Shown here piece by piece: positions 1 through 64,000 of a stretch of 64,000 bases of DNA; the stretch's first letter is position 1, and every line of letters starts with the position of its first letter. This stretch comes from an uncultured Alphaproteobacteria bacterium. Lineage in GTDB: Bacteria > Pseudomonadota > Alphaproteobacteria > RF32 > CAG-239. The position numbers and the translations under genes are program-made. The stretch spans positions 250,804 to 314,803 of the forward strand of contig CASFQO010000002.1 in NCBI GenBank assembly GCA_949297145.1. The letters run 5' to 3'. The notes beneath the pieces are model-generated. The model was given only the letters and a program-made list of their open reading frames with translations, was not told where the DNA came from and did not search any database.

Positions 1-1
1 T

Positions 2-1390
2 AAACGCCGTAATCTCTATAACTTAGACAAAGCACGTGAAGTCGCTTATAAAGAAAAGAACCTGATAATTTGCGAAGGTTATATGGATGTGATAGCCTTA
101 GACCGATATGGTTTCGGATATGCCGTCGCGCCGTTAGGAACGGCTTTAACGGAAGAACAGATTATGGAAGCCTGGCGCGTTTGCCCTGAGCCGATATTGT
201 GTTTAGATGGGGATAGCCCGGGAGTAAAAGCCGCCATGCGCGCGGTAGACAGAGTCTTGCCGATATTAAAAGCCGGCTACTCGCTGAAATTTCTATTTTT
301 ACCGGATAATCAAGATCCGGATGAATATTTGCAGGCTCATGGCCGAGAAAGTTTCGGCGCTTTGATGAAAAAGACAAAGCCACTCATAGATATTTTGTGG
401 CAAAAATACACAGAAAATGAAGATAGTTCCACACCTGAGAAGAAAGCGCTGATAGAAAAGACCTTACTGGCCGAAGTCGCCAAAATAACGGATGCAACGG
501 TGAGGAGCTATTATGCACAAGAAATTCGTAATCGAATTTATTTGGCATTCAAACAAACCGCATGGCAAAAACGCGAATATACGGCTCCCCAACCACGCAC
601 CTATTCGCCGCGCCCTCAACCGACGCCGGTAAGAGCAACACCTGCCCCCGCACCGTATAATCCGCCAATACAAAATCAAGAACCGCCCGCTTATTTAGAC
701 AATATCCCGATAAGCGAACCATTGCCGATGCCAAAAGCTTATGAACCGGCGGCGCAACAACGCCCGAGAACGCCGCAAACACCGACTTATACGCGCTCTA
801 ATAACGGATACGGCAATAATAGCTATGGTAATAATAATCGTTATGGCAACCGCCGCAACAGTTATAATGCGCCCCGCCCTCAGATTAACCATACCATAAG
901 CAACGCTCCGGAGACTTTGCGCCAAAGTGCCGATGGAGAAAATGATAAAAACATCCGCTTCATGATTGCGGCAGAATTGATTTATCCGGAACTGATTGAC
1001 GAATATGAAGAGCAGTTATTCAGCAGCGATATCAAAAATACCAAATTAAAAGAGTTGCTGGAAACCATCGCTGATATTTATCACAATACGGAAACGCCGA
1101 TGTCTTCAGAAGAGCTATTAGAAAAACTGTCAACGACTCCGCAAAATCAGCAGATTAAAGAATTGTGGGAATTAGATATGTTGCAAAAGCGTCCTCCGTT
1201 TATCAATGACTTACGTCGCAACATTGATAAACTCCTTTTAGAAGACAAGCTCCGCGGTTTAGAGGAAGAAATCAAAACATTAACGCAAGAAGTCTGCCAA
1301 AACTTTACCGAAGACGCCTATACCCGCTTAACTGAGCTCAAAAAAGAACGCGATGCAATTTTATCCCACGCGGCTGAGCCCGAAGTCTAG
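2..1390 (+). CDS. dnaG: DNA primase DnaG, C-terminal part (5' end lies outside the window)
   Basis: The frame is open from nt 2, before the ORF-track ATG at 83. Toprim-type motifs LIICEGYMDVIAL and CLDGDSPG are present. A helical C-terminal domain sits where the DnaB-binding domain is expected. A P/Q/N/Y-rich linker spans 578-892. Confidence 0.85.
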   Translation, partial: KRRNLYNLDKAREVAYKEKNLIICEGYMDVIALDRYGFGYAVAPLGTALTEEQIMEAWRVCPEPILCLDGDSPGVKAAMRAVDRVLPILKAGYSLKFLFLPDNQDPDEYLQAHGRESFGALMKKTKPLIDILWQKYTENEDSSTPEKKALIEKTLLAEVAKITDATVRSYYAQEIRNRIYLAFKQTAWQKREYTAPQPRTYSPRPQPTPVRATPAPAPYNPPIQNQEPPAYLDNIPISEPLPMPKAYEPAAQQRPRTPQTPTYTRSNNGYGNNSYGNNNRYGNRRNSYNAPRPQINHTISNAPETLRQSADGENDKNIRFMIAAELIYPELIDEYEEQLFSSDIKNTKLKELLETIADIYHNTETPMSSEELLEKLSTTPQNQQIKELWELDMLQKRPPFINDLRRNIDKLLLEDKLRGLEEEIKTLTQEVCQNFTEDAYTRLTELKKERDAILSHAAEPEV

Positions 1391-1450
1391 ACAAAATCAC
1401 TTACTCAAATTTAAGCTTCTAGGATTTTACTAAATATTTTCAAAAAAATC

Positions 1451-1479
1451 TTGACAAAACTCTTCCATAATGCTAGAAA
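1451..1479 (+). promoter_or_regulatory. sigma70-type promoter candidate for ncRNA candidate 1
   Basis: TTGACA (1451-1456), 17 nt spacer, TAGAAA (1474-1479). The same cTTGACAAAAC / 17 nt / TAGAA layout recurs at 1942-1970. It fits the TTGAC-N17-TAnnAn pattern seen upstream of rpoD, tRNA-Met and other genes here. Confidence 0.4.
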
Positions 1480-1485
1480 GACAAT

Positions 1486-1905
1486 CACTACAATATAACT
1501 TAAATATTATTTTCTTTTTTTCTTAATTCTTTCTTTTGTCTGCCTTTTTCTAAAATACTATGATTAACGCAGACATCACTCTCCTTCCCTCATGAGAATG
1601 CCGGAACCGAGGTGAAAAGTTTAACAATTTAAGGCAAGACAACTCTTGCTTAATCATGATGTTAGAGCTATCGGTTTGTGAAAATCGATAGTTCTTCTAA
1701 ACAAAAAGATCTATTTTTGCTAGGTAGAGATGTTTACCCTTTCTTTAACATCTCAATAATCTGCCCCTTTGTGAAAAGCAGCAGATTGATTATAAAGAAT
1801 GTTTCTGTTCCATATAAATTTCATGGTTCTCAGTTTACCGTTAAAACGGTAAGCCAAAGATTTGAGGTTTTAAGCGTCTGATTTGTGAAAATCAGGCGCT
1901 TTTTT
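1486..1905 (+). ncRNA. candidate structured ncRNA, copy 1 (unknown family; 5' end only predicted)
   Basis: No credible ORF, a predicted promoter upstream and an intrinsic terminator at the 3' end. Ordered hairpins lie at 1668-1691, 1727-1754, 1758-1787, 1835-1852 and 1874-1899. Three of them are capped by the identical 10-nt UUUGUGAAAA. The same hairpin order is found in the adjacent copy. Confidence 0.35.
1874..1905 (+). terminator. rho-independent terminator
   Basis: GCGTCTGA / TCAGGCGC 8-bp stem (one G.U), UUUGUGAAAA cap, then a T6 run. Confidence 0.7.
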
Positions 1906-1941
1906 GTATCAAAAAACTCTTAAAAAAATTTGAATAAAGAC

Positions 1942-1970
1942 TTGACAAAACATTTAGAACTCGTTAGAAC
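1942..1970 (+). promoter_or_regulatory. sigma70-type promoter candidate for ncRNA candidate 2
   Basis: TTGACA (1942-1947), 17 nt spacer, TAGAAC (1965-1970). Paralogous to 1451-1479. Confidence 0.4.
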
Positions 1971-1976
1971 AACTCC

Positions 1977-2342
1977 CGCAAATTTATTATTGAAATATAC
2001 ATATAAAATCTGTAATAATCCCTGTTTGCAGGTGCATAAACACTTTGCAAACATCAGTTTTCTTTGTTAATAAAGAGCCGTCTGTTTGTGAAAATAGGCC
2101 GTTCTGATAAGTGAAAACGTCTAATTTATGGAGATGTCCCAAAAGCATCTCGCCAATCTGCTTCTTTGTGAAAAGCGGCAGATTTTATAAAGAGTATAAT
2201 TCTTCTTCAGTTCTAGGTAAATAGCCTAAATAGAAGTTTACATATGTAAAAATGACGCTTTACCCCTTTGAGAAAAACGGTAAAGTAATGATTTTTAAGC
2301 AATAAAACGTCTGATTTGTGAAAATCGGACGTTTTACTTTTT
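1977..2342 (+). ncRNA. candidate structured ncRNA, copy 2 (paralog of 1486-1905)
   Basis: Hairpins at 2077-2102, 2131-2151, 2155-2184, about 2258-2285 and 2304-2335 follow the same order as copy 1. Three carry the UUUGUGAAAA cap. There is no ORF of 60 aa or more. Confidence 0.35.
2304..2342. terminator. bidirectional rho-independent terminator
   Basis: AAAACGTCTGA / TCGGACGTTTT 11-bp stem with T-runs on both strands. It ends ncRNA candidate 2 on + and could also end the convergent 863-aa gene on -. Confidence 0.7.
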
Positions 2343-2370
2343 AGAAGCCAAATAAAAATAAAAGAACAAT

Positions 2371-4962
2371 TTATTTTTTGCGAAAGAATTTGATTTTTTG
2401 AGCCAAAGCCCTAATTTTAGCAATGGAAGGTGAATTTGCTAAATCAGCATCTTCAACTTTTTGTTTAATCAAAGCAGCCTGCTCCTCAGCCTTTTTGACC
2501 GCCGCCGTAGCTATTTGTTTAATGTGCTCAAAATGTTTATCTACTTCTTGAGAATTGATATTTAAAATACTGGATATATTTATTTTTTGAGACTTTTCAG
2601 TCTGAGGCTCTGCCGCCCCTTCATTATTCCATTCTTCAAATTTCGGCAACTCCGGTGCAACCGCAGGCGTAGGCTCAGTTGCCTTCTCAGTCTGTTCAGC
2701 AGAATCCGTCTGTTGAGAATTTTCTTGAACGCCCTGCTCCGCTGTTGCCTTTATTTGAGGAACTTCTTGAGAGGCAAAAGAAACATCCGGAGCAATAGCC
2801 CTGTTTTCAACAGCAGCTTTATCTAACTCAACTGCTATAGGTTGCTCGCTGCTTGTTGTTTGAATGTCAAATTTTAACATGGAATCATCAGAAATATTTT
2901 GAGTTTTATCAGAATACGTTGTTTCCATAGATGAAATGCCAGTTTTATCTAGGGGATCAATAATATCGGTAACTGCATCAAGCGATAATCCAGCTTGCGA
3001 TGTTGCGTTAATCACTGTACGATCAACATCATCATTCTGCACTGCTACATCAGTAATCGACTTATCCGGTTGCTGCGTATTCTGTTCTTTTTCAACTTTA
3101 TCTACGATATCAGCGGTATTTTCTTTAAATTGAGTTATTGTACCTTTATGCTGTTCGGCTTGTGCATAGCTCCGCAAAATATCTGCCGAAGAAGGAATTT
3201 TGCTTGTTGGCCTGGTTTCAGAAAAGCTTTTTCGTTCCGGTTCTTTATCTTGAATTTTCTGTGGAATAACCAACTCTTTGGGAGCAGAAAATTCACTATG
3301 CGGTAAATCCTTCTGCGTATCATTGATAATATTTTCAGCCACCTTGGCCAAATCAACAGCATCTTTATCTTCTGGGTGCTTGGTAGTAGAAAGAAGAGTA
3401 TGTTCCTCCACTTCTGCCACAGCGTCAACGACTTCATTTTCCAATTGTGCAGATTGCTGAGCATCTAAGAGTTTCTTTTTATCGTTTTCAGCGTATTTAG
3501 CCCAGTTAAGCATAGAAGTTCCTGCCACAAACTGCTCTAATTTTTGTTTAGCCATAGATAAAGGGTTATCCTCGTCAGTTCCGATAATAACGCCTTCTTC
3601 AGTTTCAAACACACGCAAATTTAATTGTTGTGCCAAGAAACACATTTCTTGTGTTAATTTATCATCCATATACATCAAAGTGTTGGCAAACAAAATAAAT
3701 TGCTTAACCAATTCGTTTTTATCCAAGAACCAGTTACCGAAGACTAAGTATTTAAGGAGTATAGCAGCCTGCTGCGGGCATCCGGCTTCAATAAAAATAC
3801 GAGTAGCCGTCAAAGCACGTCTGGCTGCATATTCCATAAAAAAGGCATCACCGCTGCGAAGATTTTGCATATTCATACAAATAATATCTAAAATAAACCC
3901 TTCCGAGCCTTTAACCTTGGGCAGCAAGCGGTGCAAAAAGCCAATAAGTTCAGTAGCTCTACCCTTTTTAGCCAATTCCAACAAGATTTGCACAGCCGAT
4001 TTGATTTGGTTAAGTTCCACCAAGGTCATTGCAAAAACAACACCCTTAGGCTCCGCATCTTTTTGAATAAATTTCAAACAACGTTCGGTTAAGGGTTTTA
4101 TTTTACCAAACTCGTGCTTAATAAATTTAGCTTCGGTTTCATCAAAAAAGCCGTATTCATCTTCAAATTTCGTAGCAAAATCTTCAATTTCGGCATTTCT
4201 GGCCAAAAGAGGTTCCGCTTCCAACTCAGATAACCCGTCCAACGCCTCGTCAGCCATCAATTTAGCTAAAACGGCATCATCAAGCCCGATAGATTTTGGA
4301 GAAAAGCCGTCATTAACGGCATCAAAGAGATAAGAAAAGAGATAGTCTTTTTCTTTTTCGGTCAATTTACGGTGTGTATATGCAGCCACATCACAAAGTT
4401 TGCGCAGAACGTCCGTTTTTTCATACACAGCCGCCACGGCATCAGGCGTAACACCGCAAGCAGCCCCCATCCCTCTAAATCTTTCCAAATATGATTTTAA
4501 TTTATCATTAAGCTCGGTTTCATTGAGTTGTTCCATCATTTTTTTGTAATCAACGCAATAAGGCGAAACCTGTTGCATCAAATCAGCATCAGTTTTGACT
4601 AATTTTTCCAAAACGGTTTTACGAAATTTAACACTGGCCTGAAAATTATCCAATCCTTTCCAAGCTTTAATTCTACCATCGGCAAAGCAGTCAGCCATTT
4701 TTCGGTTATAATCAGCAAGTTCCCCTTTATCAAACGCCTGAACCACGCCAAATTGCACCAACGCGTTCCAAATTTTGTGTCGAACAACGGGAGATGTTCC
4801 CTTAATACCGGCCACACCGATAAGTCCCCATAAATACGGAAAATTAGTTTTATTAAAAATATCTTCGTTTTCCTGAACGCCCAAATTCTTCATAAACCGC
4901 TCAACGACAATTTCTTTTCCTAAAGCGACTACATTTTGCAGTTCAGTTTCATTCCACAACAT
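2371..4962 (-). CDS. hypothetical protein, 863 aa
   Basis: Long uninterrupted ORF. A structured N-terminal ~470 aa is followed by an acidic, Q/T/S-rich low-complexity half. No motif recognised. Confidence 0.7.
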   Translation of the reverse strand: MLWNETELQNVVALGKEIVVERFMKNLGVQENEDIFNKTNFPYLWGLIGVAGIKGTSPVVRHKIWNALVQFGVVQAFDKGELADYNRKMADCFADGRIKAWKGLDNFQASVKFRKTVLEKLVKTDADLMQQVSPYCVDYKKMMEQLNETELNDKLKSYLERFRGMGAACGVTPDAVAAVYEKTDVLRKLCDVAAYTHRKLTEKEKDYLFSYLFDAVNDGFSPKSIGLDDAVLAKLMADEALDGLSELEAEPLLARNAEIEDFATKFEDEYGFFDETEAKFIKHEFGKIKPLTERCLKFIQKDAEPKGVVFAMTLVELNQIKSAVQILLELAKKGRATELIGFLHRLLPKVKGSEGFILDIICMNMQNLRSGDAFFMEYAARRALTATRIFIEAGCPQQAAILLKYLVFGNWFLDKNELVKQFILFANTLMYMDDKLTQEMCFLAQQLNLRVFETEEGVIIGTDEDNPLSMAKQKLEQFVAGTSMLNWAKYAENDKKKLLDAQQSAQLENEVVDAVAEVEEHTLLSTTKHPEDKDAVDLAKVAENIINDTQKDLPHSEFSAPKELVIPQKIQDKEPERKSFSETRPTSKIPSSADILRSYAQAEQHKGTITQFKENTADIVDKVEKEQNTQQPDKSITDVAVQNDDVDRTVINATSQAGLSLDAVTDIIDPLDKTGISSMETTYSDKTQNISDDSMLKFDIQTTSSEQPIAVELDKAAVENRAIAPDVSFASQEVPQIKATAEQGVQENSQQTDSAEQTEKATEPTPAVAPELPKFEEWNNEGAAEPQTEKSQKINISSILNINSQEVDKHFEHIKQIATAAVKKAEEQAALIKQKVEDADLANSPSIAKIRALAQKIKFFRKK

Positions 4963-5090
4963 AGCGATAACAATCTCCCAACCTACAATAAGTTATCATA
5001 CAAAGATTTAAGTCCAAGTGTCAAGGCAATAAATAAAGGTTTGAACACGAAAAAGAGTTAAAAAAAATCTGCATTAAGCCGAATTTAGAC

Positions 5091-5119
5091 TTGACAAACA
5101 CCCTATGAGCGATTATGTA
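5091..5119 (+). promoter_or_regulatory. sigma70-type promoter candidate for rpoD
   Basis: TTGACA (5091-5096), 17 nt spacer, TATGTA (5114-5119), about 75 nt upstream of the rpoD ATG. Confidence 0.45.
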
Positions 5120-5194
5120 TGTAACCGCTTGCAATTTTTTGTCGGTTTATACTACGTATAAAAAGGCAATTTAAAATCGATTTTAAGGAACGAC

Positions 5195-7261
5195 ATGTCA
5201 GAAACAGATAACGAAGATTACAGAACATCTGATGCCCCTCTGTTGGATTCATTTGGCAGTGCGCTAAAGAAGTTAATTGCCAAAGGAAAAGAGCAAGGAT
5301 ACATCACAATAGAAGAACTTAATCAAGCCCTTCCATCCGAAAGAGAGACCTCCGACCAGATAGAAGATATCATGGCAGCCATTTCCGATATGGAAATCAG
5401 CATAATATCTGCCGATGAAACGGAAGATTTTGAAGATGACAACGGCGAAGAAGAAAGTCCTGAAGAAGACGAAATTTTAGACGACGAAGACGGTGTCGGC
5501 AATTTAGACGGCAAAGAGCTAATGCGCTCGGATGATCCGGTTCGTATGTACTTAAAAGAAATGGGCACCGTAGAATTACTGTCGCGAGAAGGCGAAATAG
5601 CAATCGCCAAAAGAATAGAAGCCGGCAAAACGGTTATGATTGGAGGTCTTTGCGAAAATCCGATGACCTTAAAAGCCATCTCCAAATGGCGTGATGAATT
5701 AGTTGCCGGCACGATGCAACTCCGCAACATCATTGACTTGGAAATGATGTATGGTGTGGATTCAGAGGCCATTGTTTATGATGACGAAACACCACAAGTG
5801 GATGACTTAGAGCAAGTTGCCAAAGATTTAGAAGCCAAAAACTTGGATGAAATAGACGATGATCTAGAAAATGATATTGAATTTGATGACACCGTTGATG
5901 ATGAGCCGGAAGAAGAAGACGTTTCCGAAGGCGGAGATTTAGACGGCGAAGGCGATGGAGAATTGGATGATGAAGAAGAAGGCGGACACAGCACAACTTC
6001 TATCAGCGCCATGGAAGCTGCCCTCTTTGAACCGGTTTTGGATATTTTGAACAAAATTTCCAGCTACTATGATGAATTGAGCCGTATTCAAAGCCAACGC
6101 ATGAAGGCAATCTTGGCTGGAAGAAAAGCACAACCTGCTTTGGAAAAGAAATACACCAATATCAAAAAAGAATTAATTGAGTTAATGAGTTCTATTCACT
6201 TAAACTCAGCTCGTGTTGAAGAATTGGTAGAACAATTAAACGAATTAAACCGCCGTTTGATGGGAGTTGAAGGTAAATTAATGCGTTTGGCATTAAATTG
6301 CCGCGTTAAAAGAGAAGATTTCTTGGAAGCATATCAACGTTCCGAATTAGATCCGCATTGGGTTGAAAAGATGGCTGAAAAGAAAGATAAGCACTGGCAG
6401 AACTTCATCAAAGATAACCTTGAAGAAATTACCGAATTGCGTAACTCTTTGGCAGAAATGAGTAAAGAATGCGGTTTACCGATTTCAGAATATCGTAAAA
6501 TGGTAGATACCATTAAACGTGGCGAAAGAGAAGCAGACCGTGCTAAAAAAGAGATGATTGAAGCAAACTTAAGATTAGTTATCTCAATCTCTAAAAAATA
6601 CACCAACCGCGGTATGCAATTCTTAGATTTAATCCAAGAAGGCAACATCGGTTTGATGAAAGCCGTAGATAAATTTGAATACCGCAGAGGCTATAAATTC
6701 TCGACCTATGCAACCTGGTGGATACGTCAGGCAATCACACGTTCCATTGCCGACCAAGCACGCACAATCCGTATTCCGGTTCATATGATTGAGACCATCA
6801 ATAAATTGGTAAGAACCTCACGCCAAATGTCTTTGGAAATGGGCAGAGAACCAATACCGGAGGAATTGGCAAAGAGATTATCCATGCCGGTAGATAAAAT
6901 CCGTAAGGTAATGAAAATAGCCAAAGAACCGGTCAGCCTTGAAGCTCCGGTCGGAGATGAAGAAGATTCATCATTGGGTGATTTTATTGCTGATGAAAAC
7001 GCATTACAACCGATTGATTCCGCAATTCATGCCAACTTAAAAGAAACCTGCACCCGCATTTTATCCTCCCTTACTCCAAGAGAAGAAAGAGTATTGCGTA
7101 TGCGTTTCGGTATCGGTATGAATACGGACCATACATTGGAAGAAGTTGGACAGCAATTTAATGTCACCAGAGAGCGTATTCGTCAAATTGAGGCAAAGGC
7201 ATTAAGAAAATTGAAGCACCCGAGCCGCAGTAAGAAGTTACGTTCTTTCTTAGACCAATAA
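5195..7261 (+). CDS. rpoD: RNA polymerase primary sigma factor RpoD
   Basis: Region 2 to 4 signatures are present: [54 protein letters not shown] and [28 protein letters not shown] long acidic insert lies in the N-terminal half. Confidence 0.97.
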
Positions 7262-7272
7262 GAAAAAAAGAC

Positions 7273-7303
7273 AAGCCCCGTCACAATGGCGGGGTTTTCT
7301 TTG
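7273..7303 (+). terminator. rho-independent terminator of rpoD
   Basis: aaGCCCCG...CGGGGtt stem followed by TTTTCTTT, 12 nt after the stop codon. Confidence 0.75.
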
Positions 7304-7338
7304 ATAACTATAGCCCTACTCTTTTGTAAGTATATAAC

Positions 7339-7373
7339 AAAAAAGCGGCGTTTCCGATAAGGAAACAACCGCT
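7339..7373 (-). terminator. rho-independent terminator of the 498-aa gene
   Basis: On the minus strand: AGCGG-UU-GUUUCC / GGAAAC-G-CCGCU stem followed by U6. Confidence 0.75.
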
Positions 7374-7380
7374 AATAAAA

Positions 7381-8877
7381 TTACTCAGCAAGTTTTTGCA
7401 AATTGATAACATCATCAAAAGATAATATCTGCTTGTTATCCAGTTTTTTCTTAAACGCGTCCAGTAACGTCAATGCTTCAGCATAATTATGATACTTTTG
7501 TTTCAATTCTTGAGCAAACTGTTTTTGTCTTTCCAAAACTGCAGTATCGTTCAAAATATCATTCATTTTCGCATCCCAATCCAGTATATATTGCAAAGCT
7601 CTACTTCGAGCAAAATTGATTGGTCTTTCATCAAAATAAAGAAGCACATCCGCTTTATGCTCCGAAGGCAAACGTGTCCTATACAGAGACGGCCAAATAC
7701 CACGAGAATAAGAAGCATAACGAGCCCACTTATCCCTGATTTGGCTATACATAACACCACACACTTGTTTTGATATATCCTGCAGTACACCTCGAACTAC
7801 GGCAAATCTCCATTCAGTTTCCAATGCCAATTTAAGGACATCCTTCTGCAAAAAGGCTATATCCATTTTGAGTTCTGTTGTTAATTCTAAAACATTAGCT
7901 GTATAGAACAAAGCCCTATTGAGATAAACATCAGTAGCAGGATTGATAAACCGTTCAGTCCACAAATAATTCATATCATCATGATCCCAAGGGATAAGCT
8001 CATCAATATCAAAATAATTGTTAAACTGAAAAGGTTGTTCACTTTTCCAATCAGAATAGTTAATCCAATACAAAATTTGCACAATTTCCAAAGGTGAAAG
8101 CAACACCGACACGGGTACATCTTCAATAAGTAGATGTTCATCTTTTTCAGACCAACTCCGTTTTGTTTGAATTTTGTGTTGCTGTTCATAATACGGCTCG
8201 TGCGTAATTTTATAAATGCAATTAACCCCGATTTGAATGTAATCCGGATCATAAACCGAATATTCATACCAATCATCCAAATAATATCGACTAAGCCATT
8301 TACAAAACATCATTTGCTCATTAGCTTTTTTACGATATTGATTAGACAAGCCATACCATTCATTTCTATCATCACAAAATTTTTGCTGAAAACTCTGATT
8401 ATCAAATGGTCTGATGTAGAATTGTCCGGAAAGAATATCAAAATAGACTTTAATGATATCAAATTTTTGCGCCAATTCATCTTCCCACAAAGACAGTTCA
8501 TCAAGCTTTTTTTGTAGCTGTTCCGCTTTTGGATTATATCTATCCTCAGACTGATAAGGGACTAATTTGACAAATGTTCTAATATCAATATCACGTTGTT
8601 CGGGCAACTTTGCCAGATTGATAGAAGGAAACCACTCTTCGGCCAAACGCTTCCAATTCCACCCATCTTTAGGCTTATAGGCAAGCATTTCATAAACAAG
8701 ATTAAATCCCAAATCATTTTGAAAAGATTTAGGCTGCTTATCGGATTTAAACCGCACTTGCGCAAAAAAGACATCACAACAGTAATATCCGCTATCATAC
8801 AAGTATTTGCTCAAACAAGCACGCATAAAACGCGCATCTAAAAACTCCTGTCGTAAAGGAACATAAAAATCATTCAT
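7381..8877 (-). CDS. hypothetical protein, 498 aa, W/Y/D-rich
   Basis: Long ORF with its own terminator. No motif recognised. Confidence 0.7.
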   Translation of the reverse strand: MNDFYVPLRQEFLDARFMRACLSKYLYDSGYYCCDVFFAQVRFKSDKQPKSFQNDLGFNLVYEMLAYKPKDGWNWKRLAEEWFPSINLAKLPEQRDIDIRTFVKLVPYQSEDRYNPKAEQLQKKLDELSLWEDELAQKFDIIKVYFDILSGQFYIRPFDNQSFQQKFCDDRNEWYGLSNQYRKKANEQMMFCKWLSRYYLDDWYEYSVYDPDYIQIGVNCIYKITHEPYYEQQHKIQTKRSWSEKDEHLLIEDVPVSVLLSPLEIVQILYWINYSDWKSEQPFQFNNYFDIDELIPWDHDDMNYLWTERFINPATDVYLNRALFYTANVLELTTELKMDIAFLQKDVLKLALETEWRFAVVRGVLQDISKQVCGVMYSQIRDKWARYASYSRGIWPSLYRTRLPSEHKADVLLYFDERPINFARSRALQYILDWDAKMNDILNDTAVLERQKQFAQELKQKYHNYAEALTLLDAFKKKLDNKQILSFDDVINLQKLAE

Positions 8878-8980
8878 AAGCGTAATTTTTTAAGACATAA
8901 TAACTTTTTAATTGTCCACAGTATAGACACAAAAAAACATAAAAGCAACTAAAATTTGTCAAATAGATTTATTCATATAC

Positions 8981-9009
8981 AAAAAAAGCACCGATATAAA
9001 ACCGATGCT
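8981..9009 (-). terminator. rho-independent terminator of the 287-aa gene
   Basis: On the minus strand: AGCAUCG / CGGUGCU 7-bp stem (one G.U) followed by U7. Confidence 0.7.
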
Positions 9010-9033
9010 TTTTTCTCTAAGATTTTAGAAAGA

Positions 9034-9897
9034 TTAACTTTCGGGCTCCACTTCAACATTGTTGTCTGTTTCCTTACTGTGCTTAAATCTTTTTTCGGCA
9101 GCGTTTTTTGCCTCTTTTCTCACTGCAATAATCAGACACATAAGAGTAAGAATAACAATAGTTCTAACGAGCCACTCAGAAGCGGCGTGATAAGAACATT
9201 TGATGAGAACAATATCACTATCCTCCAGTTTGGAAGAAGAAGCAAAAAAAGCCCCATCCCACTCATAAAAAAATTTAAAGTCGTCAGATTTCAGTCCGCT
9301 AACTGCGTCAATATTAAGCGACAACTCACTTTCTGTAACATGAGCAACTACAGGATTATTGTTTTTAGTCTGCGCAATAAAATCAAACAAATGAAATACG
9401 TTTAAGACAAAAACAATCACAATGCCCCACCAGATAGAATTAAGCACCGTTTGTCCTTTTGGGTTACCTTTTTCCAGAAGTTTAATTCCGAACAAAAACA
9501 AAAGCAACACGACAAAACCGATAAGAAACATAACCCACGGCGTAAAGGAACGAATAAAATCATGATAAGCCAATTTTGTGCAAAAAAGTTGCAAACCATT
9601 AGCCCTGTCTAAATTAACGTTAGCTACGACAGAAACATAACCTTCCGTAATATAGACATAGATTTTCTTATTCCAATCGATTTCTTCCCCACACCAACCC
9701 ATTCTGGCATATGTTGTCATATACGTCTTGGTTTTATGTACGGTATCCAATTCATCTTGAATTGTCAAAGACGCCTCATCGGGATTATATTTAGCAATTC
9801 CATAAGCACCTAAAGTACGCGGTCCGACATCTTCACAACTACGGAAACTGTAAACCATCAACAAGAACAGTCCCAAAAAAATCAAAAACTTTTTCAT
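9034..9897 (-). CDS. hypothetical membrane/secreted protein, 287 aa
   Basis: N-terminal signal-like segment MKKFLIFLGLFLLMVYSF plus several internal hydrophobic helices. Confidence 0.65.
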   Translation of the reverse strand: MKKFLIFLGLFLLMVYSFRSCEDVGPRTLGAYGIAKYNPDEASLTIQDELDTVHKTKTYMTTYARMGWCGEEIDWNKKIYVYITEGYVSVVANVNLDRANGLQLFCTKLAYHDFIRSFTPWVMFLIGFVVLLLFLFGIKLLEKGNPKGQTVLNSIWWGIVIVFVLNVFHLFDFIAQTKNNNPVVAHVTESELSLNIDAVSGLKSDDFKFFYEWDGAFFASSSKLEDSDIVLIKCSYHAASEWLVRTIVILTLMCLIIAVRKEAKNAAEKRFKHSKETDNNVEVEPES

Positions 9898-10121
9898 ATC
9901 TATAAAATTAATAATTAGTAAATTCGCCCTATCATAACGTTATTAGACAAAAAGTCAACACATTAATCTCCCCGCACGCTTTATTTTAATACATAAACGC
10001 AAAATTCCCTCAATTCCAAACGCCGAATAATTGCCCACGCCCTCATCCTCACCTTAAAGTAGATACTTTCTTCTATTTATAGGGGATAAACAGTCCACTG
10101 CCCGTTCTCATTATATTCCAC

Positions 10122-10154
10122 AAAAAAAGGACAGCACATAAAGTAACTGTCCTT
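10122..10154 (-). terminator. rho-independent terminator of the rpsF-rpsR-rplI operon
   Basis: On the minus strand: AAGGACAG / CUGUCCUU stem followed by U7, about 90 nt after the rplI stop. Confidence 0.6.
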
Positions 10155-10245
10155 TAATTTCATGCTTTAAGCATCCGTCAGACTTTTAAGTAAAAGCAAG
10201 CCCTATTAACAAACAACGCTCACCCTCAACCAAAAGCCTATTGGC

Positions 10246-10788
10246 TTAGTTTGCTTGAGCTTCAGCCTTAGCTTCCGGTTCAGCCTTAACAGCAGCATCA
10301 GCTGATTGATTATTATAAGCTTTTTCCTGCTTTTTAGCTTCATCAGGAGTTCTTGCAACATTAACCAAGATAGTTTGAGAAACTTCTGGGTGCAAGCTCA
10401 ATTTAACCGGATAGATGCCCAAATATTTAATCGGCTTATCCAAAGCAACGAAACGACGTTCCAAAGCAACACCGGATTCGTTAATAGCTTGAGCAATATC
10501 ACGAATGGTAACAGAACCATAGAGTTGCCCTGTTTCAGCAGCTTGACGAATAACAACAGCAGAAAAACCTTTTAATTCTTCAGCTTTTTTGTTAGCTTCA
10601 TCAAAGAGAGCCTTGTTACGAGCTTCTAATTCTGCGCGTTGTTTTTCAAAGAAAGCAACATTAGCTTCAGTAGCGCGCAAAGCTTTATTTTGAGGCAACA
10701 AATAGTTACGAGCGTAACCGTTTTTAACATGAACTTTATCGCCCATTTTGCCTAATTTTTCGACATGTTCCAAAAGAATGATTTCCAT
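10246..10788 (-). CDS. rplI: 50S ribosomal protein L9
   Basis: N-terminus MEIILLEHVEKLGKMGDKVHVKNGYARNYLLPQNKA is the classic L9 signature. It is the last gene of the S6-S18-L9 order. Confidence 0.95.
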   Translation of the reverse strand: MEIILLEHVEKLGKMGDKVHVKNGYARNYLLPQNKALRATEANVAFFEKQRAELEARNKALFDEANKKAEELKGFSAVVIRQAAETGQLYGSVTIRDIAQAINESGVALERRFVALDKPIKYLGIYPVKLSLHPEVSQTILVNVARTPDEAKKQEKAYNNQSADAAVKAEPEAKAEAQAN

Positions 10789-10800
10789 TGTTCCATCTCC

Positions 10801-11022
10801 TTAGTTAGCAACATACGGCAAGAGAGCAACATAGCGAGCGCGTTTAATAGCACGAGCGATTTCTCTCTGGGTTTTAGAGGTTACGTTAGTGATACGGCTA
10901 GGCATAATTTTGCCTTTTTCCGAGATATAGCGAGAAAGAAACTTTGTATCTTTATAATCAATAACAAAATTAGAATTATCGCTAAAATTTTTTCTTTTAA
11001 AAAATGCTTTATTAGCCATCAT
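10801..11022 (-). CDS. rpsR: 30S ribosomal protein S18
   Basis: [38 protein letters not shown] matches the S18 core. Confidence 0.95.
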
Positions 11023-11033
11023 TCCATCTCCTA

Positions 11034-11363
11034 TTATTGAGCAGCTTCATCAGCAGCTTTATCATCTTTGCTGCTAAATTCTTCAACTTTAACCGTCATA
11101 TAGCGGATAATATCTTCGTTCAAACGAGCCAAGCGTTCAAATTCAAAGATAGCGTTAGCCGGAGCTGAAATATTCAAAACAACATAGTAACCTTTACGGT
11201 TCTTTTTAATGCGGTAAGCCAGGTTTTTCAAGCCCCAGTTATCAACACTAACAACTTCGCCGCCTTCTTTTTTAACAGCTTCAGACAAAGTTGCAACAAT
11301 GTCATTAACTTGAGACTGACCGAGATCCTGACGTGCAATCAACATACTTTCGTATTTAGTCAT
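11034..11363 (-). CDS. rpsF: 30S ribosomal protein S6
   Basis: S6-like [14 protein letters not shown]...[10 protein letters not shown] with an acidic tail. It is the first gene of the S6-S18-L9 order. Confidence 0.92.
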
Positions 11364-11544
11364 CTAAAAAAATCTCCTTATGGATTCTCAACAAAATTAA
11401 TGTATAGCCGTAGAAACGATTTCCTACAGCAAGGACACTGCGAAATATAACAAAATAATTTTAAATTGCAAGCACTTTTTACACCCATAATTATCCCTAT
11501 TTAAAGCATTTACTCTCCATTGATACAATAAAAGCATTTTTTTC

Positions 11545-11573
11545 TTGCAGAGCTAAAGAAAACGCGCTATACT
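11545..11573 (+). promoter_or_regulatory. sigma70-type promoter candidate
   Basis: TTGCAG (11545-11550), 17 nt spacer, TATACT (11568-11573), 30 nt before the 91-aa ORF. Confidence 0.4.
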
Positions 11574-11603
11574 AAAAGCTCAATAACTAATTTTTATTAT
11601 ATT

Positions 11604-11879
11604 ATGATGGAACAGTACATTTCATGCAGACAAAGCAACCAAGAAGTTGCCGCTGCGCAGTCAAGAGAATTAAATCCGGCAGAACAGATTGAACTCATCT
11701 GCCTAAATGACGAAGAATTCTTAAAAGGCTATATAAGCGATAATCGCTTTGATGCCGAGGTAGAAAAAAGTTTTGTAGAATTCGGTAAAATTGCTATGAT
11801 TCTGTTTTACCGCAGAATACATGGCTTGACCGAGGCAGCAAAACAAATTTTTAACCTGCGCTTTGGCAATTTATTGTAG
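11604..11879 (+). CDS. hypothetical protein, 91 aa
   Basis: The ORF is bracketed by a promoter candidate and a terminator (11899-11937). No motif recognised. Confidence 0.45.
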   Translation: MMEQYISCRQSNQEVAAAQSRELNPAEQIELICLNDEEFLKGYISDNRFDAEVEKSFVEFGKIAMILFYRRIHGLTEAAKQIFNLRFGNLL

Positions 11880-11898
11880 CGCTGCATAAAAAACAAAC

Positions 11899-11937
11899 AG
11901 AAAGTCTCTGCCCTCACCGGCAAAGACTTTCTTTTTT
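11899..11937 (+). terminator. rho-independent terminator
   Basis: AGAAAGTCTCTGCC / GGCAAAGACTTTCT stem (one mismatch) followed by T6. Confidence 0.7.
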
Positions 11938-11987
11938 ATTGTCTCAAAAGAAAAGATAAAAAAGTTGTTTTTAGGCACAAAAAAAGC

Positions 11988-12016
11988 TTGACGCAACCGA
12001 TGTTATTACCTATCTA
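11988..12016 (+). promoter_or_regulatory. sigma70-type promoter candidate
   Basis: TTGACG (11988-11993), 17 nt spacer, TATCTA (12011-12016). Confidence 0.45.
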
Positions 12017-12052
12017 ATCAATCGGTTAAATATTATTTTAAACTTAATTATC

Positions 12053-12880
12053 ATGGAAAAAAACATTAAAATTATTATCCGCAAATTAAATGCAATTGGA
12101 AACCAAATCGGTTACCCGTACTATTTTTATCCGGACGGCACCTATGGCAAAGAAAACATCAATGCCATCGTTAGCATTAAGGGGCCCCTCGGACAAGTGA
12201 AATTAAAAGAAGCCGCACCGACATACGCTTCTGTTGCCGAGCTTTATACGAAAGCTCTTGAAAAAGCAAATGTCCTGGACTATCTTTATTCAGACGGAAC
12301 TATTAGCCCCAAGCGCCTTAATCTGGAAATCGCCGGCGTTATCGGGTGGAAGAACCCTGATAAAGATGCGCCCATCGGCAAACGCGCCTTGTGCTTTACG
12401 TTTAACGGGTGGAAATATGATGACTTTATGAGTAACAACGACTTTAGTCAAAACAATCAATTTTCACCGCATAACATCAACAGCCCGCAAGGCATAAAAA
12501 ACAGTCAGCTTCTGCAAGACTTATCCGAGCAAAATCTCGTTAATATTCTGGCAGTCAATCATTGCTTAGAATATGCAGGCGAAGGTTTACAGGCAAATGA
12601 TTGTTTTTTGCCCTCTATCGAAGAAATCAAGCTGACCGAACCGGTATTTTTGGATTTAGTCGGAAAGATAGAAAATCTCAGTTACGGCACTTCCGATAAA
12701 GTACGTTCCAAGCGTTTTGGCACCAACTCAAGTTTATTAAAAAATTTCATTTTCACCTCAAACTTCGTGGCGCCCAATTCCATCATGTGTTATTTATATT
12801 ACCCCGGACAAGACAAAGGCAAGTTTTATGCCAAAGACTTGAACGATTGCGCCTGTATTGCTCCGGCTTTCTGGATATAA
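12053..12880 (+). CDS. hypothetical protein, 275 aa
   Basis: ORF with a promoter candidate and a strong terminator. No motif recognised. Confidence 0.65.
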   Translation: MEKNIKIIIRKLNAIGNQIGYPYYFYPDGTYGKENINAIVSIKGPLGQVKLKEAAPTYASVAELYTKALEKANVLDYLYSDGTISPKRLNLEIAGVIGWKNPDKDAPIGKRALCFTFNGWKYDDFMSNNDFSQNNQFSPHNINSPQGIKNSQLLQDLSEQNLVNILAVNHCLEYAGEGLQANDCFLPSIEEIKLTEPVFLDLVGKIENLSYGTSDKVRSKRFGTNSSLLKNFIFTSNFVAPNSIMCYLYYPGQDKGKFYAKDLNDCACIAPAFWI

Positions 12881-12897
12881 ACAACACAAGACAAACG

Positions 12898-12930
12898 AAA
12901 AAAGACACCATCTCTCGGTGTCTTTTTTTT
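12898..12930 (+). terminator. rho-independent terminator
   Basis: AGACACC / GGTGTCT stem followed by T8. Confidence 0.8.
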
Positions 12931-13025
12931 ATGACAAGAATGAGAAAAACACTTTACAAATAGGTTATTCCGCCTTATACCACGCCATAAATAAAAGAAT
13001 TTTTCTTCCAAAGGAGTAAATATCC

Positions 13026-13511
13026 ATGTCAAACGTCAAAACCAACGCGATGCGGATTTTAGATAAACACAAAATCGCCTATAAGACATATAGCTACGCC
13101 TCAACAACCGCAATTTCAGGCACCGAAGTCGCCGCGGCGCTGGGGCAAAATCCGGCTCAAGTGTTTAAGACGCTTGTCACCACCGGCAAGAGCGGCACTC
13201 ATTATGTCTTTATGCTTCCCGTTGCCGAAGAATTGGACTTAAAAAAAGCGGCACTGGCCGTTAGTGAAAAATCGGTAGAAATGTTAAAACAAAAAGACTT
13301 GCTCCCCCTAACCGGATATGTACACGGCGGTTGCTCCCCGATTGGCATGAAAAAGCAGTTTAAGACCGTGGCACACCAAACCGCTCAAGACTTTGCCACA
13401 ATTATATTCAGCGCCGGCATGATCGGCTATCAGGTAGAGTTATCGCTAAAAGATTTAGCAAGCATTATTCCGTTAACAACAGCCGACATCATCGCACATA
13501 ATGAACCATAA
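13026..13511 (+). CDS. ybaK: Cys-tRNA(Pro)/Cys-tRNA(Cys) deacylase, YbaK/EbsC family
   Basis: The length (161 aa) and the motifs TNAMRILD, VFKTLV and TGYVHGGCSPIGMKK are typical of YbaK. Confidence 0.85.
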   Translation: MSNVKTNAMRILDKHKIAYKTYSYASTTAISGTEVAAALGQNPAQVFKTLVTTGKSGTHYVFMLPVAEELDLKKAALAVSEKSVEMLKQKDLLPLTGYVHGGCSPIGMKKQFKTVAHQTAQDFATIIFSAGMIGYQVELSLKDLASIIPLTTADIIAHNEP

Positions 13512-13558
13512 AAAAGAGGCGTGCTGATAATAAGCACCCCTCTTTAAGCTACATTTGT

Positions 13559-14020
13559 TTACAGCTCACCTTTTTGATATTGCCAATAAATACGGCGAGC
13601 CTTTCTCCATGCCACAATATGCCCCACAGCAAAGATAATATTTCTGTATACATATTGCAACAGCACCGCCACGATGAATCCGGCCAAAACACCCCAAACA
13701 GCCGGCACAAAATAAAGAAACAAGGCTAACCCACCGAAAAGACCGTTTCCGGTAATGAGATTATCCAATTTTTTCTCACCTTCTGTTTTAGGCCGAAAAG
13801 CGGTTTTAGCCCAACATCTGCCACAAAAATCTTTAATTGCCGCAGCTTTGGCAAAATGCTCATAATCATCCTCAGGCACTTCAAAAGGATATTTTTCATC
13901 AAAGAGCAAGCTCTCAAAAAGTCTGAGATTATTAGTCCAATACACCACATTGTAAACAATGCAGGAAATAACGCTAATTGCAAGCAGAACAACGGCTGCA
14001 TAAAATAATAAGTCGTTCAT
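13559..14020 (-). CDS. hypothetical membrane protein, 153 aa from ATG 14020
   Basis: One N-terminal and two C-terminal hydrophobic helices. Paralog of 14142-14597. The ORF-track start at 14026 is a TTG. Confidence 0.6.
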   Translation of the reverse strand: MNDLLFYAAVVLLAISVISCIVYNVVYWTNNLRLFESLLFDEKYPFEVPEDDYEHFAKAAAIKDFCGRCWAKTAFRPKTEGEKKLDNLITGNGLFGGLALFLYFVPAVWGVLAGFIVAVLLQYVYRNIIFAVGHIVAWRKARRIYWQYQKGEL

Positions 14021-14141
14021 AACCAAAAAATTTTAAGTTCATAAAAATATTCTAACTACGCCAACTTTAGCATAAGTAATTCTTTCCGTCAACCACAAAA
14101 AAAAGAGTGCCGAAGCACTCCTAAAAAACATTGTTTTTAAT

Positions 14142-14597
14142 CTACTTCTTTTGCGCTTTGTAGAGAAACCATGCCTTTTTATATGTCTTAATTTCAAAAA
14201 ACATGGAAATGACATGCCGATAAATTCCGACAAGCACTCCTCCGAAGATAACCGCCAGTATCAAGGCTAATCCGGCCGGTAACGAAGCAAAAGATAAGAA
14301 GAGCGCAAAACCGCCGCATCTTCCCATCCATTTAGCATGATTAGATAAATTTTCTTCAGTACCGGACAATTTCCGAAACACGGTAGATATCCAGCAATAA
14401 TTAAATTCATCCACTTCAAACGGAATTCTCAACAGAATATCTTTTTCAATAAGTTCAACCGGATATTTCCTATCCTTCAACAAATGTAGAAAGATATCTA
14501 TATCTTTTTTCCGCCGCACGAGCTCATGGATAAAGCATAAAACAACGCTGAGGCACAAAAGCGCCAACCCAGCCCAAAATAATAAATCTTGTTGCAT
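14142..14597 (-). CDS. hypothetical membrane protein, paralog of 13559-14020
   Basis: Same topology and shared motifs (D.KYP.E, GG.ALFL). The start was chosen by alignment with the paralog. In-frame alternatives exist at 14618 and 14648. Confidence 0.55.
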   Translation of the reverse strand: MQQDLLFWAGLALLCLSVVLCFIHELVRRKKDIDIFLHLLKDRKYPVELIEKDILLRIPFEVDEFNYCWISTVFRKLSGTEENLSNHAKWMGRCGGFALFLSFASLPAGLALILAVIFGGVLVGIYRHVISMFFEIKTYKKAWFLYKAQKK

Positions 14598-14735
14598 AAT
14601 AAGTTTTTTTAAGTTCATAAATATAATTCGACAAAAGGAATGTACCACTTTTTCAACGCCGTGTCAACCGATAAAATACAAAAAAAGCGCCCTGCCGCGC
14701 AGAGCGACAAGGCGTTGACATCAAAGGTTTAATCC

Positions 14736-15218
14736 TTATTTCTTAGTAATTTCAATTTTACGTTTTTTACCTTTTTCATCCTGAGACTTAGGAACAATAA
14801 CCGTCAAAACACCGTTATTGAATTCAGCCTTAGCATCATCAAAGCGCAAATCCCAAGGAAGAGCGACTGTACGCTTGAATGAGCCATAAGAAAATTCAGA
14901 AAAATAGCTACCTTTACCGTGCTCTTTATGTTCTTGTTTCTTTTCACCGGAAATTGTCAAATATCCGTCAGCAGAAATTTCCAAATCAACATCTTTTTCG
15001 TTCATCCCCGGCAATTCGGCAGAAACTTTAACTTCGTTTTCATCTTCGCTGACTTCCAACTTCGGTTCAACGGCTTTAACGGCATTGTTTTCATAAGGGA
15101 AGTCCAACCAGTTATTAAAGAAGCTGTTTACCATATCGTTGAAGTCTTTACGATAGCCGTAACGAGAAGCGACATTATTGTGGTTATTATCTTTACGTGT
15201 AATCATAGAATCTGACAT
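14736..15218 (-). CDS. small heat-shock protein, Hsp20/alpha-crystallin family
   Basis: Alpha-crystallin domain: ELPGMNEKDVDLEISADGYLTISGEKK...FKRTVALPWDL..AEFNNGVLTVIVPK. ATG at 15218 is preceded by GGAGG 8 nt upstream; the ORF-track start is a TTG. Confidence 0.9.
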   Translation of the reverse strand: MSDSMITRKDNNHNNVASRYGYRKDFNDMVNSFFNNWLDFPYENNAVKAVEPKLEVSEDENEVKVSAELPGMNEKDVDLEISADGYLTISGEKKQEHKEHGKGSYFSEFSYGSFKRTVALPWDLRFDDAKAEFNNGVLTVIVPKSQDEKGKKRKIEITKK

Positions 15219-15404
15219 TATTTTATCCTCCAATTCAATCTTGCGTTCATCTCACTGCTCAGCAGTGTGTTCGCATCATGTTCTAATAATCAATTAGGAA
15301 GCGAAAAACACAAAATCAAGACTTTTGGCTAAATAAAAAATATTTTTTTTAAGTCCATATTAAGAAGAACGGCTTAAACTCAAGGAAAAGAAAGGATTTT
15401 GAAG

Positions 15405-16550
15405 ATGAAAAAAATTTTTTTAGCCTCATTTTTTATAAGCACTTTTATTTTACCTCAAACAACAACTTGGGCCAAAACCTATCCCATTTATAACTTCAGC
15501 GCCCCGCTTCTGAATGCCGTTAAAAATTGCTATAAATACAATGAAGAGTTCACAAAAATCAATCCGGATTTAACCGCATCCGAGGCAATTTGCCAGCGTT
15601 TCAATATCCGCATCAACGGCATTATGGCCGATAACCTCTGCCACGCCTCCGTCACACATAAAACTCAAAACATGGGCAAAACCGTCTATAAGTGTAAATT
15701 AAGCCGAGCTGAACGAAACGAGCTCTATCAAGCCATGCTCAACCAATCCGCCTCTCCGATAACCTCAACGTTTAGCATTAAAGAAGAGTATGAAGATGAA
15801 AAAGGCAAGCTTCATCAATCCCTCACGCCCATGACCATGACCGACACGGCTTTTAACATTGCCCTCACCAAATTAAAACACAACGCCTGCACGTCAGACT
15901 ATGAAGAACCAAATGAGAGTGAACAAAAGCTTTTCAACGAATATGTGCTGACATTTTCCGAAAATTTTCAAAACAAATTAAAAACCTGCACGCCCGCACA
16001 AGAATATATCAAAACACCCTATTTAAGCAAGCCGATAAAAATCATCGGCAAGGAAGCCAACACTTGCGTCATAGACAGTGGCACTTTTATTTACCACATT
16101 CCGATGTCAGATATCTATAAGCTCACAAATTACGACCAGTTGAGCACCTTCGCCGCCGACCCTCAAATAGCCAAATATGTTTCCACGCCGGACTTGCGTT
16201 ATGGCCTATTTGCGCTAAGCAAATGCCTCAAAGAAGAAGAGGATTATCAATCTCCCATACAAAATCAAATGATAAACAATATCCAAATGACCAAACAAAC
16301 CACCTCACATAATCAAGACCAAGATTGTGTGCTGAAATTCGTGGAAAGTGTTTCGCGTCCGGATTATTATGAAGCTTACGAAACCGTCTGCATCTTTCCG
16401 GAAGCCGAAGTCAAAGAATTATTAGCCCCTTATCAAAAGATTTTAGCCACGGCTTCACAAACGCAAATATCCCAAACAACGCAAAACGCCGCGCAAAAGC
16501 TCTATGAAACGTTAAATAAAAAAGGCTATTGCCACCTAAACTCTCTTTAA
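15405..16550 (+). CDS. hypothetical secreted protein, 381 aa
   Basis: Signal peptide MKKIFLASFFISTFILPQTTTWA. ATG at 15405 has an AAAGGA RBS. Cys-rich. Confidence 0.7.
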   Translation: MKKIFLASFFISTFILPQTTTWAKTYPIYNFSAPLLNAVKNCYKYNEEFTKINPDLTASEAICQRFNIRINGIMADNLCHASVTHKTQNMGKTVYKCKLSRAERNELYQAMLNQSASPITSTFSIKEEYEDEKGKLHQSLTPMTMTDTAFNIALTKLKHNACTSDYEEPNESEQKLFNEYVLTFSENFQNKLKTCTPAQEYIKTPYLSKPIKIIGKEANTCVIDSGTFIYHIPMSDIYKLTNYDQLSTFAADPQIAKYVSTPDLRYGLFALSKCLKEEEDYQSPIQNQMINNIQMTKQTTSHNQDQDCVLKFVESVSRPDYYEAYETVCIFPEAEVKELLAPYQKILATASQTQISQTTQNAAQKLYETLNKKGYCHLNSL

Positions 16551-16571
16551 GCCTATTTGGGAGATACAAAA

Positions 16572-16595
16572 AAGAGGAGTTTTACCCCTCCTCTT
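16572..16595. terminator. bidirectional terminator hairpin between convergent genes
   Basis: AAGAGGAG / CTCCTCTT stem. The U-run is stronger on the minus strand. Confidence 0.55.
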
Positions 16596-16650
16596 TGAAC
16601 CGTAGTTTGCACAGCCCTGACCTATCCGCGATAAAAGCCCATAATAGCCC

Positions 16651-17121
16651 TTATTTATCTTTGAGCAACATCTCAAAAATTTTCGATTTACCCTTAGGAT
16701 TAGTCACCGTCACAAAAGCTTTCTGACAATCGGCATACCGAATTTGCAACAGGATTTTATACCCGTCTTCCACAAAACTTTTTTCCTGCACTTTCCGCAC
16801 ATCCAACATTGTATCGTTCCCTTTCCGATAAACGCTGAAGTACGGAAATCCTTTGTAGCGCAAAAACAAACACCCAACCGCCAAACATCTGGGGTTTTCA
16901 ACAGTTCCCCACAAAAATGTATCATAATTTCGCAAAAAGAATTCATCATGTCTATCCGGACTGATTAAATACTTTTCACCATCATGATAAAGTTCCTTCC
17001 ACGAAGAGTAAATAGATTTCCCTCCGCCAGTACCAACCATCAAAGCGCATCCTGTCAAGAAAATGCACAGAAAAGCCCAGACTATCGTCAGAACAGTTCC
17101 AACTTTAATAACTTTTTTCAT
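16651..17121 (-). CDS. hypothetical lipoprotein, 156 aa
   Basis: MKKVIKVGTVLTIVWAFLCIFLTGC has a lipobox (LTGC). Start taken at ATG 17121. Confidence 0.65.
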   Translation of the reverse strand: MKKVIKVGTVLTIVWAFLCIFLTGCALMVGTGGGKSIYSSWKELYHDGEKYLISPDRHDEFFLRNYDTFLWGTVENPRCLAVGCLFLRYKGFPYFSVYRKGNDTMLDVRKVQEKSFVEDGYKILLQIRYADCQKAFVTVTNPKGKSKIFEMLLKDK

Positions 17122-17297
17122 AATGATATCAGAATAAATAAACAACTGATACCAATGTAGAAAAACAAGCCCGCCTTGTCCAGTGATTTATAAAATAATA
17201 CGCTGTTTTTTCATATCTTTCATAAAAAATGGATAAAAAAGGTAAAAAGACAAAAAAGGAGAAGCATATTGCCTCTCCCCTCCTTCTGTTATAGAGC

Positions 17298-17726
17298 CTA
17301 CCACTGATACGGCAGCAAGATAAACTGTCTGCGGTATCCGTATGGGTTTGTAATGTAGACACTTTCCCAACCGGCGTTGAGAACTTCTACCAAATACCCA
17401 TTGACTCTATATTTTCTTTCGCCTCGCTCGGGAATGACGACAATTTGTCCGTTTCCTTCGCGAACAACAATGTTGTTTCCCTGGTCCAATGATATAATCA
17501 AAGAACCGATTTGGAGCTGATATGGATGTTCACCACCCCAAACCGTACAGTTGTACTGCGGAAGGTAAACACTACCGCAATAAACCGAATATCCGGAATA
17601 AAGCGGACCACATTCCATAGCCTCCATATAGGCAATATCGTGCGACAAAACCGCCAATGAATAGCAGCTTGTCATCATCACAGTAGCTATCGCCGCCATG
17701 ATGAAAATATATATTTTTCTTCTCAT
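17298..17726 (-). CDS. hypothetical lipoprotein, 142 aa
   Basis: MRRKIYIFIMAAIATVMMTSC is a signal peptide with a lipobox-like cysteine. Confidence 0.6.
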   Translation of the reverse strand: MRRKIYIFIMAAIATVMMTSCYSLAVLSHDIAYMEAMECGPLYSGYSVYCGSVYLPQYNCTVWGGEHPYQLQIGSLIISLDQGNNIVVREGNGQIVVIPERGERKYRVNGYLVEVLNAGWESVYITNPYGYRRQFILLPYQW

Positions 17727-17908
17727 AATAATAAATGTTTTAGAGCTTAAGTATACGCCATTTTAAAGATTTAATCAATAGTTTTTTTAACCTCACACAA
17801 TAGCTTTCACTCAGCAAAAAGCTCTTAAAAATTATCACAAATACCCCTGGTAGGTAACAAAAAAGGAGAGCCAACCTCTCCTTTTTCAATTGAATCAATT
17901 GTCCAATA

Positions 17909-18697
17909 TTACAAAGAAACAATTTCACCGTCATCGGGCACAATAACTTGCGCCTCTAAATGATGTTCAGAAACAAAATCTTTAACCTCATGACGCCCGA
18001 TCATCGCATGCGGAACGGCATCCAAGTGCGTAATAATCACTTTTGCCTCTGGCGCGGCCAAACAAACTTGCCTCATATCATCAAGCCCCATAATGATAGA
18101 GCCGCTATCCGTAAATTGAGCATCGGCAGCGTTAAGCGCAATGATTTCAGGATGATATTTCTTGAGCGTCTTTTCAACATTATCAAACCAAATCGTATCA
18201 CCGGCTAAATAAAATGTCTTTTCATCCTTGTTTTCAAAAACCACCCCGCTTGCCGTCGCGCGCAAGTGAGTTGCGTCATAATATTTTTGTGTTGTTTCCG
18301 GATGTCCGTGCAAACAATCCACCCTAAATAACGTCACGTCATTAAAGCGCACCCCGTCATAGCTGAGCCGCCGCACATCAGAAAAGCCAAACGCTTTAAT
18401 CATTTCGGCATCTGTTTCATCTTGCACAAACAGCGGTATGTTTTTAGCCAATACTTTTGCGGCAAATTCGTCAAAATGATCCGGATGCATATGCGTCACA
18501 ATAACGGCATCAACGTCTTGCACAATTTTTTCACCATCCAGCGGAAGGTCTGCCGTCGGCCAACGCTTATCCGGAAAATGACAAACTTCCAATGGCGGAT
18601 AAAAATCTTTTGGCGCAAAAAACGGATCAATCAAAAACGTACATCCGCCATACATAAGTTTAACCGTTGCGCCGCGAATTTGTTGAAATTGCATCAA
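17909..18697 (-). CDS. MBL-fold metallo-hydrolase
   Basis: Contains the HxHxDH motif (THMHPDHFD), with downstream His and Asp residues spaced as in the beta-lactamase fold. Confidence 0.85.
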   Translation of the reverse strand: MMQFQQIRGATVKLMYGGCTFLIDPFFAPKDFYPPLEVCHFPDKRWPTADLPLDGEKIVQDVDAVIVTHMHPDHFDEFAAKVLAKNIPLFVQDETDAEMIKAFGFSDVRRLSYDGVRFNDVTLFRVDCLHGHPETTQKYYDATHLRATASGVVFENKDEKTFYLAGDTIWFDNVEKTLKKYHPEIIALNAADAQFTDSGSIIMGLDDMRQVCLAAPEAKVIITHLDAVPHAMIGRHEVKDFVSEHHLEAQVIVPDDGEIVSL

Positions 18698-18862
18698 ATC
18701 CTCCTAAAATTATTCATCAAACCTATTAAAAAATTTAGTATTTAAGACCAAGATACCCTCGGTCACAATACCCATATGGGTATATAGCTATAAAATTCCC
18801 CTTTGTCAAGCCATAAAAACATCAGATTGCTTCCAACCCCATCCTAAAATATTCCAACCAAT

Positions 18863-18889
18863 AAAAAAGCACCCCTTCTAAAGAGCGCT
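18863..18889 (-). terminator. rho-independent terminator (same sequence family as 19898-19924 and 20118-20145)
   Basis: On the minus strand: AGCGCUCUU / AAGGGGUGCU 9-bp stem (3 G.U) followed by U6, directly after the stop at 18891. Confidence 0.7.
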
Positions 18890-18890
18890 A

Positions 18891-19253
18891 TTAGTCACTA
18901 CGGCATCTATGCTCATTGTAATCATATACTTGACCGTTTTGCAAACAAAAAGCCACCGTTCTTGCTTCATAAATACCTGACACCAGATTATTCATGGCAC
19001 AATACCCTATAAAAGACACTACCGAGATGATGTATAGAATACGTTTATAACGAAATCTAAAAAAGAAAGCACAACCTAAAGAAATAAAACAAACAAGCAT
19101 TACAAAGGCATATGCAAATAAAACAATCCCCCTTATTGAGTTTTGAACAATAAAATAATCTTCTAAAAATGCTATCAATAACAAAGATAGAATAATGAAC
19201 TTAAAACTCAGGAATATTACCTTTTGTAATGTTATTTTTGTCATTTTACACAT
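18891..19253 (-). CDS. hypothetical small membrane protein, 120 aa
   Basis: Start at ATG 19253, 8 nt after the stop of the upstream SAA-like gene; the longer ORF-track start overlaps that gene. It has 3-4 hydrophobic helices and a Cys-containing tail. Confidence 0.6.
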   Translation of the reverse strand: MCKMTKITLQKVIFLSFKFIILSLLLIAFLEDYFIVQNSIRGIVLFAYAFVMLVCFISLGCAFFFRFRYKRILYIISVVSFIGYCAMNNLVSGIYEARTVAFCLQNGQVYDYNEHRCRSD

Positions 19254-19260
19254 TTCCTCT

Positions 19261-19791
19261 TCAATATCTTTTATAGTGTGTCGGACACGTTTCTTGTAAA
19301 CTTTTTCCTTGTCTAGCCCCTTCTCTCCCACGAGCATTTGCCCATAAATCACGCTTACAATCATCTATTGGATATTTAAAAATATCTTTTGCCTCTTTCA
19401 AATACCCACCAATAGTTGATACAACCGAGCCATACTTTCCCCGAGAAGCTGCCTCATAATGAGCTTTACAATGAAAGAACGTATCGCTAGTCTTCAATTC
19501 AAGTTCATTCATTTTATTAAAATTACGCCATAAATCTTTAACAGGAGCAACCAAGCCACTTCTAACTTTACCTTTAGGATATTGATAATCTTTTATATAA
19601 TTGTCAAGTTCTTTTGCTGTGGCATCTCCATAATGTTGGGTTTCTTTTGTCTCATCAATTCCCTGCTCTTTCATCAACATCTTAATCACTGTCCGGCGAT
19701 TGGATAAATCAAGCTTATTAATTGCCTCACGTTGATGATCTGTAATATTTAACTCACTAGGTATTTCCATAAAAAAATCAAAATCAGACAT
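19261..19791 (-). CDS. serum amyloid A (SAA)-like domain protein, 176 aa
   Basis: The C-terminal ~100 aa aligns without gaps to remembered human SAA1. [36 protein letters not shown] matches [51 protein letters not shown] matches DSLADQAANEWGRSG. Confidence 0.7.
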   Translation of the reverse strand: [176 protein letters not shown]

Positions 19792-19897
19792 ATTAAATTC
19801 CTTTCATAAAAAAAACGGCTAACATTTTGCCAACCGTTGCATTTAAACCAAAGAGCCGTACTCTCATATGCAGCTCAAGACACAAATAATCAGATAC

Positions 19898-20117
19898 AAA
19901 AAAGCACTCCTAAAAAAGAGCGCTATTTGAATTGGTAATCCCAATGGGCGGCCGCAAGAAAAAGTGCTAAAATGCACTTTTTCTAAGGAGGCGCAATGAG
20001 ACTTATTTTTCAGAGCAAGTGTAAACGCCGCTATTGAAAAATTTAGTCGGAAGTAAGAGCCTCCATTCGCTTTGCAAAAGCGATGGGTTCAAATCCCGTA
20101 AAAAATAGATTTAAAAC
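19898..20117 (-). repeat. tRNA-Glu-linked structured module, copy A (possible ncRNA or att-derived element)
   Basis: Roughly 94 percent identical by eye to copy B. It contains a tRNA-Glu 3'-end-like segment (19933-19948) and an 11-bp perfect hairpin (19957-19984). It also has an exact inverted copy of the tRNA-Glu T-arm (20083-20099) and its own terminator (19898-19924). Confidence 0.6.
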
Positions 20118-20345
20118 AAAAAAAGCGCTCTTTAGAAAGAGCGCTATTTGAATTGGTGATCCCAATGGGCGGCCGCAAGAAAAAGTACCCTTATGTACTT
20201 TTTCTAAGGAGACGCAATGAGACTTATTTTTCAGAGCAAGTGTAAACGCCGCTATTGAAAAATTTAGTCGGAAGTAAGAGCCTCTATTCGCTTTGCAAAA
20301 GCGATGGGGTCAAATCCCGTAAAACAGAAAAATAGATTTGAAACA
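20118..20345 (-). repeat. tRNA-Glu-linked structured module, copy B
   Basis: tRNA-Glu 3'-end-like segment at 20154-20169. The 11-bp hairpin at 20178-20205 differs from copy A by a compensatory G:C to A:T change. Inverted T-arm copy at 20304-20320 (1 mismatch) and terminator at 20118-20145. Confidence 0.6.
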
Positions 20346-20377
20346 CAAAAAGAGGAAGTATATACTTCCTCTTTTCT
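20346..20377 (-). terminator. rho-independent terminator of tRNA-Glu
   Basis: Perfect palindrome AGAGGAAGTATATACTTCCTCT, followed on the minus strand by UUUUUGUGUUU. Confidence 0.75.
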
Positions 20378-20380
20378 AAT

Positions 20381-20455
20381 TGGTGATCCCAACGGGATTT
20401 GAACCCATGTTACCGCCGTGAAAGGGCGATGTCCTAACCACTAGACGATGGGACC
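20381..20455 (-). tRNA. tRNA-Glu (anticodon UUC), CCA encoded
   Basis: Manual cloverleaf. Acceptor GGTCCCA/TGGGATC, anticodon stem TCGCC/GGCGG, loop CTTTCAC, T-arm ATGGG-TTCAAAT-CCCGT. Length 75 nt. Confidence 0.93.
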
Positions 20456-20474
20456 AATGATCGGAACAAAAGCG

Positions 20475-20503
20475 TTTATATATAGAAAAAAATAATAAGT
20501 CAA
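20475..20503 (-). promoter_or_regulatory. sigma70-type promoter candidate for tRNA-Glu
   Basis: On the minus strand: TTGACT, 17 nt spacer, TATAAA, ending about 20 nt upstream of the tRNA 5' end. Confidence 0.5.
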
Positions 20504-20602
20504 CACTTTCTTTTTATTTTTTTCACATTTTTGCGCATAAATCAAATAAGCATAATAATATCAATAAGTTAGTCACAAGAAATTCTTACTTAACCTCAAC
20601 AG

Positions 20603-22117
20603 TTATTTTCGCGAAACAATCGCTTTCATCAAATCAACCGCCCCGGCATCTGCATTTTCACCAGATGAAGCAGAACTATTTTTTACATTATTTTCAACAG
20701 GTTGAGCGGATGAATTTTCATCTTTCACCGATTCACTTGCTTTTTCACCCAAAGAAGCCTTGTCAGAAGCATCCGGCTCAACAGAAACCGAAGAACTGTT
20801 CAAAGCATTCGGCTCAGACATTTTCTTAAACAAATTCTCTAACGCCTCATTAGCTTTTTGACTACGCGTAACTTGTTCTTCACGAGCTTGAACAGAAGAA
20901 GCAACTTCATCTGAAGCCTGCACCGCCAAAGCCTTTTTTTCATCAAGAGCATTTTGAATATTTTGAGACTTTTCTTGAACAAGTTCAACCTTTTCAGACA
21001 CTGTCTTTTGCACATTATCCTGCAACTGTTCCTTTTTATCCTGCAGAGCTTTTATCATATCAACCGGCGCATTGTCCGAAGACACATTAGAAGGAAGATT
21101 TTCTTTATTCGCCTCTTCTTTTATTGACGCTTTAAGAGGCTCGGTTCCTTCTTTTGCCACCGGGACCAATAGCGTTGGCTGATTATAAGAAGCCTCTTTA
21201 CCCTCTTCAACAACTTTTGCCTCTTGAGACATATTCTCTGGCGTAGTTTCTTTAGCCTCTGCCGCAACTGCTACTGCCTGAGATACCTGCTCCACAGCCT
21301 TATCTTGCGAAGGTTTAACCTCTTTGACAGTCATTTCATCCGTTTTTACAACCAGCGGTTCAGCCTCTTTTGCCACAACTTCTGGAGAGTTTGAAACCGT
21401 CTGAACATTTTGCGCTGGCTGAGACGTATGCGTTTCCGGAGTTTCAGCTTTTGGCGTTGCAACCACCTCCACACTTTCCTGCACGGCAACAACACCTTTG
21501 TCGCTATCATAAATTTCAATTTTTCCGGCTTCAAACACAGGCTGCGGTTGAGCTTGAACCGGTTTTGAAAGAGAACGCTCTTTAATTTGCCCCAAAGCCG
21601 ATTGCGGCCGTGAGATATTTTCCGCCTTTTGATGAATTTCTTGCAAAGATTGCGTTAATTCCGCCGCCCCATCGTGTGAAGAAACCTCTTTAGGTTGAAC
21701 CGCCTCTTTATTTTCCGGAGCTTTTTCATTTTCGGTTAAAGCTGAATTATTTTCTTTAACTTCAACATTTTGTTGTGATTTCTCCAAACTTTGCGCCAAC
21801 TTCTGCCCCAAAGACGGCTCCGCAACATTTTCCTTTTTCACCTCAGGAGTAGCAATATCTTGCGCTCTCGGCGCATTAAGTTCAGAAACCGGCGCTTTGG
21901 CCTCAAGAGGTGCTTTAATAGCCGCCTTCTCTTTGATATCTTTGACAGCACCGCCCTCTGTTTCGTTATAGTCAAAAATAACCGTAGCCGAGGACATTGG
22001 CGACACGGCATGATGATATTCAGCCACCCCGCCAACCACTAAAACCAACATCAAAAACAAAAACAGCAGTTCCACTCTGCCCTTTGCTTTTACTCTGGAG
22101 ACATCTTGATTATCCAT
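20603..22117 (-). CDS. membrane-anchored low-complexity protein, 504 aa
   Basis: N-terminal TM helix LLFLFLMLVLVVGGV followed by ~450 aa rich in E/K/A/V/Q/S. It lies 85 nt downstream of the phage-like block on the same strand. Whether it belongs to the block is unknown. Confidence 0.65.
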   Translation of the reverse strand: MDNQDVSRVKAKGRVELLFLFLMLVLVVGGVAEYHHAVSPMSSATVIFDYNETEGGAVKDIKEKAAIKAPLEAKAPVSELNAPRAQDIATPEVKKENVAEPSLGQKLAQSLEKSQQNVEVKENNSALTENEKAPENKEAVQPKEVSSHDGAAELTQSLQEIHQKAENISRPQSALGQIKERSLSKPVQAQPQPVFEAGKIEIYDSDKGVVAVQESVEVVATPKAETPETHTSQPAQNVQTVSNSPEVVAKEAEPLVVKTDEMTVKEVKPSQDKAVEQVSQAVAVAAEAKETTPENMSQEAKVVEEGKEASYNQPTLLVPVAKEGTEPLKASIKEEANKENLPSNVSSDNAPVDMIKALQDKKEQLQDNVQKTVSEKVELVQEKSQNIQNALDEKKALAVQASDEVASSVQAREEQVTRSQKANEALENLFKKMSEPNALNSSSVSVEPDASDKASLGEKASESVKDENSSAQPVENNVKNSSASSGENADAGAVDLMKAIVSRK

Positions 22118-22201
22118 AAAAAAACTCCGTCAAAAGAAAAAAACTAAGGCATTATAGAACTGCCGATATATAAATGCAAGTATTTACTTACACATACCCT
22201 C

Positions 22202-25200
22202 TTACCACATATCAAGTTTTTTCATAAAGCGAGAACGTGCTTTAGAGTGATACCGATTGGCATTAGAGAGCAGATTTTTGGCATCATCATTATACTTATC
22301 CCGATGCACCAGCACCGTATTGGTCAAATGATCCAGCCAGATCGTATAAAAATAGAACAACAAATCTTCATCCTCGTTTTCCGGATAAAGCTTATGATCG
22401 AGCGCATACAATAGCCGGTCCACAAAGATTTCCTCTGCGCCGTCGGTTACCGCCTCTTCTGCCGTAAAAAAGCGCCTTGGAATATCGGGCAAATATTTTT
22501 CCCCTTTTCGATAAAATAACCGATAACCATCATCGGCTTTAACCACTTCATAGTTTTCCAAAATAACTTTTCTAAACCGCTCCATCTCCCGGTTATAAAC
22601 AGCCGTTAAGTAAGAATTTCGGTTAAACTGCGAAGTCTGAAACAGTTGACTGAGATAGTGAAAAGTTTCGTGAACAATGGTTTCCGCATTAGCTTTTTCA
22701 AACAAATAAATTGTTTTATCCGCCATATCATAAGCCCCTCTTGCCATTGCCATATTCGTGGAGCTAATGGCATCAGGAACACTGGGCACCGTTTCATCAT
22801 CATCCGGAAGAATACGCTTGCTTTCGGGCAAAAACGGATATTGCGTATCCTCGCTGTCGGCATAATCGGCATACCGCTGCAGTGAGGCATAATTAAGTTT
22901 ACTTTTATCAACCATTGGTTCTTTTTTGGCATCATCCCAATAAGCAAAGCTCCTCTGCCAATCAGAATAATTTTGCCTTCTGAGCATCGCTCTCATGTCA
23001 ATATTTCCCTGAGATGCTTCCCCCATCCAAGGAAACGGCGCCGTGATATAATAGCCGGAAGAAATTCTCGCCCGAATAATCATTTCCATATTCATCTTGT
23101 GCCTTAAATCCATTAACTCCGAATATGCGAAATCAGCCAACTTTCGTTCATCCGGATCGAGCAGATATTGCCCGTATTTTTCATCCATTTTTTTAAACAC
23201 GGCATCAAAATCAATATCCGAATATTTAACGTGTTGCACAGATTGCGAAGACTTTGCAGTATTAGAGGGAGCGTTTTTGCTCTGGCTTTTATAAATGTCT
23301 AATAACGAAATCGGCATATCTTTTTCAACCACATAGTTTTTAGCGCGTTCTTCGGGCATATATCGCGCAAAAAACAAATCCAACCCGTTGATGATTTTGG
23401 GCATAACTTCCGCTTTAGCTAAATAGATATGCCTATCCATAAAGTTTTTCATCTGCGTCTCAGATAAGCTCAAATCAAAATGCTCCTTCATCTGAATAGC
23501 AAACGCCGCCCCTTTCATCAGCAAATCTTTAAGGTTAGCATAATCAAACATCCTCGGATCGATTTCCAAAACATCACTCTCAAGATTTCTGTCATGATAA
23601 AAGTGATATCCGTCATCGTTATTCAGCTCATCAAAACGCACCGTCACATCTTTAAGCTCCGGATAATTTTTATAGAGTTCTTCATGATCTAACAAATCCC
23701 CCAGCTTCATTTCCTTTTTATCAAGCAAAAGCTGACGTTCTGCCCAATACCGCCGCAGACTTTCATCCCCATCCTCAAGATGCTCCTGAACAAAAGCATT
23801 TGCGGCTTGAATATCGCGTTTTTCAGCCAATCTGGCAAAATCAAGCTCTTTATGAAACCGATAAATACGATACACCTGATCCAACAAATCGGCCATAGCG
23901 GTTTTTTCCATATATGTCATATAGCGATATTGCGGTTGAGCAAAAAATCTATCCACCATAGAGAGCGGGATGTGCGCATCGCGATAAAGCTTTTGCATAT
24001 AATTCATATTGAAATAAGGCTTATGAAAATCCCCCTGTCCGGCGAGATACATCCGATAAAACTTTTCTCTGTCAACATCTTCGTAAAAATCCTCAACATC
24101 GGGCAACCCTAAGCGTTTAATAGCCGCTTCACGTTTACCGGCCTGACGTTGCAAATCTTCATCAAGCGATTGCACATAATTTTCAAAAGCACTTGTTTTA
24201 ACGCCGGCTTTATTCAAAAACTTATCCAAACGCTCAATATTTTTATCCACATCAACGGCACTGCGCCAAATATCGCCAATAAAATTCAAATAAGAATATT
24301 CTTCCATCGCTGAACGAATAATTTTCATCTGTTCGCTCGTATAAATATTTCCGAGCGGCGGCACATTGGTGTTTGCGGACTGACGACTTTTAAGCGGCGC
24401 TCTGGTTGTATGTTCTGCCTCTTTTGCAGAGATATTCCGCAGTTCGGCATTCCATACCAAACGACCGTCAGTATCTTCTTTAAGAAGAAGAGCTATATGC
24501 TTTTTCTGACCGTCAATTTCAATCGGCAAAACCGCCTGATAATATGCCTTCGCATCAGGTTCTTTTTGGCGTCCCAAATTCTTTGGATAAAAGACACCCT
24601 TTTCAAGCAACATCGGTAAATACGGAATCAACATCTTGTGCGTATCATCCAAATTTCCCTCAAGCATTAAAGAAGGAGTACTTATTTCTATTTCGCGCTG
24701 AAGCGACGGATTATAAACTTTCATATTCTGATAAGTTGAAAGCAAGTCATTCATAGCCTGGTTAAAGTCTTCATCAGCTCCTTTTTTATAATCAGAAGAA
24801 CGCACAACCGCCAAAACATCTTGTGCCGTTCCCGATTGCTGTCCGCTTAGCTGTTCTTGCGCATTGGGAACTTCTGCATTTTCATTGGCTGAAACCAAAT
24901 GCCTTGTATCATTTTCATCCAAAACATCAAATTTTTCTCTGTCCATCAACACTTGCTTTAAGGTCATATCGCGCAATAAAGGCATTTCACTTGTCGCGTG
25001 CTGTTTATTTCTTTCAGAAAGATACATATACCCGTCTAACAGCCCTTGCACACGGGTCGCAACCTGTCCTTTTTCGTCTTCAATACGCTTTTCATAATTA
25101 TGTTCCGGATCAAGAATGGAAACATCGCCGGTTCGCCCTTGCTTAAAAGAAAAATGACCATTGTAATTTTTATCCAAAAACTCAATAAAATCATCATACA

Positions 25201-27283
25201 TATAGTTATAAAGTTCTTGAGCAAGACTACCGCCGCTTATAAGTGAATCTTCAAGAGAGCGCAGTTGAATAATATCCTGCGCTTCAATTTCTTCCAACTT
25301 ACGCACATAAGACTTCCAATATTGCTTCGGGAGTTCATCTTCTTTCACATTAAAATCAAGTTTAAGTTTGGCTTTAGCATCGCTGATTTCAAAGCGCCAC
25401 TTTCCGTCTGTTCCGCGATACCATCCGGTTTTATTCCAAATAAATCGCGGCATATAATCTTCCGCCTCCAAACGATACGCCTCACCGAGCCGCTTAAAAT
25501 CGGCATACTTAGCGTTAATTCCGCCAAATTGAAACAAGACCGAAGTATTGGGAGCTAAATTTTTCTTAAAATTTTCATACGTTGTTTGTTTCACTTCCGG
25601 AACATTTTCCATCAAGATTTTTTGTGGCGAAAAAGTCTTATCCACATCATACAAAGCCATCGCCGTCGCCTGCATCATACCGGCGGTAATTTGCGCTTTG
25701 CTTTTATCATTGGTAGCTTTAAGCGTCCGTTTATACATCGTATCATATATTTTTCTAAACGCTTTAATGTCTGCTTTCCGCAAGCTTCTATCTTGCGGCT
25801 CTGCTTCAGTCGCAGCCTTTTCCATAGCTTTGAGGTTTTGCTCCAATGAGTAAGATAACACTTTTCCGAAAGCTTCAGGCTTTTGTTGCAAAAACTCTAA
25901 CGTGCTTTTTTTAAAGAGTTCAATTTCTTCATCACTAACCCCTTTAAGCAACATCCGCTGCCGCACATCGTCATATGTTTTTCGCGCATAATAGATACTT
26001 CCGTCAGCACCCATCAAAGCCGACGTACCGGCAATTGCCCCCAATGCACTTTCAATCAATCCTTCAAAGAGTTCTTGGGTATCGTCAATACCGACTTTTC
26101 TAACCAAATTTTCTGCCAACAATTGCTGCAAAACTTCTGAACCGGCTTCACGAAGCGGCGCCCCGACAACTTCTTTGGCAATCATTTGAGACGTCATCTT
26201 AGCACTTTCGGAAATCTGTTTTGGCAACGGATTAAACAGCTTATCAATCACAAAAGTCGTTCCGCCCGAAAGCAAAGCCGCGGTGTTGGCGACATCAACA
26301 TTTTCATCTTTTTGATAAGACTCATTAAACACCTGCGCCGCACCGCCGCCTGCAAATAACAAATAAGTCGGCCCCGCCCCGATATATTTGGATAAAGCCC
26401 CCATCGTTAAAACTTGCGCCGAGCCCTGCCCCAAAACATTCGCCAATTTCGCCCAACTGGGGTCTGTGTTATACGCCTCGACAGACGGAGCCAAAACCGA
26501 ACTCGTATCTATCTTATCGGCATAATTTTGAAATTTATGACCGATATTTTTTAAGATAGACCCGGCTTTCGGTGCAAACAACGCTGCGCCGGATGTCATC
26601 ATACCGATTGTGAGGTTTTTATTTTCTATATTCGTCCCAAAATAAGACAACACATTTCCGACCATTCGCAAATTATCGGAAGTAAACCCTCTGGCACCGG
26701 CTTTAAGAGCTTCTTTACCAAACGCCCCCGCATCAAACTCACCCATATTCCCTTCATTATAAGCCCAAGTATAGTCAGCAACATCCTCACCCAAGCTCTC
26801 GAGCGCATTCCAATACGTCTGCACATCGGTTGCCTGCTTCAACCAATCTCCGATAACCTGAAAACTGGTATGCGGTTTATCAGCATTCACACTATCGGCA
26901 GAAATAACCGGAAATTGCAAATTGTGCTCTTCTTCCACATAAGTGAACGGCAAATCGGTACTTTTCTCGCCAAAATCAAGCTGCAAATCTTGCGCCCGGG
27001 GAGCAGTAGCCGTTGAGGCTCTCAAAGAAACGCCGCTATTTTGAAACGCACTATCATCAGAAGTTTGAGTATTGAATGCTTCTGAAACATCATCGGCCCC
27101 ATCATCCGGTAACTTCAGTAACGTCTGCGGAACTTCTGGGTTAAAAATAGACTGCGTTTCCTCATCATTCGTAACATTTGGCAAAACCGTTTGCTGAAGC
27201 TCATCATCGGCATAAGGAATAGGCGTTTGCATCAACCCCTCACCCGACGCAACGCCCTTAAAATCATCATCAACTTTATTCAT
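22202..27283 (-). CDS. giant virion-associated (ejection/polyvalent-like) protein with HExxH motif, 1693 aa
   Basis: Intact 5.1 kb ORF and the last gene of the block. A zincin-type HETFH motif is encoded at 22658-22672. Size and position correspond to the largest internal virion protein of T7-like phages; this is a positional inference only. Confidence 0.6.
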   Translation of the reverse strand: MNKVDDDFKGVASGEGLMQTPIPYADDELQQTVLPNVTNDEETQSIFNPEVPQTLLKLPDDGADDVSEAFNTQTSDDSAFQNSGVSLRASTATAPRAQDLQLDFGEKSTDLPFTYVEEEHNLQFPVISADSVNADKPHTSFQVIGDWLKQATDVQTYWNALESLGEDVADYTWAYNEGNMGEFDAGAFGKEALKAGARGFTSDNLRMVGNVLSYFGTNIENKNLTIGMMTSGAALFAPKAGSILKNIGHKFQNYADKIDTSSVLAPSVEAYNTDPSWAKLANVLGQGSAQVLTMGALSKYIGAGPTYLLFAGGGAAQVFNESYQKDENVDVANTAALLSGGTTFVIDKLFNPLPKQISESAKMTSQMIAKEVVGAPLREAGSEVLQQLLAENLVRKVGIDDTQELFEGLIESALGAIAGTSALMGADGSIYYARKTYDDVRQRMLLKGVSDEEIELFKKSTLEFLQQKPEAFGKVLSYSLEQNLKAMEKAATEAEPQDRSLRKADIKAFRKIYDTMYKRTLKATNDKSKAQITAGMMQATAMALYDVDKTFSPQKILMENVPEVKQTTYENFKKNLAPNTSVLFQFGGINAKYADFKRLGEAYRLEAEDYMPRFIWNKTGWYRGTDGKWRFEISDAKAKLKLDFNVKEDELPKQYWKSYVRKLEEIEAQDIIQLRSLEDSLISGGSLAQELYNYMYDDFIEFLDKNYNGHFSFKQGRTGDVSILDPEHNYEKRIEDEKGQVATRVQGLLDGYMYLSERNKQHATSEMPLLRDMTLKQVLMDREKFDVLDENDTRHLVSANENAEVPNAQEQLSGQQSGTAQDVLAVVRSSDYKKGADEDFNQAMNDLLSTYQNMKVYNPSLQREIEISTPSLMLEGNLDDTHKMLIPYLPMLLEKGVFYPKNLGRQKEPDAKAYYQAVLPIEIDGQKKHIALLLKEDTDGRLVWNAELRNISAKEAEHTTRAPLKSRQSANTNVPPLGNIYTSEQMKIIRSAMEEYSYLNFIGDIWRSAVDVDKNIERLDKFLNKAGVKTSAFENYVQSLDEDLQRQAGKREAAIKRLGLPDVEDFYEDVDREKFYRMYLAGQGDFHKPYFNMNYMQKLYRDAHIPLSMVDRFFAQPQYRYMTYMEKTAMADLLDQVYRIYRFHKELDFARLAEKRDIQAANAFVQEHLEDGDESLRRYWAERQLLLDKKEMKLGDLLDHEELYKNYPELKDVTVRFDELNNDDGYHFYHDRNLESDVLEIDPRMFDYANLKDLLMKGAAFAIQMKEHFDLSLSETQMKNFMDRHIYLAKAEVMPKIINGLDLFFARYMPEERAKNYVVEKDMPISLLDIYKSQSKNAPSNTAKSSQSVQHVKYSDIDFDAVFKKMDEKYGQYLLDPDERKLADFAYSELMDLRHKMNMEMIIRARISSGYYITAPFPWMGEASQGNIDMRAMLRRQNYSDWQRSFAYWDDAKKEPMVDKSKLNYASLQRYADYADSEDTQYPFLPESKRILPDDDETVPSVPDAISSTNMAMARGAYDMADKTIYLFEKANAETIVHETFHYLSQLFQTSQFNRNSYLTAVYNREMERFRKVILENYEVVKADDGYRLFYRKGEKYLPDIPRRFFTAEEAVTDGAEEIFVDRLLYALDHKLYPENEDEDLLFYFYTIWLDHLTNTVLVHRDKYNDDAKNLLSNANRYHSKARSRFMKKLDMW

Positions 27284-27311
27284 ATCAAATCCTACCTTAA
27301 AACAAAAACCA

Positions 27312-28973
27312 TTAACCCCTCATCACCGCCAATCGTCCCTGAAAATAGAATTTTTCACCGGGAGCCAAATCAGCCTCTGCCAATTCTTCATAAGAATCAA
27401 ATTGCGGATAATTAAGTTCTTTGCGCTGCTCCTCACGAGCAATTTGACGCATCGTTTCAATTTTATCTTCGGCAAACGGCGCCAAAGACGCATATTTTTT
27501 CCAAATACGCGCAACATCCGTTCCCGCATAAGCCGATTGAAGCGCTCTTTTTAATTCGCCAAACGTTACCGCATCTTTTTGAGCATTGGTTTTAAGCATC
27601 ATATCTTTGATAACGCCGTCCAAAGCAAGCCTGCTGATTTTCTTTTCCTGAAGCGGCGTCAACTGCCCGCCGTTTTGTTGCAAAGAAGACGCCAAAGCCG
27701 TTTTTGTGGCATAGTAATTTTGATAAATATCCAACGCAAATTTAGCCTTGTCTTCCATCAACTGCTGCGCTATAAAATTCCCCCTCGTAGATGCTGCAGA
27801 TAAATCAGCCGCAAAGGCTTTATCTACCAGCGCATCAACTTCTTTATCAAACATCATTTCAGCCGTCGGCTTATCGCTTTGCGCTGCCAAGAGTTGATTT
27901 TGCAAAGCCGAAACTTCTTCTAAGCCAAGTTTGTTTTGGTGATAAGCATTGATAAGATAATTAGACGCATCACTGATTTCTTGAGCAGAAAGTTGCGTTC
28001 CTTCGTTCATCTTGCGCACCAAGCGATAAACCTCGCTCAAAGGGGTTAAACTTCTCTCTTCGTCATCTCCCCAAATATCAACCGTTTGCAGAGATTTTTC
28101 GCCGTTTGCATTTGATACCGTATTTTTTTGCCGCAAAACAAAATATTGTGCCGGAGAAATATCGCCATGCTCTTTTTGTTGCCACAAACTTTGCGCCTCG
28201 CTCAAACGATTGAGCAAATCCAATCTTTCACGTTTAGCCTGATCTTGCTGTTGTGCCGTTGCGATTAAAGATTTTGTCTCTTGAATTTGAGCTTTAAGCT
28301 GTTTCTTTTCCGCCTCATCATCAACATACATATCAACCGCACGAGAGGCCGCTTCGGGATTATTTAGCGCCGCATTAAGAATACCGGTTTTAAGATACCC
28401 TTGCCGATAATTCTTTTTATCCGGTTCCGTTAAAAACGGCGTCTTTTGAATTTCATCCGTCCCCATCTCTAAAAGTTTGCTGACCTTTGCTGCATCACCG
28501 TTATCGGCCAATAAATTTTGATTATCCGCCAACATAGAGTTAAGACTTTGCTTACCGAAATCAATTTGCTTCTCCGCCACAATTTTTTTCGTATCGTCAT
28601 GATGCGCCGCCAAGATATTATCGCCGTGTTTTTTCCAAAACGCCCTTGCCTTTTCATCACCATCAAATTGCGCCGCCAAAACCTTATCGCCATCTTTGAC
28701 CATGTTCTGCAACTCATCAGGCGTTGCGGCGTTTTGCAAAGCCTCTCGCGTTGCCTTAAGCGAAACATCTGCCTGCATAGCCAAACGTTCATCTTCCGTC
28801 TTTTGCATTTTATCAGCCAATGTGTTTGCCGCCTCAAGCAGAGCCGAATCAACATAAAGCGAAGAATCCGAGGCCAAAAATCGTCTTGCCGGAGACGTAA
28901 TTTGCGCCGCCACCGGTCTTTTAAGCATAGCGCCGCCTAATCTCATAAAAGGAACTTTTTGTCTGTTTGCCAT
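27312..28973 (-). CDS. phage internal/ejection-like protein, 553 aa
   Basis: Start at ATG 28973 with an AGGAGAG RBS; the longer ORF-track start overlaps the upstream gene. A/Q/K/E-rich and helical. Function inferred from position only. Confidence 0.5.
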   Translation of the reverse strand: MANRQKVPFMRLGGAMLKRPVAAQITSPARRFLASDSSLYVDSALLEAANTLADKMQKTEDERLAMQADVSLKATREALQNAATPDELQNMVKDGDKVLAAQFDGDEKARAFWKKHGDNILAAHHDDTKKIVAEKQIDFGKQSLNSMLADNQNLLADNGDAAKVSKLLEMGTDEIQKTPFLTEPDKKNYRQGYLKTGILNAALNNPEAASRAVDMYVDDEAEKKQLKAQIQETKSLIATAQQQDQAKRERLDLLNRLSEAQSLWQQKEHGDISPAQYFVLRQKNTVSNANGEKSLQTVDIWGDDEERSLTPLSEVYRLVRKMNEGTQLSAQEISDASNYLINAYHQNKLGLEEVSALQNQLLAAQSDKPTAEMMFDKEVDALVDKAFAADLSAASTRGNFIAQQLMEDKAKFALDIYQNYYATKTALASSLQQNGGQLTPLQEKKISRLALDGVIKDMMLKTNAQKDAVTFGELKRALQSAYAGTDVARIWKKYASLAPFAEDKIETMRQIAREEQRKELNYPQFDSYEELAEADLAPGEKFYFQGRLAVMRG

Positions 28974-28989
28974 CTTATCTCTCCTAAAC

Positions 28990-29451
28990 TTAAAACAAAG
29001 AAGAAAGCGAAGATGAAAGCCCGCTGAGCAAATTGCCGCTAAAACGATTTTGCCCCTCTTTGCGATATTGTTTAGCGTTGGCCTCTTCAACCATCGCCTG
29101 ATACAAATAGTTTTCAGCCTCGCTTTCAACACGATATCTTTCGTTTAAGATATTCTGTTCAAGCGCCGCAGAAGTCGTCGCCAGTGCGGTTGTCGTTGTC
29201 GGACTTTCGCCCATCCCCGCTTCACCGGCAGCAGCCGAAGCCGAAGCAACGGTTGCTCTTTTTTGCGAGCGCATAGCATCTTCGTTTTGAGCCCCGCTCA
29301 AGCGGATATTCGCTGCATTTTGCCTATAAACTTGTGCATTTTGTAACGCCAGTTGCGCCTGTTTTTCATATTGATTTTGTTCTTCTTTTCCTTTTAAGAA
29401 ACCGGAAGCAAAATCAATTCCGGCTTTAATTAAGAGTGCCTGAGCCACCAT
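28990..29451 (-). CDS. phage small internal-protein-like protein, 153 aa
   Basis: Start at ATG 29451 with an AAAGGAG RBS. A/Q/S-rich. Function inferred from position only. Confidence 0.45.
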   Translation of the reverse strand: MVAQALLIKAGIDFASGFLKGKEEQNQYEKQAQLALQNAQVYRQNAANIRLSGAQNEDAMRSQKRATVASASAAAGEAGMGESPTTTTALATTSAALEQNILNERYRVESEAENYLYQAMVEEANAKQYRKEGQNRFSGNLLSGLSSSLSSLF

Positions 29452-29938
29452 AATAAAAACTCCTTTCATAAAGTTGATAATTTTTCCCATCAAAAAAATT
29501 TTCCATCACACGCACCGGAACAAACCCGAGCATCAACGCCAAGCGCTTCGCCTGCCAAAAATCATCCCTCACCGTCATCACCACCTGTTTGATTTTTAAG
29601 CGAGCCGCTTCGTGGGCGATTTCTTTTTCTAAAAACCGAACCAGCGTTAAAAGTTTTCCCCCGATATTCTGCCCAATGAGCGCATAACACTGCGCCGTTT
29701 TTTCGTTGTTATCAAAAAACACCTCAAACCCGCATACGGCCAACACTTCTCCATCGTCGTTAATTAACGTATAAGCCCGAACCCGCTCAAATCCGTCCGC
29801 AAAAGTTTGCGCCTCAGCCGCTTGTTGTGCTTGTAACAGAATTTTCTTTGCGTCGCCTGATTGATAATCTCTAATCATCTTCTCACCCATAAAAAAAGAG
29901 GCAATATCTGCCCCTTTTAAGACCTCAAAACCAAGCAC
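29426..29938 (-). CDS. GNAT-like acetyltransferase-fold protein, 170 aa
   Basis: GNAT-like C-terminal pattern KIKQVVMTVRDDFWQAKRLALMLGFVPV...GKNYQLYER. GTG start at 29938 overlaps the previous stop by 1 nt. Internal ATGs lie at 29890 and 29878. Confidence 0.45.
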   Translation of the reverse strand: MLGFEVLKGADIASFFMGEKMIRDYQSGDAKKILLQAQQAAEAQTFADGFERVRAYTLINDDGEVLAVCGFEVFFDNNEKTAQCYALIGQNIGGKLLTLVRFLEKEIAHEAARLKIKQVVMTVRDDFWQAKRLALMLGFVPVRVMENFFDGKNYQLYERSFYYGGSGTLN

Positions 29939-32076
29939 TATTCCGCCACATCCAAATACGGCACAATCGCCAAAATATTAAGAGGCAACGGCGAAGTTGT
30001 CTGGATTAAGAGATTAGCAGCCTGTTCTTTTTGCGTTGTTGAGCCGTCAAACAAAATCTCTTTATTTCCGCTAAACAATTCTTCCGGTTCATTCATTAAA
30101 GCATCCGTATCACGGTAAAGAATATCGGTTAAAGATTTTTCGTCTTCACCGATTTGTCCCCCGCCGGAAAGATAAAGCGAAAGCAACACATGATTGATGC
30201 GTTGTTTTTGCCCGATACCACTGCCGAATTCATTAGGGATATAAACATTTTGCGGTATAAATTGACTGCAAACTGCAAGCCCGACAATAAGGTGCGAAAT
30301 ATTTTTGGGCGCCTCAATCTGCCCGTTATAAACAACCCCGGTGCCCAAAACCGCCCCATCGCCAAAAAGCATCACCTCTTTTCCTTCTAAGTGCTCCAAA
30401 CCGGAGAGAACAGAGGTTTCGGTGTCATTGGTTTTATCAAAAACAACCGTTGCATCCAGATAAACGGAATTTTGCCGGATATAGCGTGCCTCTTGAGCGT
30501 TTTTGGTCTGCCAATCACTAAAGTCAGTCGTCGCCACCGGAAGTGCCTGCGGCATACCGCTATCCATCCACTCCACGGTTCTGAGATAGGCGTTATTAAC
30601 CACTCTTCGCACTTCTAGCCATAATTCGTCACGATTGTCATCCAAGTTTGGGATAACCGTCAAACTCTCCACCGTTCCCGAAACATCATGCCTCGAAAAA
30701 GCCGCCACTTCTTGCTCAGAAGAAAAAGTCACCGCCGCCAAACTGCCGTCGCCGATTAAACACCATAACACTTTATCCGGCACTTCCTGATAAACCATCG
30801 CCACAATGCGGGATTGAAACAAATGTTTTCCGAGAATAGACACATCCGTCTGATCATAACCGTCGTTATAATAGTTATACATCAAGTCGCGCAAACTCAA
30901 ACCATATCGGTCCACAAACAAAACGTGCGCCCCGATTGCCACCGGCATAATCGCCTTGCTCCCGACCGTAGAAATCTGAGAAATGCGAATATTATCGGCT
31001 GCCATCGCCTGAGAAGCCGTAATCGCGTCAATATAAAACTCAGCCGCCCCCGTCCCCACAAAAAGCGCATCACGAGCATAAATCCATTTTCCCTCATTAA
31101 ATTCGGTACTGAGTACCGGCACGGTAATTGCCGTTTCAGCCGTAGCTTCTCCGCAATCCATATCAGCAAAATTATTATAGTCGCCCGAATAAGACAAACA
31201 AACATTAGGACCTGTTTCCGAATTAACCAAAAACGCAAATCTGTTTCTGAAAAAAGCACCGGAAATCGGATAAGAACTCCCCTGATGAATCATCCCCAAT
31301 TCCCAACAAACCGTCCCCTTTTCAAGCGCATCCGGCAAGCGAGAAATCACTTCCGCCGTCACATGTTGAGCATCGGTAAATTCGCTGATTTTGACCAACC
31401 CGATACCATCGTGAACATATTGCCACGACACATTACCGTCCGAGCGCGTTCCTTCGCTGTGTACCGGTTTAATTGCCCCCGTCTGACCGGCACCGACCGC
31501 CATATAATATTTGTTATCGGAAGTACGAATTTCCAAAGCTGAAACATTAGTCCCCGCACTCCATGGTTTGGTCTCATCATCAAGCACTCTCAAGCGCACC
31601 AATCTTCCGACATCTGTTTGAGAAAAAATATCCGTTGAAGCGGTTAATTGCGTTGTGCCTGTTTTTTCTGTAACGCTAATCATTGTTTCGGTCGTATTCA
31701 TACTCAAAAAAGGCCCGTTTTTAAGCTCCAATTCTTCCAAACGCCAATCATCATTAGCATATCGTTTAAGCAGCATAATCGGATGGTTCGCATTAAAAAT
31801 ATACATAATGTCAGAATGCTGAATGGTCTGAATTTTGCAACACAATTCATCATCATCCCACAAATCGCTGTACGTATAAGGAGAAGTCAGCTCAAACGGC
31901 GGAAAAGCCTCATCGGGTTCCTCCGTTGTACCCCCGCCGCCTTCGGTCACGATATTATGCTGACGTACCAATGCTCTCTGTGCATAAAGCCTGATTTTAA
32001 GATGGCTGAATTCCACCACATACGCCACTCTGTGGCTATACTTAAACGGAAACAAAAAACTTCTCGCATTAGACAT
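29938..32076 (-). CDS. tail tubular protein B / nozzle-like protein, 712 aa
   Basis: Size and position after the adaptor-like gene. No motif-level proof. Confidence 0.45.
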   Translation of the reverse strand: MSNARSFLFPFKYSHRVAYVVEFSHLKIRLYAQRALVRQHNIVTEGGGGTTEEPDEAFPPFELTSPYTYSDLWDDDELCCKIQTIQHSDIMYIFNANHPIMLLKRYANDDWRLEELELKNGPFLSMNTTETMISVTEKTGTTQLTASTDIFSQTDVGRLVRLRVLDDETKPWSAGTNVSALEIRTSDNKYYMAVGAGQTGAIKPVHSEGTRSDGNVSWQYVHDGIGLVKISEFTDAQHVTAEVISRLPDALEKGTVCWELGMIHQGSSYPISGAFFRNRFAFLVNSETGPNVCLSYSGDYNNFADMDCGEATAETAITVPVLSTEFNEGKWIYARDALFVGTGAAEFYIDAITASQAMAADNIRISQISTVGSKAIMPVAIGAHVLFVDRYGLSLRDLMYNYYNDGYDQTDVSILGKHLFQSRIVAMVYQEVPDKVLWCLIGDGSLAAVTFSSEQEVAAFSRHDVSGTVESLTVIPNLDDNRDELWLEVRRVVNNAYLRTVEWMDSGMPQALPVATTDFSDWQTKNAQEARYIRQNSVYLDATVVFDKTNDTETSVLSGLEHLEGKEVMLFGDGAVLGTGVVYNGQIEAPKNISHLIVGLAVCSQFIPQNVYIPNEFGSGIGQKQRINHVLLSLYLSGGGQIGEDEKSLTDILYRDTDALMNEPEELFSGNKEILFDGSTTQKEQAANLLIQTTSPLPLNILAIVPYLDVAE

Positions 32077-33136
32077 GACTTTTTCCTTTCAACTCCCAAA
32101 CCAAACGCCCCTTATAATAAACTTTCAAAACATTACCGGAAACGACCCCGACATAATCGTTATCTTCCATAATATACTTTCCGTCCTCATCTTCCGGCCA
32201 ATAACTTAATCGAGCCGTCAAATAATCAATTCCGCCGATGCACGAACCATCCTCATCATAATACCATATAACAATAACATCTTCCGCCGCGCCTCTAACG
32301 GCAACACAAGGCGTGTAATATACACCGCCGACTTTAATTATGGCGTTATACAAGTCATAGTTTGTTTTAAAAAACATCTCGTCGCTGACAACATAGTTTG
32401 CATCAGGCGCCGTATCGCCATAGTTGAAAACAACACCCAAATACCCGTTAGAAAATTTAATCACCCAACTTTTATAGAAATAATCACTGGATAAAAAGAC
32501 TGCACACCCGACAAACTTTTCCAAATTTCCCCAATCACCATAATCAATCTGCGCCAGTTCATCAGGCTCCAAAACAACGCTTAAAGTTTCATTACCCGTC
32601 ACCAAAACCGACCCGCTTTGCAAAATATATCCGTCTTTATACACCTGATATTCAACCGTAGAATTTTTCAAAACTCGCACAGATTGACGTTTATATCCAT
32701 TCAGCACAATTGTTGCATCAAGAGGTTCTGCTACTACCGTAAACGTTAGTAATTCGGATTTGGAAACAAGCGCCACTTCAAGAGAAGTATCTTCTAAAAC
32801 CACATAATTTCCGCTGCTTTCCGAATATCCGTCATAACTGACCTCATAATAAAGTTTATCCCCTCTGGCAACACGAATAGATGATCTCTCCACCCCGTTA
32901 ATCAAAACTTTCGCTTCCGATGGTGTAGGCACAATTTGAAATAAAATATCCTCATCAACCGGCGTCTGCGCCACAAAATGCGTTCCGCCGCGGCGTTTTA
33001 AGCTCCCCTCCACCAAAGGAATAAAATTCCGGCAAAGCTTCGCCGTTTTATCATATTTAGCAATATCCGTTCGTCCTTGCAGCCACGGACTAAGTTCGCC
33101 GCCGTTAAACTGCATTCTTGTCGGTTTAATACTCAT
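32069..33136 (-). CDS. virion/tail-associated protein with PEGA-like repeats, 355 aa
   Basis: Two PEGA-like segments: VLINGVERSSIRVARGDKLYYEVSYDGY and IVLNGYKRQSVRVLKNSTVEYQVYKDGY. The gene overlaps the next one by 8 nt. Confidence 0.45.
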   Translation of the reverse strand: MSIKPTRMQFNGGELSPWLQGRTDIAKYDKTAKLCRNFIPLVEGSLKRRGGTHFVAQTPVDEDILFQIVPTPSEAKVLINGVERSSIRVARGDKLYYEVSYDGYSESSGNYVVLEDTSLEVALVSKSELLTFTVVAEPLDATIVLNGYKRQSVRVLKNSTVEYQVYKDGYILQSGSVLVTGNETLSVVLEPDELAQIDYGDWGNLEKFVGCAVFLSSDYFYKSWVIKFSNGYLGVVFNYGDTAPDANYVVSDEMFFKTNYDLYNAIIKVGGVYYTPCVAVRGAAEDVIVIWYYDEDGSCIGGIDYLTARLSYWPEDEDGKYIMEDNDYVGVVSGNVLKVYYKGRLVWELKGKSHV

Positions 33137-33199
33137 TTTTGCATATCTCCCAAATAAACAGCGCCCGAAAAACGGATACGCATCTCAAAACATCAACAA

Positions 33200-33796
33200 C
33201 TAACAACCCCACACTTGCCGAACCAAAACCCAACTGTTATCCGGCACCAATTCTGCATCTTTGGCAATTTCATTATTCAGTTCGGCCTGCTGAATAAGAG
33301 TTAAAAATTCATTATCGAGCGCCTGCTTTAAGTTAAGCGAATGTTTAATGCGCATCGCAAGTTCGGCAGCAACTTTTGCCGCCACTGCTTCCCGAAAGAG
33401 CGGCGGAAACGGCACATCGTCATCAATAACCCGCACATATTCAACTTCAATTCCCTTATCAAGCAACGTGATAATACAATTATCGGCCAGCTCATACCCT
33501 TGTAGCGCATAAGGCCTTGGCTCGGTCAAATCTTTAATCCCCGCACCAAAAACTTGAAGCAACAGCAAACAATCGTTCGGCAGTTGATACATAAACTTAT
33601 CGCCATATTTTTCTTCTCTTCGGGCCAAACGCTTGGTTGCAACGGCAAATCGCCAAGGATAAGACGACAACAACAGATTTTTCACATCTTCATAAATCAG
33701 CTCATACGATTTGCCGAAAGCAGCATCGTTAAGCGACGAAACCGGCGGTTCGCCCAGTTTGAGCAGCGCGCGGTTAATAATTTCAACTTTAGACAT
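33200..33796 (-). CDS. tail tubular protein A / head-tail adaptor-like protein, 198 aa
   Basis: Start at ATG 33796 with a GGAGG RBS. The N-terminal pattern IINRALLKLGEPPVSSLNDAAFG...YPWRFA resembles podovirus adaptor/tubular-A proteins as I remember them. The position fits. Confidence 0.45.
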   Translation of the reverse strand: MSKVEIINRALLKLGEPPVSSLNDAAFGKSYELIYEDVKNLLLSSYPWRFAVATKRLARREEKYGDKFMYQLPNDCLLLLQVFGAGIKDLTEPRPYALQGYELADNCIITLLDKGIEVEYVRVIDDDVPFPPLFREAVAAKVAAELAMRIKHSLNLKQALDNEFLTLIQQAELNNEIAKDAELVPDNSWVLVRQVWGC

Positions 33797-33908
33797 ATAA
33801 CCTCCAAGAAAGCATAAAATAAAGAGGACGAGCAACTGCCCGCCCTCCGGACTATAGACTTTTTCTTAATAATTTGAGACAAAATAATATGCGGATGCCA
33901 TGCAAAAA

Positions 33909-34283
33909 TTAGCGTGCCAAATAACCTAAGGTCACGCGAATATTGCCTGAATTAGAAGTACTTGAAGCAATCGCCGCCGTCACAAAATCTTTAACATCGG
34001 CAGGCAATGTGGCTGTTGCCATCAATTCCCCGTCAACAAAAGATTTTGTCGCTTCAATAGACATGGTGAGCAATTCGGCAAAAGCGCCCGTTTCAGTATC
34101 CCCATGCTTAACCGTGATGGTAATCGTTCCGTTAACGGCAACATCACCAACCGCAAACGCATTAACACACAAAGCCCCTTGTGTAGAACCTGCAGCCACC
34201 ACATTTCCCTCGGCAATAGAGGCCTGGTTAAGCGCCCCTTTTGCCAAATCCTCGTCATAAACTTTCAAAATATTATTTAACAT
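33909..34283 (-). CDS. small virion protein next to the capsid gene (possible decoration/cement protein), 124 aa
   Basis: ATG at 34283 with a GGGAGA RBS. Beta-rich, G/A/V/T-rich sequence. Function inferred from position. Confidence 0.4.
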   Translation of the reverse strand: MLNNILKVYDEDLAKGALNQASIAEGNVVAAGSTQGALCVNAFAVGDVAVNGTITITVKHGDTETGAFAELLTMSIEATKSFVDGELMATATLPADVKDFVTAAIASSTSNSGNIRVTLGYLAR

Positions 34284-34307
34284 CAAAAAAATCTCCCAAA
34301 AAAGAGG

Positions 34308-35207
34308 TTACGCCAATTCAACAGCCTTTTCAGAACCGTTTTCAAAGTTATAAGAAGTGATAAAGCGAATACCGTTCCAAGCGGCAAAACTACGGTTAAC
34401 ATCCATATCGCCGGTCATGGTTTGCAACACATTGCCTTTGTACTTATTAAGCATAGAAAGTACTTTCGGATGGCAAAAGATATAAGTAGATCCCGGCGTT
34501 GCCTTTGCATCCACCAACATATTGTCAATTTGTTCTGCTGTCGGAATATTATCGGCAGAAATATTAACAATCGCGGAAACCGCATCAGGGTTTGCAAGCT
34601 GCATACCGATATAGCCTTTAATGCGCACGCCATAACCAAGTAAGCCGTTAGCGTTTTTATAGAGTTGACCACCGTTAATCGGCGTTGAATCCAAAAGGCC
34701 GAAACGATTGATATTTTTAGCGGAATAAAGTCCTGTCACTTCACCCGGAATAAAACGAACCGCAACCATAGAGTAGCATTTATTATCCGCTCCCGCAGAA
34801 ACGGCTTTACCGTTTTCAACCGCATACGGGATAAAGTTATCATAAATAATTTTCTTTTCAGCAGTTTCACCGGCGTGCTTCAAAAGGATAGGAACTTTCT
34901 TAGCAAAATATTCGGAAACACCGATAACGGCAGCCTTATCTTCCGGCACGAAGATTTCCCCGCCCAAGATAGACAAGTCAATTTTTTTCAAATTAGAATC
35001 AACTTCCATTTCAGGCAGCGGTTGGTTAATATCAATAAAGCCCGCGCCGGAAATTTTTGCCACTTCTTCATAAGCGTTCCAAAGCCCGTGAGAAGAAGCC
35101 TCAAAACGCATATTATCCAAAATCGGAGAATCATTAGTTAAAAAATCAACATAATGCTCTTGCTTTTTAGACAAAGCAACCGCAATTTCTTTTAATGTAC
35201 CAGACAT
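34308..35207 (-). CDS. major capsid protein (putative)
   Basis: A 299-aa ORF directly after the scaffold-like gene. The codon usage looks highly expressed, and size and position are typical. Confidence 0.6.
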   Translation of the reverse strand: MSGTLKEIAVALSKKQEHYVDFLTNDSPILDNMRFEASSHGLWNAYEEVAKISGAGFIDINQPLPEMEVDSNLKKIDLSILGGEIFVPEDKAAVIGVSEYFAKKVPILLKHAGETAEKKIIYDNFIPYAVENGKAVSAGADNKCYSMVAVRFIPGEVTGLYSAKNINRFGLLDSTPINGGQLYKNANGLLGYGVRIKGYIGMQLANPDAVSAIVNISADNIPTAEQIDNMLVDAKATPGSTYIFCHPKVLSMLNKYKGNVLQTMTGDMDVNRSFAAWNGIRFITSYNFENGSEKAVELA

Positions 35208-35234
35208 TTAAAAAATCCTTTCAACAAACAAAAA

Positions 35235-35960
35235 TTAGTAATCATTAAACATTTCTCTGAAATATTCAACCGCATCCCAATCATCGCCTTTACGGCGTCT
35301 GCCGAAGCTAATCGGATTATCTTCCGAAATCGCCTCACCCAAACGACAAAAGACCTCCATCATACGCTTGGTACCGATTGCCTTTTCAATTTCAGCAACA
35401 GTATTTTCATCATCACAAAACATTCTGACGCCACGCTTCATCAATTCCCAATTACGTTGCGCGCGTGTCCCCCAAGTGCGTTTCATTTCTTCCATTTCGC
35501 GTAAAGAATTTTCCGCCCAAGAGGTTTCGTTTTTTTCATTCAGTTCATCACGATGTTTCACATACCAATCATAGATAGCCTGAGCAGATTGCGGCAGAAT
35601 ATGATTTTCAAGACAAACTTGTTTAAAAGCTTCGCCGTCTTCTTTATCTTCATCGGCAAAGACCACATCAAAACAAGCGCAGTCTTGCGGCATTCCCAAA
35701 CGGGAATAAAGTTTGTCCAAAGCTTTTTTATCGCCGTCCTTCGGCAAAGAAATTTTAGAAGAGAAAGCTCTTTCCAGTTCACGATAAGATTTGAGCAAAT
35801 CGGCAGGAGTTTTAAAACCCTTCTTGTCAATATAATCCAAATCTTCCGCGGACATTTCTCCCCAACCGGATTGTGCACGCAAAAAGTCTTTATCAAATTC
35901 AGACTTTAAGAAGTTATCGGAGGTAGTCTGCCCCTCCGGCTTTTTAGAATTCATCATCAT
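35235..35960 (-). CDS. scaffolding protein (putative), 241 aa
   Basis: Acidic, helical protein encoded between the portal and capsid genes. Confidence 0.5.
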   Translation of the reverse strand: MMMNSKKPEGQTTSDNFLKSEFDKDFLRAQSGWGEMSAEDLDYIDKKGFKTPADLLKSYRELERAFSSKISLPKDGDKKALDKLYSRLGMPQDCACFDVVFADEDKEDGEAFKQVCLENHILPQSAQAIYDWYVKHRDELNEKNETSWAENSLREMEEMKRTWGTRAQRNWELMKRGVRMFCDDENTVAEIEKAIGTKRMMEVFCRLGEAISEDNPISFGRRRKGDDWDAVEYFREMFNDY

Positions 35961-35985
35961 AAAATCCCCACAAAAAAGTTAGCAT

Positions 35986-36018
35986 CAAAAAAGGCAGCCT
36001 CAAAAACGAGCACTGCCT
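35986..36018 (-). terminator. second terminator-like hairpin upstream of the scaffold gene
   Basis: On the minus strand: AGGCAG...CUGCCU stem followed by U6, 25 nt before the scaffold ATG. Confidence 0.45.
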
Positions 36019-36053
36019 AAAAAAATCGTCAGATACGGAGCGCAAAAACGCCC

Positions 36054-36081
36054 ACAAAAAAAGGACGTCAACCACGTCCCC
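36054..36081 (-). terminator. promoter-proximal intrinsic terminator
   Basis: On the minus strand: GGGGACGU / ACGUCCUU 8-bp stem (2 G.U, which are mismatches on the plus strand) followed by a U-run. It starts about 22 nt downstream of the predicted start site. Confidence 0.65.
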
Positions 36082-36109
36082 AAACAAACACTATTTCCAT
36101 TATGCAGTC

Positions 36110-36138
36110 ATCATAACCGACCCCCGACAGGATGTCAA
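36110..36138 (-). promoter_or_regulatory. internal phage-block promoter (copy 2 of the conserved promoter core)
   Basis: On the minus strand: TTGACA, 17 nt spacer, TATGAT. The core AAACCTATTGACATCCTGTCGGGGG is nearly identical to 41529-41557. Confidence 0.6.
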
Positions 36139-36175
36139 TAGGTTTGGAAACGTTTTTGAAAATATTTTTTTTACC

Positions 36176-36517
36176 TTAAACATCTAAGTCACGTTTCACG
36201 TCATCGCCATCGCGTTGCAATTTGGTAAACAAAGCAAACACTTCCGTTTCGGAAAGTGCCAGATATTTAACCAACAAATCAAACATCCGCCTTTTGCCTA
36301 AAAGGAAAGCCGCCGCATTCGGATCAAACCGATTTTGCGCATCATAAAAATAAGGCACCCCGCCGGCACCGAGTTCACCACGAGCCCCCGCTTCGTCTCG
36401 CAAAAATTCAATCACAATTTCCGCTTCGGGCTTGAGTTTACCGTTTGGCGTTAAAAAGAGTTTATGAAACGCTTTCACCAGTTCATGTTCACGCTTAATT
36501 TTCTTAAAAAACATCAC
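36176..36517 (-). CDS. phage hypothetical protein, 113 aa
   Basis: ORF between the portal and scaffold genes. No motif recognised. Confidence 0.55.
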   Translation of the reverse strand: MMFFKKIKREHELVKAFHKLFLTPNGKLKPEAEIVIEFLRDEAGARGELGAGGVPYFYDAQNRFDPNAAAFLLGKRRMFDLLVKYLALSETEVFALFTKLQRDGDDVKRDLDV

Positions 36518-36526
36518 TTTTCTCCT

Positions 36527-38230
36527 TTATGCCGAAGTCTTGTTAAGCAAAGCCGAAAGAGAAGCGTTTTGCGCTCCTGCTTGCGCACCGTTTTGTTGCT
36601 GTTGCAGAAGTGCTTGTTGTTGAGCCTGCTGTTGCATTAAGAGTTCCTCAACTTCATCAGCGGTACGCACCACGTCCGGACCAACACCGTAATAATCGGC
36701 AATTTTGCGGAGTGCCGCTTCGGTATCAAACACATTTAAGATATTCGGGTTAGCCTGTGCCAAAGACGTAGCCGCCTCAATCGTTTTATAAAGCCCGACA
36801 ATCGCACCCGATTGCTGCATATGCACAGCCGGCCCTTCAAACTGAATAGCGATAGAGCCGTCATACATCAACTCATCCGGAACGTCGTCTAAAACACCGT
36901 AAGAAGCCAAAATATCCAATTCACGCTCAATATTACCGGCAAGCCATTCTGCGGAAATACGTTCACACATCGGCGCCAACAACATAGATTTTTCCATCTC
37001 GCGTTTTTCCACTTCGGTAGCAGTCATCTGCTTTGTTTGGGTGAGTGATTGGAACAAAGGCACCAAGAATGCTCTTTCAATCGCCGCCCGCACTTCGCGT
37101 TGCATTTCAACCGTAATCGAGAGATTATTACCATATTGCATAGAAACCGCCGCCGGCTTGCCCTGATTATCCAAACCGCCGCGAATAACCGCCCCCGCCG
37201 AACCGAGCTTATTGGTATCAATCAACCCCATATTGGTAAGGATGGGCGGATTAGCTTGGAGCTGACCGGTACGCAGGATAGTTTTGCCCATTTCATTGGC
37301 GGTTAATAAGTCATAAAACGCCTGCAGCGCCGGACTATCGCCGTAAGAACTTCCGGCAATACCCAAAAATCTCGGTGCCATATACGGACAAGTACGATAC
37401 CCGCCGACATGAATAATACGTTTAGCCGCCATGTCTATATGCACACTGGCATATTTCATGCCGTTAAAATCAGCAGCCTCAAGCGCATAGTCATCACGTT
37501 CAAACACAGCGTGTAAAAACTTAAACATACGTTCAGGCGTATTTTCCGCCGCTTGCAAAATATCGCCCCGCAATTCATCACCAAATTTTTTAGCGGCTTC
37601 TCCGGCGGTTAATTCATATTCACGAAAGACCGCAGCGATTTTTCCGCTGTCATCACGTTTGATATAAGCTTCCTTAACCGGAATAGTGCGATAAACAATC
37701 CCCTGCCCAACGTTATCTTCAACCATCCATAACGCATGTCCGTAAATACCGAGTTGATTAAACAACAAATCACTTTCGGAAGCGAAATTGGAATAAGCCG
37801 AATAGCGCACCCGAAAGAGTAAGTCAGTTGCTTTATCCAAAAACTTTTTAACTTTGGCATTGTCATCTAAATTCGGATCAACCGGTTTAAGTCTGTGCCA
37901 TTGTGATGTCGTCGGCACAATCACCGATTTCATGCTGGAGCAAAAACAAGCCAAAGCGTTCCGCCCCGTGGTGTCAAACACATTTTGGCGCACTCTCCCG
38001 CGGTTATCGGTCGTAAAGAGTTCCGATTCAACCGAACACATTTCCGCCGCCTTGTCCCACATCGGCTCCCATTTAGCTCTTTCGGCTTTCATCGCATCCA
38101 AACGTTTCAAAATATTTTCCGCGTTAAACGCCGGTTTTTTGCGCACCAACCGCGGTGCAAAAGATTGCCCATCTTTAGCAAAAATATTCTCCGGCTGAAA
38201 TTCCGAAGAACGATCATCCAAATGTTCCAT
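36527..38230 (-). CDS. portal (head-tail connector) protein, 567 aa
   Basis: Start at ATG 38230 with a GGGAGG RBS. Size and position after the terminase fit a portal, and the Q-rich C-terminal tail is typical of podovirus connectors. Confidence 0.65.
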   Translation of the reverse strand: MEHLDDRSSEFQPENIFAKDGQSFAPRLVRKKPAFNAENILKRLDAMKAERAKWEPMWDKAAEMCSVESELFTTDNRGRVRQNVFDTTGRNALACFCSSMKSVIVPTTSQWHRLKPVDPNLDDNAKVKKFLDKATDLLFRVRYSAYSNFASESDLLFNQLGIYGHALWMVEDNVGQGIVYRTIPVKEAYIKRDDSGKIAAVFREYELTAGEAAKKFGDELRGDILQAAENTPERMFKFLHAVFERDDYALEAADFNGMKYASVHIDMAAKRIIHVGGYRTCPYMAPRFLGIAGSSYGDSPALQAFYDLLTANEMGKTILRTGQLQANPPILTNMGLIDTNKLGSAGAVIRGGLDNQGKPAAVSMQYGNNLSITVEMQREVRAAIERAFLVPLFQSLTQTKQMTATEVEKREMEKSMLLAPMCERISAEWLAGNIERELDILASYGVLDDVPDELMYDGSIAIQFEGPAVHMQQSGAIVGLYKTIEAATSLAQANPNILNVFDTEAALRKIADYYGVGPDVVRTADEVEELLMQQQAQQQALLQQQQNGAQAGAQNASLSALLNKTSA

Positions 38231-38337
38231 ACGAACCTCCCAAAATAAAGAAACGCGGAAAAGGAAGTTCCACGTTTCAGCCACAAAAAAACCGGCTTGA
38301 GAAGCAAACCGGCTCATTAAAAAGAAAGAATTAAAAC

Positions 38338-38652
38338 CTAGCCCACCAACACTTTACCGATAAGCATCACGCCGCACCAGGCCATATAAAGCCAAACAAA
38401 CATCAGCGCAGATTTAATAAAATGTCGTTTATCCTCATTAACCAAACGCACATAGAGCGGTTTATGCAAAGAAAACGCCGCAATAAAAGCGATAGTAAAC
38501 AACCCAATCAGCAACGCTTTTTGCGAGGATATATTAAGACCGAGATTTGAAGCGAGCGCCCAAACCGTCCACATCGGCAACACCGCCACCCCTATGAGAA
38601 AACATAAGATTGCTTTCCAATACATTTTGATCTTCATCATCTTCCGCCTCAT
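38338..38652 (-). CDS. small membrane protein, 104 aa
   Basis: Three hydrophobic helices. The start overlaps the upstream stop. Confidence 0.5.
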   Translation of the reverse strand: MRRKMMKIKMYWKAILCFLIGVAVLPMWTVWALASNLGLNISSQKALLIGLFTIAFIAAFSLHKPLYVRLVNEDKRHFIKSALMFVWLYMAWCGVMLIGKVLVG

Positions 38653-38972
38653 TACACCAACAAACTAAACATAACCATAAACCCGCACCACAAGAGGTAA
38701 TAAAGCACTCCCACGCCGACAAAACAAGCATATTTCGTCATAGGCTTTTGCAGTTTCATGCTTTGGGTTAATTTGGCATAAACGGTCGTCAACGAACCCC
38801 CGCATCCGCCAATGGCGATAAACAGCACATAAACTCCAACAGCACCAAACATCCAAAAATCCGCACCGTCATCAATAAACAGCCCAAACAACAGTGCCGG
38901 CACGATTGAAGCCATATAGTCAACCACCGTCATCCTTTTGGCTTTAGAGGAATTATTCAAATTTGCGTTCAT
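38652..38972 (-). CDS. small membrane protein, 106 aa
   Basis: Start at ATG 38972 with a GGAGAA RBS. Three to four hydrophobic helices. Confidence 0.5.
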   Translation of the reverse strand: MNANLNNSSKAKRMTVVDYMASIVPALLFGLFIDDGADFWMFGAVGVYVLFIAIGGCGGSLTTVYAKLTQSMKLQKPMTKYACFVGVGVLYYLLWCGFMVMFSLLV

Positions 38973-39058
38973 AGATTTCTCCACATAAAACAAACCATAA
39001 AACACAAATTTTATATCATACCCCACTCATAAATGCAACGTTTTTTTATCGCGCTTAT

Positions 39059-39253
39059 TTACGCACCGAGCGTTGTTTTACCGCCGCCGGAACCATAAGA
39101 ATTATCGTGAGATAAAAGTTGTGATACGGCGCCCATTTTCTTTTTGCGCTTATTTTCCAATTCATGCACTTCAGCAGAATTATCCACAACTTCCAACTCC
39201 ACTTCTTGCGGTTGCACCTGAACAACTTTCGGTTTAGAAAAAACAGAACTCAT
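39059..39253 (-). CDS. phage hypothetical protein, 64 aa
   Basis: Short ORF fitting tightly between terL and the membrane-protein genes. Confidence 0.4.
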   Translation of the reverse strand: MSSVFSKPKVVQVQPQEVELEVVDNSAEVHELENKRKKKMGAVSQLLSHDNSYGSGGGKTTLGA

Positions 39254-39278
39254 CTCTGTACTCCTTTATAAAATTAAG

Positions 39279-40598
39279 TTAAAGATAAACGGAATCATCC
39301 ACAAAATCCCCACCTGAGGGATGAGGAATTTTCAAAAGATATTCCGCATTTTGAATAGCAAACGTGAGCGCCAACGCATCAGCAACATCCGTCGAACGCC
39401 CCAATCTTTTTTTAATCTCGGCTTTAGGTTCCAACTGCAACCGCCCAAGCGCATCAAACATTTTAAGCGGCGCCGTCAAATCTTCCACCAAGCCGGAAAA
39501 TTCGGGCAAAGAAACCGGCAAAGGCGACGTCAGCCATTGAGCCACCCTCGCCCACATTTCCGCCCGACGGTTAACAAAGCGTTCAGCGTTATCAGCCCTC
39601 TCGCCAAAATTAACCGCGACAACATATTCAGCCAAGCCGTTTGCCGCCAACACGTCATACACACCGGCACCAAGCCCACCCACATCAATGCACACCCGCG
39701 CCGGATTATCTTCGGCAATAACAGCACCGATAAGATGCGCCACCTGCACCACATCAAGCTTTTGAAACGTTTTGAATTTTAAGACTTGTCTTCCTCGCCG
39801 ATAGCAAATAGCAGTTTTGTCATCGCCGAAACGCGCCACATCAACCCCGATAATGAGCGGCGCCGTATCGTCATTGATTTTAATATCGTTTTCAAGCGCC
39901 CGATACACTTCTTCGCGCCCGATTAAATGATTATCCGCCGTCAAGCGTGGTTCCCCCTCCCAAACATGCAGATATTCGCCATAATTTTCGTTTTTCATTT
40001 TAAGCGCCAATCGCTTCATGTTATCCGGACAATACGGATTGTCATAATAGTTGACCTTACGAACAATCGTGTCATTGTCGGGATGAAGAGCAAGAGCCTT
40101 CCAAACAGGATCGTTTTCCTCTTCACGGTTGAGAGAAAGCCAAATTTCCGCATTGGGCTTACGAATGGTCGGGTCTAAGATTTGCCATGCGCGTTCTGAT
40201 ATTTTCTGCGCTTCTTCACACCAACAAATATCCACCCCTTCAAGCGATTTAATATTTTGCGCATTGTGTTCCAAAATTCCCTTAAAGATAAATTTAGATT
40301 TATTTTTGAGGTTGACGATTTTATCTTCATAGAGGCGGTATTCGTTGAGCTGATAAAAAGCAATTCTGTCGGCAATCAGCTTATAAACGGAATCTTTAAT
40401 AGAGTTTTGCACCTCACGCACGCAGGCAATTAAGAGCTTGCGACTGGTCGCAAGCGTCAGGAGCGCATCTGCAAACGCATAAGACTTACCGCCGGCTCTT
40501 CCGCCATAAAACATCTTATAGCGTGCTTTAACCGTCAAGAGCTCCCGAAACGCCCGCGGCAGTTGCACTTTCATTTCTTTTTGTATCACCTTAGCCAT
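39279..40598 (-). CDS. terminase large subunit (PBSX/XtmB-like)
   Basis: Walker A-like FYGGRAGGKSYA and a nuclease-domain pattern IIGVDVARFGDDKTAI. GAGGAT RBS. Confidence 0.85.
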   Translation of the reverse strand: MAKVIQKEMKVQLPRAFRELLTVKARYKMFYGGRAGGKSYAFADALLTLATSRKLLIACVREVQNSIKDSVYKLIADRIAFYQLNEYRLYEDKIVNLKNKSKFIFKGILEHNAQNIKSLEGVDICWCEEAQKISERAWQILDPTIRKPNAEIWLSLNREEENDPVWKALALHPDNDTIVRKVNYYDNPYCPDNMKRLALKMKNENYGEYLHVWEGEPRLTADNHLIGREEVYRALENDIKINDDTAPLIIGVDVARFGDDKTAICYRRGRQVLKFKTFQKLDVVQVAHLIGAVIAEDNPARVCIDVGGLGAGVYDVLAANGLAEYVVAVNFGERADNAERFVNRRAEMWARVAQWLTSPLPVSLPEFSGLVEDLTAPLKMFDALGRLQLEPKAEIKKRLGRSTDVADALALTFAIQNAEYLLKIPHPSGGDFVDDSVYL

Positions 40599-40622
40599 TA
40601 TCCTCTGCCCATCATCAAATAC

Positions 40623-41024
40623 TCACACAAACTTCACCACAATTTCTTTCAAATTCTGCCCATCGTCATTATCGTCATCGCCATTTTGCAACGTCGTCCA
40701 GATAGGTTCCGGACAAGCCTTTTGCGCCAACCACTTTTCGGTTTCAATCAAAAGTTTGGCTGTTGAGTTATCAATTTCACCTTTTTTAAGTTCCGCCACA
40801 ATTTTCCGAATATTATCGGTACAGCTATCGGCATAATCAGCCAGCGCCAACTTATACCCTTGCGAAAAAGCGGGATTAGCGGCCGTTGCCTCATAAAATT
40901 GCTTCGTCCCGATACCGTTTTTTTGACAAGCGGCAAAAAGAGAAGCGCCTTTGCGCAACGCCTCAAACACTGCCGTCAAAATTTCTTCATCTGTTTTATT
41001 AATACTTTTTTTCCGAACACCCAT
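40623..41024 (-). CDS. terminase small subunit (putative), 133 aa
   Basis: HTH-like N-terminal region. It lies immediately upstream of terL and is the first gene of the block. Confidence 0.5.
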   Translation of the reverse strand: MGVRKKSINKTDEEILTAVFEALRKGASLFAACQKNGIGTKQFYEATAANPAFSQGYKLALADYADSCTDNIRKIVAELKKGEIDNSTAKLLIETEKWLAQKACPEPIWTTLQNGDDDNDDGQNLKEIVVKFV

Positions 41025-41397
41025 AATAACTCATACCCATATATACGGAACACCCATTGCGCCATAAGAAGCACACGGCGCTTATGTCCGCTCATAAGCG
41101 CCCCGCCCATACATTTTTGCCTAAAGCAAAAATCCCATAATTGACTATAGAAAGAGTGCCTATCCGTTTTTTTAGGAGAATTGCCATTTTCTTATAGAAG
41201 TAGATAAGGTAATAAATTCCTGGCATAAACCAAATCAAAGTTTATTTTTAATTGAATAAAATCTTCATCTTCTCCGTCTCAAAAAAACAGAGCAACCGAA
41301 GAGACATAAAAAGCCGTCATTTTTTTAACACAAAAAAGCCACCGATAAAAACCTGAAAGCTTTTCACGCTCAAAACGAGCCTTTTTTGATTTCGCAC

Positions 41398-41428
41398 TAA
41401 AAAACGCCGCCGATAAAAACCGACAGCG
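41398..41428 (-). terminator. leader terminator downstream of the block promoter
   Basis: On the minus strand: CGCUGUCGG / UCGGCGGCG 9-bp stem. Its 3 G.U pairs would be C.A mismatches on the plus strand. It is followed by U6. A degenerate second copy lies at 41332-41362. Confidence 0.6.
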
Positions 41429-41521
41429 CTCTTTAATGACATTCAATGAAAATTTAAACTTTAAAAATAATTTATATCAAGATTCAACTGTTTTGATATA
41501 CACTCTTCCACGATACCCAAA

Positions 41522-41550
41522 CTTATAACACCCCCCGACAGAGATGTCAA
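41522..41550 (-). promoter_or_regulatory. promoter of the phage-like block (copy 1 of the conserved promoter core)
   Basis: On the minus strand: TTGACA (41550-41545), 17 nt spacer, TATAAG (41527-41522). There is no minus-strand gene upstream. The leader to the terS ATG is about 490 nt. Confidence 0.6.
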
Positions 41551-41689
41551 TAGTTTCAGATTCAAAATGATAAAAAAATAAATAAAGCAAAAACAGTAAG
41601 TTAAACAAACTGTGCATATAATTTTTGTTTAATTGACTAAAAACCGCCCACAAATTAGGGTATAAAATAAGGGAAAGAAGAGAAAAAAG

Positions 41690-43519
41690 ATGCGCAAATC
41701 CGATATAAAAGATACAACTAAACCACAAAAGACCGCAAAAAAGGCTGTTATTAGCCCCAAATCGGTCCAAAAAAGCAAAGAACAAGCACAGCAAACCGCT
41801 GAAATCGCAACGCTAAATCAAACTTCATTGCAAGAAAGAGTTCTGAATTTTGACCTTGTAAACACTTTGCAACAATGGTGTCAAAAAGCCGACAAGCCGT
41901 TCTGGACCGCTTTTTTTACCGCTTTTATAGTTTTAAACCTAATCTTTTTATATCATGGCGCGCAATTTTTATTCGGCGACCATGATTGGCGCTATCTGAA
42001 AGAAGGCATCACACTCAGCGCCGGCTTGTTTGAAGCAAGATTTACTCAATTTATCCCAATAAATATCTTAAGTCGTGGCGAGATATATCCGATAATTAAC
42101 AATCTACTGGGCTTTGCCGGCTTTTCGTTAGGAACAGCCCTACTCGCCCGCTATTGGAATTTACCGCATCATAAAAAACAATATGCGCTATTCGCACTGT
42201 TTTGCGCCATAACTCCATACATTTTGTCATTTATGTATTTTGCCTTTTTGATTATGTCGGTTTTGGGGTGGAACGCTTTTATTTTAGGCGCGTTGGTGAT
42301 AAGTGAGAAGGAACAGAAATTTTCGCTCTTTCGCACCCTAGCCTCCGTCTTTTTAATCATAATGGCATTAGGCGGTTATCCGCCGGTTATCAACTTAATC
42401 GCGGTTGTATTGAGTATCAAATTATTGCAAAGCAGCCTAAATCTTCCCCAAGAAACAAAGTTCACAGCTTTCATCTCCGCCCAATTTAACCGCTATAAAT
42501 GGACGTTTGCCAATTTGCTCATCGGGCTTTTGGGGTATAAACTTTGCCTTTGGGGTTTAGAGCAAACCGGTGCCGTAAATACCGCATATTACAATCTGCA
42601 AACCACCCCGATTGCCGAATGGGGCAATAAGTTCATATTGGTGAGCAAAGATGTCTTCCTCCAGTTTATGGTAACCTTGCCGTTTATGCCCGCCACATAT
42701 AAAGCGCTGACTTTAGCACTGGTCGTTTTAGGATTATGCCTAATAATCAAGAAGTTAACAAATAAAGCCGCACCAATCTCTCAAAAATTCATCATTACCG
42801 CCCTAACCATTATCTGCCTCTATGCGCCGTTGGTCACTTTGTTTATCTCCACCTCGCTGGCTGAAACAGAATTTTCCCCGCGGATAGACTTTTTCGGCTT
42901 GATGTACTTATACGCGGGCTTTTTGGCAATCATACTAAGCGCGCCTAATAAAGAAAAAGTTTTTAAGAACATCTGTACCGCCCTTGCCGTAGCGATTATC
43001 TTTGTTTCCGCCAATAACCTATTTGAAGCCCAAAAGGTGTGGAAATTGGGCTTTGATGCAGAAATGAAATTATATCGCCGCGCCGCTGCACGTTTCATGG
43101 CCTCGCCAGCTTTTTCGCTCAATCAAAAATACATCATGATACAAGGGGGTATCGCTTCGTTCCGTCCGCGGTTTTATCATACCCCCTATGACATCAAGAG
43201 CGATGATTTATTGAGCATCTCGTATGTTCCGGGGCTAAATTCCGGGGTGATGTGGAACTATTATGCCCCAAAAGACTTTGCCGACACCACCTCCTATGTC
43301 TATACGCTAAAACCGGATATGCCAACGGCCGCCCAAATCAGGCAATCCGCCGGTTGGCCGCACCAAAACAGCACCGCGATTTCCGTATTACCGTGGCAAC
43401 AATTTTTGCTAGAAAAAGCCCCAGCCAACATCCCCGTCACCACCTCGCACCAAAATTGGATAATGCTGATAATAGATGACGGCGGCCGCGAAAATCTTAG
43501 CCATAGCTATGGATTATAA
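41690..43519 (+). CDS. polytopic inner-membrane protein, 609 aa (function unknown)
   Basis: Basic N-terminus followed by at least 10 hydrophobic helices and a soluble C-terminal region. Confidence 0.7.
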   Translation: MRKSDIKDTTKPQKTAKKAVISPKSVQKSKEQAQQTAEIATLNQTSLQERVLNFDLVNTLQQWCQKADKPFWTAFFTAFIVLNLIFLYHGAQFLFGDHDWRYLKEGITLSAGLFEARFTQFIPINILSRGEIYPIINNLLGFAGFSLGTALLARYWNLPHHKKQYALFALFCAITPYILSFMYFAFLIMSVLGWNAFILGALVISEKEQKFSLFRTLASVFLIIMALGGYPPVINLIAVVLSIKLLQSSLNLPQETKFTAFISAQFNRYKWTFANLLIGLLGYKLCLWGLEQTGAVNTAYYNLQTTPIAEWGNKFILVSKDVFLQFMVTLPFMPATYKALTLALVVLGLCLIIKKLTNKAAPISQKFIITALTIICLYAPLVTLFISTSLAETEFSPRIDFFGLMYLYAGFLAIILSAPNKEKVFKNICTALAVAIIFVSANNLFEAQKVWKLGFDAEMKLYRRAAARFMASPAFSLNQKYIMIQGGIASFRPRFYHTPYDIKSDDLLSISYVPGLNSGVMWNYYAPKDFADTTSYVYTLKPDMPTAAQIRQSAGWPHQNSTAISVLPWQQFLLEKAPANIPVTTSHQNWIMLIIDDGGRENLSHSYGL

Positions 43520-43610
43520 GCCAAATATCCCATAAAGAGATTGACCAAGCTAAAAATTTGTGCTATTCTGATAGAAAATGACGTTGAGCTATTATTATCG
43601 GGAGGTCGAT

Positions 43611-45860
43611 ATGTCTCTAAAAGATAAAATCAAACAAGCAGCCATGGGAGCAACCATAGGTGCGGCCAGCCTATCTCCAACAATGGCGCAACAAACACCT
43701 CAACAAGATATAACCTCCGATAAATACACCAAAACCATCACGGTGAGGAATGACTCAGTCCGAATGGTCGGTAACACGGCGGCATATTACAGTCAAAACG
43801 ACAACCAAATCTACACAATCAAAGGAGATATGCAGTGGAGCGACTTCGGTTTTGAAAACACACCGCACGTCACAGATGAAACTTTACAAATTATACACGA
43901 AGCCCAACACCAAATCAATCGCAACAAAAAGCATCTGGGTTCGGAAAATATGAGCTTAAATGAAAATTATCAACGAGATGTTCATGATGAAATCACAGCT
44001 TTAATCGCTGAAAAGTTAGAAATTCGCCGTCAATATCGCGCGGCCCAAACCAAAGCTGAAAAAGATGCTGTTATAGAAAAATATATGCAAGAGGACGCAC
44101 ACCGCCAATATATCAGCGCCATTAAAGAAGGTCGCATAAATCCCAACAGCAACAAGAGCACCGATTTTGATAAAGAAATGTCTTTTATCAAGAATGACGC
44201 GACAGAGTATCGTGCCGATCCCAACGATGACGGTTACAAAAAACAATGGACCAGCTTAAGCATGGCCTATTTAAACCGTGTCGGAACCAATGCACAATCA
44301 AACCCGAAAGCTCTAAAACAAGAAATCCATGATATCTACCAAATCGGCGGTATCAATTTCACCAAATACGGCAAACATGACGTCTTTGTTTTAGAAAATC
44401 AATCAATAATCGCCGCGGATAATCTATTGCAACAAGGAGCCGAGCCGCAAAAACTGATTGCTTTTATGAACGAAGGCGAAGGTCCGTTTAAGTTAGCAGA
44501 AAGTTTGGATGTCAGCGGCTTATCTAAAGAACAAGCGGAAAAAGTTCTCCAAACGGCCATTGTCACTCAAGAATTACAAGAAAACATCACCGAAGACATT
44601 TGTTTTGGGCAAAAAGGCTCTTATAATTTTGATTTTATATCAGAAGATTTAAGAGAAAAGACCGCCGTTTATCTCGATATGAAGTCAGACATTTGGGAAA
44701 AGAACGGGACTTTGAATCCAAACGGAGATGAAGCCAAATTCAATCAATTGATGCAACAAGCCAAAACCCTAAACATAGACACCGAGCAATGGTTTGAAAG
44801 CATCAAGAATGACCTATCGCATTACACGCTGGCGCAAACCGAAGAAGGGCGAAGAAAATTAATGGAAGCCGTCAAACAAAATCAGGGCCGCACCGTAAAC
44901 TTAGATAATTTCGTCACCAATATGGATGAGTTCACACTCCCCTTAGACGGCACCAGCAAAGAGGCCGTCTTAAAAGAAAAAGCCGACAAAGCTAAAGCAG
45001 ATGCCGATTTCTGGAAAGAATATTATAAAAAGAACCCACCCAAGGCCAAACGCTTATCCGATCCGTATGAAATAAATATTATGGATTTGGAATCAAATAT
45101 ATTAAAAGACGAGTTAAACGCCCGCAAAAAAGCCGAAGAAGAAAAGAAGATAGAACCTTTATATCAATCACCGCGTAACACAACCTATAAACTTTCAGAC
45201 GGCGGCATAGATATAGCCATTCCGAACAACAGTTATGAAAACGCCGAACTAAAACAAATCAAAAACGACAAAGGCGAAGTTTTGGATTTAACTTTGCTCG
45301 ATGGAAAGGTCCATGGTTTATATTCCATCATGGATGAAAACGGCAATATCAAGAGTTTCAAACTCTATGACAAAGGCAAAGAGATAGACTTAAACAAGCA
45401 TCAGTTAGAAATTAAACAAGAAGAACAAGACGGCGCCAAACATGAATATATGTTATTAGACGGCAAGAAATTCGGAACGGAAATCATCACCGGCGCGGAC
45501 GGCACGCAAAAAGCCGCCTTTTGGGATAGTTTTGGCCTGATTAACGGCAGCGAGCAAGCCACCATAGGAACTTCAACCGTCCATGCGGATGATTATACCC
45601 CCTCGCCGCTTCGTCCGGAATATCAAGAAGATTTGGCAAGCCGTGCCGAGCTCAAAGCAAGCCTCAAAAGTCAAACCGGAGAATTACCGACACCGACGGC
45701 TGAAAATACTTCCAAACAACTACGCTTGGATATGCACATAAAAGCGCACGAAAACAATCGTCCCGACGAGGTTAATGGCAAAAAGGCTATCAAAGAAAAC
45801 AAAAGACAAGACACCAACACGCTGTATGTACCGATATGGCAGCAGCAAAACACACACTAG
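43611..45860 (+). CDS. hypothetical secreted protein, 749 aa
   Basis: ATG at 43611 is preceded by GGGAGG. Signal-like AAMGATIGAASLSPTMAQQ. No motif recognised. Confidence 0.7.
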   Translation: MSLKDKIKQAAMGATIGAASLSPTMAQQTPQQDITSDKYTKTITVRNDSVRMVGNTAAYYSQNDNQIYTIKGDMQWSDFGFENTPHVTDETLQIIHEAQHQINRNKKHLGSENMSLNENYQRDVHDEITALIAEKLEIRRQYRAAQTKAEKDAVIEKYMQEDAHRQYISAIKEGRINPNSNKSTDFDKEMSFIKNDATEYRADPNDDGYKKQWTSLSMAYLNRVGTNAQSNPKALKQEIHDIYQIGGINFTKYGKHDVFVLENQSIIAADNLLQQGAEPQKLIAFMNEGEGPFKLAESLDVSGLSKEQAEKVLQTAIVTQELQENITEDICFGQKGSYNFDFISEDLREKTAVYLDMKSDIWEKNGTLNPNGDEAKFNQLMQQAKTLNIDTEQWFESIKNDLSHYTLAQTEEGRRKLMEAVKQNQGRTVNLDNFVTNMDEFTLPLDGTSKEAVLKEKADKAKADADFWKEYYKKNPPKAKRLSDPYEINIMDLESNILKDELNARKKAEEEKKIEPLYQSPRNTTYKLSDGGIDIAIPNNSYENAELKQIKNDKGEVLDLTLLDGKVHGLYSIMDENGNIKSFKLYDKGKEIDLNKHQLEIKQEEQDGAKHEYMLLDGKKFGTEIITGADGTQKAAFWDSFGLINGSEQATIGTSTVHADDYTPSPLRPEYQEDLASRAELKASLKSQTGELPTPTAENTSKQLRLDMHIKAHENNRPDEVNGKKAIKENKRQDTNTLYVPIWQQQNTH

Positions 45861-45897
45861 AACAATAATCAGCCGAAAAACAGGGCTAAGACAATAA

Positions 45898-45930
45898 CAA
45901 AAAAGAGCGCCGATAATTAGCGCCCTTTTA
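45898..45930. terminator. bidirectional terminator between convergent genes
   Basis: AGAGCGC / GCGCCCT stem with T-runs on both strands. Confidence 0.6.
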
Positions 45931-45947
45931 AGTTTAAGAACCATGCA

Positions 45948-46595
45948 TTATTTACGTTTAAAGCGGTCTTTACGCCCGGTATCTTGCGCCTTGCTAAACT
46001 CAAACAGACTTTCATCCAAAGTTCCGTCCGCCACAGTATTGTAGAGTGACAGAGAAACCTCCATAGCTTGCGGCGTAACGACTTTCCATTGTTTAAGCTG
46101 CATCGGGTTATTGGCAAAAACAAGCGTAAACGGCCCCAAATCACCGGCATTAGCATATTGCAACCCGATTTTGGTCACGCCCGGATCTTCATAAAAATCA
46201 GTAACTTTCAGCTCTTTGCCGTCAATTTTAACCGTATTGGCCAAAACAGCCGCCGCCGGAATATCTTCATAATCAATATTGGTAATCTGGTCCAACTCTT
46301 TGTCATAATAAACGATATAGTCGCCGTTTCCGACAATCAAGATATTAGACGGTTCGTTATATTCCATGCGGATTTTATTAGGTTTTTCAATATAAATCCG
46401 CCCCTCAACTTTTTCCCCGTTGCTGGCAATTTGCACAAAATCGGCACGCATGGTTTTAAGCGAGTTCAGATAATTTTCCACTTTTTTAATATCATCGGCA
46501 GAAGGAGCTGTACCGGCAGCCAAAACCGGATAAGCCGCCCCCAAGAAGCAACCGCCGCAAAGCATAACGGCAAAAACTTTTGCAAATTTCATCAA
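45948..46595 (-). CDS. lolA: outer-membrane lipoprotein carrier protein LolA
   Basis: Signal peptide plus the LolA-family pattern LKTMRADFVQ...GRIYIEKPNKIRMEY..P....IV.NGD..Y.YD. Confidence 0.85.
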   Translation of the reverse strand: MMKFAKVFAVMLCGGCFLGAAYPVLAAGTAPSADDIKKVENYLNSLKTMRADFVQIASNGEKVEGRIYIEKPNKIRMEYNEPSNILIVGNGDYIVYYDKELDQITNIDYEDIPAAAVLANTVKIDGKELKVTDFYEDPGVTKIGLQYANAGDLGPFTLVFANNPMQLKQWKVVTPQAMEVSLSLYNTVADGTLDESLFEFSKAQDTGRKDRFKRK

Positions 46596-46741
46596 TTCAT
46601 CCTTAAAAAAACTAAACTAATGTATAAGATAAGGGCAAAGTCTGATTTTTTCAAGTTAAATTCGCGGTTATCTTCAACAATTTCCCCAAAGAAATCCACA
46701 ACAAGAAGCCTTAAAAAAGATAAAAAAAGCTTTCAGATATA

Positions 46742-46770
46742 TTGACTCACCCCCGAAAATGTGCTACACT
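46742..46770 (+). promoter_or_regulatory. sigma70-type promoter candidate
   Basis: TTGACT (46742-46747), 17 nt spacer, TACACT (46765-46770). Confidence 0.45.
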
Positions 46771-46809
46771 CCGACGAATAAACAATCTCTTATTAAGGTA
46801 TCAAATTAA

Positions 46810-47937
46810 ATGGCAAACAAAGCACTGACATCACCGGAAATTCTGTTACTGGATAAATTAGAAGAAGTAGACAAATCTCTGCCGGTAACTCTGTGGGAAC
46901 AGATGCGCTCCGATGTCACGATGGCCGATGCGGTAGAAGAAGCGGATATACACACACTTCCGGCCGTCCGTCAACGTAAAAAGATGTTTTTGCGAGACTT
47001 TGTTGAAAGAGCCATCAATCACCCGATACGCGTTTATCCTGATGTTCCGGAAGAAACTTTGCGCCAATTATATCGGCTGCACCTGTTTTGCTGCCAACGC
47101 GCCATCCATAACATCGAGGTTAAAAGAAACCCGTTTCAGCTTGGTTTTGTCGCTTTAAGAGAGATGAAAACGGCATTGATGGGGATGTTGATATCCTATC
47201 GCTTGATAGATCCCTCTTGTCCGTATAGTTGGAATCATCAATTTTTTGAAATGAACATCATAACGGATAAAAACGCTGACGGCGACACGGTCATTAAGTT
47301 TAACCGCATTCCGCCGCAAATTATCCCCTTGGCCGTAACCGAAGAGTTAGTGACAGATTGGCTCATATACCGCGCTTATGATAATAACGGCATCCGCACC
47401 TTGATGGATTATAAAAATAACCTCTTAACCCTGCCCGATTATCAACGCGGCGGCGCACCGGAAAATGAGTTTTCGCGCTTTGAACGTAAGATGCAAGAAC
47501 AGCGTAACCGTTTTGAACGCCATAAAAATCAAGAATTGGACCTAGAGTTTCGCAAAACTTTGGTAAGAAACGTTGCCCAACAAACCGCCAATGAGATGTT
47601 AAATTCAGGGCTAAGCGCTTCAGAAATCTTAGAACAAGCCTTCAAGGCAGATTTAAGCAGTTTGGTTGTAGATAAACCTAAACCACGTTATAACGAGATG
47701 AATTATCACGCAGTTCCCAGCCATCAATCACATGAGCACCATCCCAAAATACAAGAGCAAAATAAACCTTGGCTCGATTCGGTGGCAGAAGAAGAGTACT
47801 TAAACGCACCGCAAGCGCAAAAGCTGCAAGCCCTCCCCGCGCCGGAATCAACCCCTCAAAAAACCAAGAAGCCCCTAAAGCATGAAGATACATCGATGAT
47901 AGATGAAATGATTGCAAAGTTTTTGGATGAAGATTAG
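46810..47937 (+). CDS. hypothetical protein, 375 aa
   Basis: Long ORF with a promoter candidate. No motif recognised. Confidence 0.65.
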   Translation: MANKALTSPEILLLDKLEEVDKSLPVTLWEQMRSDVTMADAVEEADIHTLPAVRQRKKMFLRDFVERAINHPIRVYPDVPEETLRQLYRLHLFCCQRAIHNIEVKRNPFQLGFVALREMKTALMGMLISYRLIDPSCPYSWNHQFFEMNIITDKNADGDTVIKFNRIPPQIIPLAVTEELVTDWLIYRAYDNNGIRTLMDYKNNLLTLPDYQRGGAPENEFSRFERKMQEQRNRFERHKNQELDLEFRKTLVRNVAQQTANEMLNSGLSASEILEQAFKADLSSLVVDKPKPRYNEMNYHAVPSHQSHEHHPKIQEQNKPWLDSVAEEEYLNAPQAQKLQALPAPESTPQKTKKPLKHEDTSMIDEMIAKFLDED

Positions 47938-48108
47938 TTTGTCGTTTTGCTTGCCATGAGCAGGATGAAATATCTTCGCACCCCTCAACACTGAAGTTAG
48001 AATAAAAAAAAGCGGATAAAAAAATTCCCCGCTCTCATCCGGCGCACAAAATTTCGCTCGCGCAAAAAACGTCTGCACCAAAAGAGAATACGGAGATGTG
48101 GGAGAATT

Positions 48109-48182
48109 TGGAGCAGGTGACGGGAATCGAACCCGCATTAAAAGCTTGGGAAGCTCTCATTCTACCATTGAATTACACCTGC
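48109..48182 (-). tRNA. tRNA-Gly (anticodon CCC), CCA encoded
   Basis: Manual cloverleaf. Acceptor GCAGGTG/CACCTGC, anticodon stem AGAGC/GCTTT, loop TTCCCAA, T-arm GCGGG-TTCGATT-CCCGT. Length 74 nt. Confidence 0.92.
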
Positions 48183-48346
48183 GTCCAAGAGAGTTATCAC
48201 AAACAACGGAGAATAAATAAAAGATAAAAACAAAATTTTCAACGTTTTTTGCACCAATGTGCATAAAATTGTGCATAACTAACGCCAAAAAAATACAAAA
48301 AAAGCAAAAGATTAGCCCTCAAAAGCCAAGCAATTTCATAAAAAAA

Positions 48347-49789
48347 TTACCTTTGTTTACGCTTAAACAAATTCATCACTTGTCCTTGTAAAGTATCGCC
48401 AAGGTAGAACTTACCCTTCCAATCATCTTCAAAATCTAATCCGCTCTTCATAAGTTGCTTTCTGTTTTTAAACATCAACCGCGCCTCATTTCCAAACTTT
48501 GCGCTATGAAGAAACAAAGTTTCGCAAGGGGTGAAATCAATTTTAGCATTGATATTTTTAGCCCCCCACATACTAACCTCTGCCCCTTTCCGAAAACGAA
48601 AAGTTTTGACGGTAGCCAAATCGCAGGAATCAAGCACCACCTTGCGACATTCGGAAAAATCCACTTGAGGAGACAAATTCTTCGTCCATTGAAAATTAAC
48701 CTCTGCCCCCGGCATAAAATGTAAATTCTGCTGATTGCCCAAGTCGCAATAAGACATCTCCACCACCCGATAACGAGAAACATCAAGATTGGGAGGCAAA
48801 TTTCTGGAACTAATAAAATGTACCTCTCCCTCATCTTTAAGCCGAACATCGGATACGCCGTCCAAATCAGAAAGCGAAAATTCAAGCCGTTGACATTTAG
48901 AATAATCCAAATTTTGCGGAATATTAAAAACTCTGCCGAAGCTAACCGCCGCGCCGTCTCTAAACAAAAAGTTTTCGGTCTGTTCCAGATTGCACTCTTC
49001 AATTCTCACTTCTCCGAAAGCAGAAAAATCCCACACACCGGATAAATTTTCCCCTTTGGTGTGCATAGCCATCGTCTCGGGATTATACTTCCAACTTTTT
49101 AAGCAAGAATCAGGTTTCGTAAGCTCAACATCATTAACCAGAATTTGGTCACACATAGAAACATCAAGATGAAAAGGCAGATGACGCACATCTTTGAGTT
49201 TAACTTTAGCTTTTTTGCGAAAAACCACCCTTTTGACACCTGCAAAATCACTACCGCTAAAATCCACCTCATCCGCGAGCGGAAATTCCATCACTTGCGG
49301 TAACTTTTCTTTATTTTGTAAATAGATTTTGGAAATATCCAAACAAATCAGCTTGTCATACAAACTCAAGTCTAAATCTCTAATTTCTTCCCCGCGAAAG
49401 CCGCGAGAAAGTTTGGGAGAAGACAGTAAAAACTCCCCCTCTCCAGGTTGAATTATTGTTTTAAATTCTGCACTATAACCACCCAACCGCGCAAAGTTTT
49501 CACCCATTTCCATAATACTGTCAGGCTGCTCACGTTGCGAAAAAGTAGAGAGAATAACCTCTTTGAATTGCGCTTGTTCGGTAACGGGCAATTCCGCAAT
49601 ACAGAGAAGCATATCTTTAATATTACGCGCATAATTGGTGGATTGCAAAACCTCAAAACACACCTCGGGCGTAATCTTTTCTTTAGGAAGACGCTGCTTT
49701 TTGTCATCACTCAAGCGCCCCTTTTTATAGGGGATTAAGATGTTTTCAACGGCAATCGCCGATTTAAAATTTTGAATATCAACAAACAT
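48347..49789 (-). CDS. 41-residue-repeat (LRR/beta-solenoid-like) protein, 480 aa
   Basis: A conserved ~110-aa N-terminal domain is shared with 51953-53900. It is followed by about 7 repeats of the pattern NLPxxLDVSxCxxVxLxxCDLxxVxxLRFxxGAxVxF. Confidence 0.75.
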   Translation of the reverse strand: MFVDIQNFKSAIAVENILIPYKKGRLSDDKKQRLPKEKITPEVCFEVLQSTNYARNIKDMLLCIAELPVTEQAQFKEVILSTFSQREQPDSIMEMGENFARLGGYSAEFKTIIQPGEGEFLLSSPKLSRGFRGEEIRDLDLSLYDKLICLDISKIYLQNKEKLPQVMEFPLADEVDFSGSDFAGVKRVVFRKKAKVKLKDVRHLPFHLDVSMCDQILVNDVELTKPDSCLKSWKYNPETMAMHTKGENLSGVWDFSAFGEVRIEECNLEQTENFLFRDGAAVSFGRVFNIPQNLDYSKCQRLEFSLSDLDGVSDVRLKDEGEVHFISSRNLPPNLDVSRYRVVEMSYCDLGNQQNLHFMPGAEVNFQWTKNLSPQVDFSECRKVVLDSCDLATVKTFRFRKGAEVSMWGAKNINAKIDFTPCETLFLHSAKFGNEARLMFKNRKQLMKSGLDFEDDWKGKFYLGDTLQGQVMNLFKRKQR

Positions 49790-49924
49790 TTACGCGCTTT
49801 CATGCAACCGATTTAGGAAGAAAGTAGCACAATTCCCCCTTTAAAGCAACAAAAAAAATCTCCATAAAAAAACAGCGATACGCCCATAAACATACCGCCG
49901 TCACCGAGAAAGTTCCTAAAAAAA

Positions 49925-51023
49925 TTAGCTGGCTTTTTGGGAAAGATACGCCGATAAAAACATATCAATATCACCATCCAAAACCCCTCTGTCATCGGAA
50001 GTTTCCGCTCCCGTGCGCAAATCTTTAATCATCTTATAGGGTTGTAAAACGTATGAACGAATTTGATATCCCCAACCGTTATCGCCTTGATCTTCCCACT
50101 TTTGTTCAGCCGCCGCTTCTTTTTTGCGCAACTCAATTTCATAAAGTTTAGCTTTTAACATATTCATCGCCTGATCGCGGTTTGCAAATTGCGAACGCTC
50201 TGTTTGGCAAGAAACAACCACCCCGCTCGGAATGTGGGTAATCCGCACGGCAGATTCGGTTTTATTAATGTGTTGCCCACCCGCACCGGAAGAACGATAT
50301 GTATCCATCTTCAAGTCCGCCGGATTGATTTCAATGTGAATAGAATCATCCACCACCGGATAAACACTGATAGAAGCAAAGCTGGTATGGCGTCTGGCAT
50401 TGCTGTCAAAAGGAGAAATACGCACCAAACGATGCACGCCGCTCTCCCCTTTAAGCCAACCGTATGCATTATGACCGGAAATTTTAACCGTAGCGGATTT
50501 AAGGCCTGCAACCTCGCCTTCGGTTTCTTCCACGTATGTCAATTTATAATGATGTTTTTCCGCCCACCGAGAGTACATTCTAAGCAACATCTCCGCCCAA
50601 TCTTGCGCTTCCGTCCCGCCGGAACCCGCATGCACTTCAAGATAAGCGTCTTTAGCGTCCATTTCACCGGAAAGCAAAGCCTCCAGCTCGTGCCTTTTAG
50701 CCTCACTCTTCAAATTTTCAAGATGCTGATACAAATCCGCCAACATTGCCTCATCATTATCAGCCTCAGCCATTTCCACCATTTCTTCGGAGTTTTGCAA
50801 ATCCGCCATTAAATCTTCAAAAAAAGCAATTTTCTCATCCAAAACATTTTTTTCGCCGGTCAATTTCATGGCCTGCTCTTGATTATCCCAAAGTTTCGGA
50901 TCAGCGGTTAAAGCATTAAGTTCTTCTTGGCGTTGTTTAGCATTATCGTAGTCAAAGAGACCTCCGCAAAAGCTCGGCACTGGCTTTGATTTCGTTCAAT
51001 AAATTATAAAATTCGGCACGCAT
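49925..51023 (-). CDS. prfB: peptide chain release factor 2, with programmed +1 frameshift
   Basis: Frame 0 (51023-50955) encodes MRAEFYNLLNEIKASAELLRRSL and ends in CTT TGA C, preceded by the SD-like GGAGG. The +1 frame continues DYDNAKQRQEEL. SPF and GGQ (SGAGGQHINK) motifs are present. Total 365 aa. Confidence 0.95.
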
Positions 51024-51138
51024 AACAAATCTCCTTCAAAAACAACATAGAGCATAGATAAGCAAAAAACTTCCGTTTGTAAAGTTTTTTTTAAACCTCC
51101 CCGCTTATAATAAGATGAATTAAAAAGAGAGAACCGCC

Positions 51139-51897
51139 ATGAGCTTTAGAAGAATCATCAATCACAGCCCGAATTATCGTAACCGCACCCAACCCATCCG
51201 TTACATCATCATCCACTGTTCCAAATTCTCCCCCGAAAAGCAGATAGAGATTTTAAACGAATATAAACTAAGCACGCATTACATAATTTCTCAAACCGGA
51301 AAAGTGACGGAAAATTGCCCCCCTGAGCGTGTTGCTTATCATAGCGGAGAAAGCCATTGGCTGCAAAGTCCGGAAAAATCCTTAAATGAAACGAGCATCG
51401 GTATAGAGTTGGAAGCTCCCCATTTAGGACAAACAACAGAAGATTATCCGCGAAGTTTACGCAGTGCACTGACGCGCGTGCTAAAAGAATTAAGCAAACT
51501 TTATAACATCCGCCCCGAAAACGTTTTAGGCCATTCAGATATTGCCCCCACGCGCAAGATTGACCCCGGATGCGGTTTTCCGTGGTATAAGTTATACCGT
51601 AACGGCTACGGCGTTTGGCCGGATTTCAAACAAACATCGCCCGAAGGTAGCGAAGAAGAACTATTGCAAACCATCGGTTATGACACGAGCGATTTGATTG
51701 CGGCAAGATATGCTTTTTGCCGTCATTTTCTCCCCGAAGAAGTTCTCATCAACAACGATTTACAAGAGCTGTTGGATAATCCCTACCCCAAAGATTTCGC
51801 CGTTCAAAATCAAGAAAAATATCAGCTTTATTTAAGAGCAACCGCAAAGGCTTATGAAACGGCAAGACAAAAACGATATTGGTATATGGAAGAATAA
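51139..51897 (+). CDS. N-acetylmuramoyl-L-alanine amidase, AmpD/amidase_2 family, with C-terminal extension
   Basis: Motifs IIIHCS, AYHSGES.W, NETSIGIELE and LGHSDIAPTRKIDPGCGFPW. Confidence 0.8.
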   Translation: MSFRRIINHSPNYRNRTQPIRYIIIHCSKFSPEKQIEILNEYKLSTHYIISQTGKVTENCPPERVAYHSGESHWLQSPEKSLNETSIGIELEAPHLGQTTEDYPRSLRSALTRVLKELSKLYNIRPENVLGHSDIAPTRKIDPGCGFPWYKLYRNGYGVWPDFKQTSPEGSEEELLQTIGYDTSDLIAARYAFCRHFLPEEVLINNDLQELLDNPYPKDFAVQNQEKYQLYLRATAKAYETARQKRYWYMEE

Positions 51898-51952
51898 TCC
51901 CAAACATAGCAAAAGCAAGACCTAACCCCAAGCCTGATTAAAAGTCAAAGAA

Positions 51953-53728
51953 TTATCGTCCGCCTTTTGTTTTCGCCATATAAGCCATATTCGTTAAATC
52001 AGCCTGAGGTAAATCGTCGGTATATACAATTTTATCTTCATCAACTTTCAAATAAAACAAACAAGCATTTCTTCTTTGTTCCTCATTTTTGAAAATAACC
52101 TTTTCCACACCCTTAAAAATGGTAAAACTTCCAAATTGAACATCAGAACAATTCGATAAATCAAGCACTGCCGGCAAACCTCTGGCATCTTTGAAATTAA
52201 CTTTAGCTCCCTCTTTGAAGCGTAGATTTTTAATATGTTTCAAATCACATCCTTCAAAATTAACGCTAGCGCACTGCGACACATCTAAATCTGCGGGCAA
52301 ATTTTTCGCATACTTCAAAACAACTGTAGAATTTTCTCTAAAACGTAAACCATGAAGTTCTCTTAAATCACATCCACCCAAATCCACTTTCGCACACTGA
52401 GACAAATCTAGACCAGCCGGAAGTTCCTTAGCCATATTCAGATTAACTTCAGCACCGTCTTTAAAACGTAAATGTCCAAATTGTTTCAAGTTAAGTCCTT
52501 GTAATGAAACCTTGTCACACATGGAAACATCCAAATCTTGCGGCAAGTTTCTGGCATTAGCCAAATCAACATCAGCGCCATCTCTAAAGCGTAAACCGGA
52601 TACATTAGCTAAATCACAATGCCCAAGTGCCACCACAGAACACATGGAAACGTCCAAATTTTCCGGCAGATTATACGCACAGTTTAAAGTAACGTTGGCT
52701 CCTTCTTTAAAACGAACATTTTTCACATGCTCAAAATTACACCCGCTTAAATTGCCTTCATCCAACATCGATAAATCAATTTCTTGAGGAAGAGTTGCCG
52801 CACCTAATTCAACATTCGCTCCTTCTCTAAAACGTAAATGACGCACCTTATCCAAAGAGCATCCACTCAAATTCACCATAGAACACATAGAAACATCCAG
52901 ATTTTCCGGAAGATTGGTTCCGTTATGAAAATCAACCACAGCCCCCTCTTGAAGATGCAGAGTATCTACGCCCGTCCAATCGCTTTGAATAATAGAAACG
53001 GACGGACAATTAGATAAATCTAGCTGAGGAGGTAACCCCCGAACATGGCTAAAATCAATTTTAGCAACATCATTAAGGATTAACTTCTGCACCCCATTAA
53101 AAGAAATTTCATTACAATCAACTTTAGCACATTCAGAACAGTTTATCACCAACGGCAGTTTATTCGTGTCAGAAAAACGCACCTGAGCGCCTTTTTTAAA
53201 AGACAAATCTAATACACCGCTAAAATCTGAATGTTCCGCTTCAAACGAAGCGCATTTAGAAACATCCAGATTTGCCGGCAGATTAGTCATTCTACTAAAA
53301 CGAATACTGACATCATCACCAAATAATACCTCCTGAACACCACTTAAATGCCCATCTTTAAAAGCAATACTTTTAGCATAAGGGACTTCAATAGTTTTAG
53401 GATTAGCTTGAACTTTTTCCCAGACAAACATATTTTGATGCAAACACACAACCTTTTCAAGCTGTCCATACTGAGCTAAATATTCAGCATTTAAATTCCA
53501 CTCAGGCGTTCTCAATTCTTTTTTAAGACTGGAATCCGAATAAAGATATAGGCCCTCGTGAATTTTGCAAATTTCCCCAAGCTCTGCCTCATAATCACCG
53601 GCAACAGCCATTTTTTTCCCTAAAACAATAATATTGCTGGGTTGCTCCCGATTATCAAAACACGCCAACACAACATCTTTAAACAGTACTTGTTCTTCAA
53701 CCGGTAATTCTTTAATACAATTAAGCAT
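51953..53728 (-). CDS. 41-residue-repeat protein, 591-aa ORF (the homologous N-terminal 57 codons lie upstream in another frame)
   Basis: About ten 41-aa repeats. 53729-53900 encodes MFVDIKEFKSALMVENMLTPYKK..., homologous to the N-terminus of 48347-49789. That part is out of frame because of an A7 tract (53831-53837). Confidence 0.75.
   Translation of the reverse strand: MLNCIKELPVEEQVLFKDVVLACFDNREQPSNIIVLGKKMAVAGDYEAELGEICKIHEGLYLYSDSSLKKELRTPEWNLNAEYLAQYGQLEKVVCLHQNMFVWEKVQANPKTIEVPYAKSIAFKDGHLSGVQEVLFGDDVSIRFSRMTNLPANLDVSKCASFEAEHSDFSGVLDLSFKKGAQVRFSDTNKLPLVINCSECAKVDCNEISFNGVQKLILNDVAKIDFSHVRGLPPQLDLSNCPSVSIIQSDWTGVDTLHLQEGAVVDFHNGTNLPENLDVSMCSMVNLSGCSLDKVRHLRFREGANVELGAATLPQEIDLSMLDEGNLSGCNFEHVKNVRFKEGANVTLNCAYNLPENLDVSMCSVVALGHCDLANVSGLRFRDGADVDLANARNLPQDLDVSMCDKVSLQGLNLKQFGHLRFKDGAEVNLNMAKELPAGLDLSQCAKVDLGGCDLRELHGLRFRENSTVVLKYAKNLPADLDVSQCASVNFEGCDLKHIKNLRFKEGAKVNFKDARGLPAVLDLSNCSDVQFGSFTIFKGVEKVIFKNEEQRRNACLFYLKVDEDKIVYTDDLPQADLTNMAYMAKTKGGR
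52048..53311 (-). repeat. about ten tandem 123-bp (41-codon) coding repeats
   Basis: The LP..LD(V/L)S.C motif recurs every ~41 residues in the translated ORF. The boundaries are approximate. Confidence 0.6.
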
Positions 53729-54174
53729 ATCAAGGATATTTCGTTTATAGTTGGTAGACTTTAAGACTTCCCAACAAACATCAGGTGTAATTTTTTGCTT
53801 TGGCTGACAAACGCCTTTAATAACCAGCCCTTTTTTTATAAGGTGTGAGCATATTTTCCACCATCAAAGCCGATTTAAATTCTTTAATATCCACAAACAT
53901 ATGCATTCTCCCCCTAAACTAACATACTAAAAGAATACCATAATTTCATCAATTCAGCAAGAAGAAAAAAGCGTAAATTATTTCCCCAAAGTTAACCCTG
54001 CAAATAATCTCCAAAGCTCATCAAGAAAACAATCCCTCAAGTTTACCAATACAAACTTGCCCCGAAGGGCAATCACACACGCCACAGAACGGAACAATCG
54101 GCATTTTTAGAATAAAGCCAACCCCCAATCCCCCTTTGCCGAGTCAAAAAAAGAATTAGCACAAAGGTTCTCAC

Positions 54175-56991
54175 TTAGATTTTTCCTTTAAGATATTTAT
54201 AGGTATATCCTTTGGCTTTTTTAACAATTTCTTCAGGAGTACCCTCGGCAACAATTCGCCCGCCGCCATCACCGCCTTCCGGCCCCATATCAATAATGTA
54301 GTCCGCAACTTTAATCACATCAAGGTTGTGCTCAATCACGACCACGGTGTTCCCTTGGTCAACCAGAGCCTGCAACACTTTCAAAAGTTTATTGATGTCT
54401 TCAAAATGCAAACCTGTCGTCGGCTCATCCAAAATATAAATCGTCTTGCCGGTCGCCCGTTTAGAGAGCTCTTTGGAGAGCTTAATACGTTGCGCCTCAC
54501 CGCCGGAAAGCGTGGTGGCCGATTGTCCCAAACGAATATAGCCTAAACCAACTTTTTGTAATAACTCAAGCCTTGAAGCGATAGACGGAATATTGCTAAA
54601 GAATTCATGCGCATCATCAACCGTCATATCCAACACATCGGCAATAGATTTACCTTTATAGGTTACTTCCAGCGTTTCGCGGTTAAAGCGTTTGCCATGA
54701 CATTGTTCACATTCCACATACACATCGGGCAAGAAGTTCATTTCAATCTTAGTAACGCCGTCCCCTTTGCACGCTTCACAACGTCCGCCGGCCACGTTAA
54801 ACGAAAACCGCCCCGCCTGATAACCGCGCGCTTTAGAAAGCGGAAGTTCGGCAAACCAATCACGAATATAAGTAAACAAGCCCGTGTAAGTCGCCGGATT
54901 AGACCGCGGCGTCCGTCCGATTGGCGATTGGTCAATATCAATCACTTTATCAATATTTTCAAGCCCGATAAGTTTGTCATAAACCCCCGTCGGTTCACGC
55001 GAAGCATTAAGCTCTTTATTAAGGGCTTTATAGAGCGTTTCCAAAATAAGCGAAGATTTACCGCCGCCTGAAACACCGGTAACAAGCGTCAATGTTCCCA
55101 ACGGAATTTTGAGCTTAACGTTTTTAAGGTTATGCGTTTTTGCACCGGTTAATTCCAAAAATTTACCATTACCTTTCCGCCGTCTGCGAGGCACGGAAAT
55201 TTCCTTTTGCCCGTTTAAATATTGCGCGGTGAGGCTATTTTTATTGGCAAGCACTTCATCAACCGTACCGGCCGCAACGACATTTCCGCCAAGCTCGCCT
55301 GCCCCCGGCCCCATATCAATCAGATAGTCGGCCGAACGAATAGCATCTTCGTCATGTTCCACCACAATCACGGTATTGCCGATATCACGCAACCGATTGA
55401 GCGTCTCAAGCAGTTTGTCATTATCACGTTGGTGTAAACCGATGGACGGTTCATCCAAAACATAGAGCACGCCGGTTAAGCCCGAACCGATTTGTGAGGC
55501 CAAACGAATACGTTGTGATTCACCGCCCGATAACCCACCGGATTGTCTTGAGAGTGTCAGATAATCCAGACCGACATTATTTAAAAATTGCAAGCGGTCA
55601 ATAATTTCCTTCAAGATTTTATGCGCAATTTGCTGTTTTTGCGGCGAAAGCTGTTCCTCCACCTGAGAAAACCATTTCAGCGCCTCTTTAATGGATAAAT
55701 CCGAAACCTCCATAATATCTTTTCCGCAAACCTTAACGGCAAGCGCTTCCGGCTTCAATCTTTTGCCGTTGCAATAGGTGCAAGGCGCTGCGGATTGATA
55801 ATGCGAAAGTTCTTCACGAGAAGCCGCTGAATCCGTTTCCAAGAAACGCCGTTCCATATTTGGAATAACCCCTTCAAACGGCTTATCGGAAACAAACGTG
55901 GAATAATAAAGCGGCACGCAAACATTTCCCGAACCGTAAAGAATAATATGACGGGCTTCTTCAGGCAAATCTTTCCACGGTGTATCTTGCGAGATATGCA
56001 AGAAGTCGCAAAGCGAAACCAATGTTTGTTTATAAAAAGCGGACTTAAAGCCATACCACGGCGCAATCGCCCCTTGCGCGATAGAGCGATTAACATTCGG
56101 AATAACGAGTTTTTCATCCATATAAAGCCGCGCGCCCAAACCATCACAATGCGGGCAAGCCCCTTGCGGATTGTTAAAAGAAAAGAGCCGCGGTTCAATT
56201 TCTTCAATCGTAAAGCCCGAAACCGGACAAGCATATTTTGCCGAACATGTAAACCGATTATTTTCCGAAAGATTATCGACATAAAGAATACCGTCGCCGA
56301 TTTTGAGCGCCGTTTCCACAGATTGCGCCACCCGCTCGCTCATATCTTCATCTTTAATCACCAAACGGTCAACGACCACTTCAATATCGTGCTTAATATT
56401 TTTTTCAAGTGCCGGCACTTCTTCCAAATCATAGACTTCGCCGTCAATTTTAACACGTTGAAATCCCTGCTTCAAAAGACCTTCCAACTCTTTTTTAAAT
56501 TCGCCTTTGCGTTGACGCACCATCGGTGCCACCAACATCACTTTCGTTCCAACCGGCAGCGCCAAAATTTTATCCACCATCTGCGAAACGGTTTGCGCCT
56601 CAATCGGAAGCCCCGTCGCCGGAGAATAAGGTGTACCGGCACGCGCCCACAACAGACGCATATAGTCATAAATTTCGGTGATGGTGCCCACGGTAGAACG
56701 TGGATTATGAGAAGTGGTTTTTTGCTCAATAGAAATTGCCGGTGCCAACCCTTCAATAGAGTCTACCTCTGGCTTTTTCATCAAATCCAAAAACTGTCTG
56801 GCATATGCCGAAAGGCTCTCCACATAGCGGCGCTGTCCTTCGGCATAAATCGTATCAAATGCGAGCGAAGATTTTCCCGAGCCGGAAAGTCCCGTAATCA
56901 CGGTCAACTGATTTTTAGGGATAGAAATATTGACATTTTTAAGATTATGTTCCCTCGCCCCTTTAATTTCAATAAACTTACTCTCCGCCAT
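54175..56991 (-). CDS. uvrA: excinuclease ABC subunit A
   Basis: Two ABC modules (GLSGSGKSS and GVSGGGKSS Walker A; LSGGESQR and LSGGEAQR signatures) plus CxxC zinc-finger motifs. Length 938 aa. Confidence 0.98.
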
Positions 56992-57167
56992 AATCTGTGC
57001 CTCCGCAACAACAAAAAAAAGCTGAAATTTTTATACCGAAGAGATTAGATAGACTACTTTTGTTCTTTTTGCAAGTATTTTTTACCGCCCCATAATATGA
57101 AATATTTTTACGAAAAATTAACAGAGATAAATTATGTTAGAATAGAATTATAGCAACGGAGGATACG

Positions 57168-57992
57168 ATGGCTAAAACACCCCAAACCACAAAAACGGCA
57201 AAAACAAATAAATCAACTGCTAAAAATAAACAACCTCAGATAAAAACGGCTCCCAAAGAGCTAAAATCAAAAAAAGCCGCTCCACAAACAACAGACATAG
57301 CATTAACGCCTGAAGCGCCAAAAACAACACCGCAAAAAAGCGTTTTATCGCCCGATAATCTGTTTAAGATATGGTTTGAAGGTTGGAAAAAGACCTTTGT
57401 TTTAAGAGGCCGCTCTTCGCGTTTCGAACTCTGGACCTTTATGTTGTTCAACAGTCTTTTGATGATAGCCATCCAGCTCAAATGCAGTTATATCTTATCC
57501 CCGCGCTTTTTGCGAAACGCGAATAATATGGGCTTTACGATAGATAAAATCGAAAACTACATTATCGTTGCCGAAATTCTGTTTTATATTGTGATGATTG
57601 TTCCGCTCTTCCCGTTAGGTTCCATGCTCATCCGCCGTATGCATGATTTAAACAGACTAGCCTGGCACAATTATTTGGAACCGGTATTTATGGGCGTTGT
57701 CGTCTTAAGTATGATAAACATAGCCATTTCATCACTGGCAAACACCGATCTTGCCTATATAGCAATGTTTTTAAGCATCTGCTTCATTGTTATCTTGTAT
57801 GGCGTCGGTTTTTACGGCTTAAAATTTTTAATAATGACCATGTTTTACCGTGGTGATAAAATAAAGAACAACTACGGCGAACCGAAATATACCGACGAAG
57901 AACATGAAGAAAAAGCCTTAAATTTAAGCTGTGTTTATTTCTTATTCATCGGCACCATCGGCCTATTATATCTGGTCTTAGCCTTGTTATAA
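57168..57992 (+). CDS. DUF805-family inner-membrane protein with K/T/P-rich N-terminal extension
   Basis: The DUF805-like core RGRSSRFELWTFMLFN is followed by 4 hydrophobic helices. Confidence 0.7.
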   Translation: MAKTPQTTKTAKTNKSTAKNKQPQIKTAPKELKSKKAAPQTTDIALTPEAPKTTPQKSVLSPDNLFKIWFEGWKKTFVLRGRSSRFELWTFMLFNSLLMIAIQLKCSYILSPRFLRNANNMGFTIDKIENYIIVAEILFYIVMIVPLFPLGSMLIRRMHDLNRLAWHNYLEPVFMGVVVLSMINIAISSLANTDLAYIAMFLSICFIVILYGVGFYGLKFLIMTMFYRGDKIKNNYGEPKYTDEEHEEKALNLSCVYFLFIGTIGLLYLVLALL

Positions 57993-58118
57993 AAAAGCCG
58001 GACAATAGCCCAAGAATTATGCTCACCGGATAAAAAGCGCTTGATTTTATAAAGCGCTTAGGTTAAAGACTAAATCAAATAAGACTAAAGCAAATAAAGT
58101 TAATCAAAAAGGAGATTT

Positions 58119-59543
58119 ATGGACATGAAAGCAAGAACACGTTTTGCGCCCAGTCCGACAGGATATATGCATATCGGCAACCTAAGAACCGCGTTATATG
58201 AATACCTTATCGCCAAATCATCAGGCGGTAGTTTCATTTTGCGCATTGAAGACACCGACCAAAAACGCTATGTCGAAGGCGCAACGGAAATCATTTACAA
58301 CACCTTAAAAACCGTTGGAATGAATTGGGACGAAGGTCCGGATATCGGCGGAGAATATGGGCCATATATCCAGTCCGAAAGATTACCCTTATATCAAGAA
58401 TATGCCCATAAATTGGTAGAATTGGGCGGTGCGCATTATTGCTTCTGCAGCAAAGATGAAGCCGATGAACAAAAAGATGAAGAAATGAACATCAAGTTCA
58501 AAGACCCCTGCAAAAATATCCCCTTGGCAGAAGCCAAAGCAAGAATTGCCAACGGTGAGCCGTATGTTGTCCGCCAAAACATCAATAAAAAAGGCAAAGC
58601 AACCTTCCACGACGTTGTATACGGCGATATCGAGATTGACTATGACGAGCTGGATGAAGGCGTATTGTTAAAATCAGACGGTTTCCCGACCTATAACTTT
58701 GCCAACGTCATAGACGACCACTTGATGAACATCACCCATGTCGTCAGAGGTAACGAATATATTTCCTCCACCCCGAAATATAATTTGATATATGAAGCTT
58801 TCGGGTGGACACCGCCGATATATGTACACGTTGCCCAAGTGATGAAAGATGCGCAACATAAACTCTCAAAAAGAAACGGCGATGCCTCGTTCCAAGATTT
58901 GGTAGATAAAGGCTTTTTGCCGATGGCGATTTTGAATTATATCGCCCTGCTCGGCTGGAACCCCGGAACGGAGCAAGAAATTTTCTCATTGGAAGAGTTG
59001 GAAAAAATCTTTGATGCAAATCGTATCAACAAATCTCCGGCCATTTTTGACATAACGAAATTGCGCTGGATGAACGGATGCTACATCAGAGCTTTGCCGT
59101 TTGAGGAATTTCATAAGTTGGCCGAAAAGGAATATGCAAAATTCATCACGCGCAAGATTAACGCTGAGGAATTATCCAAAGTTTTACAACCACGTGTTGA
59201 AACCTTAAAGGATATAGAAGAAGTAGCCGGCTTTATTGAAACCTTGCCGACCTTTAGCGAAGAACTTTACATCAACAAAAAGATGAAAACGGATGTGGAG
59301 ATTGCTAAAAAATCATTAGCATTAGCAGAACCCGCTTTAGAAAAGTTGGAAAACTGGAGTAATGAATCTCTGTTTGAATGCTTAAAAGCAGTTGCCACCG
59401 AAAACGGATTGAAAAACGGTCAAGTTTTGTATCCGGTACGTATCGCCCTAACCGGCTTGGAAACAACGCCGGGCGGTGCTAGCGAGATTGCCGCGGTATT
59501 AGGCAAAGAAGAAACTTTGCGCCGTATCAAACAAGCCTTATAA
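58119..59543 (+). CDS. gltX: glutamate--tRNA ligase
   Basis: Class I signatures PSPTGYMHIGNLRTAL (HIGH-type) and KLSKRNG (KMSKS-type). Length 474 aa. Confidence 0.96.
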   Translation: MDMKARTRFAPSPTGYMHIGNLRTALYEYLIAKSSGGSFILRIEDTDQKRYVEGATEIIYNTLKTVGMNWDEGPDIGGEYGPYIQSERLPLYQEYAHKLVELGGAHYCFCSKDEADEQKDEEMNIKFKDPCKNIPLAEAKARIANGEPYVVRQNINKKGKATFHDVVYGDIEIDYDELDEGVLLKSDGFPTYNFANVIDDHLMNITHVVRGNEYISSTPKYNLIYEAFGWTPPIYVHVAQVMKDAQHKLSKRNGDASFQDLVDKGFLPMAILNYIALLGWNPGTEQEIFSLEELEKIFDANRINKSPAIFDITKLRWMNGCYIRALPFEEFHKLAEKEYAKFITRKINAEELSKVLQPRVETLKDIEEVAGFIETLPTFSEELYINKKMKTDVEIAKKSLALAEPALEKLENWSNESLFECLKAVATENGLKNGQVLYPVRIALTGLETTPGGASEIAAVLGKEETLRRIKQAL

Positions 59544-59562
59544 GCAAATAGGCAAAAAAGAC

Positions 59563-59596
59563 AAACGCGGGAATGTGAAAATTCTCGCGTTTTTTG
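59563..59596 (+). terminator. rho-independent terminator of gltX
   Basis: AAACGCGGGAAT / ATTCTCGCGTTT 12-bp stem, GUGAAA loop, then a T-run. Confidence 0.8.
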
Positions 59597-59729
59597 TATG
59601 CAACAAATCGTAATAAATTTTGACCGCAAAAAGGCTAAAAAAGCGCTAAGAAAAATAAAATCTGCTTTACATCATAAAGGAAATTTGTTAGCATTCGAAC
59701 CAGTAATAATTTTGATATGGAGAAAAAAT

Positions 59730-60551
59730 ATGATACATCCTTCTGCAGTTGTTGAAGACGGCGCACAAATTGATGAAACCGCTGAAATTGGACCATTCTG
59801 CTACATTTCTGGCCGCGCCAAAATCGGAGCACATAACAAATTGATTGCTCGCGTCACCATCTTAGGTGATACAACCTTAGGCGAAGGAAACGTCATATTT
59901 CCGGGCGCATGCTTAGGCGGCGGCCCGCAAGACCACGGCAATGAATTTCAACCGGATGCAAAGTTGGTAATCGGTTCACATAATGTGATAAGAGAAAACG
60001 TAACCATGCACGCCGGCACCCCGAAGGGGCAAAACCCGATAGCCGGCGAGCCGGTAGAAAAATTAATCACCCGCGTTGGCAGCAACGGCATGTTTATGGT
60101 CAATTCGCACATTGCGCATGACTGTGTTGTCGGCGATAATGTGATAATGACCAATAACGCGGTCATCGGCGGCCACGTACGCTTGGAAGACGGGGTTATC
60201 TTGGGCGGCAACTCAGCGGTACACCAATTCTGCCGCATTGGGCGCAAGACCATGGTTGGCGGCATGACCGGTATCGGCCGTGATGTTATTCCGTTTGCAA
60301 TTGTCACCGGCGACAGAGGCAAATTAAGAGGTTTGAACTTGGTCGGCTTAAGAAGAAGCGGCTATGATGAACACACCATCAAATCCGTCACCCGCGCTTA
60401 TATGTATATTTTCAAGTCAAACGACGGTACGTTTGAAGAAAGAGTTGCCAAAGCCAAAGAAAAATATGCCGACAACAGCATGGTTCAAGAACAAATTAAA
60501 TTTATTGAAGAAGCTATGCACAGCCGCCGTCAGGTTTTAGTTGCGGAATAA
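59730..60551 (+). CDS. lpxA: acyl-ACP--UDP-N-acetylglucosamine O-acyltransferase
   Basis: Start at ATG 59730 with a GGAGA RBS. Hexapeptide-repeat region and the LpxA core NSHIAHDCVVGDNVIMTNNAVIGGHV...AVHQFCRIG...VGGMTGIGRDVIPF. The upstream 44 codons of the ORF-track ORF are probably not translated. Confidence 0.93.
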   Translation: MIHPSAVVEDGAQIDETAEIGPFCYISGRAKIGAHNKLIARVTILGDTTLGEGNVIFPGACLGGGPQDHGNEFQPDAKLVIGSHNVIRENVTMHAGTPKGQNPIAGEPVEKLITRVGSNGMFMVNSHIAHDCVVGDNVIMTNNAVIGGHVRLEDGVILGGNSAVHQFCRIGRKTMVGGMTGIGRDVIPFAIVTGDRGKLRGLNLVGLRRSGYDEHTIKSVTRAYMYIFKSNDGTFEERVAKAKEKYADNSMVQEQIKFIEEAMHSRRQVLVAE

Positions 60552-60643
60552 TAAAAAGCGACATTATAATATCCCCCAGAAAATCATCTGGGGGATTTTT
60601 TTTTATGTGAGAGAAAATTTCCCAAGAAAGATAAGGAGCCAAA

Positions 60644-61585
60644 ATGAACAAACGCCTGCTGACACTTATCATCTTCGGCCTTGTTGTGATGACGGGCATC
60701 ATCGGGGTATACGCTTACCAACATCAAACCTTGACCATCAAACAAGAACTTACGCCTCTAAATCAAGATAAAACCACCACCATATTTGCCGCCTACTCAG
60801 CCGATGGCAGCGTTTCAGACTACGTTCTAACCTATCTCAAGGCGCTCAAAGAAGTCTCGCCAAACATAATTTTCATCACCGATAATAAGATACAAAGAAG
60901 AGAGATAAAAAGGCTTGCACCATATATAAACCAAATCATCGCCGAACGACATGGCGAATATGATTGGGGCTCGTTTAAGCGTGGCCTTGAGATATTAAAA
61001 CAACAAGGCTGGCTCAACCATCCCGAAGCGACCTCAAAAGAAGAACCGTTATTGATATTTGCCAATGATTCCAGTTTATTGGTCGCCCCGACGCTCAAAC
61101 CGATTTTTCAAGAAATGCAAACAAGAAAAGCCGATTTTTGGGGCATAACTGCCAACCAAGACGGGATGTATCATCTGCAAAGTTACTTTTTGGTATTCAC
61201 GCCCAAAGTATATCAAAGCATAGAGTTTTATGGGTTTCTACAAGCCGTTAAAGCTGAAAAAGACGGCCTGACCGTGGCCTATCGTTATGAAGTTCCTTTC
61301 ACCGGATTTTTAGAAAATTTAGGTTACAAATCCGCCGCCTATATTCCGTATGAAGAATTGAGTTATTTACCTCTAAACGACAAAAACTGTTATCCGCTGG
61401 CTTTGTTAGGCAAACACCATGCGCCGTTTTTGAAAATGCGCACGTTTACGGATAGATTAAACGTACAAGACGCGCGCCGTTTAGTTTTCCATTGGTTAAA
61501 TGAGCACAATCCGAAAGCCTATAAAGAATTGGTCGCCCACTTAAAAAAGATAAATTCACCCTATCTTAAGGAGGCAAGAGAATGA
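60644..61585 (+). CDS. membrane-anchored polysaccharide-biosynthesis protein (RgpF-like glycosyltransferase, tentative)
   Basis: N-terminal TM anchor. Motifs GEYDWGSFKRG, IFANDS and HLQSYFLVF are shared with the next gene. The family assignment is from memory and is uncertain. Confidence 0.5.
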   Translation: MNKRLLTLIIFGLVVMTGIIGVYAYQHQTLTIKQELTPLNQDKTTTIFAAYSADGSVSDYVLTYLKALKEVSPNIIFITDNKIQRREIKRLAPYINQIIAERHGEYDWGSFKRGLEILKQQGWLNHPEATSKEEPLLIFANDSSLLVAPTLKPIFQEMQTRKADFWGITANQDGMYHLQSYFLVFTPKVYQSIEFYGFLQAVKAEKDGLTVAYRYEVPFTGFLENLGYKSAAYIPYEELSYLPLNDKNCYPLALLGKHHAPFLKMRTFTDRLNVQDARRLVFHWLNEHNPKAYKELVAHLKKINSPYLKEARE

Positions 61586-62517
61586 AAGTCACCCCGACTT
61601 TAAGCAAAATTAGATTAGCACGCATCAAAACACTGCTCAGCAACAGCGCCGATAAAATCAGTTGGAAAAGCATTTTGATTATAGGCGTTTTAGTAATATT
61701 AACCCTAAGCTCACTTTGTTATGTAACCCCCTGCCCGAAAAGATATGTGGTTTTTGCCGGCTATAACGCCGATGGCGAGTTAGCCCCGTATGTGAAGAGA
61801 TATATCAAAAAATTAAATGAAATCAGCAGCGGCGTGGTCTACATCACCGACAGCCCTTTAAGCGAACAAGCCCAAAAGGAAATCGCCCCTTATGTGCTGC
61901 ATGGCGAATATCAACGACACGGCGAATATGATTGGGGCTCATATAAACGAGGGTACGAATGGTTAAAAACCAATCATATGCTTGAAAACGCGGATGAGCT
62001 GATTTTTGCCAACGATTCCTGCTATGCGCCGTTACAAAGTTTTCGCCCGATGTTTAAGAAGATGCGCCATATCGGGGTAGACTTTTGGGGAAACACGCAA
62101 AATCAGAAGTTTAATCAACATTTGCAAAGTTATTTCTTAGTCTTTCGCCATCCGGTTATCAAGTCCAAAACGTTCGCAACGTTTATGAACAATATCAAAA
62201 AACAACCCGACCACTCGCTCTATATTACCGAATATGAAATAAAACTAACCCCGATGTTAGAAAATTTGGGTTATACATGGGTTAGTTATATTCCGGATTT
62301 CAGCAGTGAGCAAGCCAAGCTTGGCAAATCCGAAGATCCGAATTCATACCCGCTGACGCTGATAAAGGAATATCATAATCAATTCTTAAAACGCCGCACG
62401 TTTACGGAAAAATTGCCGATAGAAGAAGATAAAAAAGCCCTTTTGAGCTATTTGCAACAACACGCTCCCACCACTTATAACAACATAAAAGCGGATTTTC
62501 CGAACGCTATACGTTAA
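61582..62517 (+). CDS. paralog of 60644-61585 (RgpF-like, tentative)
   Basis: ATGA start/stop overlap with the upstream gene. Same motifs: GEYDWGSYKRG, IFANDS, HLQSYFLVF. Confidence 0.5.
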   Translation: MKVTPTLSKIRLARIKTLLSNSADKISWKSILIIGVLVILTLSSLCYVTPCPKRYVVFAGYNADGELAPYVKRYIKKLNEISSGVVYITDSPLSEQAQKEIAPYVLHGEYQRHGEYDWGSYKRGYEWLKTNHMLENADELIFANDSCYAPLQSFRPMFKKMRHIGVDFWGNTQNQKFNQHLQSYFLVFRHPVIKSKTFATFMNNIKKQPDHSLYITEYEIKLTPMLENLGYTWVSYIPDFSSEQAKLGKSEDPNSYPLTLIKEYHNQFLKRRTFTEKLPIEEDKKALLSYLQQHAPTTYNNIKADFPNAIR

Positions 62518-62551
62518 ACACTATATAAAAACCTCATCGGAGAATTTAAGT

Positions 62552-63637
62552 ATGCCTCGTCCAACCAAAGCCCCCGCCCCTTCAAATGATATAAATAAAG
62601 CCACACCCCACCGCGCCGTGTTAAAATCTCTAAACGGCATCAAAGCGCTGGCGGTTATCGGCGTTATTTTCGGCCACATGAATTTTGGCGGCAGCTGGGA
62701 TATGTGCGCCCGCATGGTGGAAATATTGTTTATTCTATCGGGCTTTTGCATGGCGTATAATCATTATCAAGATAGCGCAAAAGAACCGGAAAAGACCGGC
62801 TGGGAAATTGTCAAAAGCAAATTACCGAAGTTTTATCCGGTGCACGTGACGACGTTTCTCTTACAAGTTTTGTTTGTACCAACCTGGGCGATGAAGAGTA
62901 TGGGGTTTATTTTGGTGTTTGGCGCATTGAATTTAAGTTTGCAACAAGCGTGGTTTCAAAAGACGCAATTTATGTTTAACAATGTGTCGTGGTTTTTGAG
63001 CTCGCTGATATTTTGCTATTTCATCACCCCGAGTTTAAAGAAGTTATGCCGTTATAGTGAAGAAAGAGGCAAATTGTGGTTATGTTTTTTAAGCCTGTTA
63101 GGGATTAGGATATATCTGGAATATACCATCTTGAACTACCCGATGTATGTGTTTATGGATTTACACACCAACCCGATAATTCAGAGTTTGAATTATGCAC
63201 TAGGTTTTATCACCGGTATATATTTCATCCGCCCCACGCATATAAATCGCTATTTAAGCACTCAAAGCGATAGATCAGAGATGAGTGTGTTAGAATGTGT
63301 GTTTATCGGTGTGTATGCTAGTTTTTGTTATAGTTTTGGCGTGGAGTTATACCGTATTTTTTATGTCGTGCTGGCATTACCGATAATTTATCTCTTAGGA
63401 TTCGGCAACGGTTTGATAAGCCGTCTGTTGAGTATTAAGCCGCTCATGTGGTTTGAAAAAATAAATTTGGAGTTATTTATGTTCCACTCGTTTATTTTGT
63501 ATCATCTGCCGGTAGAGAGCGGGAATATAGGGTATTATGTCAAATTCTGGCTGATAAGCATCATGGTAGCCCTAGGGTTTAAGATGATATGGAATAAGAC
63601 GACAAATTACATCGGCGCCCACCGCCGCGCAGAGTAG
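62552..63637 (+). CDS. acyltransferase family 3 (OafA-like) membrane protein
   Basis: N-terminal motif LNGIKALAVIGVIFGHM and about 10 hydrophobic helices. It lies next to polysaccharide-biosynthesis genes. Confidence 0.75.
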   Translation: MPRPTKAPAPSNDINKATPHRAVLKSLNGIKALAVIGVIFGHMNFGGSWDMCARMVEILFILSGFCMAYNHYQDSAKEPEKTGWEIVKSKLPKFYPVHVTTFLLQVLFVPTWAMKSMGFILVFGALNLSLQQAWFQKTQFMFNNVSWFLSSLIFCYFITPSLKKLCRYSEERGKLWLCFLSLLGIRIYLEYTILNYPMYVFMDLHTNPIIQSLNYALGFITGIYFIRPTHINRYLSTQSDRSEMSVLECVFIGVYASFCYSFGVELYRIFYVVLALPIIYLLGFGNGLISRLLSIKPLMWFEKINLELFMFHSFILYHLPVESGNIGYYVKFWLISIMVALGFKMIWNKTTNYIGAHRRAE

Positions 63638-63711
63638 CAGAGTAATGAGATAAAAGGATAATAAAATAAACAAGAAAAAACAAAAAAGGTGGATAAAGGC
63701 AAAAAATTTTC

Positions 63712-63740
63712 TTGACTGAAAAGAATAACTATCCTAAAAA
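63712..63740 (+). promoter_or_regulatory. sigma70-type promoter candidate for the CAU tRNA
   Basis: TTGACT (63712-63717), 17 nt spacer, TAAAAA (63735-63740), 10 nt before the tRNA 5' end. Confidence 0.5.
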
Positions 63741-63750
63741 GGACGGCGAC

Positions 63751-63827
63751 GGGTCCTTAGCTCAGTTGGTTAGAGCCGGCCGCTCATAACGGTCTGGTCG
63801 TAGGTTCGAGTCCTACAGGACCCACCA
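63751..63827 (+). tRNA. tRNA with CAU anticodon, elongator type (Met, or Ile2 if lysidine-modified), CCA encoded
   Basis: Manual cloverleaf. Acceptor GGGTCCT/AGGACCC with G1-C72 paired, anticodon stem GGCCG/CGGTC, loop CTCATAA. It lacks the three G-C pairs typical of initiator tRNA. Length 77 nt. Confidence 0.9.
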
Positions 63828-63840
63828 GTTAAAATAAAAA

Positions 63841-63866
63841 AGCGGGGTATTATCCCTGCTTTTTTG
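63841..63866. terminator. terminator hairpin after the CAU tRNA (usable in both directions)
   Basis: AGCGGGG / CCCTGCT stem with a T6 run on plus and an A-run upstream, which reads as a U-run on minus. Confidence 0.7.
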
Positions 63867-64000
63867 TTTTAAATAAGGATTTATTTAGGGCTCGAACCGG
63901 AGAGTAGGTTCGACTACCAGCATAAGGCAGACGGAAGTATGCCGGTAAGCCGAAGGCTTATATGCGCCTGTGCGGCCGAGGCTTAAAAAGCCGAAGGTCA

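Follow-up and report, generated by a model that had tools for sequence, protein, structure and literature searches.

A promoter running into terminators before terS, repeated at four loci, as a probable antitermination gate for podovirus-like particle genes in an uncultured alphaproteobacterium

The window, i.e., the whole 64,000-nucleotide stretch of DNA analysed here, corresponds to C2:250804-314803 of a 1.4-Mb metagenome-assembled genome (87% complete), whose relatives are uncultured gut and rumen Alphaproteobacteria. From 41024 to 20603 on the minus strand, it harbors a T7/BPP-1-like short-tailed virion gene set. TerS and TerL are of Sf6 type, and the set further encodes three small proteins, a portal with a Bbp19-like protein, the scaffold and capsid proteins, tail tubular proteins A and B, internal virion proteins, and an LPD protein of 1693 aa. 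This virion block (41024-20603) yielded no genes for replication, integration, or lysis, and the nearest phage portals are at most 35% identical to the portal of the block. The genes nearest to the region of interest are as follows.

40623-41024, minus strand: terS (PF20901 at 2e-11; phrog_1482), the first gene putatively gated by the P1 promoter
40598-39279, minus strand: terL (PF04466)
Downstream of terL and three small genes, minus strand: portal gene (PF12236), in the P1 operon, which also holds the Bbp19-like gene

The longest portal open reading frame (ATG at 38317) spans two terminator hairpins; the portal most likely starts at 38230 instead, where the ATG follows a GGGAGG Shine-Dalgarno (SD) sequence, as the family match does not set in until residue 65 of the longer frame.

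Divergent from terS lies a gene for a 609-aa protein (p609; 41690-43519, plus strand) without a family match, which by eye resembles a multi-pass membrane protein and whose pairing with terS is preserved in about 20 species. Between the two divergent promoters, the segment 41601-41640 was kept in the alignment of 18 species and is missing from the paralogous modules P2-P4 described below. Within it, TTAGTCAA (41640-41633) is the reverse complement of a TTGACT (41634-41639, plus strand) that resembles a -35 element for the 609-aa membrane-like protein gene, and AAAAATTATATGCACAGTTTGTTTAA (41626-41601) holds a small dyad, ACAA-n-TTGT. EcfG-type and CtrA-type readings of the conserved blocks were rejected by eye, the spacing differing among species. 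A small open reading frame (MTFNENL) starting at 41436 on the plus strand was likewise discarded, as it was not conserved, with a stop after five codons in one species and 1-nt indels. A search against Rfam 15 at the gathering score yielded three tRNAs in the window and nothing in the P1 region.

Upstream of terS, on its own strand, the following signals were identified.

41522-41557, minus strand: P1 promoter (GAAACTA 41557-41551; TTGACA 41550-41545; TATAAG 41527-41522)
41508-41515, minus strand: -10-like TATCGT followed by GG, beginning 6 nt after the -10 element, about +1 to +8
41399-41434, minus strand: terminator T1a (stem-loop 41429-41405, A-tract/U-tract extension, U6 at 41404-41399)
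41332-41373, minus strand: terminator T1b, a duplicated and weaker copy of T1a, then U6

An earlier sequence-only reading of this DNA had proposed a near-consensus promoter here, and TTGACA-17-TATAAG is indeed present at 41550-41522, with a 17-nt spacer that holds the element TGTCGGGGGG (41540-31) and a TG at 41530-29, which makes an extended -10. A generic promoter scan missed P1 because it accepted only T at position 6 of the -10 element; the 28-nt P1 pattern, spacer included, occurred once in the window with zero occurrences expected. Transcription is predicted to start at about 41515. In an alignment of modules (A1), TTGAC, one spacer G, and the first T of the -10 were invariant in 20/20 aligned modules, and the spacer motif TG(T/A)C(A/G)GGGG was kept among both orthologues and paralogues, as was the upstream GAAAsTA; the spacer motif is a candidate factor-binding element. 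Within the initial transcribed element, the same alignment showed no change at the A and T of NANNNT or at the GG after them, and the other NANNNT positions varied. Sigma region 2 reads exactly those two bases, A and T, in a -10 element, and TATCGT+GG is a candidate sigma70-dependent promoter-proximal pause signal.

T1a occupies +87 to +117 relative to the P1 start. Its core folds at -14.1 kcal/mol, and with the A/U extension the value reaches -22.3 kcal/mol (z = -6.85; 0/200 shuffles as good), whereas the opposite, plus strand reaches only -4.3 kcal/mol, which bears out the proposal that G.U pairs make the hairpin specific to the minus-strand RNA. A second copy of the hairpin with a T-run had also been claimed: the copy is real, T1a and T1b forming a 22-nt direct repeat of 91% identity at 68-nt spacing (family D1), but as a terminator it is much weaker (-7 to -10 kcal/mol, z = -1.8). 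T1b is confined to the closest clade of species to the window; the second terminator in sister species ranges from -7.3 to -13.0 kcal/mol, with the strongest in G022. Similarly, the leader of about 490 nt in that reading stands for the window, from about 41515 to the terS ATG at 41024, but holds for the window clade only; the roughly 300 nt between T1b and terS are, like T1b, a clade-specific addition, and what the species have in common is shorter, namely about 85 nt of leader with one terminator directly before terS. The inserted stretch 41025-41330, missing in compact species, carries a GC-rich hairpin of 10 perfect base pairs (41077-41102) that no U-run follows.

Across 18 species, P1 is conserved over the promoter and roughly the first 85 nt of the transcript, and this conservation stops exactly at the start of the hairpin. 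Beyond the closest clade, 13 species each have their own unrelated GC-rich hairpin followed by a U-run at the T1a position; as these stems are unrelated in sequence yet always present, the terminator is conserved as a structure rather than as a sequence. In the compact species G031, G027, G007, G008, and G028, the SD of terS lies 12-40 nt after the U-tract, which leaves no room for a second promoter, implying that terS is read from P1 through the terminator and, in turn, that P1 and T1a are not merely an independent small-RNA gene.

A whole-genome pattern search and a profile (nhmmer) search revealed exactly four such modules in the genome (nhmmer E 5e-22 to 2.6e-9; next match E = 1.7).

P1, window position 41550, minus strand: precedes terS, terL, and portal
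P2, 36097-36145, minus strand: TTGACA 36138-33, spacer TCCTGTCGGGGGTCGGT, TATGAT 36115-10, CATAAT+GG 36104-36097 (nhmmer E = 2.6e-9)
T2a and T2b, 35987-36081, minus strand: T2a 36081-36061 then U7; T2b 36018-35993 then U6
P3, C2:179751: precedes a protein with a T7-type fibre N-terminal domain (phrog_1640, 2e-24), and holin-like and spanin-like proteins
P4, C8:91536: precedes a GH108 endolysin (PF05838, 4e-19)

P2 precedes the scaffold, capsid, and tail genes, with T2a and T2b lying before the scaffold gene ATG at 35960; the spanin-like call behind P3 was made by eye without a family match. All four modules share the layout of GAAAsTA, TTGACA, a 17-nt spacer holding CTGTCGGGGG, a -10 element, 5-6 nt, and NANNNT (TATCGT, CATAAT, AAGAAT, or CATAAT), next GG and then rAGTGT. 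Between +25 and +180, each has a pair of intrinsic terminators, with SD and ATG behind them, and several of the first terminators are weak (-7 to -9 kcal/mol). The leaders of P2-P4 are short and unrelated to that of P1, the promoter and the pause-like element being common to all. As read from gene content, the cargo of P1-P4 would together make one particle (packaging/portal, head/tail, fibre/holin, and endolysin).

A 761-aa protein encoded at C2:177427-179712 (plus strand) ends 38 nt before the -35 of P3. Two HEPN-like Rx4H motifs, IRHLMHH and LRNDLSH, are present in it, and a HepT-like match is weak (E = 0.0045); orthologues of 744-805 aa lie directly upstream of a P3-type module in all genomes examined. 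The protein may act as a sensor or a regulator, or have no connection with the module.

The module sequence model found 1-9 copies in 35/36 genomes of the genus; G035 is a high-quality genome devoid of modules. Among the 48 modules with E <= 1e-5, NANNNT+RG was present in 47/48 and GG in 45/48, the offset being exactly 6 nt after the -10 in 41. A co-oriented terminator within 230 nt was detected in 48/48 modules and two or more in 31/48, compared with 600 control 5' regions of which 19% had at least one terminator, 2% at least two, and 81% none. The genes directly upstream of modules at 20 further loci included no recurrent small regulator, only the 744-805-aa protein before P3. In IMG/VR, a degenerate module pattern gave 31 matches, none confirmed by the profile; modules were found on one MAG-like contig only, and no free phage carrying a module with an adjacent regulator was found there.

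Terminators also occur inside the operons.

38250-38315, minus strand: two tandem terminators without a promoter (38315-38289 and 38278-38250), directly before the portal SD/ATG (38230)
33823-33848, minus strand: internal terminator of 11 pairs, 7 of them G-C, then UUAUUUUAU, then SD+ATG

Two or three terminators of different sequence were found at the same pre-portal place in distant relatives (L036 and L041), and terminator 33848-33823 separates the capsid-region genes from the tail tubular genes. Neither a promoter module nor a consensus promoter accompanies any of these pre-portal and 33848-33823 terminators. Polymerase reaching the portal gene must thus be terminator-resistant over kilobases, which amounts to processive antitermination, and the internal terminators argue against a purely local RNA switch.

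The absence of an antiterminator from the block, with its controller perhaps elsewhere, had been noted from the letters alone, and the genome search for Q, NusG/RfaH, and DUF6456 families gave no candidate elsewhere in the genome either. The Pfam Q families PF06530 and PF03589 had no match in the genome (87% complete), and PF06323 none above cut-off in the 36 genus genomes; PF02357 detected a single NusG-family locus (contig C7) and no second one; and DUF6456/GafA-like proteins (PF20057) gave 0 candidates in this genome (G000). PF20057 did match in 7/36 genus genomes, with all six loci examined situated in prophage-like early regions. At these loci (L170-L175; G003, G021, G011, G008, G015, and G034), DUF6456 proteins of 141-210 aa lie beside replication-type genes, and in G021 the gene is on the contig of the particle block, about 25 kb away. 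Three individual candidates were also discarded: the Bbp19-like 113-aa protein, which lies upstream of P2 as Q does of PR', was modelled with a pLDDT of 75.6 and gave no PDB fold match at E < 1 and thus no Q-like fold, and p609 (membrane-like) and p760 (secreted-like by eye) both had no family match. A fold-level relative of Q, such as BrrG of the gene transfer agent BaGTA, is possible in this genome.

The sequence-only reading had compared the region with the lambdoid late operon, in which the PR' promoter runs into the tR' terminators and Q permits read-through. This logic gains support from the repeat at four loci, the NANNNT+GG at lambda-like spacing, the terminators conserved in structure, the lack of room for another terS promoter in compact species, and the promoter-less internal terminators. 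We thus consider it fairly probable that 41332-41557 is the P1 head control module of a regulon for a podovirus-like particle, gated by terminators and opened by an antiterminator. What the sequences show directly is how the module is built, that it is conserved, and that no other promoter is available; the pausing, the factor, and the read-through at the modules are deductions. Against this reading weigh the lack of antiterminator matches in the genome (87% complete) and the weakness of T1b. In the proposed mechanism, the housekeeping sigma70 polymerase would initiate at about 41515 from the near-consensus promoter and by default would stop at T1a, with T1b as a back-up, releasing a leader RNA of about 119 nt. 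Expression of the genes for packaging, portal, head, tail, fibre, and lysis would begin only once a factor made the polymerase terminator-resistant; this factor would probably be recruited at the spacer element while the polymerase was held at NANNNT+GG, and the modified polymerase would also pass the promoter-less terminators within the operons.

The lambdoid PR'/tR'/Q cassettes (lambda, 82, and 21) resemble the modules in their strong sigma70 promoter with a -10-like NANNNT and G-rich bases about 6 nt after the -10, in a conserved element within the promoter spacer, in a short terminated leader RNA (cf. lambda 6S RNA), and in structural and lysis genes that lie behind terminators, further downstream terminators being bypassed there as they presumably would be here. 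However, none of three Q families was detectable here and no regulator gene lies directly upstream; the lambdoid cassette occurs once, whereas the module occurs four times at dispersed chromosomal loci, usually with two terminators per unit; and the host is an alphaproteobacterium whose element lacks replication and lysogeny genes. Closer in host are the gene transfer agents (GTAs) of Alphaproteobacteria. In BaGTA, P_bgtA-K has TTGACA-N17-TATCAT and a NANNNT 5 bp downstream that is needed for expression, and its leader terminator is read through by the Q21-like BrrG, encoded at another locus (bioRxiv 10.1101/2024.11.20.624540). The consensus promoter, the NANNNT 5-6 bp downstream, and the terminator in a long leader are common to both, and an antiterminator encoded at another locus would be a further likeness, but in BaGTA a single promoter serves a single capsid operon, the leader terminator is weak at -6 kcal/mol, BrrG is recognisable by fold only, and the podovirus-type particle genes here differ from those of BaGTA. 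In CcGTA, GafZ binds between the -35 and -10 elements and bypasses terminators (PMC11150451). The GafY/GafZ system is similar in its spacer element, its terminators inside the cluster, and its accessory loci elsewhere in the genome, but the GafZ/GafY family (DUF6456) is absent from the genome here, and the CcGTA terminator follows the first gene, with 150-bp repeats and, unlike P1, a promoter that is activator-dependent and not of consensus type.

In addition to its place before terS, the P1 leader has a match elsewhere in the genome.

41435-41457, minus strand: leader segment TTAAATTTTCATTGAATGTCATT, 23 nt, the exact reverse complement of -1 to +22 of a DUF2934 gene

This gene (71 aa; PF11154 at 2e-10; contig C11) is core to the genus (33/36 genomes), and its start is the only other match of the segment in the genome (E = 1.2e-4). 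In the terminated P1 RNA of about 119 nt, the segment lies in a 39-nt A/U-rich stretch predicted to be unpaired, between a weak 5' hairpin and the terminator. The P1 RNA thus has the features of a small RNA (sRNA), namely its own promoter, a Rho-independent terminator, and a predicted accessible seed complementary to an mRNA start region, and Hfq is present in the genome. In the P1-type leaders of most species, the core TTGAATGTCAT is retained immediately ahead of the terminator, and it recurs in the short leaders of another type of element, present in genomes without the virion block. Predicted duplexes with the DUF2934 start of the same genome range from -16 to -30 kcal/mol. When 400 background start regions were sampled, the best of them reached about -11 to -25 kcal/mol, and in most lineages the DUF2934 start was better than any of the 400. 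Changes that preserve pairing consist of A-to-G giving G.U, a 1-nt bulge, and, in G011 and G028, position -1 changed on both partners; as the leaders are orthologous, these represent few independent events. The DUF2934 start is equally conserved in genomes without the leader. Around this start (L002 1490-1525, G000:C11), an inverted repeat (ATTGAA-ATGACA-TTCAAT) places the start codon in a hairpin loop, and the first seven codons show less synonymous variation than the rest of the gene in 30 genomes. The P1 RNA resembles leader/5'UTR-derived and Hfq-type sRNAs in its single-stranded A/U-rich seed beside a Rho-independent terminator with a U-tail and in a seed matching the translation initiation region (-1 to +22), and differs from them in that a phage-type late promoter would yield it by default and that its putative target is an uncharacterised core DUF2934 gene. 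A real sRNA function of the P1 leader, as an addition to the gate rather than an alternative, seems from these matches a genuine possibility, if somewhat less than an even one.

If P1 and T1a were only a stand-alone sRNA gene repressing DUF2934 by start-codon pairing, their position before terS would be incidental. For this reading speak the perfect and genome-unique 23-nt complementarity with Hfq at hand, the predicted accessibility of a seed abutting the terminator, and the retention of complementarity in most lineages and in another element type, with the -1 changes on both partners. Nevertheless, terS of the compact species has no other promoter, P2-P4 share the promoter and pause element with P1 but not the leader, and the DUF2934 start is conserved where there is no leader to pair with; the first two points make an sRNA role better seen as an add-on to the gate, and we hold an sRNA gene alone to be quite improbable. 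Somewhat less improbable, though still unlikely, is passive attenuation, in which the tandem terminators would leak a small constant fraction for low basal expression, with control exerted on the promoter and no antiterminator involved. The empty genome searches for antiterminator families and the weakness of several first terminators fit this view, as do RNA contigs found downstream of the terminators. The latter are assembled Logan contigs of a single metatranscriptome (run X1), which carry no ends, strand, or depth profile and derive from a strain 95-98% identical. They cover 41245-41717 (both T1 terminators), parts of terL, the small genes and portal, and 35761-36171 (the P2 module), and none lies over 20460-35700 or 43314-47750. 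Over 30000-49000 and 10500-30400, coverage of the P1 operon and the P2 leader was patchy, the 15 kb of distal head/tail genes was bare, and a tRNA-Glu (20381-20455) was very deeply covered; for a rumen relative, the search yielded no run. The pattern would fit some transcription past T1, with the distal P2 operon transcribed little; the contigs downstream of T1a/T1b could reflect substantial read-through or DNA carry-over and are given little weight. Against passive attenuation, a constant leak would leave the NANNNT+GG at fixed spacing (47/48) and the conserved spacer element unexplained, and, multiplied over 4-5 terminators in a row, it would leave the portal and tail genes almost without expression.

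Antitermination might also follow another route, with an RNA-binding protein, a put-like cis RNA, or an ops/RfaH-type NusG paralogue acting at the paused complex. The initial transcribed sequence of P1, GGGTATCGTG, resembles GGTAGCGTG, the core of ops, and P1-type leaders carry conserved sequence blocks; on the other hand, the genome has a single NusG-family gene, the corresponding sequence of P2 and P4 (CATAATGG) is unlike ops, and RNAalifold found no conserved pairs upstream of the terminator, i.e., no conserved two-stem (put-type) structure, in P1-type leaders, those of P2-P4 being short and unrelated. Moreover, the internal terminators require a processive change of the polymerase, and such a route appears about as improbable as an sRNA gene alone. 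Lastly, the repeated GGTTTTTATCGGYGGC units could be read as DNA sites for the small terminase (pac/cos-type) and not as RNA signals, given a direct repeat just upstream of terS, the place where the R sites of lambda cosB likewise lie. This is highly unlikely: the repeat exists in the closest clade only, with unrelated hairpins and a U-run at the same position elsewhere, the G.U design is strand-specific at the RNA level, and an identical architecture precedes fibre and endolysin genes.

Taking the antiterminator-gated regulon further, the modules may be the switchboard of a podovirus-derived, GTA-like system with an undescribed antiterminator family (not Q, GafA/GafZ, or RfaH), the P1 leader doubling as a dual-function sRNA on DUF2934; this fuller picture is speculative, and we lean against it as a whole. 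If it were true, the off state would itself yield a terminated sRNA of about 119 nt, so that the promoter of a domesticated virus would also regulate a host core gene. Processive antitermination has only recently been shown for the two best-studied alphaproteobacterial GTAs, and the same logic would here operate in an unrelated, podovirus-type system, with a control unit that is unusually clean, repeated, and sequence-defined, yet without a recognisable antiterminator. The invariance of NANNNT+GG offers a precise mutational handle, the antiterminator is a defined target for discovery, and the 64-nt module can serve as a practical marker for regulon genes in any genome of the genus.

In other genomes, the cargo behind the modules comprises fibre and holin genes, endolysins, lysozymes, and structural genes. 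The endolysin-type cargo genes share a common N-terminal domain with the motif LLxKYGSxExIxxNA (loci L077, L079, L085, L087, L090, L092, L096, L097, L103, L104, and G000:C8:90507-91340), and a genome carries several such paralogues, each preceded by a module of its own.
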